Source: Candidatus Acidiferrales bacterium (GTDB lineage: Bacteria; Desulfobacterota; Binatia; Binatales; Binataceae). Taken from it: 43,971 nt of DNA. The stretch spans positions 1 to 43,971 of the forward strand of contig DATNLS010000030.1 in NCBI GenBank assembly GCA_035602775.1, written 5' to 3'. The notes under the pieces were generated by a model. That model had not been told where the DNA came from, made no database searches, and saw only the letters and a list, made by a program, of their open reading frames with translations. The position numbers and the translations under genes were made by a program. Below, one piece after another: positions 1-43,971 of the stretch; within the stretch, counting starts at the first letter, position 1; every line of letters begins with the position of its first letter.

Positions 1-846
1 CCGAAGAAAGACATCCCTCGCGGCGTATTGCTCTCGCTAACTATCCAAGGTCTGTTCTGTTACATGTTCGAGTACTTCGCGGCTAACTACTTCATGAGTA
101 GCGCCTATAGCCTTGCCGACGCGAAAGGATCCGCGGCGCCGATTGGCGACATGATGACGATCATCGGCAATGCCCTGCTAGGAGGCCATGGCCAGGCGTT
201 CATGATGCTCGAAGCACTTACGGTGTTCCTGGCGTTGATAGGCACGACACTTAGCTGTATCAACACCGGCGCCCGCGTGACTTATGCAATGGGCCGCGAC
301 TCCGAAGTACCAGAGCACTTCGGGATGTTGCACGGCGAGAACCTGACCCCGCATCGCACGATTTGGACCCTCGCGGCGATTTCGGCAGTTCTGGGCGCAT
401 ATGCCGCGCTTTATTTCTTCGCCGGCTCTTCCGCACCGGACGACAAGACGATTGCCACTCTGCCGAAGAATCTGTGGTACGCGATCGGAATGAGCTCGAA
501 CGCATCGCTGGCGGCTCTGCCCAACGGACTGGCGCTGGTCACTCTGATCTCAAACTTCGGAACGTTTATCGTCTATGGATTGACGAACGTCTGCTGCATC
601 GTGGCGTACCGCGAGCATCATATGTTCCATGGTGTGAAGCACATGATCATCCCAATCTTCGGCGCGCTGGCGAACTTCGCCTGCATGGCGTTCTACATCA
701 TTGGACCGATGGAAGGGCTCGGCAGCGTTAAAGAGCCGCTGATGGCAGTTGGAATCGCGGTGTTGTGGGGAGCCTACGGCGCCTTCTACTTCACCCGTAA
801 TTCTAAAAAGCTCGGAAGGAGTACGCTCTCGGCTAAAGTTGCCTGA
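1..846 (+). CDS. APC-superfamily amino acid/polyamine permease, C-terminal part (5' end lies outside the window)
   Basis: The reading frame is open from nt 1 (PKKDIPRGVLLSLTIQGLFCY...), so the listed TTG at 28 is internal. Several G/A-rich hydrophobic helices typical of APC permeases. Stop TGA at 844-846. Confidence 0.75.
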   Translation, partial: PKKDIPRGVLLSLTIQGLFCYMFEYFAANYFMSSAYSLADAKGSAAPIGDMMTIIGNALLGGHGQAFMMLEALTVFLALIGTTLSCINTGARVTYAMGRDSEVPEHFGMLHGENLTPHRTIWTLAAISAVLGAYAALYFFAGSSAPDDKTIATLPKNLWYAIGMSSNASLAALPNGLALVTLISNFGTFIVYGLTNVCCIVAYREHHMFHGVKHMIIPIFGALANFACMAFYIIGPMEGLGSVKEPLMAVGIAVLWGAYGAFYFTRNSKKLGRSTLSAKVA

Positions 847-867
847 TCGAAAATCTGTGCCTCCGCT

Positions 868-932
868 GTGCGGGCTGGCCTCACCATCAAAGGTCTTACG
901 GGGACCGGTGGGACCGCCCGCACGGTATTTTT
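868..932 (+). terminator. Candidate Rho-independent terminator after the permease gene
   Basis: GTGCGGGC (868-875) pairs with GCCCGCAC (916-923). The stem extends via GGCCTCACC (877-885) pairing with GGTGGGACC (907-915), with one mismatch and one G.U. GGTATTTTT (924-932) follows immediately. Confidence 0.5.
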
Positions 933-973
933 CAGGACGGCATTTCAGGCCCGGGAGCGGAGAGGACTTACTC

Positions 974-1201
974 CTATTGAACGACGACTTTTTGTACGCC
1001 AACGATCTTTGCGTCCACGCCGAAGGCGCGGCGTAGGTCTTCAGCTTCCAGCCAGGCCTCTTCCTCGTCGTCCGTTTCAACCAGTAACCCCATCTGCTTG
1101 CCGCCGTAACTGACGCTCACGTAATGCCATTGGGCATCGAGCAAGCCGGGCTCTTGATCAAAGGACTGATTGATTGTCGCCGCGCTGCTGTTTTTGTTCA
1201 T
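974..1201 (-). CDS. Small acidic hypothetical protein (75 aa)
   Basis: ATG start with GAGG about 10 nt upstream. No overlap with neighbouring genes and coding-like codon pattern. No family recognised. Confidence 0.4.
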   Translation of the reverse strand: MNKNSSAATINQSFDQEPGLLDAQWHYVSVSYGGKQMGLLVETDDEEEAWLEAEDLRRAFGVDAKIVGVQKVVVQ

Positions 1202-1441
1202 CTGTCACACGCCTCTAAGGGCTAAGAGTCCAACGTTTCTTTGATCGTGGTAGTCAAATCGCCTGGCTTGAAGGCGGCGATTACCAGCAGGAATTGTTCG
1301 AACGTCATGCCGAGATGGCGAAATCCACCCTGGCAAAAGAGAAACGCGTACAAGTCGAGGACCTCGTCGCGGATAGCCAAGGGGAGGCTCGGAACCGTTT
1401 CCGCAATCGGAAATTCCCGTAGCTCCGGGCCTTCAAATTTT

Positions 1442-2530
1442 TCACCTATGCTCCTGAAACGTCTTGCCGGGACTGGTTGGTTCTTGACCGCTGGTAAGTG
1501 TGAAAGGCTGGCTTCTGGGGACATCCTGGTTTCCTCCCGAAATACGCCGTCCGCTGCTCGAGATGGCTGCGAGCAGGCGCTTCGGATCGCCCAGATCGCT
1601 CCACCTGACTCCGTTGACGGGCAAAACCGAAAACTCAGCCGGAAATTCGGATAGCACCCGGGCGGAGAAATCCAGCGACGGCAGTTGTCGATATATCGTT
1701 CGAACAATTTCATCTTCGGCAGCGCCGCCGAAGAAGGGTTGAACCCCCGAGAACATGCTCCATAACTCGGGCAGCGCCCTCGTCATCAAGGACAGCAGGG
1801 TTGAGGTATTCGCGAGCAGGACAAAGCTGTTCCAGAGATAGTGGCGGTCATAAAGATCGCGCGCCACCTCGGCCGAAGGCTTCTCCAGAAAGCGACGAAT
1901 CCGGCTGATCCTGCCGATTCCGGCAGAGGGCAGCGACAGCGGCGAGCCGGGCTCGATCCATCCATATTGAGTCTCTGGACTATCCGGCGCGATTCCGAGC
2001 AGCACGATCAACTGGGGTGATCGCTCGACCGCACGGAGCGCGCTCGAGACATGCAGCATAAAGATCGAATCGTCACTGACATAGTGGTCGGAGGGAAAGA
2101 TCGCGACGGGGCCTGTGTGCCCGGTCTCGATGAGGCGAAGCAGCGCGCACAGGATCGCCGGCGCGGTTCCGCGGTTCTCGGGCTGAATGAGAAGATTTTG
2201 CCACGGCGTGACGTTGAGCAGAGGCGCGTAAAACTCGCGATGAGAGCGATTCAGCACCGTCAAGGTTTCGGCGGGATGCACCAGCAGCGAGACCCTGCGC
2301 ATGGTCTGCTCGAGCAGCGTGCTGCCCTCGAACAGCGGACAGAACTGCTTCGGTATGTGATGGCCGAAAACCTCGCGGGTGAATGAGCTGAGGCGTACGC
2401 CGTCGCCTCCAGCAAGAATTACTGAGGCATACTTACAATCGTCGAAATTTGAGGTCGTGAGAAAGCGCGGTTCTGGATTTCCGTCGTGGTTAGTCGTGCC
2501 TGCTCCGGGCATTTGACCATCTCCATCCAT
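1442..2530 (-). CDS. Sugar-phosphate nucleotidyltransferase, ManC-like (mannose-1-phosphate guanylyltransferase N-terminal-domain type)
   Basis: VILAGGDGVRL...IPKQF signature (G-x-G-x-R-L plus PKQF) near the N-terminus. GIAPDSPETQYGWIE and WSDLGDP are typical of this family. The start could be the internal Met at MPGAGTT. Confidence 0.8.
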   Translation of the reverse strand: MDGDGQMPGAGTTNHDGNPEPRFLTTSNFDDCKYASVILAGGDGVRLSSFTREVFGHHIPKQFCPLFEGSTLLEQTMRRVSLLVHPAETLTVLNRSHREFYAPLLNVTPWQNLLIQPENRGTAPAILCALLRLIETGHTGPVAIFPSDHYVSDDSIFMLHVSSALRAVERSPQLIVLLGIAPDSPETQYGWIEPGSPLSLPSAGIGRISRIRRFLEKPSAEVARDLYDRHYLWNSFVLLANTSTLLSLMTRALPELWSMFSGVQPFFGGAAEDEIVRTIYRQLPSLDFSARVLSEFPAEFSVLPVNGVRWSDLGDPKRLLAAISSSGRRISGGNQDVPRSQPFTLTSGQEPTSPGKTFQEHR

Positions 2531-2742
2531 GCTCGTTCGGGCGAATCAACAAAATGCTCAGGGTACAAGGCGGCAAATAAGCAATCGACGTGCCGCGAAA
2601 TACTATTGGCGGCATCTACAAAGTGCTGAGGGAGACCAATGTAGTGAGAAGTTTTTTCTTCACTAAGTGTGAACATCTTGCTGCGTGGTGAGTCCTTCCA
2701 TCCGAGGCTCGGGTCGGAATTGCACTTGCCCTCACGCTTAAC

Positions 2743-2781
2743 AGTGATAGGTAATTATTTAATAGTGATATGTAATTATTT
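2743..2781. promoter_or_regulatory. Phased direct repeat (2 x 18 bp, 21-bp period) in an AT-rich island between the divergent nucleotidyltransferase and glgX genes
   Basis: AGTGATAGGTAATTATTT (2743-2760) and AGTGATATGTAATTATTT (2764-2781) match at 17 of 18 positions. By my count nt 2741-2810 hold only 15 G/C in 70 nt, in a roughly 60% GC window. The repeat itself is certain; its function is inferred. Confidence 0.4.
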
Positions 2782-2938
2782 CCGAAGTACTATTAAATTT
2801 GTAAAACTTACCCGCCGATCGTGGAAAACCTTAGGAATTTGCCACCTTATTGTTGGCCTTGCTCTTGCTGATGTGTTCTGGCTCAGCGCCCCGCGCAAAC
2901 AGACAACAACTGCATACTGAGTTATATCTCTTGATCCT

Positions 2939-5077
2939 ATGAATGGCCTAATCAGAACGATGCCCGGAAATCCTTACCCGCAAGGTGCAAACTGGGATGG
3001 GGCGGGTGTGAACTTTTCGCTCTTCAGCGAGAACGCGACCGGCGTAGAGCTTTGTCTCTATGATGATCGCGATGAAAGTGTCGAGACCTACCGGCTGCCG
3101 ATTACCGAGCAGACGGATTGTGTCTGGCATATCTATTTGCAGGGGGCGAAGCCCGGTTTGCGATATGGCTATCGGGTACACGGACCTTACGATCCGAAGA
3201 ATGGGCATCGCTTCAATCCGGCTAAATTGCTGGTGGACCCTTACGCCAAGTCTATCGACGGATTCATGCGCTGGGACGACGCATTGTTCGGCTACACGAT
3301 CGGCCATGCCGACGCAGACTTGAGCCGCGACGATCGCGACAGCGCGCCGTTCGTCCCCAAGAGCGTGGTCGTCGATCCATACTTTGACTGGCGCAACGAT
3401 TCGCAGCTGCACATTCCATGGCACGAGACGATAATCTACGAGCTGCATGTCAGGGGCTTCACGGTGCAGCACCCGGAGATACCGCATGATTTGCGGGGCA
3501 CGTACGCGGGCCTGGCGCATCCGGCGGCGATTGAATATCTCAAGAAACTGGGCATCACCTCGGTCGAGCTGATGCCGATCCACCATTCGGTGGCGGATCG
3601 CCATCTGCTGGAACATGGACTTACCAACTACTGGGGATATAACTCGCTAGGATTCTTCGCGCCCGACGCGCGCTTTTCGGCAGCGGGTTCCGCTGGCGAT
3701 CAGGTGGCGGAATTCAAGAATATGGTTCGCACCCTGCACAACGCCGGTCTCGAGGTAATCCTCGACGTGGTTTACAACCACACTGCGGAGGGCAACCAAC
3801 TAGGCCCGACGGTCTGCTTCAGGGGTATCGACAACACCGCGTACTACCGGGCTGTCGACGGGAATCCGCGCTACTACATGGATTACACGGGATGCGGCAA
3901 CACGTTGAACATGCGGCACCCGCGCGCGCTGCAGTTGCTGATGGACAGTCTGCGCTACTGGGTCACGGAAATGCACGTCGATGGATTCCGATTCGACCTG
4001 GCGGCGGCGTTGGCGAGGGAGCTGCACGAAGTCGATCGCCTGGGCGCGTTCTTCGACATCATTCACCAGGACCCGACTTTGTCGCAGGTAAAGCTAATCG
4101 CGGAGCCGTGGGATTTGGGCGAAGGCGGCTACCAGGTCGGCAACTTTCCGGTGTTGTGGTCGGAATGGAACGGCCGCTATCGCGACTGCGTCCGCGATTA
4201 CTGGCGCGGCTCCGATCAGAGTCTCGCCGAGTTCGCGTCGCGGTTGACCGGCAGTTCGGACCTGTATGAATCGGGCGGCCGCAAGCCCTACGCGAGCATC
4301 AATTTTATAACCGCGCATGACGGCTTCACGCTGAACGACCTGGTCAGCTACAACGAGCGGCATAACGAAAACAACGGCGAGGAGAATCGCGACGGCGAAT
4401 CCAACAACCGCTCATGGAACTGCGGTGTTGAAGGTCCGGCCGGGGACAATCGCGAAGTCGCCAAATTGCGCGCCCGTCAGAAGCGCAATTTTATCGCGAC
4501 GCTGTTCCTGTCGCTGGGCGTCCCCATGCTGCTGGCTGGCGACGAACTCGGCCGCACTCAACGGGGAAACAACAACGCATACTGCCAGGACAACGAGATT
4601 TCGTGGCTGGATTGGGACAACGTAGATCTCAAGCAGCTCGATTTCACCAAAGAGATCATAGAGTTCCGTAAGCAGCATCCTGTATTTTTCCGGCGCAAAT
4701 GGTTCCAGGGAAAATCGATTCGCGGCAGCGACGTGCACGATTTGGCGTGGTTTCGTCCTGATGGAGAGCAGATGTCCGACGAGGACTGGGGCGCCGGTTT
4801 CGCGAAATCGTTGGGCGTGTTCCTCAACGGCGACGAAATCCCCGGGGTTGACCCTGCCGGCCGTCGCATCCTCGATCAATCCTTCTATTTGATCTTTAAT
4901 GCTCATTGGGAACCGGTGGACTTTGTGCTGCCAGCTAAAATCTGGGGACAGAGTTGGAGCCGTGTACTCGACACCCGCAATGGGGCGGCGCCGACCGAGG
5001 ACGTCTGGCAGCGATCCGCCGGAACCAAGCTCAATGTCGAGTCGCGATCGCTGGTTGTGATGAGCCGTGTTGCATGA
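2939..5077 (+). CDS. glgX: Glycogen debranching enzyme GlgX/TreX (GH13)
   Basis: N-terminal PGNPYPQGANWDGAGVNFSLFSENA. GH13 regions: ILDVVYNHT, GFRFDLAAAL, IAEPWD, FITAHDGFTLNDLVSY. Confidence 0.95.
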   Translation: MNGLIRTMPGNPYPQGANWDGAGVNFSLFSENATGVELCLYDDRDESVETYRLPITEQTDCVWHIYLQGAKPGLRYGYRVHGPYDPKNGHRFNPAKLLVDPYAKSIDGFMRWDDALFGYTIGHADADLSRDDRDSAPFVPKSVVVDPYFDWRNDSQLHIPWHETIIYELHVRGFTVQHPEIPHDLRGTYAGLAHPAAIEYLKKLGITSVELMPIHHSVADRHLLEHGLTNYWGYNSLGFFAPDARFSAAGSAGDQVAEFKNMVRTLHNAGLEVILDVVYNHTAEGNQLGPTVCFRGIDNTAYYRAVDGNPRYYMDYTGCGNTLNMRHPRALQLLMDSLRYWVTEMHVDGFRFDLAAALARELHEVDRLGAFFDIIHQDPTLSQVKLIAEPWDLGEGGYQVGNFPVLWSEWNGRYRDCVRDYWRGSDQSLAEFASRLTGSSDLYESGGRKPYASINFITAHDGFTLNDLVSYNERHNENNGEENRDGESNNRSWNCGVEGPAGDNREVAKLRARQKRNFIATLFLSLGVPMLLAGDELGRTQRGNNNAYCQDNEISWLDWDNVDLKQLDFTKEIIEFRKQHPVFFRRKWFQGKSIRGSDVHDLAWFRPDGEQMSDEDWGAGFAKSLGVFLNGDEIPGVDPAGRRILDQSFYLIFNAHWEPVDFVLPAKIWGQSWSRVLDTRNGAAPTEDVWQRSAGTKLNVESRSLVVMSRVA

Positions 5078-7715
5078 ACCGCTATCCACTTACCGCATCC
5101 AGCTGAACAGCGACTTCGGCTTCGACGATGCGGCGAAGATCGTCCCGTACCTGGAAGAACTGGGTATCGACCATCTCTATAGCTCGCCCGGTTTGCAGGC
5201 CGCGCGGGGCAGCACTCACGGCTACGACGTAGTCGATCACACGAAGGTCAGCCGTGAGTTGGGCGGCGATCGCGCGTTCGATCGAATGTGCGACGCGCTC
5301 GAGCGGGCGAAGATGGGCCAGCTGCTCGACATCGTGCCGAACCACATGGCGATCGACCGTGAGAATCCGTGGTGGTGGGACGTGCTGGAGAATGGACCGT
5401 CGAGCGCATACGCGCAATTTTTCGATGTCGATTGGGAGCCGCCGGAACGGCGCATCCACAATGTGGTGCTGATGCCGGTGCTCGAAGATCAGTACGGCAT
5501 CCTGCTTGCGGCGGGAAAACTGAAGGTCGTGCGCGAGGGGGGCAACTTCGAGGTGCGCAACGGCCACGGGGTGTTCCCGGTTGCGCCGCGGTCGCTGTAC
5601 CAGATTCTCGCGCCGGCGGCGGTCAAATGCGACAGCGATTCGCTCGCGTTTCTTGCGGACGGATTCGAGACGTTGCCGTCGCCAGACTTGACCGATCTCA
5701 AGAGCATTACGCGGCGGCATCGCGACAAAAAGCTGTTGGCCGACATGCTGGCAAAGCTGCTGAGCGAGGACGCGGCGGTTGCAGGCGCGATTGATGAAGT
5801 CGTCGCGGGACTGAACAGCGATCCCGATCGACTGCACGAATTTTTCGAGCAGCAGAACTATCGCGTCGCGTATTGGCGCATGGCCAAGCGCGATCTCGGT
5901 TATCGCCGGTTCTTCGACGTCAACTCGCTGGTCGGTCTCAGGATTGAGAACGAGCGCGTGTTCTACGCGACTCATCAGCTGGTGATGCGGTGGGTTTCCG
6001 AGCGGCGTGTATCAGGACTTCGGGTCGATCATCCCGACGGGTTGCGCGATCCGCTGCAATACTTTCAACGCTTGCGGGCGGCATGCCCCGATACCTGGAT
6101 TGTGGCCGAGAAGATTCTACTTGGCTCCGAGAGGCTGCGTGAGTCGTGGCCGATCGAGGGCACCACCGGTTATGACTTTCTGAATGTCGTGGGGCGCTTG
6201 TTTGTCGATCCCGCCGGCGAGCAGCCGTTGACGGACTTCTATCGAGAGTTCACCGGCGAGTCAGCCGACTATGCGGCGCTGGTTCGCGCGCGCAAGCAAT
6301 TTGCGATGCGCGATACGCTGGGCAGCGAGATCAACACGCTCACCGCAATGTTGCTGGATCTGTGCGAAGCTGATCGCCTCTACCGCGACTACACCCGCCA
6401 CGATGCACACGAGGTGATCCGCGCGGCGATGGCGTGCATCCCGGTTTACCGGACATACGTTCGCGAGCCGCACGAAGTCGGTCCGGAAGACGATTGTCAG
6501 ATCGCGGCGGCGATCGAGGCAGCCAAAGCATATCGCGCGGACCTTGACCCGCGCTTGTTCGACTTCCTACGCGATATTCTGTCGTGTCGAACCGGTGCAA
6601 AGATGGGCGCCGAGCTGGCCCTTCGATTTCAGCAGATTTCCGCCGCCGTGATGGCCAAAGGGGTCGAGGACACCGCCTTTTATTCCTTCAACCGCATGCT
6701 CGCGCTCAACGAAGTAGGCGGCGATCCGGATTGTTTCGGCGTGACGCCCTCGGAATTCCTCGCGTGGTGCCGCCGGATGCACCGTCATTGGCCGCACACC
6801 ATGCTGGCGACGTCGACCCACGATACCAAGCGCAGCGAGGACGTGCGGGCGCGGCTTTTCCTGCTCTCCGAGGAGCCTGAGCGATGGAGCCGCGCGGTAA
6901 TGGAATTCGCCGCGATAAACGAGCGTCATCGCAGCGGCGACATGCCGGATCGGAATTTCGAATATCATCTCTACCAGTCGATGGCCGGCGCGTGGCCGAT
7001 CGAAAAATCGCGGCTGCTCGCCTACGCGGAAAAGGCGGCGCGCGAAGCCAAGGTCCATACCTCGTGGACCGATCCGGTGCCGGCGTACGAGGACGCGGTG
7101 CGGAAATTCATCGAGGGCATCTACGGCGATTCGAGCTTCATCGACGCGCTGGACAAGTTCGTCGGCACGGTGATCTATCCGGGACGGATTAATTCGCTCG
7201 CGCAAACGCTGCTGAAAATCACCGCGCCCGGCGTGCCGGATTTCTACCAGGGCACGGAGCTGTGGAATCTCGCGCTGGTCGATCCCGACAATCGGCGCCC
7301 GCAGGATTTCGATCTGCGGCGACGACTGCTCGCCGATCTCAGAAACGCAACGCCCGAACAGGTGATGAAGCGTATCGACGAGGGGATGCCCAAGTTGTGG
7401 CTGATCCGGCAGGCGCTCGCGCTGCGCAAGAGGCATCCCGATTGGTTTGGCTCGCAAGCGGGAATCGAGCCGCTTGAAGTTCGTGGCGAGCGTCGCGATC
7501 ACGTCGTCGCATTCATCCGCGGCCAATCGGTCGTGACGATCGTGCCGCGGCTGGTGGCGAAACTTGGTGGCGATTGGCGCGACACAGAGATAGAAATTCC
7601 GCGCGGCGAGTGGACGAATCTCATGACCGGGGAGCGGCTGCGCGCCAGGCGCATAAAACCTGGCGAGCTGATGCGCCGATTTCCAGTCGCGCTGCTCGCG
7701 CGTGAAGGGACCTAG
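5067..7715 (+). CDS. treY: Malto-oligosyltrehalose synthase TreY
   Basis: STYRIQLNSDFGFDDA...LGIDHLYSSP, GLRVDHPDGL, STHDTKRSEDVRAR, and a length of about 880 aa. Start is GTG 5067 or TTG 5070, overlapping the glgX stop by 11 or 8 nt. Confidence 0.93.
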   Translation: MLHEPLSTYRIQLNSDFGFDDAAKIVPYLEELGIDHLYSSPGLQAARGSTHGYDVVDHTKVSRELGGDRAFDRMCDALERAKMGQLLDIVPNHMAIDRENPWWWDVLENGPSSAYAQFFDVDWEPPERRIHNVVLMPVLEDQYGILLAAGKLKVVREGGNFEVRNGHGVFPVAPRSLYQILAPAAVKCDSDSLAFLADGFETLPSPDLTDLKSITRRHRDKKLLADMLAKLLSEDAAVAGAIDEVVAGLNSDPDRLHEFFEQQNYRVAYWRMAKRDLGYRRFFDVNSLVGLRIENERVFYATHQLVMRWVSERRVSGLRVDHPDGLRDPLQYFQRLRAACPDTWIVAEKILLGSERLRESWPIEGTTGYDFLNVVGRLFVDPAGEQPLTDFYREFTGESADYAALVRARKQFAMRDTLGSEINTLTAMLLDLCEADRLYRDYTRHDAHEVIRAAMACIPVYRTYVREPHEVGPEDDCQIAAAIEAAKAYRADLDPRLFDFLRDILSCRTGAKMGAELALRFQQISAAVMAKGVEDTAFYSFNRMLALNEVGGDPDCFGVTPSEFLAWCRRMHRHWPHTMLATSTHDTKRSEDVRARLFLLSEEPERWSRAVMEFAAINERHRSGDMPDRNFEYHLYQSMAGAWPIEKSRLLAYAEKAAREAKVHTSWTDPVPAYEDAVRKFIEGIYGDSSFIDALDKFVGTVIYPGRINSLAQTLLKITAPGVPDFYQGTELWNLALVDPDNRRPQDFDLRRRLLADLRNATPEQVMKRIDEGMPKLWLIRQALALRKRHPDWFGSQAGIEPLEVRGERRDHVVAFIRGQSVVTIVPRLVAKLGGDWRDTEIEIPRGEWTNLMTGERLRARRIKPGELMRRFPVALLAREGT

Positions 7716-7717
7716 CT

Positions 7718-9487
7718 GTGAGTCGGCGCAGCGTGTGGGCGCCGTCGGCGGCAAGCGTCGCGATGGTGACAGCAAATCGGCGCGTCGAGATGCGTCGTAC
7801 GAGCGGCGGATGGTGGTGCGCCGATCTGAGTCCTGAATTGTCGCGCGCCGACTATGCCTTCAGCCTCGATGGCGGCTCGCCCTTGCCGGATCCGCGTTCG
7901 CCGTATCAGCCTAACGGCGTGCATGAGTTCTCGCGCCCCATCGATCACTCGAGTTTCGAATGGCGTCATGATCGCTGGCAACCCGCGCCGCTGTCGTCGG
8001 CGATCATTTACGAATGCCACATCGGCACGTTCACTCCCGCGGGCACCTTTGACGCTGCCGCCGAGCGATTTGGCTATCTGCGCGATCTTGGCGTCACGCA
8101 CCTAGAGGTGATGCCGGTGGCCGAGTTTTCCGGCGCGCGCGGATGGGGCTATGACGGCGTCGATCTTTTCGCACCGCATCATTCCTACGGCGGCCCCGAC
8201 GCGTTGAAGAGCTTCGTCGATGCGGCGCACGGGCACGGCCTCGGCGTTATTCTCGACGTGGTTTACAATCATCTGGGTCCGGAGGGGAACTATCTCGCCA
8301 AGTTCGGACCTTACTTTACCGACCGCTATCGCACGCCGTGGGGCGACGCCGTCAACTTCGACGATAGAGAGAGCGACGAGGTCCGGCGATTTTTTTGCGA
8401 CAACGCGTTGATGTGGCTGCGCGACTATCGCGTCGACGGGCTGCGGCTGGATGCGGTTCACGCAATTTTCGATGCCTCCGCGATTCCTTTTCTCGAGCAA
8501 CTGGGCGCGGAGGTCCACCAGCTCGAAGCCGAAGTGGGGCGGCATCTGGTGGTGATCGCGGAGAGCGATCTCAACGATCCGCGAATCGTCACGTCGCGCG
8601 AGGCCGGCGGCTTCGGCCTGGACGCGCAATGGAACGACGATTTTCATCACGCGCTGCATACCGTTCTGACTGGCGAGGCGAGCGGCTACCTGGGCGACTT
8701 CGGCACGCTCGCGGACCTCGCGAAATGTCTTACCCGCGGCTTCGTGTACGATGGAAAATATTCGAAGAGTCGGGGGCGCAGGCATGGCAGGCCGGTGCTC
8801 GGACTATCGGCGCATCGATTCGTCGCGTTCACGCAGAATCATGATCAGATTGGTAATCGCGCGCTCGGCGAGCGTCTTGGGCATCTGGTGACGATCGATC
8901 AACTCAAGATTTCCGCGGCGTTGCTCCTCGCCGCGCCGTTCATTCCGATGCTGTTTCAAGGCGAGGAGTGGAACGCGTCGAGCCCGTTCCAATATTTCAC
9001 CGATCATCAGGACTCGGCGCTCGCGGAGTCCGTACGCAAAGGCCGCAGAGCTGAATTCGCTGCTTTCGTCGCCGACGTGTCGGAGGTTCCAGACCCGCAG
9101 GCATCGGAAACGTTCGAGCGATCAAAGCTGGATTGGAATGAGCGCGAGCGCGGAGAGCATCGCGAGATTTTCGAATGGTATCGACAGTTGATCAGTCTTC
9201 GCCGCTGCGTGCGGGATTTTGAGAATGGACAATTCGAGCTCGACGCGGTTAGTTTCGACGAAGCGGCGCGCTGGATCACCCTCAACCGCGGCCAATCGGC
9301 GGTGATTTGCAACTTCGCGCCAACTCCGCAACGCATACCGATCGCGCGCGACGCGATTCGGTTGCGGATAGCGCTCGCGTCCAAAGCGGGAGTTCGGATC
9401 GATGGCACCGAGATCGAAATGCCGCCGGTCGCCATCGCAATCCTGTTAGCGAAAGATCGCGGCCCCATCGGAGGAGCGCTCAGTTGA
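7718..9487 (+). CDS. treZ: Malto-oligosyltrehalose trehalohydrolase TreZ
   Basis: VWAP...V, GVILDVVYNHLGPEGNY, GLRLDAVHAI, IAESDLNDP, FTQNHDQIGNR. GTG start lies 2 nt after the treY stop. Confidence 0.93.
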   Translation: MSRRSVWAPSAASVAMVTANRRVEMRRTSGGWWCADLSPELSRADYAFSLDGGSPLPDPRSPYQPNGVHEFSRPIDHSSFEWRHDRWQPAPLSSAIIYECHIGTFTPAGTFDAAAERFGYLRDLGVTHLEVMPVAEFSGARGWGYDGVDLFAPHHSYGGPDALKSFVDAAHGHGLGVILDVVYNHLGPEGNYLAKFGPYFTDRYRTPWGDAVNFDDRESDEVRRFFCDNALMWLRDYRVDGLRLDAVHAIFDASAIPFLEQLGAEVHQLEAEVGRHLVVIAESDLNDPRIVTSREAGGFGLDAQWNDDFHHALHTVLTGEASGYLGDFGTLADLAKCLTRGFVYDGKYSKSRGRRHGRPVLGLSAHRFVAFTQNHDQIGNRALGERLGHLVTIDQLKISAALLLAAPFIPMLFQGEEWNASSPFQYFTDHQDSALAESVRKGRRAEFAAFVADVSEVPDPQASETFERSKLDWNERERGEHREIFEWYRQLISLRRCVRDFENGQFELDAVSFDEAARWITLNRGQSAVICNFAPTPQRIPIARDAIRLRIALASKAGVRIDGTEIEMPPVAIAILLAKDRGPIGGALS

Positions 9488-11280
9488 GTAGCCCGATCGA
9501 GAACTATGCGCTGATCGGAAACCTGCGCACCGCCGCGCTGGTCGACCGCACGGGTTCGATCGACTGGCTATGCATCCCGCGTTTTGATTCGGGCGCATGC
9601 TTCGCAGCGCTGCTCGGAACCAACGAAAACGGGCGCTGGCTGCTGGCGCCGCAGGGTGAGGTCAAGCAAGTCCGGCGGAAGTATCGCGAGAATACGCTGC
9701 TGCTCGAAACCGAATTCGAGACTGAAAGCGGCGTCGTGACCGTCGTCGATTTCATGCCAATTGCTGAACGGCCGGATCAATTCGATCTGATTCGAGTCGT
9801 CAAGGGCATCCGCGGGCAGGTGCCGATGCGGACCGAAGTAATTTTCCGATTCGATTATGGAAATACAATTCCGTGGGTGCGAAAACGCGACTACGGCTTC
9901 AGCGCAGTCTCGGGGCCGAATGCGATCGCGTTCCGAACTGCGATTCCCCTGACCAGCAAGGACTATACTACCATCGGCGAGTTCACTATCAGCGAAGGCC
10001 AATCGGAGACGTTCAAGTTGACCGCGTATCCTTCGCACGAGGATGAGCCGCGCGATGCGGACCCAATCCAGCAGCTGTCGACGACCGAAGAACGATGGCG
10101 CGAATGGGCTGGCCGCTGCACTTGCCCGGGCGAATGGCGCGATCCAGTAATGCGATCGCTGATCACGCTGAAGGCGCTCACATATAGGCCCACCGGCGGC
10201 ATCCTCGCGGCGCCGACCACCTCTCTGCCCGAGGCTCTCGGCGGTCCGCGCAATTGGGACTATCGATTTTGCTGGCTGCGCGATTCTACTTTCACCCTCT
10301 ACGCACTATTGATTTCTGGCTATACGGATGAGGCGCGTGCGTGGCGCGAATGGCTACTCAGAGCAATAGCAGGCCATCCGCAAGATACTCAGATCATGTA
10401 CGGAGTCGGCGGCGAGCGAATGCTCACTGAGGTGGAACTTCCGTGGCTGCCTGGCTATGAGAACAGCGCTCCGGTGCGTATCGGCAACGCCGCGCATCAG
10501 CAGTTTCAGCTCGATGTGTATGGCGAAGTGATCGACACGCTGCACGTCGCGCGCAAGTACAACCTGGAACGAAACGAGGATGCCTGGCGGCTTCAGACCG
10601 CGCTGATGGATTTCCTCGAGTCGGGCTGGAAGCAACCTGACGAGGGAATCTGGGAGGTGCGCGGGCCGCGCCGCGATTTTACACACTCGAAGGTGATGGC
10701 GTGGGTGGCGGTCGATCGATCGGTAAAGGAAGTGCGTAAGGGTTTTGGCGAGGGTCCGGTCGATCGCTGGATTGCGCTGCGCGACGAGATTCATCGCGAC
10801 GTTTGCAGCCGCGGCTTCGACCCGCAACGCAACGCCTTCGTCCAATACTACGGCTCGAAATCTCTCGACGCGTCATTACTGATGATTCCGATGGTCGGGT
10901 TTCTGCCCGCCCACGATCCGCGCGTGATGTCGACTGTCAGCGCAATCGAGCGCGAGCTTATGTACAAAGGACTGGTGCTCAGATACCCGACTGAGACTGG
11001 CGTCGATGGACTGCCGCCGGGCGAGGGTGCGTTCTTGCCGTGTACGTTCTGGCTCGCCGACAACTACGCGATGGCCGGCCGCACGGCGGAGGCGCGCAGT
11101 CTGTTTGAGCGTCTGCTCAGTCTGCGCAACGACGTTGGCCTGCTATCAGAGGAATACGATCCCGTGCTTCGCCGGCAGCTCGGAAATTTTCCGCAAGCTT
11201 TTACCCACGTCTCGCTGGTCAACACCGCCCACAATCTCATGCCGGCCAAAGGTCCTGCTGAACATCGATCCGGGCATTGA
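9484..11280 (+). CDS. GH15-family glycoside hydrolase (glucoamylase/trehalase-like)
   Basis: ENYALIGNLRTAALVDRTGSIDWLCIPRFDS, NWDYRFCWLRDSTF, QLDVYGE, FPQAFTHV. The preferred start is TTG 9484, which overlaps the treZ stop (TTGA). The 59-codon extension back to 9307 lies inside treZ. Confidence 0.88.
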   Translation: MSSPIENYALIGNLRTAALVDRTGSIDWLCIPRFDSGACFAALLGTNENGRWLLAPQGEVKQVRRKYRENTLLLETEFETESGVVTVVDFMPIAERPDQFDLIRVVKGIRGQVPMRTEVIFRFDYGNTIPWVRKRDYGFSAVSGPNAIAFRTAIPLTSKDYTTIGEFTISEGQSETFKLTAYPSHEDEPRDADPIQQLSTTEERWREWAGRCTCPGEWRDPVMRSLITLKALTYRPTGGILAAPTTSLPEALGGPRNWDYRFCWLRDSTFTLYALLISGYTDEARAWREWLLRAIAGHPQDTQIMYGVGGERMLTEVELPWLPGYENSAPVRIGNAAHQQFQLDVYGEVIDTLHVARKYNLERNEDAWRLQTALMDFLESGWKQPDEGIWEVRGPRRDFTHSKVMAWVAVDRSVKEVRKGFGEGPVDRWIALRDEIHRDVCSRGFDPQRNAFVQYYGSKSLDASLLMIPMVGFLPAHDPRVMSTVSAIERELMYKGLVLRYPTETGVDGLPPGEGAFLPCTFWLADNYAMAGRTAEARSLFERLLSLRNDVGLLSEEYDPVLRRQLGNFPQAFTHVSLVNTAHNLMPAKGPAEHRSGH

Positions 11281-11283
11281 TCG

Positions 11284-12486
11284 ATGAAGGCGATGCGAGC
11301 CGTGCATCTACTGTGCAGATCGACCCCCTTGCTGTTGATACTTCTTGCCGGTTGCCAAGGTTCACCGCCGCCTGATCAGCTCAACATCGCGCTTGCAGTT
11401 TTCCCCGACGAAGCCGCGCGCTATGGCTCGTTCGTGAGCGACTTCGAATCGCAGCACCACGTGCATGTGAAGGTGCTCGCGCAAACCTACTCCGACATAC
11501 TGCAAGCGATGCGAGTTCAAGCGGGGAGTCATGGAGCGCTCGACCTGGTTGAACTGGATCTCGCGACGCTCGGCGAGGCTCATGGATATGCGCAGCCGCT
11601 CGACGCCGTGGTGTCACCATCTGCGCGGCCGCTGTTTTCCAAAGAAGCCTGGGATGCCGCGACTATCGATCGCCGGCTCTACTTTGTTCCGCATCGGCTG
11701 ATGTGGCAGGCGATGATTTACAATCACGTCGAGGTCCCAAATCCGCCCGCGACCTGGAACGAGCTCGAGCGTTTCGCGCGCGATCATCCCGGCAAGCTGG
11801 CGCTGAAGGGCGCGCGTTATGAAGGCGCGATCTGCGACGTGATGCCTTTCATATGGACCGCGGGCGGCAACGAATGCACGCCGGATGCGCCCGGCTCGAT
11901 CCGAGCGCTGGACTTTCTGCAACAACTCGCGCCCAACTTGAACGACGAGTCCGCGGTTTTTCGCGAGATGTCGGTGCTCGAAGCGCAGGCTCGCGGCTCG
12001 GTCTGGATACATTTCAACTGGCCGTTCGCGATGGGCTATCTGCACGCGAAAGGCCTCGCCCCCAACGTGAATCTGAGCGCCGCCATACCGGCGGGACCCG
12101 ACGGCAGAGCCACCGCGCTCGGCGGCGGCTACCTTGCGATTCCGAATTCCGCACCTCATCCGAAGCTCGCCGCAGAATTCATTCAGTATCTTTTAACGGC
12201 TGACACGCAAGCGAAGTTGAGCCGCGAGCTCGGCTGGTACGGGAGTGTGCCGCCGGCGCCCGGTAGCGAAGACGCGCAGCTTTATGCCGGCTACACCGCG
12301 ATGCGTCCTTATGTGCGAGCCCGTCCGACAGTCGATTGCTACTCCGACCTGAGCGATCAATGGCGGCGTGCGATTCGCGCGGTACTGTTCGATGACGCCG
12401 TGCCAACTTCGGCAATCGCGTCGAACGTCCTCAACGCCGCGGATCGATGCGTCTGTGCGGAATCCGCTCCAGGTTCACAACTGTGA
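11284..12486 (+). CDS. ABC sugar transporter substrate-binding lipoprotein
   Basis: Signal peptide with lipobox LLAGC. Length and composition fit family-1 extracellular solute-binding proteins. ATG start lies 3 nt after the GH15 stop. Confidence 0.85.
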   Translation: MKAMRAVHLLCRSTPLLLILLAGCQGSPPPDQLNIALAVFPDEAARYGSFVSDFESQHHVHVKVLAQTYSDILQAMRVQAGSHGALDLVELDLATLGEAHGYAQPLDAVVSPSARPLFSKEAWDAATIDRRLYFVPHRLMWQAMIYNHVEVPNPPATWNELERFARDHPGKLALKGARYEGAICDVMPFIWTAGGNECTPDAPGSIRALDFLQQLAPNLNDESAVFREMSVLEAQARGSVWIHFNWPFAMGYLHAKGLAPNVNLSAAIPAGPDGRATALGGGYLAIPNSAPHPKLAAEFIQYLLTADTQAKLSRELGWYGSVPPAPGSEDAQLYAGYTAMRPYVRARPTVDCYSDLSDQWRRAIRAVLFDDAVPTSAIASNVLNAADRCVCAESAPGSQL

Positions 12487-13334
12487 ACGCCGCCTCAAAG
12501 AGGCTTCGCACGGTCTTCGTCGTGGTGCCGTGCATCTTCATGATCGCGATGCTGCTGCTGCCCGCGTTGAACGGACTGCTTCTGTCGTTCGATCATCACG
12601 GTCCTTCGCTTGCCAACTACAGAATTCTTTTCGACGATTCGATGTTTTGGCGCGCACTCGGGAACAACCTGCTGGTGCCATTCGGAAGCGTCATCGTCGA
12701 ATTTGTTCTCGGACTCGCGCTGGCCTTGATGCTGACCGCGCGGCGCAGTCGCTCGGCATTGATTGAAACCGCCGCGATACTGCCGTTCGCGATCCCAGAA
12801 ATCGTCATCCTTACTCTCGCACGCTATATCTTTTTGCCGCGCGGGTACCTGAACGGCGCCCTCGCAATGGCCGGGATGCACGCACTCCCGTGGCTCAGCC
12901 CGCGCAGTCCGCTCGCGACGTTCACAGTGATCCTGGTTGACGCGTGGCATGTGACCCCGGTCGTGATGCTGATGTTAATGGCGGGTCTGCAAACGATCCC
13001 CGACGAACTCTACGAAGCAGCGCGGCTCGACGGCGCGGGAACGTTCGCCACTTTCTGGTTCGTGACGATCCCAATGCTGATGCCGGCAATAGTTGGAGCC
13101 CTGATTCTGCGCGGCATTGACGCGCTCAGGATTTTTTCAACCGTCCTCGTACTCACTGGGCCAGAAGGGGTTCCTGTCCTGTCGACCTATTCGTACAGCT
13201 TGTGGGACGACGCGCAGAAACCGCACGAAGCGATGGCAGCCTCGATGATCCTGGCATTGATGGTCACCATGATCGGAGTCGGCGGTCTCTTGGCGGCGCG
13301 CCGATTTTCACGCGACGACGGAGCGCGGGCGTGA
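12483..13334 (+). CDS. Carbohydrate ABC transporter permease (MalF/SugA-like)
   Basis: Six hydrophobic segments. EAA loop EAARLDGAGTFATFWFVTIPML. GTG 12483 overlaps the binding-protein stop (GTGA). Confidence 0.85.
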   Translation: MNAASKRLRTVFVVVPCIFMIAMLLLPALNGLLLSFDHHGPSLANYRILFDDSMFWRALGNNLLVPFGSVIVEFVLGLALALMLTARRSRSALIETAAILPFAIPEIVILTLARYIFLPRGYLNGALAMAGMHALPWLSPRSPLATFTVILVDAWHVTPVVMLMLMAGLQTIPDELYEAARLDGAGTFATFWFVTIPMLMPAIVGALILRGIDALRIFSTVLVLTGPEGVPVLSTYSYSLWDDAQKPHEAMAASMILALMVTMIGVGGLLAARRFSRDDGARA

Positions 13335-14152
13335 ACACTCGATCGCGCGCGTTGGCAGCGGCGCGATTCGCGTTGAGCGCGTTTGTAATCGTAGCGGCCG
13401 TGTTGCCGCTCTACCTGCTCGCCAAACAGTCGGTAACACCCGAGCTGGAGACCTTTGCCTGGCCGCCGCATTGGACGCCGCATCATTTGACGCTCGCCCA
13501 CTTCATCAGCGTGTTCGAGGTTAACGAACTTCGCAGCGCGGTGCTCAGAAGCCTGGGCGTCGCCGCGGTCTCCGCCGCGATTGCGACTCTGCTGGGCGCG
13601 ATGCTGGCGCATGCGATGGCGCGCAGCTCGATCGCGCAGCGCATCGGTTTATCGACGGTGTCGGGCATCCGGCTTCTGCCGATGATCGCGGTGGCGATCC
13701 CGCTCGGGATTATCCTCGCGACAGTTGGAATCTACGACTCGCCGAGCGGAATCGGGCTGGCGATTGTTCATGCGGCGATCGCGATCCCCACTGCCGCGCT
13801 GACGCTGTACGCTGCCTTTGCTGCGATTCCGCTCGAGATCGAAGAAGCGGCGTGGATCGACGGCGCGTCGCCGATCCGAATCTTTCTGACGATCGATTTG
13901 CCAATGGCCCGCGCTTCGATCGCGACGGCGCTGATCCTTTGCTTCATCCTGAGCTGGGATGAATTTGGATTTGCGCTGCTTGTGCAACAAACTAATCGCA
14001 CACTTCCGCCGCTGCTGTACTACTACACGGTGTTCGGAAACGTCGGCCCAGCGAGTGCGCTCGCGCTGTTGATGATGATACCGGCGGTCTGCGTTGTGGT
14101 CGCGCTGGGTCCGGCGTTGCGCGGAACGCTGACGGCGGGGAGCTCGCGATAG
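13331..14152 (+). CDS. Carbohydrate ABC transporter permease (MalG/SugB-like)
   Basis: EAA loop EAAWIDGASPIRIFLTIDLPMA. GTG 13331 overlaps the preceding stop (GTGA). The longer ORF from 13202 runs inside the upstream gene. Confidence 0.85.
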   Translation: MNTRSRALAAARFALSAFVIVAAVLPLYLLAKQSVTPELETFAWPPHWTPHHLTLAHFISVFEVNELRSAVLRSLGVAAVSAAIATLLGAMLAHAMARSSIAQRIGLSTVSGIRLLPMIAVAIPLGIILATVGIYDSPSGIGLAIVHAAIAIPTAALTLYAAFAAIPLEIEEAAWIDGASPIRIFLTIDLPMARASIATALILCFILSWDEFGFALLVQQTNRTLPPLLYYYTVFGNVGPASALALLMMIPAVCVVVALGPALRGTLTAGSSR

Positions 14153-14159
14153 GCGCGGC

Positions 14160-15221
14160 ATGGCTGATCTCGTCGTTCGCAACCTGACGCGCAGTTTCCC
14201 TTCTGGCGGTGGCGTTTTTGACATTTCTCTCACCGTGCAAAGCGGAGAATTTGTGGTTCTGCTCGGACCTTCGGGATGCGGGAAAACCACGCTGCTTCGG
14301 ATGATCGCGGGACTCGAATCGCCTGACAGCGGCGAGATTCAAATTGGCGGAGGGAACGGGGCTGGCAAGGCGGCGCATCGCGAGTCGATCGCGATGGTGT
14401 TTCAGAATTTCGCGCTCTATCCCCACATGACTGTTTTTCAGAATATCTCGTTTCCGTTGAGGCTTCGGCGCGTCGCGCGGGAGGAAGTCGAGCGGCGGGT
14501 AAGGGAAAGCGCAGCCAAAGCGGGACTTACGGTCGATCTCAAACGCTATCCGCGGGAGCTGTCAGGAGGCGAACGGCAACGTGTCGCGCTCGCTCGAGCG
14601 CTGGTGCGCGAGCCGGAAATTATTCTGATGGACGAGGCGCTCGCGAGCCTCGACGCACAACTGCGCTCGTCGCTGCGGCTCGAGCTGAAGGATTTCCAGC
14701 GACGCACCGGGCGTACCTTTGTGTATGTGACTCATGACCAGGTCGAAGCGCTAGCGCTGGCGGACCGGCTGGTGGTGATGCGCAAAGGAAGAGTCGAGCA
14801 GGTGGGGGGACCTCAGGAGATTTTTGATCGCCCGCAGAGCGAATTTGTTGCGGCCTTCGTCGGCAATCCGCCGATGAACTTCTTCGTCGCGAAGAGGGCG
14901 CCGAATGGCGGAAGCCTCACCGTCGACGGCATCGATTTCAAAATCAGGCCGCCGGAACGGAGTCCCGCGGAAATCAAAGTCGGAATTCGTCCCAACGATC
15001 TGAGCATGGAAGCGGACGAGCGCAGGGTTGCGATCGAGGTCGTGGTCGAGAGTGTCGAGTTCTCAGGCGCGACCTATGTCGTCTATGCAAAACTCGGGCA
15101 TACTTCGATTCGCGCCGAGGTGTCCCGACGCGTTGAAGCCGGCGCGCATCTCACGTTGTTCTTCGACACCGCGCGAGTGCATCTTTTCGATCCTTCGACC
15201 GGCCGGCGCGTCGGACCCTGA
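14160..15221 (+). CDS. Sugar ABC transporter ATP-binding protein (MalK/UgpC/SugC-like)
   Basis: Walker A GPSGCGKTT, signature LSGGERQRVALARAL, Walker B IILMDEALASLD, H-loop VTHDQ. The C-terminal part resembles the MalK-type regulatory domain. Confidence 0.92.
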   Translation: MADLVVRNLTRSFPSGGGVFDISLTVQSGEFVVLLGPSGCGKTTLLRMIAGLESPDSGEIQIGGGNGAGKAAHRESIAMVFQNFALYPHMTVFQNISFPLRLRRVAREEVERRVRESAAKAGLTVDLKRYPRELSGGERQRVALARALVREPEIILMDEALASLDAQLRSSLRLELKDFQRRTGRTFVYVTHDQVEALALADRLVVMRKGRVEQVGGPQEIFDRPQSEFVAAFVGNPPMNFFVAKRAPNGGSLTVDGIDFKIRPPERSPAEIKVGIRPNDLSMEADERRVAIEVVVESVEFSGATYVVYAKLGHTSIRAEVSRRVEAGAHLTLFFDTARVHLFDPSTGRRVGP

Positions 15222-15234
15222 CGTCGCGACGCGA

Positions 15235-15774
15235 TTATTCAATCTGATTATTGTTCGCGTGGGGGTGCCGATAAATTTGTTTGCGAGCTTGCCGTTGAGC
15301 CTGGAGGGCTTCGTGCTGCTGCCAGGCCCACACTCCAATCGCTACGGCACCGACAACTGCTGCGCCGATCAAGGCCGAGCGTTCCGCATTGGGGTCGGCA
15401 TAGTACTCTTGCGGCGAGCCGCCTTGGGGATAGTATCCTTGCGGTGGTACCGCCTGTGGCTGATAACCTTGCGGCGGAACGCCTTGCGGCTGATAACCCT
15501 GCGAACCCGCCGGTTCGCCGCCGTCGGGATTCCCCTCGCGCATGTAGTCATCCACACCACCGACGGGTGGGAGATTCGCTTCCGCCAATTGGACCGGTTG
15601 ATCGTCAATGTTGGCGCTAGCCGCATAGTTGGCGACTTCGGGCGAAACATCAGCGAAGGCAGACGCGCCCCGCACGGCCGCAAGTATCAGAGTCGCCAGC
15701 ATCGCGAGCCCAATCGCGCGCAAACTCTGTCGACCGCGAATTTTTTGATTTGCCCGCAAGAGAAAAACATCCAC
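15235..15774 (-). CDS. Hypothetical exported/membrane-anchored protein with Pro-Gln-Tyr decapeptide repeats
   Basis: N-terminal signal-like segment (LRAIGLAMLATLILAAVRGASAFA). GYQPQGVPPQ-GYQPQAVPPQ-GYYPQGGSPQ repeats. C-terminal TM helix ALIGAAVVGAVAIGVWAW. Lies 56 nt downstream of glgB on the same strand. Confidence 0.6.
   Translation of the reverse strand: MDVFLLRANQKIRGRQSLRAIGLAMLATLILAAVRGASAFADVSPEVANYAASANIDDQPVQLAEANLPPVGGVDDYMREGNPDGGEPAGSQGYQPQGVPPQGYQPQAVPPQGYYPQGGSPQEYYADPNAERSALIGAAVVGAVAIGVWAWQQHEALQAQRQARKQIYRHPHANNNQIE
15408..15497 (-). repeat. Three tandem 30-nt units encoding the G-Y-x-P-Q-x-x-P-P-Q decapeptide
   Basis: Plus-strand units: cttgcggcgagccgccttggggatagtatc, cttgcggtggtaccgcctgtggctgataac, cttgcggcggaacgccttgcggctgataac. 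Confidence 0.8.
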
Positions 15775-15830
15775 TCGTAGGTGACCGCTATATAGACGCA
15801 GCCGGCGAAGATCCGGTTACGTCGGCGCGT

Positions 15831-18074
15831 TCAGGCCGCAGCCGGAACTTCGAACCAAACGGTCCCGAGTGGCGGCAGCCTGAGTGACAGCGAATGCGGG
15901 AGTCCATGCCACGGGATTTGCGCCGCGGGGACTCCACCTGCGTTGCCCTGATTGCTGCCGCCGTAGAGACTCGAGTCGCTGTTGAAAATTTCGCGATAGA
16001 ACCCGGGCGCTGGAACGCCCACGCGATAGCCGGTGCGCACGACCGGCGCAAAGTTACACACGCAAATCAGCTTGCGGCCGCTGGAGGGCGCAATCCGCAT
16101 GAAGGCGATCACGTCCTCGTCAGAATTGTTGGCGTCGATCCACTGGAATCCCGCGGGCTGATGATCGGCTTCCCACAACGCGGGCTCGGCGCGGTAGATG
16201 CGATTGAGGTCGCGGATCAGATTCTGCACGCCGCGATGCTCGGACTCATCCAGCAAATTCCAATCGAGGCTGGCGTCATGATTCCATTCGCGCCATTGAC
16301 CAAATTCGCCACCCATGAAAAGGATTTTCTTCCCCGGCCGCGCCCACATGTAGCCGAACAGCGCGCGCAAGTTGGCGAACTTCTGCCAGCGATCGCCCGG
16401 CATCTTGTCCAGCAGGGAGCGCTTGCCGTAAACGACCTCGTCGTGCGAGAGCGGCAGCATGAAATTTTCGAACCACGCGTAGACAAATCCGAACGTGAGA
16501 TCGCGATGATGAAATCGCCGATAGACCGGCTCCTTGCTGAAGTAGTCGAGCGTGTCGTGCATCCATCCCATGTCCCACTTGAAACCAAAACCGAGACCGC
16601 CGACGTACAAGGGACGACTGACGCCAGGCCATGAAGTGGACTCCTCGGCGATCATCATCGCGCCCGGATGGCGCTGGTAGATCTGCTGATTGAGTTCCTT
16701 GAGAAAAGAAATCGCCTCGAGGTTCTCGTTGCCGCCGTGGATATTCGGAACCCATTCGCTGTTCTTGCGGCCGTAGTCGAGGTAGAGCATCGACGAAACC
16801 GCATCGACGCGAATCCCGTCGGCATGAAATTCTTCGAGCCAGTACTTTGCGTTGCCCAGCAGAAAACTCCGCACCTCGTCGCGTCCGAAATTGAAAATGA
16901 AGGTGTTCCATTCAGGATGGAAGCCCTGGCGTGGATCGATATGCTCGTACAGCGCGCTGCCGTCGAAGCGCCCAAGGCCGAACGCGTCGGTCGGAAAATG
17001 CGCGGGAGTCCAGTCGAGAATCACTCCGATACCGTTTTGATGCAGGCAGTCGACCAGGTAACGAAAGTCGTCGGGCGACCCGTAGCGGGAAGTGGGGGCA
17101 TAGTAACCCGTCGTCTCGTATCCCCAGGAACCAGTGAACGGATGCTCCATCACGGGAAGGAATTCGACGTGCGTGAAGCCTACGTCCCGCAGGTACTCGA
17201 CGAGTTGCACGGCCAGTTCGCGATAGCTGAGAGGCCGGTTGCCTTCTTCGGGAACTCGCCGCCACGAACCGAGATGCATCTCATAGATAGCGACCGGGGT
17301 GCGCAACGGGTCGCGGCTGTTTCGCTCGATCATCCAGGCCGAATCGTTAAATGAGTAATCGGAACTGTATACCCTCGACGCAGTAGCAGGAGGGATTTCA
17401 GTAGCTAATGCAAATGGGTCACTCTTAATAGTCAGTCCACCCTCCCTGGTACGAATCTCGAATTTGTATTTCGCCCCTGCCTCCAAATCAGGGACAAAGA
17501 TTTCCCAGACACCCGAGTTGCCGAGCATTCGCATCATGTCGAGGCGGCCGTCCCAGCTATTGAAGTCGCCGACCACGCTGATGCCATCCGCGTTCGGCGC
17601 CCATACGGCGAAGGACGTACCCGGCACGCCTTGCAGCTCGCGAACGTGGGCGCCCAGTTTGTCCCAGATGCGTTCGTGCTTCTGTTCGGCCCACAAATGA
17701 AGGTCGAGGTCGCCCAGCGTCGGCGGGAACGGGTAGGGTTCGCGAATCGTCACGATATAGTCGCCGTCATAGTGAACCCTGAGCTGATACGGGAAGACCT
17801 GGCGCTTCCCGGCTATCAGGATCTCAAACAGCCCAGGTTCAGGCCGCGCGAGCATCTCGCGGGGCGGTTCGCCGTCAACGATCAGGAATATTCTTCGAGC
17901 ATCAGGACGATACGCGCGGACAATCACTCCGCGCTCGGTCGGATGCGCGCCGAGAATCGAATGCGGGTCGTGATGCCTGAGCGCCAAAAGGCACTTCAAC
18001 TGCTCGGCTGGAATATTCGACAGCGCGGGGTCGCTGGATTCCGGAATCTGCTGGCTATGCTCGCGGACTTTCAT
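15831..18074 (-). CDS. glgB: 1,4-alpha-glucan branching enzyme GlgB
   Basis: HDPHSILGAHP, GVILDWTPAHFP, GIRVDAVSSMLY, IAEESTSWPG, PLSHDEVV. The ATG at 18074 overlaps the upstream gene by 20 nt. Confidence 0.95.
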   Translation of the reverse strand: MKVREHSQQIPESSDPALSNIPAEQLKCLLALRHHDPHSILGAHPTERGVIVRAYRPDARRIFLIVDGEPPREMLARPEPGLFEILIAGKRQVFPYQLRVHYDGDYIVTIREPYPFPPTLGDLDLHLWAEQKHERIWDKLGAHVRELQGVPGTSFAVWAPNADGISVVGDFNSWDGRLDMMRMLGNSGVWEIFVPDLEAGAKYKFEIRTREGGLTIKSDPFALATEIPPATASRVYSSDYSFNDSAWMIERNSRDPLRTPVAIYEMHLGSWRRVPEEGNRPLSYRELAVQLVEYLRDVGFTHVEFLPVMEHPFTGSWGYETTGYYAPTSRYGSPDDFRYLVDCLHQNGIGVILDWTPAHFPTDAFGLGRFDGSALYEHIDPRQGFHPEWNTFIFNFGRDEVRSFLLGNAKYWLEEFHADGIRVDAVSSMLYLDYGRKNSEWVPNIHGGNENLEAISFLKELNQQIYQRHPGAMMIAEESTSWPGVSRPLYVGGLGFGFKWDMGWMHDTLDYFSKEPVYRRFHHRDLTFGFVYAWFENFMLPLSHDEVVYGKRSLLDKMPGDRWQKFANLRALFGYMWARPGKKILFMGGEFGQWREWNHDASLDWNLLDESEHRGVQNLIRDLNRIYRAEPALWEADHQPAGFQWIDANNSDEDVIAFMRIAPSSGRKLICVCNFAPVVRTGYRVGVPAPGFYREIFNSDSSLYGGSNQGNAGGVPAAQIPWHGLPHSLSLRLPPLGTVWFEVPAAA

Positions 18075-21000
18075 GGATTCCGGGGTTGGGGACGATCAGG
18101 GGTTGTGTACTGCTCTCCAGTCCGAGCAACTGACTAATACTGAGTAATGGAATCAATAGCCAGTCGGGACGGTTGTTGAGTTCGTAACCAAGTTCGTAAA
18201 TGGCTTTGTCCATCACGAAGGCGTCGAGCAGGATTGTGAGCTCGTTGTCGTTCTTGGGTATAAAGGCCGCGTGACCGGCGGCTTCCAAATAGCCTTTCAG
18301 GAATGCCCACGAGGACCAGTTCCGCCAGAAGTTCGCCCATGGCTGCATGCCGGCAAAGTCGAAGTTGCCCGTCGCGCCGGTTCGCAGTTGCTCGATGGTC
18401 GAGGTAAGCGCTGCGTAGTGGAACGAACGCAGCATCCCGGCGACGTCTCTCAATGCGGCGCGCTTGAGACGCCGCTCGCTCAGCGGACGCGCAGGTTCGC
18501 CCTCGAAATCGATGATGGCGAAGTCCCGGCCAGTGTAAAGAATCTGCCCGAGATGCAAGTCGCCGTGAATCCGCATCCGGTCCACGCTCAACCGGCAGCG
18601 AAGAAAAGCGTCGAAGCGCGCCGCGATCTCCCGCTGATGCGAGGCGATCAGTTGCGCTCGATCGCGCAAATCCTTCGAAATAGTCGACGCGCGGCTGTCG
18701 AGCATTCGCATCACTCGCGCGAGCAAATTCTGCATCGATTGAAAGGTCGAACGCTGGTAGAGGGTCGAGTACGGCTCGGTAGCGAAATCCGGGTCATCGG
18801 CTGTGGAAGCCAACGCGAGGTGAAGCTCGGCAACACGCTTGCCCATCAACCGAGCCGCGTCGAGATAGTGGCCGATCAACTCGGCGGCTAATGGGTCCGG
18901 CTCGTTAAGTGCGAGCAATTCGAGAAGGGTCTTCTCAATCGTGGGCGCCGACTCCGATCTGGTCGCGGCATTCTCGAGATAACGGTGCAATTCTCCGAGC
19001 GTGAACTTCCAGGCGTCACCTTCGTTGGCGACGAAGCCCTGCAGCACCGCGATCGTCCTCCGCTCACTGCTGGCGGAGCTGTAATCGATCCATCCGGCCA
19101 GCGGTGGAACGTGAGAAAACAACGCGTGGGAAGTCAGGAAGCGCCCGATCTCGAGGTCGGGATTCGAACCGGCTTCGATGCGTCGAAAGAGTTTTATGAT
19201 GAAACGATCGCCGTACACGATTGAGCTGTTGCTCTGTTCCACCTTCAGGAGACGCGGTTCAAGCCGCGATTCGGGATCGCCGCGCAGCTGATGAAACGCC
19301 TGCGTGGCACCGGGCAGAAGCTCGCCCACCGAGGCTCGATGACGGCGGCGCCTGGCGATGATGTCGAGTAGCGCACTCTGGAAATCCGGATCGACGACCG
19401 CATCATACAGAATTCCGTCGCCGTCGCCATTGCGTCCCGCACTAGTCACTTCGCTGATGACATGTTCCGGCCAGCGTGACCGGATGTCGCGCGCTCGATC
19501 CCCGGTAGCAATAGCCAGTGGCAATGCGTAAGTCTCGGGCTCGGCATCTGAGTATTCGACATTCACCAGCATAAGTTGCGGAACGCCGGGTCCCTCCGAC
19601 ATCTGCATCGCGTCGGCGAGGTGGACGCCGGTTATCGTTCGGGTTTTTGCGCGAAACCACCGACTATGCCGCAGATAAGCGGGCATGAGGCGTTCGAGTT
19701 GCCGGCGAGCTTCACCACGCAGGATCCCGTTGAAGCTCGCGTTCATCTCGATGCGCGGAACCTCGTACTCGGAGCGGTCGGCCGCGGTTGTTGCCTTGGG
19801 CGGTTCGATAGAGAACCAGAAGAAGGCATGCGGTCCGAGCGTGAGTAGATAGGGTAGGTCTCCGATAGGTGGGAAAGGTGTGCGGCCAAACAACTCGATC
19901 GGCGTCGTGCCCTTGTACTTGGAGAGATCGAGTTCGACATACTGCACGAAGCGCGAAAGGTTGGCGACCACCAGTATCTGCTCGTGTTCGTAAGCGCGAA
20001 TGAAGGCCAGCACGTGTGAATTTTCTGGGCTGAGAAACTCCATCGTTCCCCGGCCGAATGCCTTGATCTGTTTGCGCAGCGCCAGCAAACGGCGCATCCA
20101 CCAGAGCAGCGAGTGGCGATTGCTCTCGTGCGCCTCAACGTTGACGCTCTGGTAGTGATACTCGGGATCGATGATCACGGGCAGGATGAGACGCTGCGGA
20201 TTGGTCGCGGAAAATCCGGCGTTTCGGTCTGCACTCCATTGCATCGGAGTACGTACTCCATCCCGATCGCCAAGGTACACATTGTCGCCCATTCCAATTT
20301 CATCGCCGTAGTAAATCACCGGCGTTCCCGGCAATGAACACAAAAGGGCATTATTCAGTTCAATAGTACGTCGATGGTTGCCGAGCAGAGGTGCGAGGCG
20401 CCGGCGAATACCCAGATTGACTCTCATTCGTGCGTCCTGTGCGAAAGCCCGATACATATAGTCGCGCTCTTCGTCAGTAACCATTTCGAGAGTCAGTTCG
20501 TCGTGATTACGCAGAAACAATGCCCACTGGCAGCTGGGATCGATCTCCGGGGTCTGCGCCCAGATGTCGGTAAGCGGAAATCGATCCTCCATCCGCACCG
20601 ACATGAACATTCGAGGCATCAGCGGAAAATGGAACGCCATATTGCATTCCTTGCCCTCCGCCAGATACGCGACGGCCTCTTCCGGCCACTGATTCGCCTC
20701 CGCCAGCAACATCCGGTTGGCGAATTTCGAGTCGATATAGGATCTCAATTCACGCAGGAATGCGTGGGTTTCGGGCAGGTTCTCGCAATTGGTTCCCTCG
20801 CGCTTGAACAGGTAAGGAACCGCGTCGAGCCGGAGACCGTCGACGCCAAGACCCAGCCAGAACGCGATCACTCGCCGAATTTCCCGGATGACCGCGGGAT
20901 TGTCGTAGTTCAGATCCGGCTGATGAGCGTAGAACCGATGGAAGTAGTACGCCTTGGCCAACGGATCCCATGACCAGTTTGAGGGCTCGAAGTCCTGAAA

Positions 21001-21462
21001 GATTATTCGCGCGTCCTTGTAGCGCTCGGGCGTGTCGCTCCAGACATAGTAGTCGCGATATATGCTTCCCGCCGGCGAACGGCGCGCTCGTTGAAACCAT
21101 TCATGCTTATCCGAAGTATGATTCAATACTAACTCAGTGACTATCTTCAGATCGCGGCGATGCGCCTCGCGAACAAATATTTTGAAGTCGCGCAAGGTCC
21201 CGCAGGAAGGATGGATATCGGTATAGTCAGAAATATCATATCCATCGTCACGCATCGGCGACGGATAAAACGGAAGTAGCCAGAGCGTGGTGACTCCCAA
21301 CGAATGCAGGTAGTCGAGTTTGGCCGTGAGGCCGGAGAAATCACCAACCCCGTCACCATTGCTGTCGTAGAAGGAACGGACGCGCAGTTCATAGAAAATG
21401 GCATCTTTGTACCACAAAGGATCAGAGGTGAAACCGTCTTCAGGTTGATGATTAGTGGGCAC
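18055..21462 (-). CDS. treS: Trehalose synthase / maltokinase fusion (TreS-Pep2/Mak), 1135 aa
   Basis: N-terminal half (TreS): WYKDAIFYELRVRSFYDSNGDGVGDFSGL, LVLNHTSDKHEWF, GLRLDAVPYLF, LLAEANQWPE, FLRNHDELTLE. C-terminal half: aminoglycoside-phosphotransferase-like kinase motifs IHGDLHLGQILY and IIDFEGEP. Confidence 0.95.
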   Translation of the reverse strand: MPTNHQPEDGFTSDPLWYKDAIFYELRVRSFYDSNGDGVGDFSGLTAKLDYLHSLGVTTLWLLPFYPSPMRDDGYDISDYTDIHPSCGTLRDFKIFVREAHRRDLKIVTELVLNHTSDKHEWFQRARRSPAGSIYRDYYVWSDTPERYKDARIIFQDFEPSNWSWDPLAKAYYFHRFYAHQPDLNYDNPAVIREIRRVIAFWLGLGVDGLRLDAVPYLFKREGTNCENLPETHAFLRELRSYIDSKFANRMLLAEANQWPEEAVAYLAEGKECNMAFHFPLMPRMFMSVRMEDRFPLTDIWAQTPEIDPSCQWALFLRNHDELTLEMVTDEERDYMYRAFAQDARMRVNLGIRRRLAPLLGNHRRTIELNNALLCSLPGTPVIYYGDEIGMGDNVYLGDRDGVRTPMQWSADRNAGFSATNPQRLILPVIIDPEYHYQSVNVEAHESNRHSLLWWMRRLLALRKQIKAFGRGTMEFLSPENSHVLAFIRAYEHEQILVVANLSRFVQYVELDLSKYKGTTPIELFGRTPFPPIGDLPYLLTLGPHAFFWFSIEPPKATTAADRSEYEVPRIEMNASFNGILRGEARRQLERLMPAYLRHSRWFRAKTRTITGVHLADAMQMSEGPGVPQLMLVNVEYSDAEPETYALPLAIATGDRARDIRSRWPEHVISEVTSAGRNGDGDGILYDAVVDPDFQSALLDIIARRRRHRASVGELLPGATQAFHQLRGDPESRLEPRLLKVEQSNSSIVYGDRFIIKLFRRIEAGSNPDLEIGRFLTSHALFSHVPPLAGWIDYSSASSERRTIAVLQGFVANEGDAWKFTLGELHRYLENAATRSESAPTIEKTLLELLALNEPDPLAAELIGHYLDAARLMGKRVAELHLALASTADDPDFATEPYSTLYQRSTFQSMQNLLARVMRMLDSRASTISKDLRDRAQLIASHQREIAARFDAFLRCRLSVDRMRIHGDLHLGQILYTGRDFAIIDFEGEPARPLSERRLKRAALRDVAGMLRSFHYAALTSTIEQLRTGATGNFDFAGMQPWANFWRNWSSWAFLKGYLEAAGHAAFIPKNDNELTILLDAFVMDKAIYELGYELNNRPDWLLIPLLSISQLLGLESSTQPLIVPNPGIHESPRA

Positions 21463-21471
21463 GAATAAAAC

Positions 21472-23460
21472 TCACAGCCGCTCCTCGACGCGGAGGATAT
21501 GCGCCGGCTCGACACCAGGATCGAGCCGCACGTAGTTGCGGTCGGACCACACATACTTCGCGCCGGTCAGGAGATCAGTGACTCGATAGCTGCGGCCCGC
21601 AGCCACGCCGATTAACTCCGGCGGGACGAAGGCCGTGCAAAAGTGTGCGTTCAGTGGATCCAGATTGACGGCGACCAGGATGATATTACTCTTGTCGCGT
21701 GTCTGTTTCGCGAAGAACATGATTTGATCGTTGTTGGTGGTTAGAAACTCAAGATTGAGAAACTGTTGGAGCGCAGGGTTGTCGCGGCGAATCGAGTTGA
21801 CGCGTCCGATGAGCTCCTTGATATTTCCGGGACGGTTCCAGTCGCGCTTCTTGAGCTCGTACTTCTCCGAGTGCAAGTATTCCTCGGTGCCCGGTACCGC
21901 TTCGCTCTCCAACAATTCAAACCCGCTGTAGATGCCGTAGGAGGGCGATAAGGTCGCCGCGAGTACGAGCCTCATGTTGAAAGCAGCACGTCCGCCAAGC
22001 TGTAATACCGGCGCTAGAATGTCGGGAGTATTGGTAAAGAAGTTAGGCCGAAAGTACTCCTTCATCGGCGTTTGCGTCAGCTCAGTGAGATACTCAGTCA
22101 GTTCGACCTTGCTATTGCGCCAGGTGAAATAGGTATACGACTGAGTAAAGCCAGCTTTAGCCAGTGCCCTCATCATCTTCGGACGCGTAAACGCTTCGGC
22201 CAGGAAAATGACCTCCGGATTGGAAGCCTGCACTTCATTGATTAGCCAGTTCCAGAATTGCACCGGCTTGGTATGCGGATTGTCGACGCGAAAGATCTTC
22301 ACGCCATGCCCGCGCCAGAACTTCACTACCCGCATCAGCTCCTCGAGCAATCCGCGCTGATCGGGAGTATCGAAATCGATCGCATAGATATCCTGGTATT
22401 CCTTGGGCGGGTTCTCGGCGTACTTGATGCTGCCGTCTGGCCGGTGTTGAAACCAATTCGGATGCTCGCGCACCCACGGATGGTCGGGCGAGCATTGGAT
22501 CGCGAAATCGAGAGCCACCTCGATTCCAAGACGGTTAGCGGCAGCGTTGAACCGATCGAAATCCTCCAGCGTCCCAATCGACGGATCGATCGCCGTATGC
22601 CCTCCGGCCTCACTGCCAATCGCCCACGGGCTGCCGGGGGAGCTGGACCCGCCGTTCAGCGAGTTGCCTGGACCCTTGCGATTGGTATGACCGATCGGAT
22701 GGATCGGCGCCAGGTACACGACATCGAAACCGAGGTCGCGAAGCTCGGGCAGCCGGCGCTCTGCATCGCGGAAGGTGCCAGGCTTGCCGGGCTCACTGCC
22801 CTGCGATCGCACGAACATCTCGTACCACGTTCCGTAGCGAGCCTTCTCGCGATCGACCACCAGTTCCAGCAACGGCTCGAATCGCGTCAGGCCAGACCGC
22901 TCACCAACGCGTTCCGCCGCAGCAGAAATCGTTGTGTCGCTGATCGCCGCAAGCGCCGTCGCGCCATCGTTGGTCCTGCGCAATCGCGCGAGCGTGCGCT
23001 CGAACAATTCGCGATCAGCTCCATTCGCGCGCGCGATCATTTTTTCGACCAGTGCGATTCCTTCCAGCACATCGGAAGCAACCGGCTGCGCCGCCTTCAC
23101 TTTCTTGGTGAAGTCCGCAAGCCACGATGCGAACAGATCGGTCCACGCCTCGATCGTGAAAACGTAGCGTGTATTGTCGGTGGGCAAGAACTCTCCGCGC
23201 CATCGATCATTGTCGACCGCGAGCATCGGCGCCTCGTCGAAAACCTCGTCCTGCTTGCGCCGCCATTTGACCGCGGCGCGCAACACCTGGTGCCCGTCGC
23301 GAAAGATGTCCGCCTCGACGACGCAAGGCTCACCCACGATCCGCTTCGCCAGATAGCGGCCGCCGTCAACCGAAGGCGTCACATCTTCGATTATGATGTG
23401 GCTCAGCCGCCGACCGGATGAGGCGAGCCGGGAATCAGTTGGTGCTTGATAGGAAGGCAT
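21472..23460 (-). CDS. glgE: Alpha-1,4-glucan:maltose-1-phosphate maltosyltransferase GlgE
   Basis: IIEDVTPSVDGGRYLAKRIVGE...FRDGH, WYEMFVRSQG, VYLAPIHPIGHTNRKG, FRVDNPHTKP, FLAEAFTRPKMM. Ends 9 nt before the treS start. Confidence 0.95.
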   Translation of the reverse strand: MPSYQAPTDSRLASSGRRLSHIIIEDVTPSVDGGRYLAKRIVGEPCVVEADIFRDGHQVLRAAVKWRRKQDEVFDEAPMLAVDNDRWRGEFLPTDNTRYVFTIEAWTDLFASWLADFTKKVKAAQPVASDVLEGIALVEKMIARANGADRELFERTLARLRRTNDGATALAAISDTTISAAAERVGERSGLTRFEPLLELVVDREKARYGTWYEMFVRSQGSEPGKPGTFRDAERRLPELRDLGFDVVYLAPIHPIGHTNRKGPGNSLNGGSSSPGSPWAIGSEAGGHTAIDPSIGTLEDFDRFNAAANRLGIEVALDFAIQCSPDHPWVREHPNWFQHRPDGSIKYAENPPKEYQDIYAIDFDTPDQRGLLEELMRVVKFWRGHGVKIFRVDNPHTKPVQFWNWLINEVQASNPEVIFLAEAFTRPKMMRALAKAGFTQSYTYFTWRNSKVELTEYLTELTQTPMKEYFRPNFFTNTPDILAPVLQLGGRAAFNMRLVLAATLSPSYGIYSGFELLESEAVPGTEEYLHSEKYELKKRDWNRPGNIKELIGRVNSIRRDNPALQQFLNLEFLTTNNDQIMFFAKQTRDKSNIILVAVNLDPLNAHFCTAFVPPELIGVAAGRSYRVTDLLTGAKYVWSDRNYVRLDPGVEPAHILRVEERL

Positions 23461-23587
23461 CGCCGGCGAATGAAAGTTTAGGTCGTGATCTTATTTGTGG
23501 GAAATTGCCGAACCTTTTGAGAGTCGGTGAACACCACCAATCCTATCACGAACGTCTGATTCAGGCAGGTCTTTTTATTCGTTGCGG

Positions 23588-25480
23588 CTAGAACGACGCT
23601 ATCCGCGAGCGAGTGCTCGCCTCCATCGATTCCAGCGATAGCCCTCGAGCCTGCTCGCCGAAGAGCCTGGCGTACGCGCCGCCCCGGCGGATCAGTTCGG
23701 CATGCTTGCCGGTCTCGACGATACGGCCCCGATCCATGACGACGATAAGGTCCGCGGTAACCGCACTGCGCAGGCGATGCGCGATGAGAAACACGGTGCG
23801 GCCATTCATCAGCAGTTCCATCGCACTGTGAATCTGATTCTCCGATTCCGAATCCACCGACGAGGTCGCTTCGTCCAGGATGACTATCTTCGAGTCCTTC
23901 AGAAATGCACGCGCAATCGCCAGACGTTGACGCTGGCCGCCGGAAATCTTGAAGCCTCGCTCGCCGATGATTGTATCGAGTCCGTCCGGCAGACCTTCGA
24001 CAAACTCCCGCAGGTTAGCCATCTCGAGCGCCTGGAGCAGCATCGTGTCAGTCGCATCGGGACGCGCGTAGCGCAGGTTATTCCTGATGCTGGCGCTGAA
24101 CAGCAGCGCATCCTGCGCGACTAGCGCGACGTTCTCGCGCAGCGACTTGAGCGTGTAGTGGCGCACATCGCGGCCGTCGATTAGAACGCGCCCGCGCGTC
24201 GCATCATAGAAGCGCGGAATCAGGTTCGCCATCGTGGTCTTGCCGGCTCCCGATTTGCCGACCAGCGCGACACGGCACCCGCCTGGAACGTGTAGGTTGA
24301 GGCCTTCGAGCGCCAGCCCCATCCACGTGCCGTTGCGTGCGCCATAAGCAAAGTACACGTCGTCGAACTGAACGGTCCCGCTTCGCACCGCAAAAGGACG
24401 GCTCAGCGCGTGATCGGTTATCTCGGGTTTCAGATCGAGAAACGCAAAGATCCGCTCGATCGCCGCCATCGACGTGGACACGACTACCGAGAGTTGCGCG
24501 AAACGTTCCAGCGGCAAATACAGGAAACCGAGATAGGAGAAGAACGCGACCATCGTGCCGAGTGTCATCGTGCCGCGGATGATCATGAGCGCACCTACCC
24601 AGATGACGACCATGGGGGCGGCGCGAGTCAGCAGCTGGATCAGCATCTCCTGGCGCGCCGCGAGCTTCACCTTGTCGATCGTGCGTTCCAGCAGCCGCTC
24701 GGTCTGACCGCGGAATTGCTGGACCTCGAGCTCCTCACGGCAGAAAGATTTGATCGTGCTCGCGCCGGTGACGCGTTCGTGAACTTCGCCTGAGATCTCG
24801 GCGACGGTTTCCTGCATCCGATGACTGACCGATTTGATTCGTGGCGCGAAGAACCGCATGAACGCGACCCACAATGGCGAGATGCAAAGCGCGACCAGCG
24901 CCAGCCGCCAGTTGAGCGCGAGCAACGCAACGACTACCAGCGTCAGCGAGATGCCATCCATCCAAACGTCGATCAGCGCGGATCCCACTAATTCATTGGC
25001 CTGCTGAACGTCGTTGAGCACGCGCGAGACGATCGTTCCGCTCGGATTTCGATCGAAAAACGAATGCGGAAGACTTTGCAGATGCGAGAACAAACGGCAC
25101 TGAAGATCGAAAATCAGCTTGTTGCCGGCAAGGCCCGCCCAATAGTTACGATAGAAGCTGGCGAGCGACTGGAGCGCGTACAGCGACAGCATCACCACGC
25201 TTAGCGCCGCCAGCTTGTTGGCAGGCGTCGCGGCGAAACCGGCCAGCCCGGAAAGTCCACTGCACCAGCCGTCGATCATGCTCATCACGCGGTCGAGCTT
25301 CGGCGGCGAAGTCAGTAAAACGTCGATGACGTACTTAAACGCGAGTGGAAACGCGAGCGGCAACGTGAATTTGCCTACGCCCATCAGCGCGGCGCCAACC
25401 ACCAAACGCAGATACGGTCTAAGATATCCGATAAATCTAAAAATTACCGAGTTGGAAATTTTTACCTCGTGCGGGTTCAT
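23588..25480 (-). CDS. ABC exporter, fused transmembrane and ATPase domains (MsbA/multidrug-type half transporter)
   Basis: Six N-terminal TM helices. Walker A GKSGAGKTT, signature ISGGQRQRLAIARAF, Walker B IVILDEATSSVD. Substrate unknown. Confidence 0.9.
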   Translation of the reverse strand: MNPHEVKISNSVIFRFIGYLRPYLRLVVGAALMGVGKFTLPLAFPLAFKYVIDVLLTSPPKLDRVMSMIDGWCSGLSGLAGFAATPANKLAALSVVMLSLYALQSLASFYRNYWAGLAGNKLIFDLQCRLFSHLQSLPHSFFDRNPSGTIVSRVLNDVQQANELVGSALIDVWMDGISLTLVVVALLALNWRLALVALCISPLWVAFMRFFAPRIKSVSHRMQETVAEISGEVHERVTGASTIKSFCREELEVQQFRGQTERLLERTIDKVKLAARQEMLIQLLTRAAPMVVIWVGALMIIRGTMTLGTMVAFFSYLGFLYLPLERFAQLSVVVSTSMAAIERIFAFLDLKPEITDHALSRPFAVRSGTVQFDDVYFAYGARNGTWMGLALEGLNLHVPGGCRVALVGKSGAGKTTMANLIPRFYDATRGRVLIDGRDVRHYTLKSLRENVALVAQDALLFSASIRNNLRYARPDATDTMLLQALEMANLREFVEGLPDGLDTIIGERGFKISGGQRQRLAIARAFLKDSKIVILDEATSSVDSESENQIHSAMELLMNGRTVFLIAHRLRSAVTADLIVVMDRGRIVETGKHAELIRRGGAYARLFGEQARGLSLESMEASTRSRIASF

Positions 25481-25691
25481 ACCGATTCCTCAACAGATTC
25501 CTGACAGACACGTTACGCGGGCGAGGGGAAACGCGAGCTGTTATGGAAAAGCAACGGACATGCCTATCGCAGGCCCTTATTACTCGCGGGATTTTCGCCT
25601 GCATTACTCTCACTGAACGCCTCCTGTGAAATTTTGGACGTTCCAAATCGTCAAGCCGACTAACCGATATGGGAAGCTTAACGCTCGCTGA

Positions 25692-27125
25692 TTGAAGAAT
25701 AGCGAATTGGTGTTGGCGCGAATTTCGCTTCATTTTGATGCGGAGTGCTTGGTGGCTAAGCAAAAGATTAAAGCGAAGGCGGTAAGCGAGGCTTCTGCGA
25801 GTCACTCGACGCACGCGCCCGAACATGGCGGTCCGCGGTCGACCACGACCGTCGGCGCGATCGTGATCTTGCTGTTGTACCAGGGTTACACGCTGTCGAT
25901 CGTCGGCATCGCGTCACCATGGATAGCGAAAAGTTTTGCGCTCGACGAAGGCAAGCTCGCCCGGCTCTTCGCCTGGATGGCGATATCCGCATTCGGCTCG
26001 CTGTTGCTCGCGCGGCTGGCCGACCGAGTCGGACGCCGCCTCGTAATTCTCGGCGCGTTGCTGCTCGCCCCGATTTTCTCCGCGGGAGCCGCACTCGCCC
26101 CCACCGCCAACACGTTCGCTGCGTGCGAGATAATGGTCTCCGCGCTGCTCGGCGGATCAGTCTCGTCGGCGATCGTGCTGCTAGCCGAGGAACTTCCGGT
26201 CAAGCAGCGCGCTCGTGGGCAGGCGGCCGCGGCGTTGGCGAGCGCGATTGGCGGCGTTCTTGGCTATCTGATCATTCCGGCATTGCTGGCGTGGAACTAT
26301 TCGTGGCGATGGCTCCTGGCACCATCGGCGGCCGGCATACTACTCACCGTGCCGGTGGCGATGATGCTGCCCGCGCAATCGAAATGGTCGAGCGCCGCTT
26401 CGAGTGGAACCGCGAAGCGCACGCACTTCTACGATATTTTTCATCCGATATATCGACGCCGCTCGATCGCGCTGCTGACCTGCGCCGCGCTCGACACTAT
26501 CGCCGGCACGGCCGTCAACGGCTGGCTCTACTATCAGGCGGTTTCGATCCTCGGCCTCTCGCCGGTCGCCGCAAGTACGCTGGTTGTGACCGGCATGGGC
26601 GTCGGGATGATCGGATTTCCGCTGGGCGCGTGGACCTCGGAACGATTCGGCCGCGTGCCGACGGTGGTCTATATGGGCGGCGCGGCATGGCTCGGCGCCT
26701 TCGCGTTTTACCTCGGGCCGCCCGCGTTCGTGAGTTGGCCGTTCATGTGGTTGGTCGTAGTGTATTGCTGGTTCAAACTCGCGTCTGACGTGATGACCGT
26801 CGGCGCGAATTCCGCAGCGACCGAACTTTTCCCCGCGGCGCTCCGCACCACCATGATCGGCTGGCAGGGGATAACCGCGGCCGCGTTCTCGATGCTCGCG
26901 CAGGTTTTGATCGCCGCTTTGATCGGACCGCTGGGCGGACTCGCGAACGTCATTCGCTACCTCGCATTGCTCGGCATTCCGAGCGCCGTGATCTTCGGGC
27001 TCTTCATCGACGAGACGCGCGGCCTGACGCTGGAACAATCCGCGCTCGAAGATCAATGGAACGAAGTTCGGCACAACCCGTGGCCCACCGACGCCGAAAA
27101 TCCCCGCAAGGCGGCCGATAGGTAA
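25692..27125 (+). CDS. MFS transporter
   Basis: About 12 hydrophobic segments and the MFS loop motif RLADRVGRR. The true start is uncertain: several in-frame TTG/GTG codons fall in the first 40 or so codons. Confidence 0.8.
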
Positions 27126-27126
27126 G

Positions 27127-28569
27127 GTGATGAGAGAACGCCTGAAGGTTTCACTCCTTGCGCGGAGGCTCGCTATCCTCATATACGCGATTGCTTTCGG
27201 CGTCGGTCCCGCGCCGGGGTTCGCGCAGGAAGCGTCGGCTACGCGGAGTGCCACTCCCGAATCGGCTACGCCGAGTGTAACTCCCGGGGCGCTGGTTCCG
27301 ATTGTCTTGATTGCGGGCGGCACCGGTTACGTCGAGGGGGCCGCCGGACAAAGTCCGGAAGTGCTGAACTCCGCCGAGATTTACGATCCCGCACTCCACC
27401 AGTTTCTGCCGATCGCCGCGATGAACGATCCGCGCGACCAATTCACCGCGGCCGCCATCGGCATCGACAAGGTTCTGATTGTGGGCGGCATCAATACTCT
27501 GCTCGTCCCGCTGAACGTGTTTCCGGGTCCGGCGATGCCGTGGGTTTTGCGGTCCACCGAGATTTTCAACTCGGGCAACGGCAAGTTCGTTGCCGCCCCG
27601 AACATGAAGGATTCCCGCGACGATCCGACCGCCACCACTTTGCAAAACGACAAAGTGTTGATTGTGGGTGGCGCGTCGCCGGCCGCCGAGCTTTACGACC
27701 CGGCGTCGAATAAGTTTACCGAAACCGGCGCGATGGCCTCGAGCCGCCACGGCCAGACTGCGACTCTGCTGCGCGACGGCGGCGTGTTGATCGCGGGCGG
27801 CGGCTACCAGAAGGTCGAGGTTTACGACCCTGTCAGCGGAAAGTTTCAGTTCGCCGGCAAACTCAATGACAATCGCGTCTATCACACGGCAACGCTGCTC
27901 GGTGATGGCCGCGTTCTGATCGCTGGAGGCTGTCCTTACGCGAGGAGCAGCGCGGTCGACACCAGCGAAATCTTCGACCCATCGGCTCGAACTGTCAGCG
28001 AGGGACCGAAGATGACTGAGAGCCGCGCCGGACATACGGCAACGCTGCTCGGCGATGGACGGGTACTGATAGCGGGCGGACGCGCCGACAAATCGTCGGA
28101 GCTTTACGATCCGGAATCGCACCAGTTCGTCGTGGGGCCCGAGATGGTCGAAGCTCGTTCGGGACATTCGGCGACGCTCCTGCCGGACGGTACCGTGCTG
28201 CTCGCAGGCGGATGGGATCCCGACTACGAGCCGCTTTCCAGCGCGGAAATTTTCGATCCGGTCGCTAACCGATTCGTTACCACCGGCGAAATGACCGAAG
28301 GACGCGCCGGACACAGCGCGACGCTCATCCTCGCGCGCGAGCCGATCACCTGGATTCGGCCGACGCCGTCGGTAACTCCGACTCCCTCGATCACGCCGAC
28401 CAACACTCCGACTCCGACCCCGTCGATCACTCCCACCGATACGTTGACGCCGACGATCAGTCCGACGCCGTCGATTACTCCTACCGATACGCCGACGCCG
28501 ACGATCAGTCCGACCCCGACTGAGCGCCCGCACGCGACGCCATCGGCAACAGAGACGCCGCAGCATTAG
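27127..28569 (+). CDS. Secreted Kelch-repeat beta-propeller protein with Thr/Pro-rich C-terminal tail
   Basis: Signal peptide ([21 protein letters not shown]). Seven repeats of the type aE(I/L)(Y/F)DPxxxxF...[19 protein letters not shown]-rich tail runs from about residue 410 to the end. Start GTG 27127 or ATG 27130 lies 1-4 nt after the MFS stop. Confidence 0.8.
28420..28515 (+). repeat. 48-nt tandem duplication inside the Thr/Pro tail of the Kelch gene
   Basis: Copy 28420-28467 versus 28468-28515: 43 of 48 identical by hand alignment, encoding PSITPTDT(L/P)TPTISPT. More degenerate TP units flank it. Confidence 0.85.
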
Positions 28570-28575
28570 ACGTAG

Positions 28576-30816
28576 TCAAATTTCGACGCGGACGCCGCCG
28601 GATTTTTCTTTCACTTCGATTGCTGCGCCGTCGGGGAATCGGCGCAGCACGAACGAGACGCTGCCGTCGCCGACCTTCAGTCCATCGATGCTGAGCCAGT
28701 CCAGCCACGATGGCAGCACGTGCGTGTCGAAAAAGACGCGGCGCTCGAATCCCAGCACGCGCATCCCAAGCATCGCCTGCAGGATCATGAAGATGCTCGC
28801 CGCCGACCACGCTTGCGGATAACACGCCACCGGATATGGCACCGGGCCTAAGCCAGTCTCACGGCGAAAGCCGCAGAAGAGTTCAGGCAGACTCGAAGTG
28901 TTGAGCTTTTCCGACGCGAGGACCAGGCCCTCGAGCACCTTCAGCACGCCGGCATGGTCGCAAGCGCGCGCGAGTCCGAGCGCCGCGATCGCGTTGTCAT
29001 GCGGCCAGACCGAGCCGTTGTGATAGCTCATCGGGTTGTAGCGTTTCTCGTTGCCCGAGAGCGTGCGGATTCCCCATCCCGAGTACATGTCGTCGGCGAG
29101 CAAACGTTTGCACATCGCGGCCGCGCGCTCGCCATCGACCAGCCCGGTCGCAAGGCAATGAGCGCCGTTCGACGCCATCACGCGGCATGGGCGTCCGTCG
29201 GCGTCGAGCGCCAGCGCGATCATGCCCTCGGGCTCGAGCCAGAAGTCGCGCTCGAACGATTGCTTCAGCTTGGACGCGCGCGTCAGCAGCCGATCCGCGA
29301 CGTGGCCGCGTCCCAGCCGCGTCGCGACCGACGCGACGTCCATGCAGGCCGCGTAAACGTAGCCCTGCACTTCTGCCAGCGCGATCGGCGGACGTGCGAG
29401 CTGGCCGTCATGATGAAAAATGGCGTCCTCGGAATCCTTCCAGCCCTGGTTGGCCAGCCCGCGCCGAGTCTCGCGCTTATATTTGACGTAACCGTCGCCG
29501 TCGCGATCGCCATATTGCTCGATCCATCCGATCGCACGCTCGACGTTGGGCCAGAGCTCGTCTGCGAGCTCGAGGTCGCCGGTCGACTCGACGCAGCGTC
29601 CGTACAGCCACAGGAAAAGTGGCGTCGAATCTACGCTGCCGTAGTATCGGCCGAACGGTATCTCGCCGGTCGCCGCCATCTCGCCGCTGCGCATCTCGTG
29701 CACGATTTTGCCGGGCTGCTCGTCGCGCGCCTCATTGACGGTTTCGCCCTGAAGCTGGGCCAGCGTCCGCAGCGTTCGCACGGCGATTTGCGGATGAAAC
29801 GGCAGAATCGACAGCGCCGTGATGATGCTGTCGCGTCCGAACAGCGTGGCGAACCACGGAACGCCGGCCATGATGAACGCGCTTTTCTCACCGCGCGCAA
29901 CGATCGAAGTCAGATCGACGCATGCGTGCCCAATCATGGTCGCGAATTCGTTGTTGCTGGCTGCGATGCGTGCCCATTCGCCGCGGAAATTCGCCAGCTC
30001 GGATTGCCGTTCGTCGAGCGCCGCGCCGAAGTTGGCGGCGCGATTCGGCGGAGCACAGGAGTATGTTGGCGCTTCACCTACGGCCGTGATTCGGCACTCG
30101 AGCTGGCGGTTTTCACCTGGCTCGAGGCGCAACACGAACACCGCGCGATTCTCGTCTACCCTGGTCGGAGCAGCATCAAAACGAATCTCGGTCGAACGTG
30201 TGACGTTATCCAGACCCCGATAGCGAAGCTCGACGCCGCTGTCGTCAACCGAGGGACTCAACATTTCACCGCGGCGCGCGCGACGCAGGCCACGCACTTC
30301 GAAGACATCCGCGAAATCGACCGCGTAGTAAAAATCGATCTCGATTTCGACTGCCACGTCAACGTAATTATGCAGCGCCAGCCGATGGTACAGCGCGGCG
30401 CCATTGAGGACCCATCCGCGGTTCACTCTGATCGAATTGCGCGGCAGCCAATCCGGCTGCCCCTTCTTTCCGAGATCGGCGTTGGTAAGCGTGGCGCGGA
30501 ACTGCGCGCGGTCGTCGCTCAAATATGAATTGAGAAAGTAAGGCTCACTGCCCGCAATCAGCATCTCGAAGCGGCTCAGATGCCGCGTATCGGAGTTGAA
30601 AAAACCGAGCGCCTCGATCGGCGAATCGATAATGTCGCCGGCCGTCTCGAACACCGCGAAACTGCGCCCGTTCGCGAGCACCGCGCTCGCCCGGCGCGAC
30701 GCGAGCGACGACGCCAGCACATAGTAGTCCGAGCCTACTTTGACGACCTGCGCTGGCGCGGCGGGAGCCCTAAGTTCTGCCATGATGGGTGCGGTTTCAG
30801 CTTGCCGAGGAGGCAA
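28576..30816 (-). CDS. Amylo-alpha-1,6-glucosidase family protein (GDE_C-type catalytic domain with bacterial/archaeal debranching-enzyme N-terminal domain)
   Basis: VKVGSDYYVLAS N-terminal region. GVPWFATLFGRDSIITA, GKIVHEMR, YHNGSVWPHDNA. Start is TTG 30816 or ATG 30783. Confidence 0.85.
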   Translation of the reverse strand: MPPRQAETAPIMAELRAPAAPAQVVKVGSDYYVLASSLASRRASAVLANGRSFAVFETAGDIIDSPIEALGFFNSDTRHLSRFEMLIAGSEPYFLNSYLSDDRAQFRATLTNADLGKKGQPDWLPRNSIRVNRGWVLNGAALYHRLALHNYVDVAVEIEIDFYYAVDFADVFEVRGLRRARRGEMLSPSVDDSGVELRYRGLDNVTRSTEIRFDAAPTRVDENRAVFVLRLEPGENRQLECRITAVGEAPTYSCAPPNRAANFGAALDERQSELANFRGEWARIAASNNEFATMIGHACVDLTSIVARGEKSAFIMAGVPWFATLFGRDSIITALSILPFHPQIAVRTLRTLAQLQGETVNEARDEQPGKIVHEMRSGEMAATGEIPFGRYYGSVDSTPLFLWLYGRCVESTGDLELADELWPNVERAIGWIEQYGDRDGDGYVKYKRETRRGLANQGWKDSEDAIFHHDGQLARPPIALAEVQGYVYAACMDVASVATRLGRGHVADRLLTRASKLKQSFERDFWLEPEGMIALALDADGRPCRVMASNGAHCLATGLVDGERAAAMCKRLLADDMYSGWGIRTLSGNEKRYNPMSYHNGSVWPHDNAIAALGLARACDHAGVLKVLEGLVLASEKLNTSSLPELFCGFRRETGLGPVPYPVACYPQAWSAASIFMILQAMLGMRVLGFERRVFFDTHVLPSWLDWLSIDGLKVGDGSVSFVLRRFPDGAAIEVKEKSGGVRVEI

Positions 30817-31131
30817 ACTGGCGCGACTCTGACTCGTCGAGTTTAGGTGAAAAGGGCGTCCTCATACCATATGTCGTGGTTCTGAAACGGCCAACCACCA
30901 GGGGTAGTTTCGTTCCGTCAAAATCTATTTTTGCGGTGCATGGCCTTCGCCAGACTTTCGGTGAGCTGGGGAATCTGCTTCGGCTGTCCATTCCCTAAAA
31001 GCTAACACAGAAAATCTGACGGGGGCAGGCAAAATAGTTCACCCCACATACCTCATCTTGGTTTCAGAGAAGGGGCAGAATCTTGAATCGCGCGCAAAAA
31101 ATGCGCGCTGTAGTCGGACCCTCACCTTCAT

Positions 31132-31152
31132 CCTCGCCCTAACAGGGCGAGG
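31132..31152 (-). terminator. Stem-loop 16 nt downstream of the GT4 stop (possible terminator, no U-tract)
   Basis: CCTCGCCC-TAACA-GGGCGAGG: perfect 8-bp stem with a 5-nt loop. The minus-strand sequence that follows is not T-rich. Confidence 0.3.
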
Positions 31153-31167
31153 AGACAGAAGCGCCGA

Positions 31168-32286
31168 TTATCGGCCGACAGCCGCTTGCTGCGTTTCGAA
31201 CTCCGGCACGGGCGCGTCCAGGCCGATCAGTCGATGGTAGACGCGCTCGTATTTCTCGATCATCACCTCCGAGGTGAAGCGTTCCTCGAATTCGAGCCGG
31301 CATCGCTCGCGTGGAATCGATTCGATCTTGCCGACCGCGGCCACCAGTTCGTCAATTTCCCTTGCGATAAATCCGGTGACATTCGGCCGGATGACTTCGG
31401 GCACGGCTCCGCACGGACGCGCGATGACCGGTGTGCCGCACGCGAGCGCCTCGATCATCGCAAGGCCGAACGGCTCGGGCCAGTCAATCGTGAACAGCAG
31501 CGCGAGCGCGCCTCCGAGAAACTCGCTCTTCTGCGTGTCGTCGATTTCGCCGATATATTCAATCATCGGCGGCTTGATCAGCGGCTTGATCACCTCGTCA
31601 AAGTACACGCGATCAACCGCATCGACCTTGGCCGCAATCTTGAGCGGCACTCCCGATCTGAGCGCGACTTCGATCGCGACATCGATGCCTTTTTCAGGCG
31701 ATATGCGTCCGATGAAGGCAAGATACTTTCCACTTCGTTCGTTGAAGCGCAGCAGGTCGCGCGGCATGCCGTGATACACCGTATCGACCCAATTCATGTG
31801 CGCTAGCGGCGCGCGTTGCGAATCGCTGATCGACACCAACGCAGCTTCGGGGAATCAACGGTACACCGGATGAAGGTCGGGGATATCGAGCCGTCCATGC
31901 ATCGTGGAAACGGTCGGCACTCCCGTCAGCCTGGCAAACGGGAACGACCAATAGTCGATGTGCGAATGCACGATGTCGAAACTGTCGCGAGCGCTTTCGA
32001 AAACCTCCGCCAGCATCGCCAACTGCAGTGACGCCCCGAGTTCAGGCTTCCCCATAAGACGCAGTGCCTGGGGACACCCAGGTGCCAGATTCGCGCGCGT
32101 CTGCGAATCACCCGCCGCGAACAGCGTCACTTCGTGGCCGCGCCGCACGAGTTCCTCGGTGACGTACGAAACGACACGCTCAGTGCCGCCGTAGAGTTTG
32201 GGCGGCACGCTTTCATAGAGAGGAGCGATCTGTGCGACGCGCAAGCGTCGAGAGCTGGCGCTTCCGAAATTCCCGTTGGTATCCAA
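31168..32286 (-). pseudogene. GT4 (GT-B fold) glycosyltransferase interrupted by a single in-frame TGA
   Basis: ORFs 31855-32454 and 31168-31839 are in the same frame. Read across plus-strand tca at 31855-31857 they give ...HGRLDIPDLHPVYR*FPEAALVSISDSQRAPL.... Together they form a normal GT4 of about 372 aa: RVAQIAPLYESVPPKLYGGTERVV, GRISPEKG, EPFGLAMIEALACGTPVIA. Proposed start TTG 32286 has GGAGAG 6 nt upstream. Confidence 0.75.
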
Positions 32287-32552
32287 TTTAATCTCTCCGC
32301 CCTGACTGTGAAAAAATTTGACCGACAAGAAAGCTCCCCTTCTAAGCGGCAATGCGCTTCGAGAATCAAAGCGCAGTAGGAGCGAAAACCATGCCATCGA
32401 TTTTCGCGGCCAAGTCCTAGATAACGCCTGCAAAGCGAAACCCACGCTTTTCAACGATTTTTGGAAGTGCGAAAATTTTACGCGGCGAGCGCGCGGCGGA
32501 TCGAAAGCGAAGCCGAGCTTAATTACTGTGCAAGATAGAAAAGGCAGTCGCG

Positions 32553-33266
32553 CTATTGGCTATCGCAATTTCCCATCGGACTTTGGACCTTGGCGGTGCC
32601 GCCGCTGCTGTTGTCGCATACGGGCGCAATAGTGTCGCTGCCTTGTGCTGTAGCACCGCCCGTTGCTTGCGCCGAGACGTCGCTTCCATCGATCGAACAC
32701 GACGCGTCAGCTTCCCCCTTCGAGTCTGCGGTTGCCGTGGTACTGCATGCGGCGGATGTGTTGGCGTTCGCATCGCCGTCGTCCGATTTTGCAGTCGCAG
32801 AACCTTTGCCGCTCCCGTCCGCGGAGGCGCTCGACGATCCATGGTGTGTTGCGGTCGCATTCGCGACATCGCCGGGCGAAGTATCCGCCTCGGCATTACC
32901 GCCGGAGGATGAAACAGCTTTGGCTTGACCGCCGCTCGCGTTTACCGTCGAGAGGCTGCGCGAATCGGAAATTGCCTTTCCTACACCGCTGCTTGATGCG
33001 TAAGCGGTTGCGGCCGAGTGCGCACCGGCAGTGGCATTCGCGACACCAAGAGTTTGAGAGCTCGCGTAGCCATTGGAACCCGGGCCATTGCCATGCGCAA
33101 TACTCTTCGCGCCGCTGCCATCGGACTCCGCCTCACATTGGCCGGCAGTGAAACTGTGCTTAGCCTGGAATGAACCGTTGCTCGACTTGCACGTGACACC
33201 CGCATAGGACGAGGCAGCCGTAACGGCCAGAATTAGAGGCGCAGCCAGGGGCCCAATTTTTCGCAT
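32553..33266 (-). CDS. Secreted Ala/Ser/Gly-rich repeat protein with six cysteines (hypothetical)
   Basis: ATG start and classic signal peptide MRKIGPLAAPLILAVTAASSYAG. The mature part consists of roughly 10-residue units with alternating A-x-A-x-(A/S) followed by G/S/D turns. No family recognised. Confidence 0.6.
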   Translation of the reverse strand: MRKIGPLAAPLILAVTAASSYAGVTCKSSNGSFQAKHSFTAGQCEAESDGSGAKSIAHGNGPGSNGYASSQTLGVANATAGAHSAATAYASSSGVGKAISDSRSLSTVNASGGQAKAVSSSGGNAEADTSPGDVANATATHHGSSSASADGSGKGSATAKSDDGDANANTSAACSTTATADSKGEADASCSIDGSDVSAQATGGATAQGSDTIAPVCDNSSGGTAKVQSPMGNCDSQ

Positions 33267-33386
33267 CGATTAATCCCAACGCAGAGTGACTGACAGTTCA
33301 GTCCAGCATGCATGTATTAAGCTCACCACTCTCTGTGTGCAAGAGAAGGTCAGTATGTTTCGGCGGAATATTCCAGTGAGCTGAAA

Positions 33387-33463
33387 TGGTCGGGGTGGCC
33401 GGATTTGAACCGGCGACCACTCGCACCCCAAGCGAGTGCGCTACCAGTCTGCGCCACACCCCG
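33387..33463 (-). tRNA. tRNA-Pro, anticodon GGG, CCA encoded
   Basis: The reverse complement folds by hand into a cloverleaf: CGGGGTG-TG-GCGC-AGACTGGTA-GCGC-A-CTCGC-TTGGGGT-GCGAG-TGGTC-GCCGG-TTCAAAT-CCGGC-CACCCCG-A-CCA. Total 77 nt. Confidence 0.93.
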
Positions 33464-33514
33464 ACGCGTCGAACATTATATATTCGCTTCCGGCAAGACC
33501 AGCGTGCGCGAGTG

Positions 33515-34258
33515 TCAGACTTTCTTCTTCGGCGCGACGCGCGGACGCCATTGCACGAACGCTCGCATATCGACCTGAAACGTCCACGCGCTTTTCGACT
33601 GATTGATGAGGTGCACTATCTCGTCGCAGATCGCCGCGGGCGGCACGAAGTGCGAAGGATCGGTGTCTGGCATCGACTCGCGCACTCGCGCACTGTCCAC
33701 CGCGCCGTCCACGTCGAGCGCGGCCGCATGCACGCCAAGATGCATGAACTCGTAGGCCACCGACTCCGCGATCGCGCGCTGCGCCAGCTTTGACGCGTTG
33801 TAGGCCGAGTATTGCGCCGGTCCGCTGCGCGACTCCGACCCCAGCACGAAGATCACCGTGCCGGCTTTGCGCTCGGCCATCTTGCCGATTACGGCTTGCG
33901 TGCAGAAGAACGGCCCGTACGCGTTCACCTTGAGCTGGAAGTCGAAATCCTCTTCGGTGATTTCGGTGAAGCGCTTGCGCAGGTACGCGCCCGCGTTGTT
34001 GATCAGCACCGAGATCGGTCCGAGCTCGCGCTCGACCGTCTCGACCGCGGCGACCACCTGATCGCGGCGCGCGACGTCGGTCGGCGTCACGACCGCCTTG
34101 CCGCCTTGCGCGCGAATCAGTTCGGCGGTTTCGTCGAGCTGCGACTTGGTGCGCGCGATCAGCCCGACCGCGTAGCCTTCTTTTGCCATCCGAAGCGCGA
34201 TGTCGCGGCCGATGCCGCGGCCTGCGCCGGTTACCAATGCGACTTTTGTTTCCGACAT
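33515..34258 (-). CDS. SDR-family oxidoreductase
   Basis: TGAGRGIG, NNAG, and S...YNASK (the Y-x3-K catalytic motif). Preferred start is the ATG giving MSETKVALVTGAG, not the upstream alternative at 34294. Confidence 0.88.
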   Translation of the reverse strand: MSETKVALVTGAGRGIGRDIALRMAKEGYAVGLIARTKSQLDETAELIRAQGGKAVVTPTDVARRDQVVAAVETVERELGPISVLINNAGAYLRKRFTEITEEDFDFQLKVNAYGPFFCTQAVIGKMAERKAGTVIFVLGSESRSGPAQYSAYNASKLAQRAIAESVAYEFMHLGVHAAALDVDGAVDSARVRESMPDTDPSHFVPPAAICDEIVHLINQSKSAWTFQVDMRAFVQWRPRVAPKKKV

Positions 34259-34349
34259 AACGCGGAATCTTAGCCGCTCGCGGCCAGCGTGCAAACCTTA
34301 TGCAGGCGAACTGCAGATTTCGCCTTGGCCCCTCCACCCAACCGGTGTA

Positions 34350-35042
34350 ATGTTTTCTTCTATGAAGACCACGCGGTTATTCGTAGCAATTTTTGCAGCG
34401 CTCGCGATGACCGTTTTTGTGAATGCCCGGCTCGCGTTCTCACAGGATGCGGCTGATGCGGCCGATGCCGATTCGAGTGGCGCTGTGTCCGGCACCAGCG
34501 TCGATGCCGATTGGGAATCCGGCGGACCCGCGCTAGATGAGGACGCAGACACAGCGGACAAGGTACTCGAGATTCCACAAGCGACCTGTCCCGGTGGCGC
34601 GCCCGCTCCTTGCGCGGGCAACGATAACGATGACGATGACGCCGACGGCGAAGCCATCAATGCGCCTTCGCCGGGTGCGCCACCGGCAACTGCCGATGAA
34701 GATACTGCCAACGGTGGCGTGCCCGATGTCGATTTTGGCACCGCCGACGAGTACGCGAATCAGCAGGAGTACGCGGCTCCCTACGCGGTGTATCCTTACC
34801 CTTACGCAGTCAACCCTAACGCAATCGGCGGCGCAGGGTCGGTGAACCGGTCTCCGCGAGTTTACGGGTCTACGATGGCGAGCCCCGGAATCCAAGCTGC
34901 TCTCCCGCTCACCCAGGCCGCCCTCCCGCTGAATCAGGGCGCGTGGGTGAATTCCGCTAATGCGTCCTATTTCGGCCGTCCCGCCGGCAGTCCGATGATG
35001 GGGATGATGAGACCGGGTCCGGCCTTCGGATTCCATCATTAG
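34350..35042 (+). CDS. Secreted acidic, low-complexity hypothetical protein
   Basis: Signal peptide MKTTRLFVAIFAALAMTVFVNARLAFSQ. Asp/Ala-rich region, a CPGGAPAPC pair, and a Tyr/Pro-rich segment YAAPYAVYPYPYAV. Start is ATG 34350 or 34362. The ORF upstream to 34200 overlaps the divergent SDR gene. Confidence 0.55.
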   Translation: MFSSMKTTRLFVAIFAALAMTVFVNARLAFSQDAADAADADSSGAVSGTSVDADWESGGPALDEDADTADKVLEIPQATCPGGAPAPCAGNDNDDDDADGEAINAPSPGAPPATADEDTANGGVPDVDFGTADEYANQQEYAAPYAVYPYPYAVNPNAIGGAGSVNRSPRVYGSTMASPGIQAALPLTQAALPLNQGAWVNSANASYFGRPAGSPMMGMMRPGPAFGFHH

Positions 35043-35141
35043 CAACGCCTCGTGGCCCGTTTCTTTTAGATCAAGTTCGCGCGCTATTATCTTTGCCCGA
35101 TCGCGTCGCTATCGTCGGCGCCCGTCGGACGGAGATTTGTA

Positions 35142-35912
35142 ATGTTGATAACGGTTGACGTGGGCAACAGCCACACCGTGATTGGAATTTACGAAGGCGA
35201 GCGCCTGCGCAATCACTGGCGCATCTCGACCATTCCCGATCGCACGACCGACGAGCATGGCGCGCTGCTCAACACTTTGCTCGCCGGCGGCGGCCTGGAA
35301 GGCGGCGTCCGGCCTGAAGGCGTCGCGATCGCGTGCGTGGTTCCACCTCTCAACCAAGTGATGGAGCAGCTGGCCGAGCGCTACTTCCATTGCACGCCGC
35401 TGATGGTCGGTCCGGGAATCAAAACCGGGATGCCGATCCTCTACGAGAATCCAAAGGAAGTGGGCGCGGATCGAATCGTCAACGCGGTCGCCGCCTACGA
35501 GCGCTACGCGTGCGCGACGATCGTCGTCGATTTCGGCACTGCTACCACCTTTGACTACGTGACCGGCAAGGGCGAGTACGCCGGCGGCGCGATTGCGCCC
35601 GGCCTCGGCGTTTCGATGAACGCGTTGATCGAGCACGCGGCCAAGCTCTATCGGGTCGAGCTGGTCCGTCCGCGCGAGGCGGTTGGGCGCACCACGGTCG
35701 GCTCGATTCAGTCGGGGCTGATCTTCGGCTACACCGCGCTGGTGGACGGCCTCGTCACGCGTATCCTGAAAGAGCGCGGCGAAAAAGCGCGCATCATCGC
35801 GACCGGCGGCCTCGCCGAATTGATTGCGCCCGAAAGCGAAACGATTGAAGAGGTCGACGAGTTTTTGACATTGAAGGGACTTCGGCTGATATTTGAGCGG
35901 AACCGGCGCTAG
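35142..35912 (+). CDS. coaX: Type III pantothenate kinase
   Basis: MLITVDVGNSHTVIG, GADRIVNAVAA, VVDFGTATTFD, IATGG. GGAG lies 9 nt upstream of the ATG. Confidence 0.92.
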   Translation: MLITVDVGNSHTVIGIYEGERLRNHWRISTIPDRTTDEHGALLNTLLAGGGLEGGVRPEGVAIACVVPPLNQVMEQLAERYFHCTPLMVGPGIKTGMPILYENPKEVGADRIVNAVAAYERYACATIVVDFGTATTFDYVTGKGEYAGGAIAPGLGVSMNALIEHAAKLYRVELVRPREAVGRTTVGSIQSGLIFGYTALVDGLVTRILKERGEKARIIATGGLAELIAPESETIEEVDEFLTLKGLRLIFERNRR

Positions 35913-35931
35913 GCTTTCGAGGGGACGTTCG

Positions 35932-36810
35932 ATGAGCAAGCAGGGGCGGGTCGTGACCGATTCGATGATCGGTCTCAAGATGCCGGATTACTCGCGGATC
36001 TCACCGCGCGTCGCGACCGTGCTCGGCCAGAATCCGAGTCCGTTCACCGGCCCGGGCACCAACACGTACCTCGTCGGAACTTCGAAGCGTCCAATACTTC
36101 TCGACACGGGGCAGGGCGTCGCCATCTACGCCGACTTGCTTGAAACGGCGCTCAAGGAACTTTCCGGCAGCGCCGAGCTCGAGCGAATTGTGCTGACGCA
36201 TGCGCACGTCGATCACCTGGGAGGCGTCAAGCAGGTCACCGAGCGATTCGGCGAGATGGAAGTGCTGAAGATGCCGTGGGAGGGCCACGACGCTCCCGCC
36301 GGCGAGATTTCCGCCATCGGCCACGACACGGTCGTTCATACCGAGGGCGCCACCCTGCGCGCGGTTTTTACTCCTGGCCACGCACCTGATCACCTGTGCT
36401 ACTATCTCGAGGAAGAGCGCGCACTGTTCACGGGGGACGTCGTGCTGGGGGCAGGTACTACAGTCATTCCGGACGATACCGGCGACTTGGGCGAGTACAT
36501 GGATTCGCTCAGCCGGCTGCTCGCGCTCGAGCTCGAGACGATTTATCCGGCGCACGGCCCGGTCATCCGCAATCCGAAAGAAAAGATCGGCGAGTATATT
36601 GCTCATCGCGAACTGCGCGAGCGCCAGGTGCTAGAAGCGCTGGCCGACGGCGCGGCGCCGCTTGACGCGATGGCAATCGTGAAGAAGATCTACGTCGACT
36701 ATCCGGAGTATCTGCATGCTGCGGCTGCAAGCTCGATTCGCTCTCATCTGAAAAAGCTCGAGCGCGAGGGCCGCGTGGTGGAGCATGAAAAGCGCTGGAG
36801 TCTCAACTAG
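35932..36810 (+). CDS. MBL-fold metallo-hydrolase (LACTB2-like)
   Basis: THAHVDHLGG, GHAPDH, FTGD, and RISPRV..VLGQNPSPFTGPGTNTYLVG. ATG 35932 is preceded by GAGGGGA. Confidence 0.85.
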   Translation: MSKQGRVVTDSMIGLKMPDYSRISPRVATVLGQNPSPFTGPGTNTYLVGTSKRPILLDTGQGVAIYADLLETALKELSGSAELERIVLTHAHVDHLGGVKQVTERFGEMEVLKMPWEGHDAPAGEISAIGHDTVVHTEGATLRAVFTPGHAPDHLCYYLEEERALFTGDVVLGAGTTVIPDDTGDLGEYMDSLSRLLALELETIYPAHGPVIRNPKEKIGEYIAHRELRERQVLEALADGAAPLDAMAIVKKIYVDYPEYLHAAAASSIRSHLKKLEREGRVVEHEKRWSLN

Positions 36811-37651
36811 CCGGACGCGCGATCGTTACGCGCTGGGCGCATCGCTCGCCGCGATGCTGCTAGTCCTGTTCGCGAGTGCGCTCGCCAGGGCGCAGTCCGG
36901 CGCCGATACGACCACCGCCTCCGAAACCTGGAAGACCGCCGCCGCATCTGCCGCGGCCACCAGTGCTGCCTCCGGAACTCCATCGAACCTGGTCCCGACG
37001 CCAGTGGAAAACACCGGAACAACACTGCCGGGCACCGCCGAGATCCCAGCCGCGCCTTCCCCCGACGCCTTGCAGCAGCAACTGTCCCCGGACTTCGCGG
37101 CCGATTCGCAGACATCCGCGGATCCGGAGTCGTCGAACGAAAGCAACAACGACATCGCGCGCTACCAGGAAGAGCAGAACGGGATGCCGCCGCAGCAGGC
37201 TCTCCAGCAGTTCGGCACCGACGGCGAGCTTTCGACTCCGTTCGGAATGCAATTGCGCGAAGCAAAGCGCACGCTCAAATCCGGCGAGGACGCCGACGGC
37301 TTGCTCATCACGGCGGTGGCGAAGGGCAGCCCCGCGGCCGTGGCCGGTTTGCACCCCTATAGTCATGCTGTGCATGACGCGCTGGCGGGTGTCGCAATGG
37401 TGGGGGCGATGGTTCCCGGCGGACAGCCCGCGATTCTTCTGATACCCGTGCTCGATATTTTCCAAATCGGCGAGAGCTACGACATGATCATCGGCGTCGA
37501 CGGTTCGCGCGTGACGAACTTTCTCGACTTCGAGGATCGCATGCGCGATCTGCAGCCGGGCGAAATCATTTACCTGAGCGTCCTGCGCAACGGTAAGCGC
37601 TTGCAGGTAACAATCCCGATAACCGCGACCACCCTACAAGCCACCAACTGA
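36785..37651 (+). CDS. Secreted PDZ-domain protein with low-complexity N-terminal region
   Basis: Signal peptide ...LLVLFASALARAQS. PDZ signatures GLLITAVAKGSPAAVAGL and DMIIGVDGSRVTNFLDFEDRMRDLQPGEIIYLSVLRNGKRLQVTI. The ATG at 36785 overlaps the MBL gene by 26 nt. Confidence 0.7.
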   Translation: MKSAGVSTSRTRDRYALGASLAAMLLVLFASALARAQSGADTTTASETWKTAAASAAATSAASGTPSNLVPTPVENTGTTLPGTAEIPAAPSPDALQQQLSPDFAADSQTSADPESSNESNNDIARYQEEQNGMPPQQALQQFGTDGELSTPFGMQLREAKRTLKSGEDADGLLITAVAKGSPAAVAGLHPYSHAVHDALAGVAMVGAMVPGGQPAILLIPVLDIFQIGESYDMIIGVDGSRVTNFLDFEDRMRDLQPGEIIYLSVLRNGKRLQVTIPITATTLQATN

Positions 37652-37670
37652 CGCCGCTGCAATTCTCTCC

Positions 37671-37699
37671 TTTACGCGCGCGCCCGGTTTCTCTATATA
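37671..37699 (+). promoter_or_regulatory. Candidate sigma70-type promoter for the panBC leader
   Basis: TTTACG (37671-37676), a 17-nt spacer, then TATATA (37694-37699). Based on sequence match only. Confidence 0.3.
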
Positions 37700-37836
37700 C
37701 TTGAAATTGGTCCGTCGAGGATTTTTCCCGGCGAGACGGGGTTGAGAGGACATTTGTAGTCTGCTCGCGCCTGGATCCGATGAGGACCGGGACTCCGAGT
37801 GATTCGAGCGCTCGTTCCTTCGAGATTGCTCTGATG

Positions 37837-37871
37837 CGGGGTTGCCGGTGCGCGGCAGCCCCGATTTTTTT
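37837..37871 (+). terminator. Canonical intrinsic terminator inside the panB 5' leader (attenuator/riboswitch expression platform candidate)
   Basis: CGGGGTTGCCG (37837-47), loop GTGCG, CGGCAGCCCCG (37853-63): an 11-bp stem with one G.U pair. Followed by A and TTTTTTT (37865-71). Ends 35 nt before the panB ATG. Confidence 0.6.
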
Positions 37872-37905
37872 GAGTAGGGAGCAACCGAAGCGAGTGAGTG
37901 AGAAT

Positions 37906-38748
37906 ATGACGCAAGAAAAAGTTCGCGTGCCCGATCTCGCGCGCATGAAGGCGGCGCACCAGCCGATCACGATGCTGACCGCGTACGACTTTCCGTTCGC
38001 CAGGATTTTCGACAACTGCGGCGTCGACGTGCTGCTCATCGGCGACAGCCTCGGCATGGCGGTGCGCGGCGAGGACAGCACGCTCGCCGTCACGATCGAC
38101 GAAATCATCTACCACACCCGCGCGGTCGCGCGTGCGCGGCGCCGTGCGCTGGTCGTCGCGGACATGCCGTTCCTCTCGTATCAGGTGAGTCCCGAAGATG
38201 CGCTGCGCAACGCCGGCCGTCTGATCAAGGAAGGCGGCGCCGAAGCGGTCAAGCTCGAAGGCGGGGTCGCGATCGCCGAGGCGGTCGCGAGAATCGCGGC
38301 GGTCGATATTCCCGTGATGGGCCACGTCGGGCTTACGCCGCAATCGATTCATCGGATGGGTGGTCATCGCGTGCAAGGCCGCAAATCAGGGCGTGCTGCC
38401 GGATGCCGCGAACGCCTGCTCGAAGACGCCGCCGCACTTGAAGCCGCCGGCGCCTTCGCGATCGTGATCGAGGGCGTGCCGCCGTCATTGGCGCGCGAGA
38501 TAACTGCCAGCGTCGCGATCCCGACTATCGGCATCGGCGCCGGCCCCGATTGCGACGGCCAGGTGCTCGTGATGCACGACATGCTCGGCCTCTACGAATC
38601 GTGCGCACCGCGCTTCGCCAAGCCGTTCGCGCACTTGTGGAACGAAGCCGCGTCCGCTGCCGAGGCCTACGTGCGCGAAGTAAAAGAGCGCGCGTTTCCC
38701 GCGCCGGAACATTGCTACGCCGAATCAAGGAGGGCGCCCACGCGATGA
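37906..38748 (+). CDS. panB: 3-methyl-2-oxobutanoate hydroxymethyltransferase
   Basis: ITMLTAYD, LLIGDSLGM, VKLEGG, IPVMGHVGLTPQS, IGIGAG. ATG 37906 is chosen because the upstream extension to 37780 runs through the terminator hairpin. Confidence 0.93.
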   Translation: MTQEKVRVPDLARMKAAHQPITMLTAYDFPFARIFDNCGVDVLLIGDSLGMAVRGEDSTLAVTIDEIIYHTRAVARARRRALVVADMPFLSYQVSPEDALRNAGRLIKEGGAEAVKLEGGVAIAEAVARIAAVDIPVMGHVGLTPQSIHRMGGHRVQGRKSGRAAGCRERLLEDAAALEAAGAFAIVIEGVPPSLAREITASVAIPTIGIGAGPDCDGQVLVMHDMLGLYESCAPRFAKPFAHLWNEAASAAEAYVREVKERAFPAPEHCYAESRRAPTR

Positions 38749-39590
38749 TGATCATTACCTCGCCCGCCGAAATGACCCGTTTTTCCAGTGACGCGATCCA
38801 ACGCGGTGAGCGGATCGGGCTGGTGCCGACGATGGGCTTTCTGCACGACGGCCATCTGACCCTGATGCGCGAGGGCCGCCGCGAGTCGTCAGTGCTGGTC
38901 GCGTCGATCTTCGTCAATCCGACGCAGTTCGGACCCGGCGAGGACTTCGCGCGCTATCCTCGCAACTTCGAGCGCGACTGCGCGATGCTCGAGACGGTAC
39001 CGGTGGACGTCGTCTTCGCGCCCGCGCCGAGTGCGATGTACTCGCCTGACGCGCAGACCACGGTCGACGCCGGCGACATCACCAGCGGTCTCTGCGGCGC
39101 GCATCGCCCCACACATTTCCGCGGCGTGACTACGGTGGTCGCCAAGCTGTTCAACATCGTGAAACCGCATCTCGCGGTCTTTGGCGAAAAAGATTTTCAG
39201 CAGTTGCGCGCGATCCAGAAGATGGTGCGCGATCTGAATTTCGACGTGGAAATTGTGCCGGTGCCGATAGTGCGCGAAAAAGACGGCCTCGCAATGAGTT
39301 CGCGCAACGCTTACCTCTCGCCGACCGAGCGCGAAGACGCACTAGCGTTGAGCCTCGCGTTACGCGCCGCCCGCGACAAGCATCGCACCGACCCATGCTG
39401 CGCCGAGGAAATAGTGTTCGCAGCAACCCGAGTCCTGAAGCGGACGAAAACTGTCGAGATCGAATACGTAGAAGCAGTAGATGCCGAAACGCTGGCGCGT
39501 CATCCGTCTCTTGATCGTCCAATCCTGATCGCAATCGCAGCGCGAGTAGGCAAGACGCGCCTGATCGACAATGTAGTGCTCAACCCCTGA
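38745..39590 (+). CDS. panC: Pantoate--beta-alanine ligase
   Basis: VPTMGFLHDGHLTL, ASIFVNPTQFGP, FGEKDFQQL, MSSRN. ATG 38745 overlaps the panB stop (ATGA). Confidence 0.93.
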   Translation: MMIITSPAEMTRFSSDAIQRGERIGLVPTMGFLHDGHLTLMREGRRESSVLVASIFVNPTQFGPGEDFARYPRNFERDCAMLETVPVDVVFAPAPSAMYSPDAQTTVDAGDITSGLCGAHRPTHFRGVTTVVAKLFNIVKPHLAVFGEKDFQQLRAIQKMVRDLNFDVEIVPVPIVREKDGLAMSSRNAYLSPTEREDALALSLALRAARDKHRTDPCCAEEIVFAATRVLKRTKTVEIEYVEAVDAETLARHPSLDRPILIAIAARVGKTRLIDNVVLNP

Positions 39591-39627
39591 GCGCACATCC
39601 GCTTCCGCGACTAGGGCCAGGACGCAG

Positions 39628-39942
39628 TCAGGTCATCAGCAGGATCAGCAGGCCGCCGGTTACGATGAAGCCGCCGCCTAGCATGATTCGGTCGTCGGGG
39701 ATTTGCTTAAAGAGAATCAGCGAAATCGTCTGCGACACTACGAAGAAGACCGCGATGTAGATTCCCATCAGGCGATTGAAATCTACGCTGCTTTGATTGA
39801 CCAGCACTCCGTACGCGACGAGCGTGAACGCGCCTGCCGCCAGCGGGTAACCATAGCTGCGCAGTCCTATCCGAACGAGCGCAAGGCCACCTACCTCAAG
39901 CACTGCTGCAAGCAGCAGGATCGCGAGAGTCTTTAGAATCAA
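39628..39942 (-). CDS. Small 4-TM membrane protein, SMR/DMT-superfamily-like (YnfA/UPF0060-like)
   Basis: 104 aa with four hydrophobic helices and a membrane-embedded Glu in TM1 (AVLEVGGLAL), as in SMR-type proteins. Starts 12 nt after the radical SAM stop. Confidence 0.6.
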   Translation of the reverse strand: MILKTLAILLLAAVLEVGGLALVRIGLRSYGYPLAAGAFTLVAYGVLVNQSSVDFNRLMGIYIAVFFVVSQTISLILFKQIPDDRIMLGGGFIVTGGLLILLMT

Positions 39943-39954
39943 AGCCCGGTTGGC

Positions 39955-41286
39955 CTAATAGTAATCAACCGGATCGATCTGACGCTTCGCGCCCCAATAG
40001 AAGAGCATGTTCTCGGTCAATCCCTGCCAGGTGAACTTGCCCGGCGGCATCAGCAGCCGCTTGAACATCGACTTCAGCGAGTAGAACTCCTTGGTGCAGC
40101 GCCACACGCCTTCTTCGACTTCCTGCGGCGACATGTTCTTGGGCACGAACATGCAACGGAAGTTGTTGGTGTAGAGGTCGGCGTCGGGGATTATCACGCG
40201 GCCCTCATTCTCGAGCTGCGTGCGCATCGGAGTGCCGACGCGTGGCGTCACCGTGTTGAAGAAGGCCTCAGGCGCCTTGACCTCGTGCAGGAACTTCAGC
40301 GTTTCGTCGAAAACTCCCGGACGATCCTCTTCCAGGCCGAACAGGAAATTGAGCGAGTAGTAGATCCCGTATTTTTCCAGTTTCTTGAGCAACTTCTTGT
40401 ACTGCGACGCGTGATTCTGAATCTTGTTCATCGACAGCAGGCTATCCTGGCTGATCGATTCCACCCCGATATTGACGTGGAAAATTCCCGCCTTGGCCGC
40501 GAGCTCGAGCAAATCGTCGTCGTGATTCGAGTTGATCGTCCACAGGCATGAGAACCGGATGTTGAGCGGCTCGAGCGCCTTGAACAGCTCGCGCGCGAAC
40601 TTGTGCTTGCCGGTGATCTGATCGTCGATGAACTGAAAGCGTTTGAAGCCGGTGATTTTGACGACCTGCTTGATCTCTTCAACGATGTCCTCGATCGGCC
40701 GCGTGCGATACGCGCCGTCATAGAACACCGGAATTTCGCAGAACGAGCATCGATACGGGCATCCGCGGCTGGCCTGAACCGGCACCGCCTTGAACAGATA
40801 GCGATTGAGCTTGAGCAACTCGTGACGAGGGCGGGGCAGGTTTTTCAGATCGTGAACCTTGTCGGCTTTGTAAACCTGCTTGAGCTTGCCGTCGCGCCAG
40901 TCCTGCAGTAGCTCGGGCCAGACCAGGTCGGCCTCGCCCTTCACGACTGCGTCGCAATGATGCAGTGCCTCTTCGGTCTGCAACGTCGCATGGAATCCGC
41001 CGAAGACCACGGGGATGCCGCGTTTGCGGAACTCGTCGCCCAGCTGGTACGCGCGCAATGACGCGCCGATGGTGGTCGTCATACCGACCAGGTCCCAGCC
41101 GCCGTCGAAGTTGATGTTTTCGAGCCGCTCGTCGCACAGCGTCACGTCGTATTCGTCGGGCGTCAATCCCGCCATCAGCGGAATCATCAGCCCCATGATC
41201 AGCCGCCACCGCGTCTTGTGCGGCGTGCCATCCAGATGGACCGTCGTAGGTTGCACCAGGAGAATTCGTGGCTTCTTGCCGTTCAT
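39955..41286 (-). CDS. B12-binding-domain radical SAM protein (COG1032-type)
   Basis: N-terminal Rossmann-like B12-binding region (RILLVQP...DLVGMTTT...PVVFGGFHAT). Radical SAM cluster motif C176-PYR-C180-SF-C183. Long C-terminal extension. Confidence 0.9.
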   Translation of the reverse strand: MNGKKPRILLVQPTTVHLDGTPHKTRWRLIMGLMIPLMAGLTPDEYDVTLCDERLENINFDGGWDLVGMTTTIGASLRAYQLGDEFRKRGIPVVFGGFHATLQTEEALHHCDAVVKGEADLVWPELLQDWRDGKLKQVYKADKVHDLKNLPRPRHELLKLNRYLFKAVPVQASRGCPYRCSFCEIPVFYDGAYRTRPIEDIVEEIKQVVKITGFKRFQFIDDQITGKHKFARELFKALEPLNIRFSCLWTINSNHDDDLLELAAKAGIFHVNIGVESISQDSLLSMNKIQNHASQYKKLLKKLEKYGIYYSLNFLFGLEEDRPGVFDETLKFLHEVKAPEAFFNTVTPRVGTPMRTQLENEGRVIIPDADLYTNNFRCMFVPKNMSPQEVEEGVWRCTKEFYSLKSMFKRLLMPPGKFTWQGLTENMLFYWGAKRQIDPVDYY

Positions 41287-41311
41287 ACTACCTCCGCCCG
41301 CAGGCCTCGAT

Positions 41312-42502
41312 TCATTCCTGCAGGCTTTGAGCCGTGATTGACGATGCGGTTCGGCCGGTTAGCCATATCAGCACCAGCGCGAATACGTAAGTTCCGAACG
41401 CTGTTCCCCAAGCGAAGTACTCTAGCCGATTAATTAAAGCCAATACGACGAGCATGTACGCGAAATCGCGCCCGCTCCATCGATCGACCTTGTCGAGCCA
41501 TTGCGCCGCCTGCTCGCCTTTTACGTTGAAGGCGCGCCAGGTCGCGACCGCGCACATCGCAAATCCGCCGAGCTGTACAGGAATCAGGTACAGGTAAGCG
41601 ACGCTGTGCGCGACGCGGTAGCATCCGACCATCAAGCCGATGAACACCGCGGCGTGCACGATATTGTCGGTGACGACGTCGAGCGTCCCGCCGAAATCGC
41701 TCTCGACCATCTTGAGCCGCGCGAGTTCACCGTCGACGCCGTCGATCGTGATTGAAATCAAAAAGAAAATCGCGGCGAACAGGCGCATCCAGTAATTCGG
41801 CACGGCGAACATCCACGCACACGCCAGCCCGAACATCGTGTTGGCGACCGTCACCATGTTCGGCGTCAGGCGCGTATGCTTTGCGAGCCAGTAGCTGATT
41901 CGCCACGAAATCTTGCGGTCCACCCATCGCGCCATCGGCGCGTCCTTATGCGCCGACTCCTCGCGAATCGATTTCGCCAGCCGCAGTTCGGCTTCTTCGC
42001 GATCCTCGGGCCGCCCGTTCAGCGCAAATGGCAGCAGACTCGCCGAGGGCCCCGCAACGCTGTTGGCAATTCCGCCTCGCTTCAGGATTGCGCCGATCGG
42101 CCCGGTCGCGATTTCGCCGCCGCAATCGTGGTCGGTGCTGACCGCGCGATGTACCGACTTCGGATCGGCCACATGGGCGTCCAGGATGCGGGCGAGGTGA
42201 GACTTGGCGAATACCAGGTTGCCCGAAAATGACACGCACGGCGCCGACGAGTCGATGCCCAATTCCTGTGCATTCCGCAGATTCAGAATCTCGCCGAACG
42301 ATTCGACCATCGAGACCGTGTCAGAATTCTTGAACCGGCCCATCGCGCGCGCAACGTCCGGATATCGCTCACGCGACGCCGCGACGACGAACCTTTTGAT
42401 CCCGGCGCGCTCGCAATTGATCATCAGCCGCTCTAACAGCGGGCGTCCGAAGACCGCATTATCCGCTCGGTCAGGCGCGGCGATTAAAGCAGTTTCAATC
42501 AA
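41312..42502 (-). CDS. Fusion protein: degenerate nucleotidyltransferase-like N-terminal domain + CDP-alcohol phosphatidyltransferase membrane domain
   Basis: C-terminal half has multiple TM helices and an intact D257-G-E-L-A-R-x8-G-x3-D-x3-D279 motif (nt 41666-41734). The N-terminal roughly 190 aa is soluble: ALIAAPDRADNAVFGRPLLERL...AGIKRFVV. TTG start has AGGA 7 nt upstream. Confidence 0.85.
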   Translation of the reverse strand: MIETALIAAPDRADNAVFGRPLLERLMINCERAGIKRFVVAASRERYPDVARAMGRFKNSDTVSMVESFGEILNLRNAQELGIDSSAPCVSFSGNLVFAKSHLARILDAHVADPKSVHRAVSTDHDCGGEIATGPIGAILKRGGIANSVAGPSASLLPFALNGRPEDREEAELRLAKSIREESAHKDAPMARWVDRKISWRISYWLAKHTRLTPNMVTVANTMFGLACAWMFAVPNYWMRLFAAIFFLISITIDGVDGELARLKMVESDFGGTLDVVTDNIVHAAVFIGLMVGCYRVAHSVAYLYLIPVQLGGFAMCAVATWRAFNVKGEQAAQWLDKVDRWSGRDFAYMLVVLALINRLEYFAWGTAFGTYVFALVLIWLTGRTASSITAQSLQE

Positions 42503-42682
42503 TGGCGTCCTGTTAAAACCCGGTTTCCCCCTTCCTCAATTCCGGAACCGTAACACAGCGATAACCTCAGCGGAAGTAGTAGTGCTGATACATCCTCCAC
42601 CAATTATGAGTTCGTCTATTGATCGGGGCAAATAAAATCGCAACTGGAGGCGGGCTACCGCGGCTGGTAAACTGGCCAGATC

Positions 42683-43411
42683 GTGGCCACGATTACCGCT
42701 CTACTATTCGATTTCGGCGGCACGCTCGACGGGCCCGCGCATTGGCTCGATCGTTTCCTCATGAGCTACCGCGCCGCTGGAGTCGAAATTACGCGCGCCG
42801 AGCTCGACCCGGCCTTCGATCACGCGACCCGAATCGGCTATGGCGCGACGCGGGTCGTGTCGCGCTTCGGCCTGACTGATCTCGTTCGCTTTCTCGTTGG
42901 CCATCAATTCGAGTATTTGAGGAAGAGCGGCCCCGAGCCGATGCGCAAAATACTCGACGACACGGGCGCCAGTGGACGTCATCAGTTGGTCGAGAGTGTC
43001 ACGAAGTCCTTCGTCCGCGAGACGGCCGCCGGGCTGGCGCACAGCCGCCAGGTGATCGGCCCGCTCCCCGGCCGCTTCATCTTGGGCATCGTGTCGAACT
43101 TTTATGGAAATCTCGATCGCGTTCTCGAAGAGGCGAAGCTCGATCGATTCTTCGCGGCGGTTGCCGACTCATCGCGCGTCGGAATTTTCAAACCCGATCC
43201 GGGCATCTTCGAAGCCGCATTGAAAAAAATGCGTTGCGCGCCCGAATCGGTCGCAATGATCGGCGACTCGCTCGCCAAGGATTGCGCGCCCGCGCACAAG
43301 CTCGGGATGCGCACCGTCTGGCTGTGCACCGAACCGCGCCACGATGAAGATTCCTTCTCCGCCGACGTCACTATCCGAAGTATCGACGAAGTTGCGCAAA
43401 TCCAATGGTGA
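42683..43411 (+). CDS. HAD-superfamily hydrolase (subfamily IA, REG-2/HDHD3-like)
   Basis: Motif I LLFDFGGTL, motif II GIVSNF, motif III KPDPGIF, motif IV MIGDSLAKD. GTG start. Confidence 0.85.
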   Translation: MATITALLFDFGGTLDGPAHWLDRFLMSYRAAGVEITRAELDPAFDHATRIGYGATRVVSRFGLTDLVRFLVGHQFEYLRKSGPEPMRKILDDTGASGRHQLVESVTKSFVRETAAGLAHSRQVIGPLPGRFILGIVSNFYGNLDRVLEEAKLDRFFAAVADSSRVGIFKPDPGIFEAALKKMRCAPESVAMIGDSLAKDCAPAHKLGMRTVWLCTEPRHDEDSFSADVTIRSIDEVAQIQW

Positions 43412-43971
43412 AGGAATTACAGGGAGCGATCATTGCCGCCGGCCGCGGCGAGCGCTTGCGCATCTCGACCCGCGACGACATTCCCAAGCCGCTGGTCATG
43501 CTCGGCGGCGAGGCGATGCTCTCGCGGCAAGCGCGCGCGCTGCTCGAAGCGGGCGCGTCGTCGGTCGTCGCGGTGATCAATTCGGAGACGGCGCGCGTCG
43601 CGACCAAAATGGCGCTCGAGTTTCCGCCGTCGCTACGCCTGGTCGTGCGCGATACTGCCAACTCGATGGAGACGATGCTCGAGCTCGCCGACGTGCTCGA
43701 GCCCGGATGGTTTATCGCATCGACGGTTGACGCTGTAATTCCACAGACGGAACTCGCGCGGTTTGTTAATGAGTCGCGCAGGAAAATCGAGGAGTGCCGC
43801 GATGAAAATCTGGCCGGTGTGCTGGCCGTTACCCGATGGCGCGGCGAGGCCACGCCGCTTTTCGCCGATGTAACATCAAATGGGTTGATCCAACGGCTCG
43901 GTAGCCGTCAGACTTCTATGGTAACGGCGGGACTCTATGTTCTGTCGACGCGAGTTTTCGATTACGCCACC
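43405..43971 (+). CDS. Nucleotidyltransferase (NTP_transferase/MobA-like fold), 3' end outside window
   Basis: Hand translation is open to the window end: MVKELQGAIIAAGRGERLRISTRDDIPKPLVMLGGEAML.... It has the canonical G-x-G-x-R and PKPL motifs. Start is ATG 43405 or GTG 43408; the latter overlaps the HAD stop (GTGA). It is absent from the ORF track because no stop is reached. Confidence 0.8.
   Translation, partial: MVKELQGAIIAAGRGERLRISTRDDIPKPLVMLGGEAMLSRQARALLEAGASSVVAVINSETARVATKMALEFPPSLRLVVRDTANSMETMLELADVLEPGWFIASTVDAVIPQTELARFVNESRRKIEECRDENLAGVLAVTRWRGEATPLFADVTSNGLIQRLGSRQTSMVTAGLYVLSTRVFDYAT

Follow-up and report, generated by a model that had tools for sequence, protein, structure and literature searches.

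The solved structures closest to the membrane enzyme described here are those of AF2299 from Archaeoglobus fulgidus, a CDP-glycerol-binding protein (PDB 4o6m, 4o6n, 4q7c), and of IPCT/DIPPS (PDB 4mnd; NCBIfam NF041135), the bifunctional enzyme by which di-myo-inositol phosphate is made, whose logic runs from a nucleotidyltransferase through a CDP-alcohol transferase to dephosphorylation. To our knowledge, AF2299 is not accompanied by radical SAM, ATP-grasp or aminotransferase partners. Precedents for radical SAM enzymes working on cytidylylated or nucleotide-linked substrates are Fom3, which acts on a cytidylylated substrate in fosfomycin synthesis (Fom1/Fom3), and the nucleotide-acting BlsE, viperin and MoaA. 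Further comparisons are offered by NDP-heptose activation, in which a kinase is combined with the GmhB phosphatase and the HddC nucleotidyltransferase, and by the amidation system Cj1435-1438 of Campylobacter jejuni, where an aminotransferase, an ATP-grasp amidoligase and a HAD phosphatase follow the logic of serinol-phosphate glucuronamide. Neither AF2299 nor DIPPS processes lipids, and both have the six-helix form associated with soluble acceptors (PMC4634129). A putative, unconfirmed alternative inositol-lipid cluster of Bacteroides vulgatus and Prevotella (BVU_RS13095, 13105 and 13115), normally linked to an inositol-phosphate synthase (PMC9246714), can be likened to the present locus by gene content: like that locus, it combines an NTP-transferase-domain protein with a CDP-alcohol phosphatidyltransferase and a HAD hydrolase; a lysyl-PG-synthase-like (flippase-type) gene lies close to this trio, and, unlike the locus described below, the cluster is devoid of radical SAM, ATP-grasp and aminotransferase genes.

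Gene content of the Candidatus Binatus locus

The window, a stretch of 43,971 nucleotides from Candidatus Binatus (family Binataceae), carries the following features:

42502..41312, minus strand: transferase fusion (CDP-alcohol phosphotransferase), 396 aa, Pfam PF01066
41286..39955, minus strand: B12-binding-type radical SAM protein, 443 aa, Pfam Radical_SAM
39942..39628, minus strand: small YnfA/UPF0060 (SMR-like) membrane protein, 104 aa, Pfam UPF0060 near the cut-off
42503..42682, no strand: divergent intergenic region (promoter scan, cross-species alignments)
42683..43411, plus strand: HAD-IA family protein, 242 aa, Pfam Hydrolase, HAD_2 and Hydrolase_like
43405..43971, plus strand: stand-alone nucleotidyltransferase truncated by the window end, 189 of 241 codons, NTP_transf_3

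The five reading frames of the preliminary description were all recovered with their coordinates and spacing: 25 nt separate the transferase from the radical SAM gene and 12 nt the latter from the 104-aa gene, the transferase and HAD genes diverge across 180 nt, and the nucleotidyltransferase ATG at 43405 overlaps the HAD stop codon. As the GC3 of the cluster genes is 0.70-0.82 against an overall GC of 0.60 and their products are conserved in some 80 species, the genes are real; the cluster is genuine and conserved across the Binataceae, an uncultured soil-bacterial family. The idea of a five-gene unit had to be given up at both ends. On a near-identical contig (L001) the plus-strand operon extends beyond the window end, as it does in L001-L005, and three further genes follow; its overlapping or closely spaced genes encode, in order, the HAD-IA protein, the nucleotidyltransferase (241 aa), an ATP-grasp protein (273 aa), a class-III aminotransferase (456 aa) and a HAD-IIIA protein (158 aa). 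At the other end, the SMR-like gene occurs in 26 of 80 loci, all of them close relatives restricted to the genus Binatus, and is accessory rather than core to the module. Its product was correctly described as a four-TM SMR-like protein with a membrane-embedded Glu: hydropathy gives four hydrophobic segments with Glu16 within the first, and the scores are 24.3 bits for UPF0060 (Pfam cut-off 24.9) and 26.7 bits for YnfA (NCBIfam). The remainder of the window contains many trehalose and alpha-glucan genes.

Upstream of the transferase, promoter scanning and cross-species alignments show the intergenic region to contain several conserved blocks: a -10-like box, CTCATAAT, the inverted repeat AGTAG-N8-CTACT, a TGTTAC that does not vary, and the palindrome AAACCnGGTTT, which lies some 25 nt ahead of the transferase start codon. 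One covarying pair is present in the alignment, which yielded no consensus RNA fold; the region has no Rfam match.

The transferase and its probable acceptor

The C-terminal part of the transferase matches Pfam CDP-OH_P_transf (54 bits, residues 212-367), and the signature D254xxD257G258xxA261R262-x8-G271xxxD275xxxD279, previously reported as intact, is indeed so and invariant in 19 orthologues. It is borne by about six transmembrane helices that, by hydropathy, follow a juxtamembrane helix from about residue 196 onwards. The N-terminal portion, up to about residue 145, is a cytosolic domain of degenerate cytidylyltransferase-like type, and a conserved linker, LPFALNGRPEDREEAE, comes after it. 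The domain had been announced as nucleotidyltransferase-like; this stands for its predicted fold, the model of which matches CMP-KDO synthetase and IspD in Foldseek, and does not extend to its motifs, the GxGxR and Lys motifs of nucleotidyltransferases being absent from the orthologue alignment. The domain is probably purely structural.

By sequence, AF2299 is the closest solved structure (E 4e-15), followed by IPCT/DIPPS. In Foldseek, the transferase model, whose transmembrane half is of low confidence, aligns full-length with 4o6m and with 4mnd, the top match, which has the same domain order; sequence identity to the archaeal AF2299 over the alignment amounts to only about 16%. By sequence and model, the architecture is that of AF2299 and IPCT/DIPPS and not that of PgsA or PssA. 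The reading of the transferase as a housekeeping phospholipid synthase (PgsA, PssA or PIP synthase) among unrelated neighbours would agree with the JGI automatic name, “phosphatidylglycerophosphate synthase”, and with the family signature common to both types. However, the pgsA, pssA and PIPS models all score under their NCBIfam cut-offs (32/109, 28/107 and 49/170 bits), the protein carries the extra N-terminal cytosolic domain of AF2299 and DIPPS, and it evolves fast, its median identity of 58% within the family being unlikely for a core lipid synthase. The concern that the transferase might be a PgsA/PssA orthologue is thus settled in the negative, and we regard a housekeeping role as very improbable.

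Whether the acceptor is a lipid or a soluble molecule is less easily decided. The product could be a soluble phosphodiester compatible solute akin to di-myo-inositol phosphate or diglycerol phosphate: the nearest solved relatives are non-lipid enzymes of the six-helix form (PMC4634129), IPCT/DIPPS is the best NCBIfam match of the transferase, and trehalose and alpha-glucan genes abound elsewhere in the window. Yet that match, at 77 bits, lies far under the cut-off of 580, and, unlike IPCT/DIPPS, the Binatus protein has a degenerate fused domain lacking the GxGxR and Lys motifs, the locus encoding a separate nucleotidyltransferase instead. An inositol-phosphate synthase, which the preliminary description had proposed to look for beyond position 43971, is absent from the window and from within 10 kb in 80 related loci. 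In addition, a flippase-like LPG_synthase_TM domain, the type of protein encoded near the Bacteroides trio, is fused to transferase homologues of 42-48% identity. Genes beside homologues encode, among others, MlaC, Lnt, an LpxA-like protein, a GT2 glycosyltransferase and sulfotransferases, some homologues sitting downstream of a sulfotransferase gene. Because of these fusions and envelope or lipid gene neighbours, which are a hint rather than a demonstration, a membrane-anchored product, i.e., a lipid head group, is most likely; the soluble solute is the main alternative, and a rather unlikely one.

The radical SAM enzyme and its association with the transferase

The radical SAM protein is of class-B type, with a Pfam Radical_SAM match of 69 bits and the cluster motif CPYRCSFC (CxxxCxxC); its N-terminal B12-binding match, at 28.1 bits, is just under the cut-off of 32.1, and the domain is recorded in homologues, so that the earlier assignment to the B12-binding radical SAM enzymes is borne out. 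It reaches no NCBIfam equivalog, every score being well under its cut-off (BchE 109/481, PhpK 89/600, HpnJ 82/578). A Fom1/Fom3-type phosphonate pathway, with methylation of a cytidylylated phosphonate by the B12-radical SAM enzyme, could be read into the PhpK score of 89 bits and a weak match to Sden_1168 (71 bits), both P-methyltransferase families, together with the presence of a nucleotidyltransferase; but these scores are all far under the cut-offs and, unlike in the Fom1/Fom3 system, PEP mutase is not among the genes called around the cluster, nor is phosphonopyruvate decarboxylase, and we give this pathway hardly any credence.

Synteny, which the preliminary description had singled out as a check, holds across the whole family: in 75 of 77 Binataceae species the radical SAM gene comes immediately after the transferase gene, HAD, nucleotidyltransferase and ATP-grasp genes are nearby in 67 of 71, and aminotransferase and HAD-IIIA genes in 59 of 66. 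This order persists despite divergence of the transferase, HAD and nucleotidyltransferase proteins to about 45-55% identity, and the transferase and radical SAM pair is intact even in a locus with altered flanks (L059). Outside the family the picture differs. Radical SAM orthologues of 54-72% identity were seen in five contexts, from Geotalea uraniireducens, Nitrospirota, another Binatia lineage and one unassigned lineage. In each the gene is solitary: its neighbours are unrelated and differ from one context to the next, and no transferase, nucleotidyltransferase or HAD gene lies beside it. Nor does the plus-strand operon accompany a transferase homologue in any of the five contexts seen for such homologues outside the Binataceae. 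The possibility raised beforehand, that the protein might fall into a characterised clade with unrelated neighbours, is therefore realised only in its second half, and only outside the Binataceae.

These lone orthologues raise the question as to whether the radical SAM enzyme is a bystander with its own substrate, the module then consisting of the transferase and the HAD/nucleotidyltransferase/ATP-grasp/aminotransferase/HAD-IIIA operon. In the same genomes its median identity is 92%, a pattern similar to that of the housekeeping gene panB (89%), versus 58% for the transferase, 53% for the HAD protein and 54% for the nucleotidyltransferase, and shared ancestry alone can explain an adjacency kept inside one family. 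Against this, the two genes lie on the same strand only 25 nt apart, and their retention in nearly all species includes one with rearranged flanks. Moreover, transferase homologues have independently recruited other radical SAM enzymes: in L094 a single 785-aa ORF comprises a radical SAM domain, a nucleotidyltransferase-like domain and a CDP-alcohol transferase, and in L096 a radical SAM gene of the same kind overlaps a 43%-identical transferase homologue. These partners best match BlsE, MoaA and viperin models and belong to a class different from the B12-binding Binatus protein, with which they share no detectable sequence similarity; the fusion and the overlapping pair supply independent support for a link between radical SAM enzymes and this transferase clade. 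The earlier proposal that radical chemistry is tied to the transferase thus gains from these cases and loses from the solitary B12-radical SAM orthologues, and a bystander role is in our estimation a realistic, if minor, possibility.

The plus-strand operon and a proposed scheme for probable head-group synthesis

The stand-alone nucleotidyltransferase, seen before as canonical and cut by the window end, is complete in the near-identical contig and retains the NTP_transf_3 motifs GAIIAAGRGERLR...PKPL with a canonical GxGxRL. Its profile matches HddC-type heptose-1-P guanylyltransferase, MurU, LicC and IPCT in the PDB, HddC-type being closest, and it would thus seem, on sequence grounds, to be of the alcohol/sugar-1-phosphate type. 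Membership of the HAD-IA protein in the HAD superfamily is upheld by its Pfam matches; its description as a hydrolase is weakened by motif I, DFGGT in 18 orthologues, where the nucleophile Asp is retained and Gly occupies the Asp+2 position. The HAD-IIIA protein, a member of the GmhB/histidinol-phosphatase family, has kept the zinc loop. As motif inspection finds the general acid/base Asp+2 in neither HAD protein, simple phosphatase roles are uncertain for both. The 273-aa protein, named RimK-type by JGI, has an ATP-grasp fold (model pLDDT 79, Foldseek E 5e-11) matching Ddl, PsnB, ArgX/LysX, RimK and ITPK1. The enzyme combination of this operon is shared with Cj1435-1438, and its HAD-IIIA and nucleotidyltransferase recall NDP-heptose activation; on the side of the differences, all scores are under family cut-offs, both HADs lack Asp+2, the class-III aminotransferase is of a generic kind, and neither a sugar isomerase nor a GHMP kinase is present.

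From gene content, motifs, predicted folds and synteny, with all substrates and the order of steps taken from family membership, the following scheme may be drawn. The plus-strand operon would prepare and activate an alcohol phosphate: the class-III aminotransferase would add an amine, the ATP-grasp enzyme might ligate a carboxylate to that amine or else act as a kinase, and the stand-alone nucleotidyltransferase would produce the NDP-alcohol. The AF2299/DIPPS-type membrane transferase would then move the phospho-alcohol onto an acceptor hydroxyl, while the presumably co-transcribed radical SAM enzyme would tailor the activated alcohol or the product, likely by C-methylation or a related radical step.

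That no characterised pathway matches this combination of genes, as had been stated at the outset, continues to hold. We give about an even chance to the reading that the locus is a two-part cluster making a phosphodiester-linked polar group via a CDP- or other NDP-activated alcohol, radical SAM tailoring included. The cluster resembles the known scheme of nucleotidyltransferase, CDP-alcohol transferase and HAD protein, for which, as a trio, a precedent has already been published (PMC9246714).

Gene layout and conservation in Binataceae

The five open reading frames of the preliminary description are present at the positions and with the spacing claimed for them, and their domains are confirmed by Pfam and NCBIfam. 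The GC3 of the cluster genes (0.70-0.82, compared with 0.60 overall), together with their conservation in many species, indicates that the genes are real. Past position 43971, where the preliminary description had called for an extension, L001, a near-identical contig that differs from the window at only 3 of 4371 bases, can thus be read as its continuation; there, the plus-strand genes run on after the nucleotidyltransferase. An identical radical SAM protein is encoded on contigs from soil and peat metagenomes. In a scan of species-representative genomes, the locus falls within Candidatus Binatus of the family Binataceae.

Genes of the cluster in the window and in contig L001
42502..41312, minus strand: transferase fusion, 396 aa; CDP-OH_P_transf over residues 212-367 (Pfam)
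41286..39955, minus strand: radical SAM protein, 443 aa; 25 nt past the transferase gene; motif CPYRCSFC
39942..39628, minus strand: SMR-like small membrane protein, 104 aa; 12 nt past the radical SAM gene
42683..43411, plus strand: HAD-IA protein, 242 aa; separated from the transferase gene by a 180-nt gap
43405 to beyond the window end, plus strand: nucleotidyltransferase (NTP_transf_3); overlaps the HAD stop codon; 241 aa in L001
L001, after the nucleotidyltransferase gene, with a 4-nt overlap: predicted ATP-grasp protein, 273 aa; no Pfam match
L001, after the 273-aa gene: class-III aminotransferase, 456 aa
L001 2013-2489: HAD-IIIA protein, 158 aa; GmhB/histidinol-phosphatase type
L001, after the HAD-IIIA gene: F420-type luciferase-like oxidoreductase

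Gene neighbourhood, counted across 80 Binataceae species genomes, proves stable: the transferase gene immediately precedes the radical SAM gene in 75 of 77 species, the HAD, nucleotidyltransferase and ATP-grasp genes are divergently adjacent in 67 of 71, and the aminotransferase and HAD-IIIA genes come next in 59 of 66. The SMR-like gene, originally counted in a five-gene module, is present in 26 loci, all of them close relatives, and is thus not part of the core; its 104-aa product has four hydrophobic segments and scores 24.3 bits for UPF0060 (Pfam cut-off 24.9) and 26.7 for YnfA (NCBIfam cut-off 114). At L059, a Binataceae locus with changed flanks, the transferase and radical SAM pair is retained beside unrelated genes, among them those for a P450 and a methyltransferase.

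Upstream of the transferase, the intergenic region at 42503-42682 contains blocks that are shared across Binataceae and are probably operator and promoter elements. An RNA element in these 180 bp was considered and rejected, as there is no Rfam match and no RNAalifold consensus, and the 5-bp inverted repeat offers a single covarying pair.

Elements of the divergent intergenic region
Within 42503-42682: -10-like box CTCATAAT, conserved block
Within 42503-42682: AGTAG-N8-CTACT inverted repeat; another clade has GAAG/CTTC, with one pair covarying
Within 42503-42682: TGTTAC, invariant
Intergenic region of distant species: TTGAC...GGTCA palindrome
About 25 nt before the transferase start codon: AAACCnGGTTT palindrome

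Type III pantothenate kinase, panB and panC (pantothenate/CoA genes; 35142-39590) flank the cluster, and pantothenate/CoA genes lie near it in many Binataceae at a variable distance from the radical SAM gene. Positions 1-31000 of the window hold mostly alpha-glucan and trehalose metabolism genes. The GT4 glycosyltransferase at 31168-32454 (minus strand) apparently occupies two adjacent ORFs, a split that may be due to a frameshift, pseudogene formation or misassembly.

Other features of the window
2939-5077: isoamylase-like protein
5067-7715: alpha-amylase-family protein
9307-11280: GH15
11284-15221: sugar ABC transporter
15831-18074: GlgB
18055-21462: TreS-maltokinase fusion
21472-23460: GlgE
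28576-30816: debranching-enzyme-like protein
31168-31839, minus strand: Glycos_transf_1 C-terminal half of GT4
31855-32454, minus strand: Glyco_transf_4 N-terminal half of GT4
33390-33463, minus strand: tRNA gene

The membrane transferase and the plus-strand enzymes

Members of the CDP-alcohol phosphotransferase family are recognized by a PF01066 score above the gathering threshold and by the eight-residue signature D1xxD2GxxAR...GxxxD3xxxD4 in transmembrane helices 2-3. The transferase belongs to this family: it scores 54.3 bits (cut-off 22), and D254xxD257G258xxA261R262-x8-G271xxxD275xxxD279 is invariant across 19 orthologues of 46-75% identity. Its N-terminal ~145 residues display none of the nucleotidyltransferase motifs, carrying APDRAD...FGRPLL instead, with GN95 at the position of the GD of active enzymes. 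Profile-profile comparison of this N-domain with the cluster's genuine nucleotidyltransferase is not significant (probability 0.5%), and a profile search of PDB sequences returned nothing meaningful; its relationship to nucleotidyltransferases is visible only in the predicted fold. The structure model is confident only in the N-domain (pLDDT about 80, compared with 57 overall), which by itself matches CMP-KDO synthetases and IspD in Foldseek, while the full-length model, at its pLDDT of 57, matches IPCT-DIPPS (4mnd, E 2e-6) and AF2299 (4o6m, E 8.5e-6). AF2299 is also the nearest solved protein by sequence (E 4e-15), and model and hydrophobicity point to about six transmembrane helices. As modelled, the transferase shares the architecture of AF2299, a cytidylyltransferase-like cytosolic domain followed by a six-helix CDP-alcohol phosphotransferase. 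AF2299 and AfDIPPS, which both possess such a cytosolic domain, do not process lipids and adopt the six-helix form typical with soluble acceptors; AF2299 binds CDP-glycerol (PMC4634129). Kinship with AF2299 and DIPPS makes a soluble DIP- or DGP-like solute a serious alternative to a membrane-anchored product.

A bifunctional IPCT/DIPPS is recognized by its whole-protein equivalog score and a competent N-terminal cytidylyltransferase (GxGxR plus Lys). This assignment was rejected, as the transferase scores 77 bits against a cut-off of 580 (NF041135) and only its transmembrane half aligns; it differs from IPCT/DIPPS in that the fused domain is degenerate and a separate nucleotidyltransferase gene stands in its place. 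The preliminary description had suggested looking for an inositol-phosphate synthase beyond the window end; a tblastn search covering the window and 80 Binataceae loci, each about 21 kb long, detected no such gene. The classical DIP pathway, which lacks here both an active fused cytidylyltransferase and a linked synthase, was likewise set aside. The transferase also falls far under the equivalog cut-offs of housekeeping PgsA, PssA and PIP synthase (pgsA 32/109, pssA 28/107, PIPS 49/170) and scores 59/180 for archaetidylinositol-phosphate synthase. Scores and architecture exclude a housekeeping PgsA or PssA role, and with it the earlier concern that the protein might be an ordinary orthologue of either.

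The stand-alone nucleotidyltransferase retains the G-x-G-x-R-(L/M) loop and conserved Lys of its class as GxGxRL and PKPL (G13, G15, R17, L18 and K28 invariant) and scores 39.7 bits for NTP_transf_3 (cut-off 27). Motifs and score place it among the alcohol/sugar-1-phosphate nucleotidyltransferases; the closest PDB matches of its profile are an HddC-type heptose-1-phosphate guanylyltransferase, MurU, LicC and IPCT. The 273-aa protein has no match in sequence searches of Pfam, NCBIfam and PDB and, in a profile search, weak matches to ITPK1 and Ddl (E 0.07). Its model (pLDDT 79) retrieves Ddl, PsnB, ArgX/LysX, RimK and ITPK1 (Foldseek probability 1.0, E down to 5e-11), and its invariant D243-F-N245 fits the C-terminal (D/E)xN metal-binding motif; the protein is predicted to be a ligase or kinase of the ATP-grasp superfamily, the fold search giving the superfamily and no subfamily. 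The aminotransferase is a generic class-III enzyme. HAD phosphatases carry a motif I of the form DxDx(T/V), with the Asp at nucleophile+2 as general acid/base, and Gly at this position is unusual among them. Both HAD proteins, while members of the superfamily, have this Gly and so lack phosphatase motif I: the sequence is DFGGT in HAD-IA (window 42683-43411) and DLGGT in HAD-IIIA (L001 2013-2489), invariant among 17-18 Binataceae orthologues, which suggests that neither is a simple phosphatase. HAD-IIIA retains the CPH...CxC zinc loop of GmhB and HisB-N.

The radical SAM protein and the partners of related transferases

Pfam scores of the radical SAM protein are 69 bits for Radical_SAM and 28.1 for B12-binding, the latter slightly below the cut-off of 32.1; a B12-binding domain is on record for its homologues. 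Class B (cobalamin-dependent) enzymes combine a CxxxCxxC motif in the Radical_SAM domain with a preceding B12-binding Rossmann-like domain, and the protein is of this type by its domains; it may bind cobalamin and transfer methyl groups. Its best solved match is AprD4 (E 1.7e-10), and some proteins with a B12-binding radical SAM domain, such as AprD4, are not methylases. It reaches the cut-off of no characterised equivalog (BchE, HpnJ, HpnR, PhpK, ladderane B12-rSAM, Tes and others), the best NCBIfam scores being 109/481 for BchE, 90/750 for ApyD, 89/600 for PhpK, 82/578 for HpnJ and 75/360 for the ladderane enzyme.

Orthologues 53-57% identical occur in Geotalea, Geobacter, Geomonas, Nitrospirota, Elusimicrobia and Desulfobacteraceae; a further Binatia lineage has one at 72% identity. 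In every context read outside Binataceae (Geotalea uraniireducens, two Nitrospirota contigs, a Binatia contig and an unassigned contig), the radical SAM gene is solitary; the genes around it vary from genome to genome and show no relation to the cluster. The preliminary description would have taken a radical SAM protein of a characterised clade with unrelated neighbours as evidence against the module; in part this holds, the neighbours outside Binataceae being unrelated and the protein itself reaching no characterised equivalog. A Nitrospirota contig (L090, 6637-11344) carries two paralogous B12-type radical SAM genes (445 and 447 aa) flanking an MFS transporter gene.

Solitary orthologues favour the main rival explanation, in which the radical SAM enzyme is a bystander in the cluster, and so does its slow divergence. 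Evolutionary rates differ sharply: the median identity to the window protein is 92% for the radical SAM protein, 89% for PanB, 82% for the aminotransferase, 71% for the ATP-grasp protein, 58% for the transferase, 54% for the nucleotidyltransferase and 53% for HAD-IA. Picking the 80 loci by radical SAM similarity accounts in part for the 88% floor of the radical SAM protein; the rate contrast with neighbouring genes of the same genomes is unaffected by this choice.

On the other side stand the partners of related transferases. A scan of species-representative genomes matched close Binataceae relatives only, and the best 120 matches of the transferase and of the ATP-grasp protein were all from Binataceae; an exhaustive search of 50%-identity representatives gave 114 transferase homologues at E<1e-30, including full-length ones, 29-52% identical. 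On contig L094 (3132-5489), one ORF of 785 aa encodes in succession a BlsE/MoaA/viperin-like radical SAM domain (CNAGCPFC), a nucleotidyltransferase-like domain that is degenerate, and a CDP-alcohol phosphotransferase, with a myo-inositol-1-phosphate synthase 3 kb away. On contig L096 (8886-11176), a transferase homologue (43% identical) has its gene start overlapped by a separate radical SAM gene, whose product is 46% identical to the L094 fused domain; a further radical SAM gene lies downstream. Since the L094 domain has no sequence similarity to the Binatus enzyme, fusion and overlapping pair indicate that the transferase clade recruited radical SAM partners more than once, which supports a functional link in Binataceae by analogy only.

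Other homologues point towards the membrane. Those 42-48% identical are fused at their C-terminus to a flippase-like LPG_synthase_TM domain (TIGR00374), and in three independent contigs (L098 2663-6382; L099 5765-8443; the contig of P0365) a homologue (46-48% identical) is immediately preceded by a Sulfotransfer_3 gene, two of these homologues also bearing the flippase-like fusion; sulfated, membrane-flipped products are hinted at. MlaC, Lnt, an LpxA-like protein and GT2 are among the neighbours of transferase homologues.

Proposed pathway and significance

The locus would build a phosphodiester-linked polar group via a nucleotide-activated alcohol. To form and activate an alcohol phosphate, the plus-strand operon would supply amination, ligation or phosphorylation by the ATP-grasp protein, HAD-type trimming and nucleotidyl transfer; the membrane transferase would then hand the phospho-alcohol to an acceptor, and the radical SAM enzyme would tailor substrate or product. 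Gene content, motifs, folds and synteny carry this scheme, and from them we infer every substrate. Three observations slightly favour a membrane-anchored product over the soluble solute: the fusions to flippase-like domains, the lipid and envelope genes beside the homologues, and a predicted Bacteroides cluster in which a nucleotidyltransferase and a CDP-alcohol transferase are accompanied by a HAD protein and an LPG-synthase-like neighbour (PMC9246714). A Fom3-like phosphonate route is unlikely, as no PEP mutase is among the genes called around the cluster.

It is possible, if doubtful as it stands, that AF2299-like transferases with a degenerate nucleotidyltransferase-like domain form a clade routinely paired with radical SAM enzymes (B12-type in Binataceae; BlsE/MoaA-like, fused or overlapping, elsewhere) for radical chemistry on the nucleotide-activated alcohol or the transferred head group, leading in Binataceae to an undescribed amino- or amide-bearing, C-modified phospholipid head group.

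The earlier statement that the combination matches no characterised pathway holds: literature on CDP-alcohol transferases and radical SAM enzymes, or on Binatota and radical SAM, yielded nothing relevant, and a 2026 review of lipid-modifying radical SAM enzymes contains no matching system. Nucleotidyltransferase, CDP-alcohol transferase and HAD protein form a backbone of an already known kind; new are the ATP-grasp, class-III aminotransferase and radical SAM genes added to it, the non-canonical HAD proteins and the replacement of the degenerate fused domain by a separate nucleotidyltransferase. The cluster would extend the Kennedy-like and DIP-like scheme by insertion of an amine, by ligation or phosphorylation through the ATP-grasp enzyme and by tailoring through the radical SAM enzyme. 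Soil and peat harbour abundant Binataceae, which to our knowledge have never been cultured and whose membrane chemistry is undescribed. Of most interest is that the transferase clade is repeatedly coupled to radical SAM enzymes, in one case by the single-ORF fusion, which gives a testable lead towards radical chemistry that acts on polar head groups or CDP-alcohols; the cluster may also give initial functional access to a large orphan family of B12-binding-domain radical SAM proteins found in Geobacter, Nitrospirota, Elusimicrobia and other groups.
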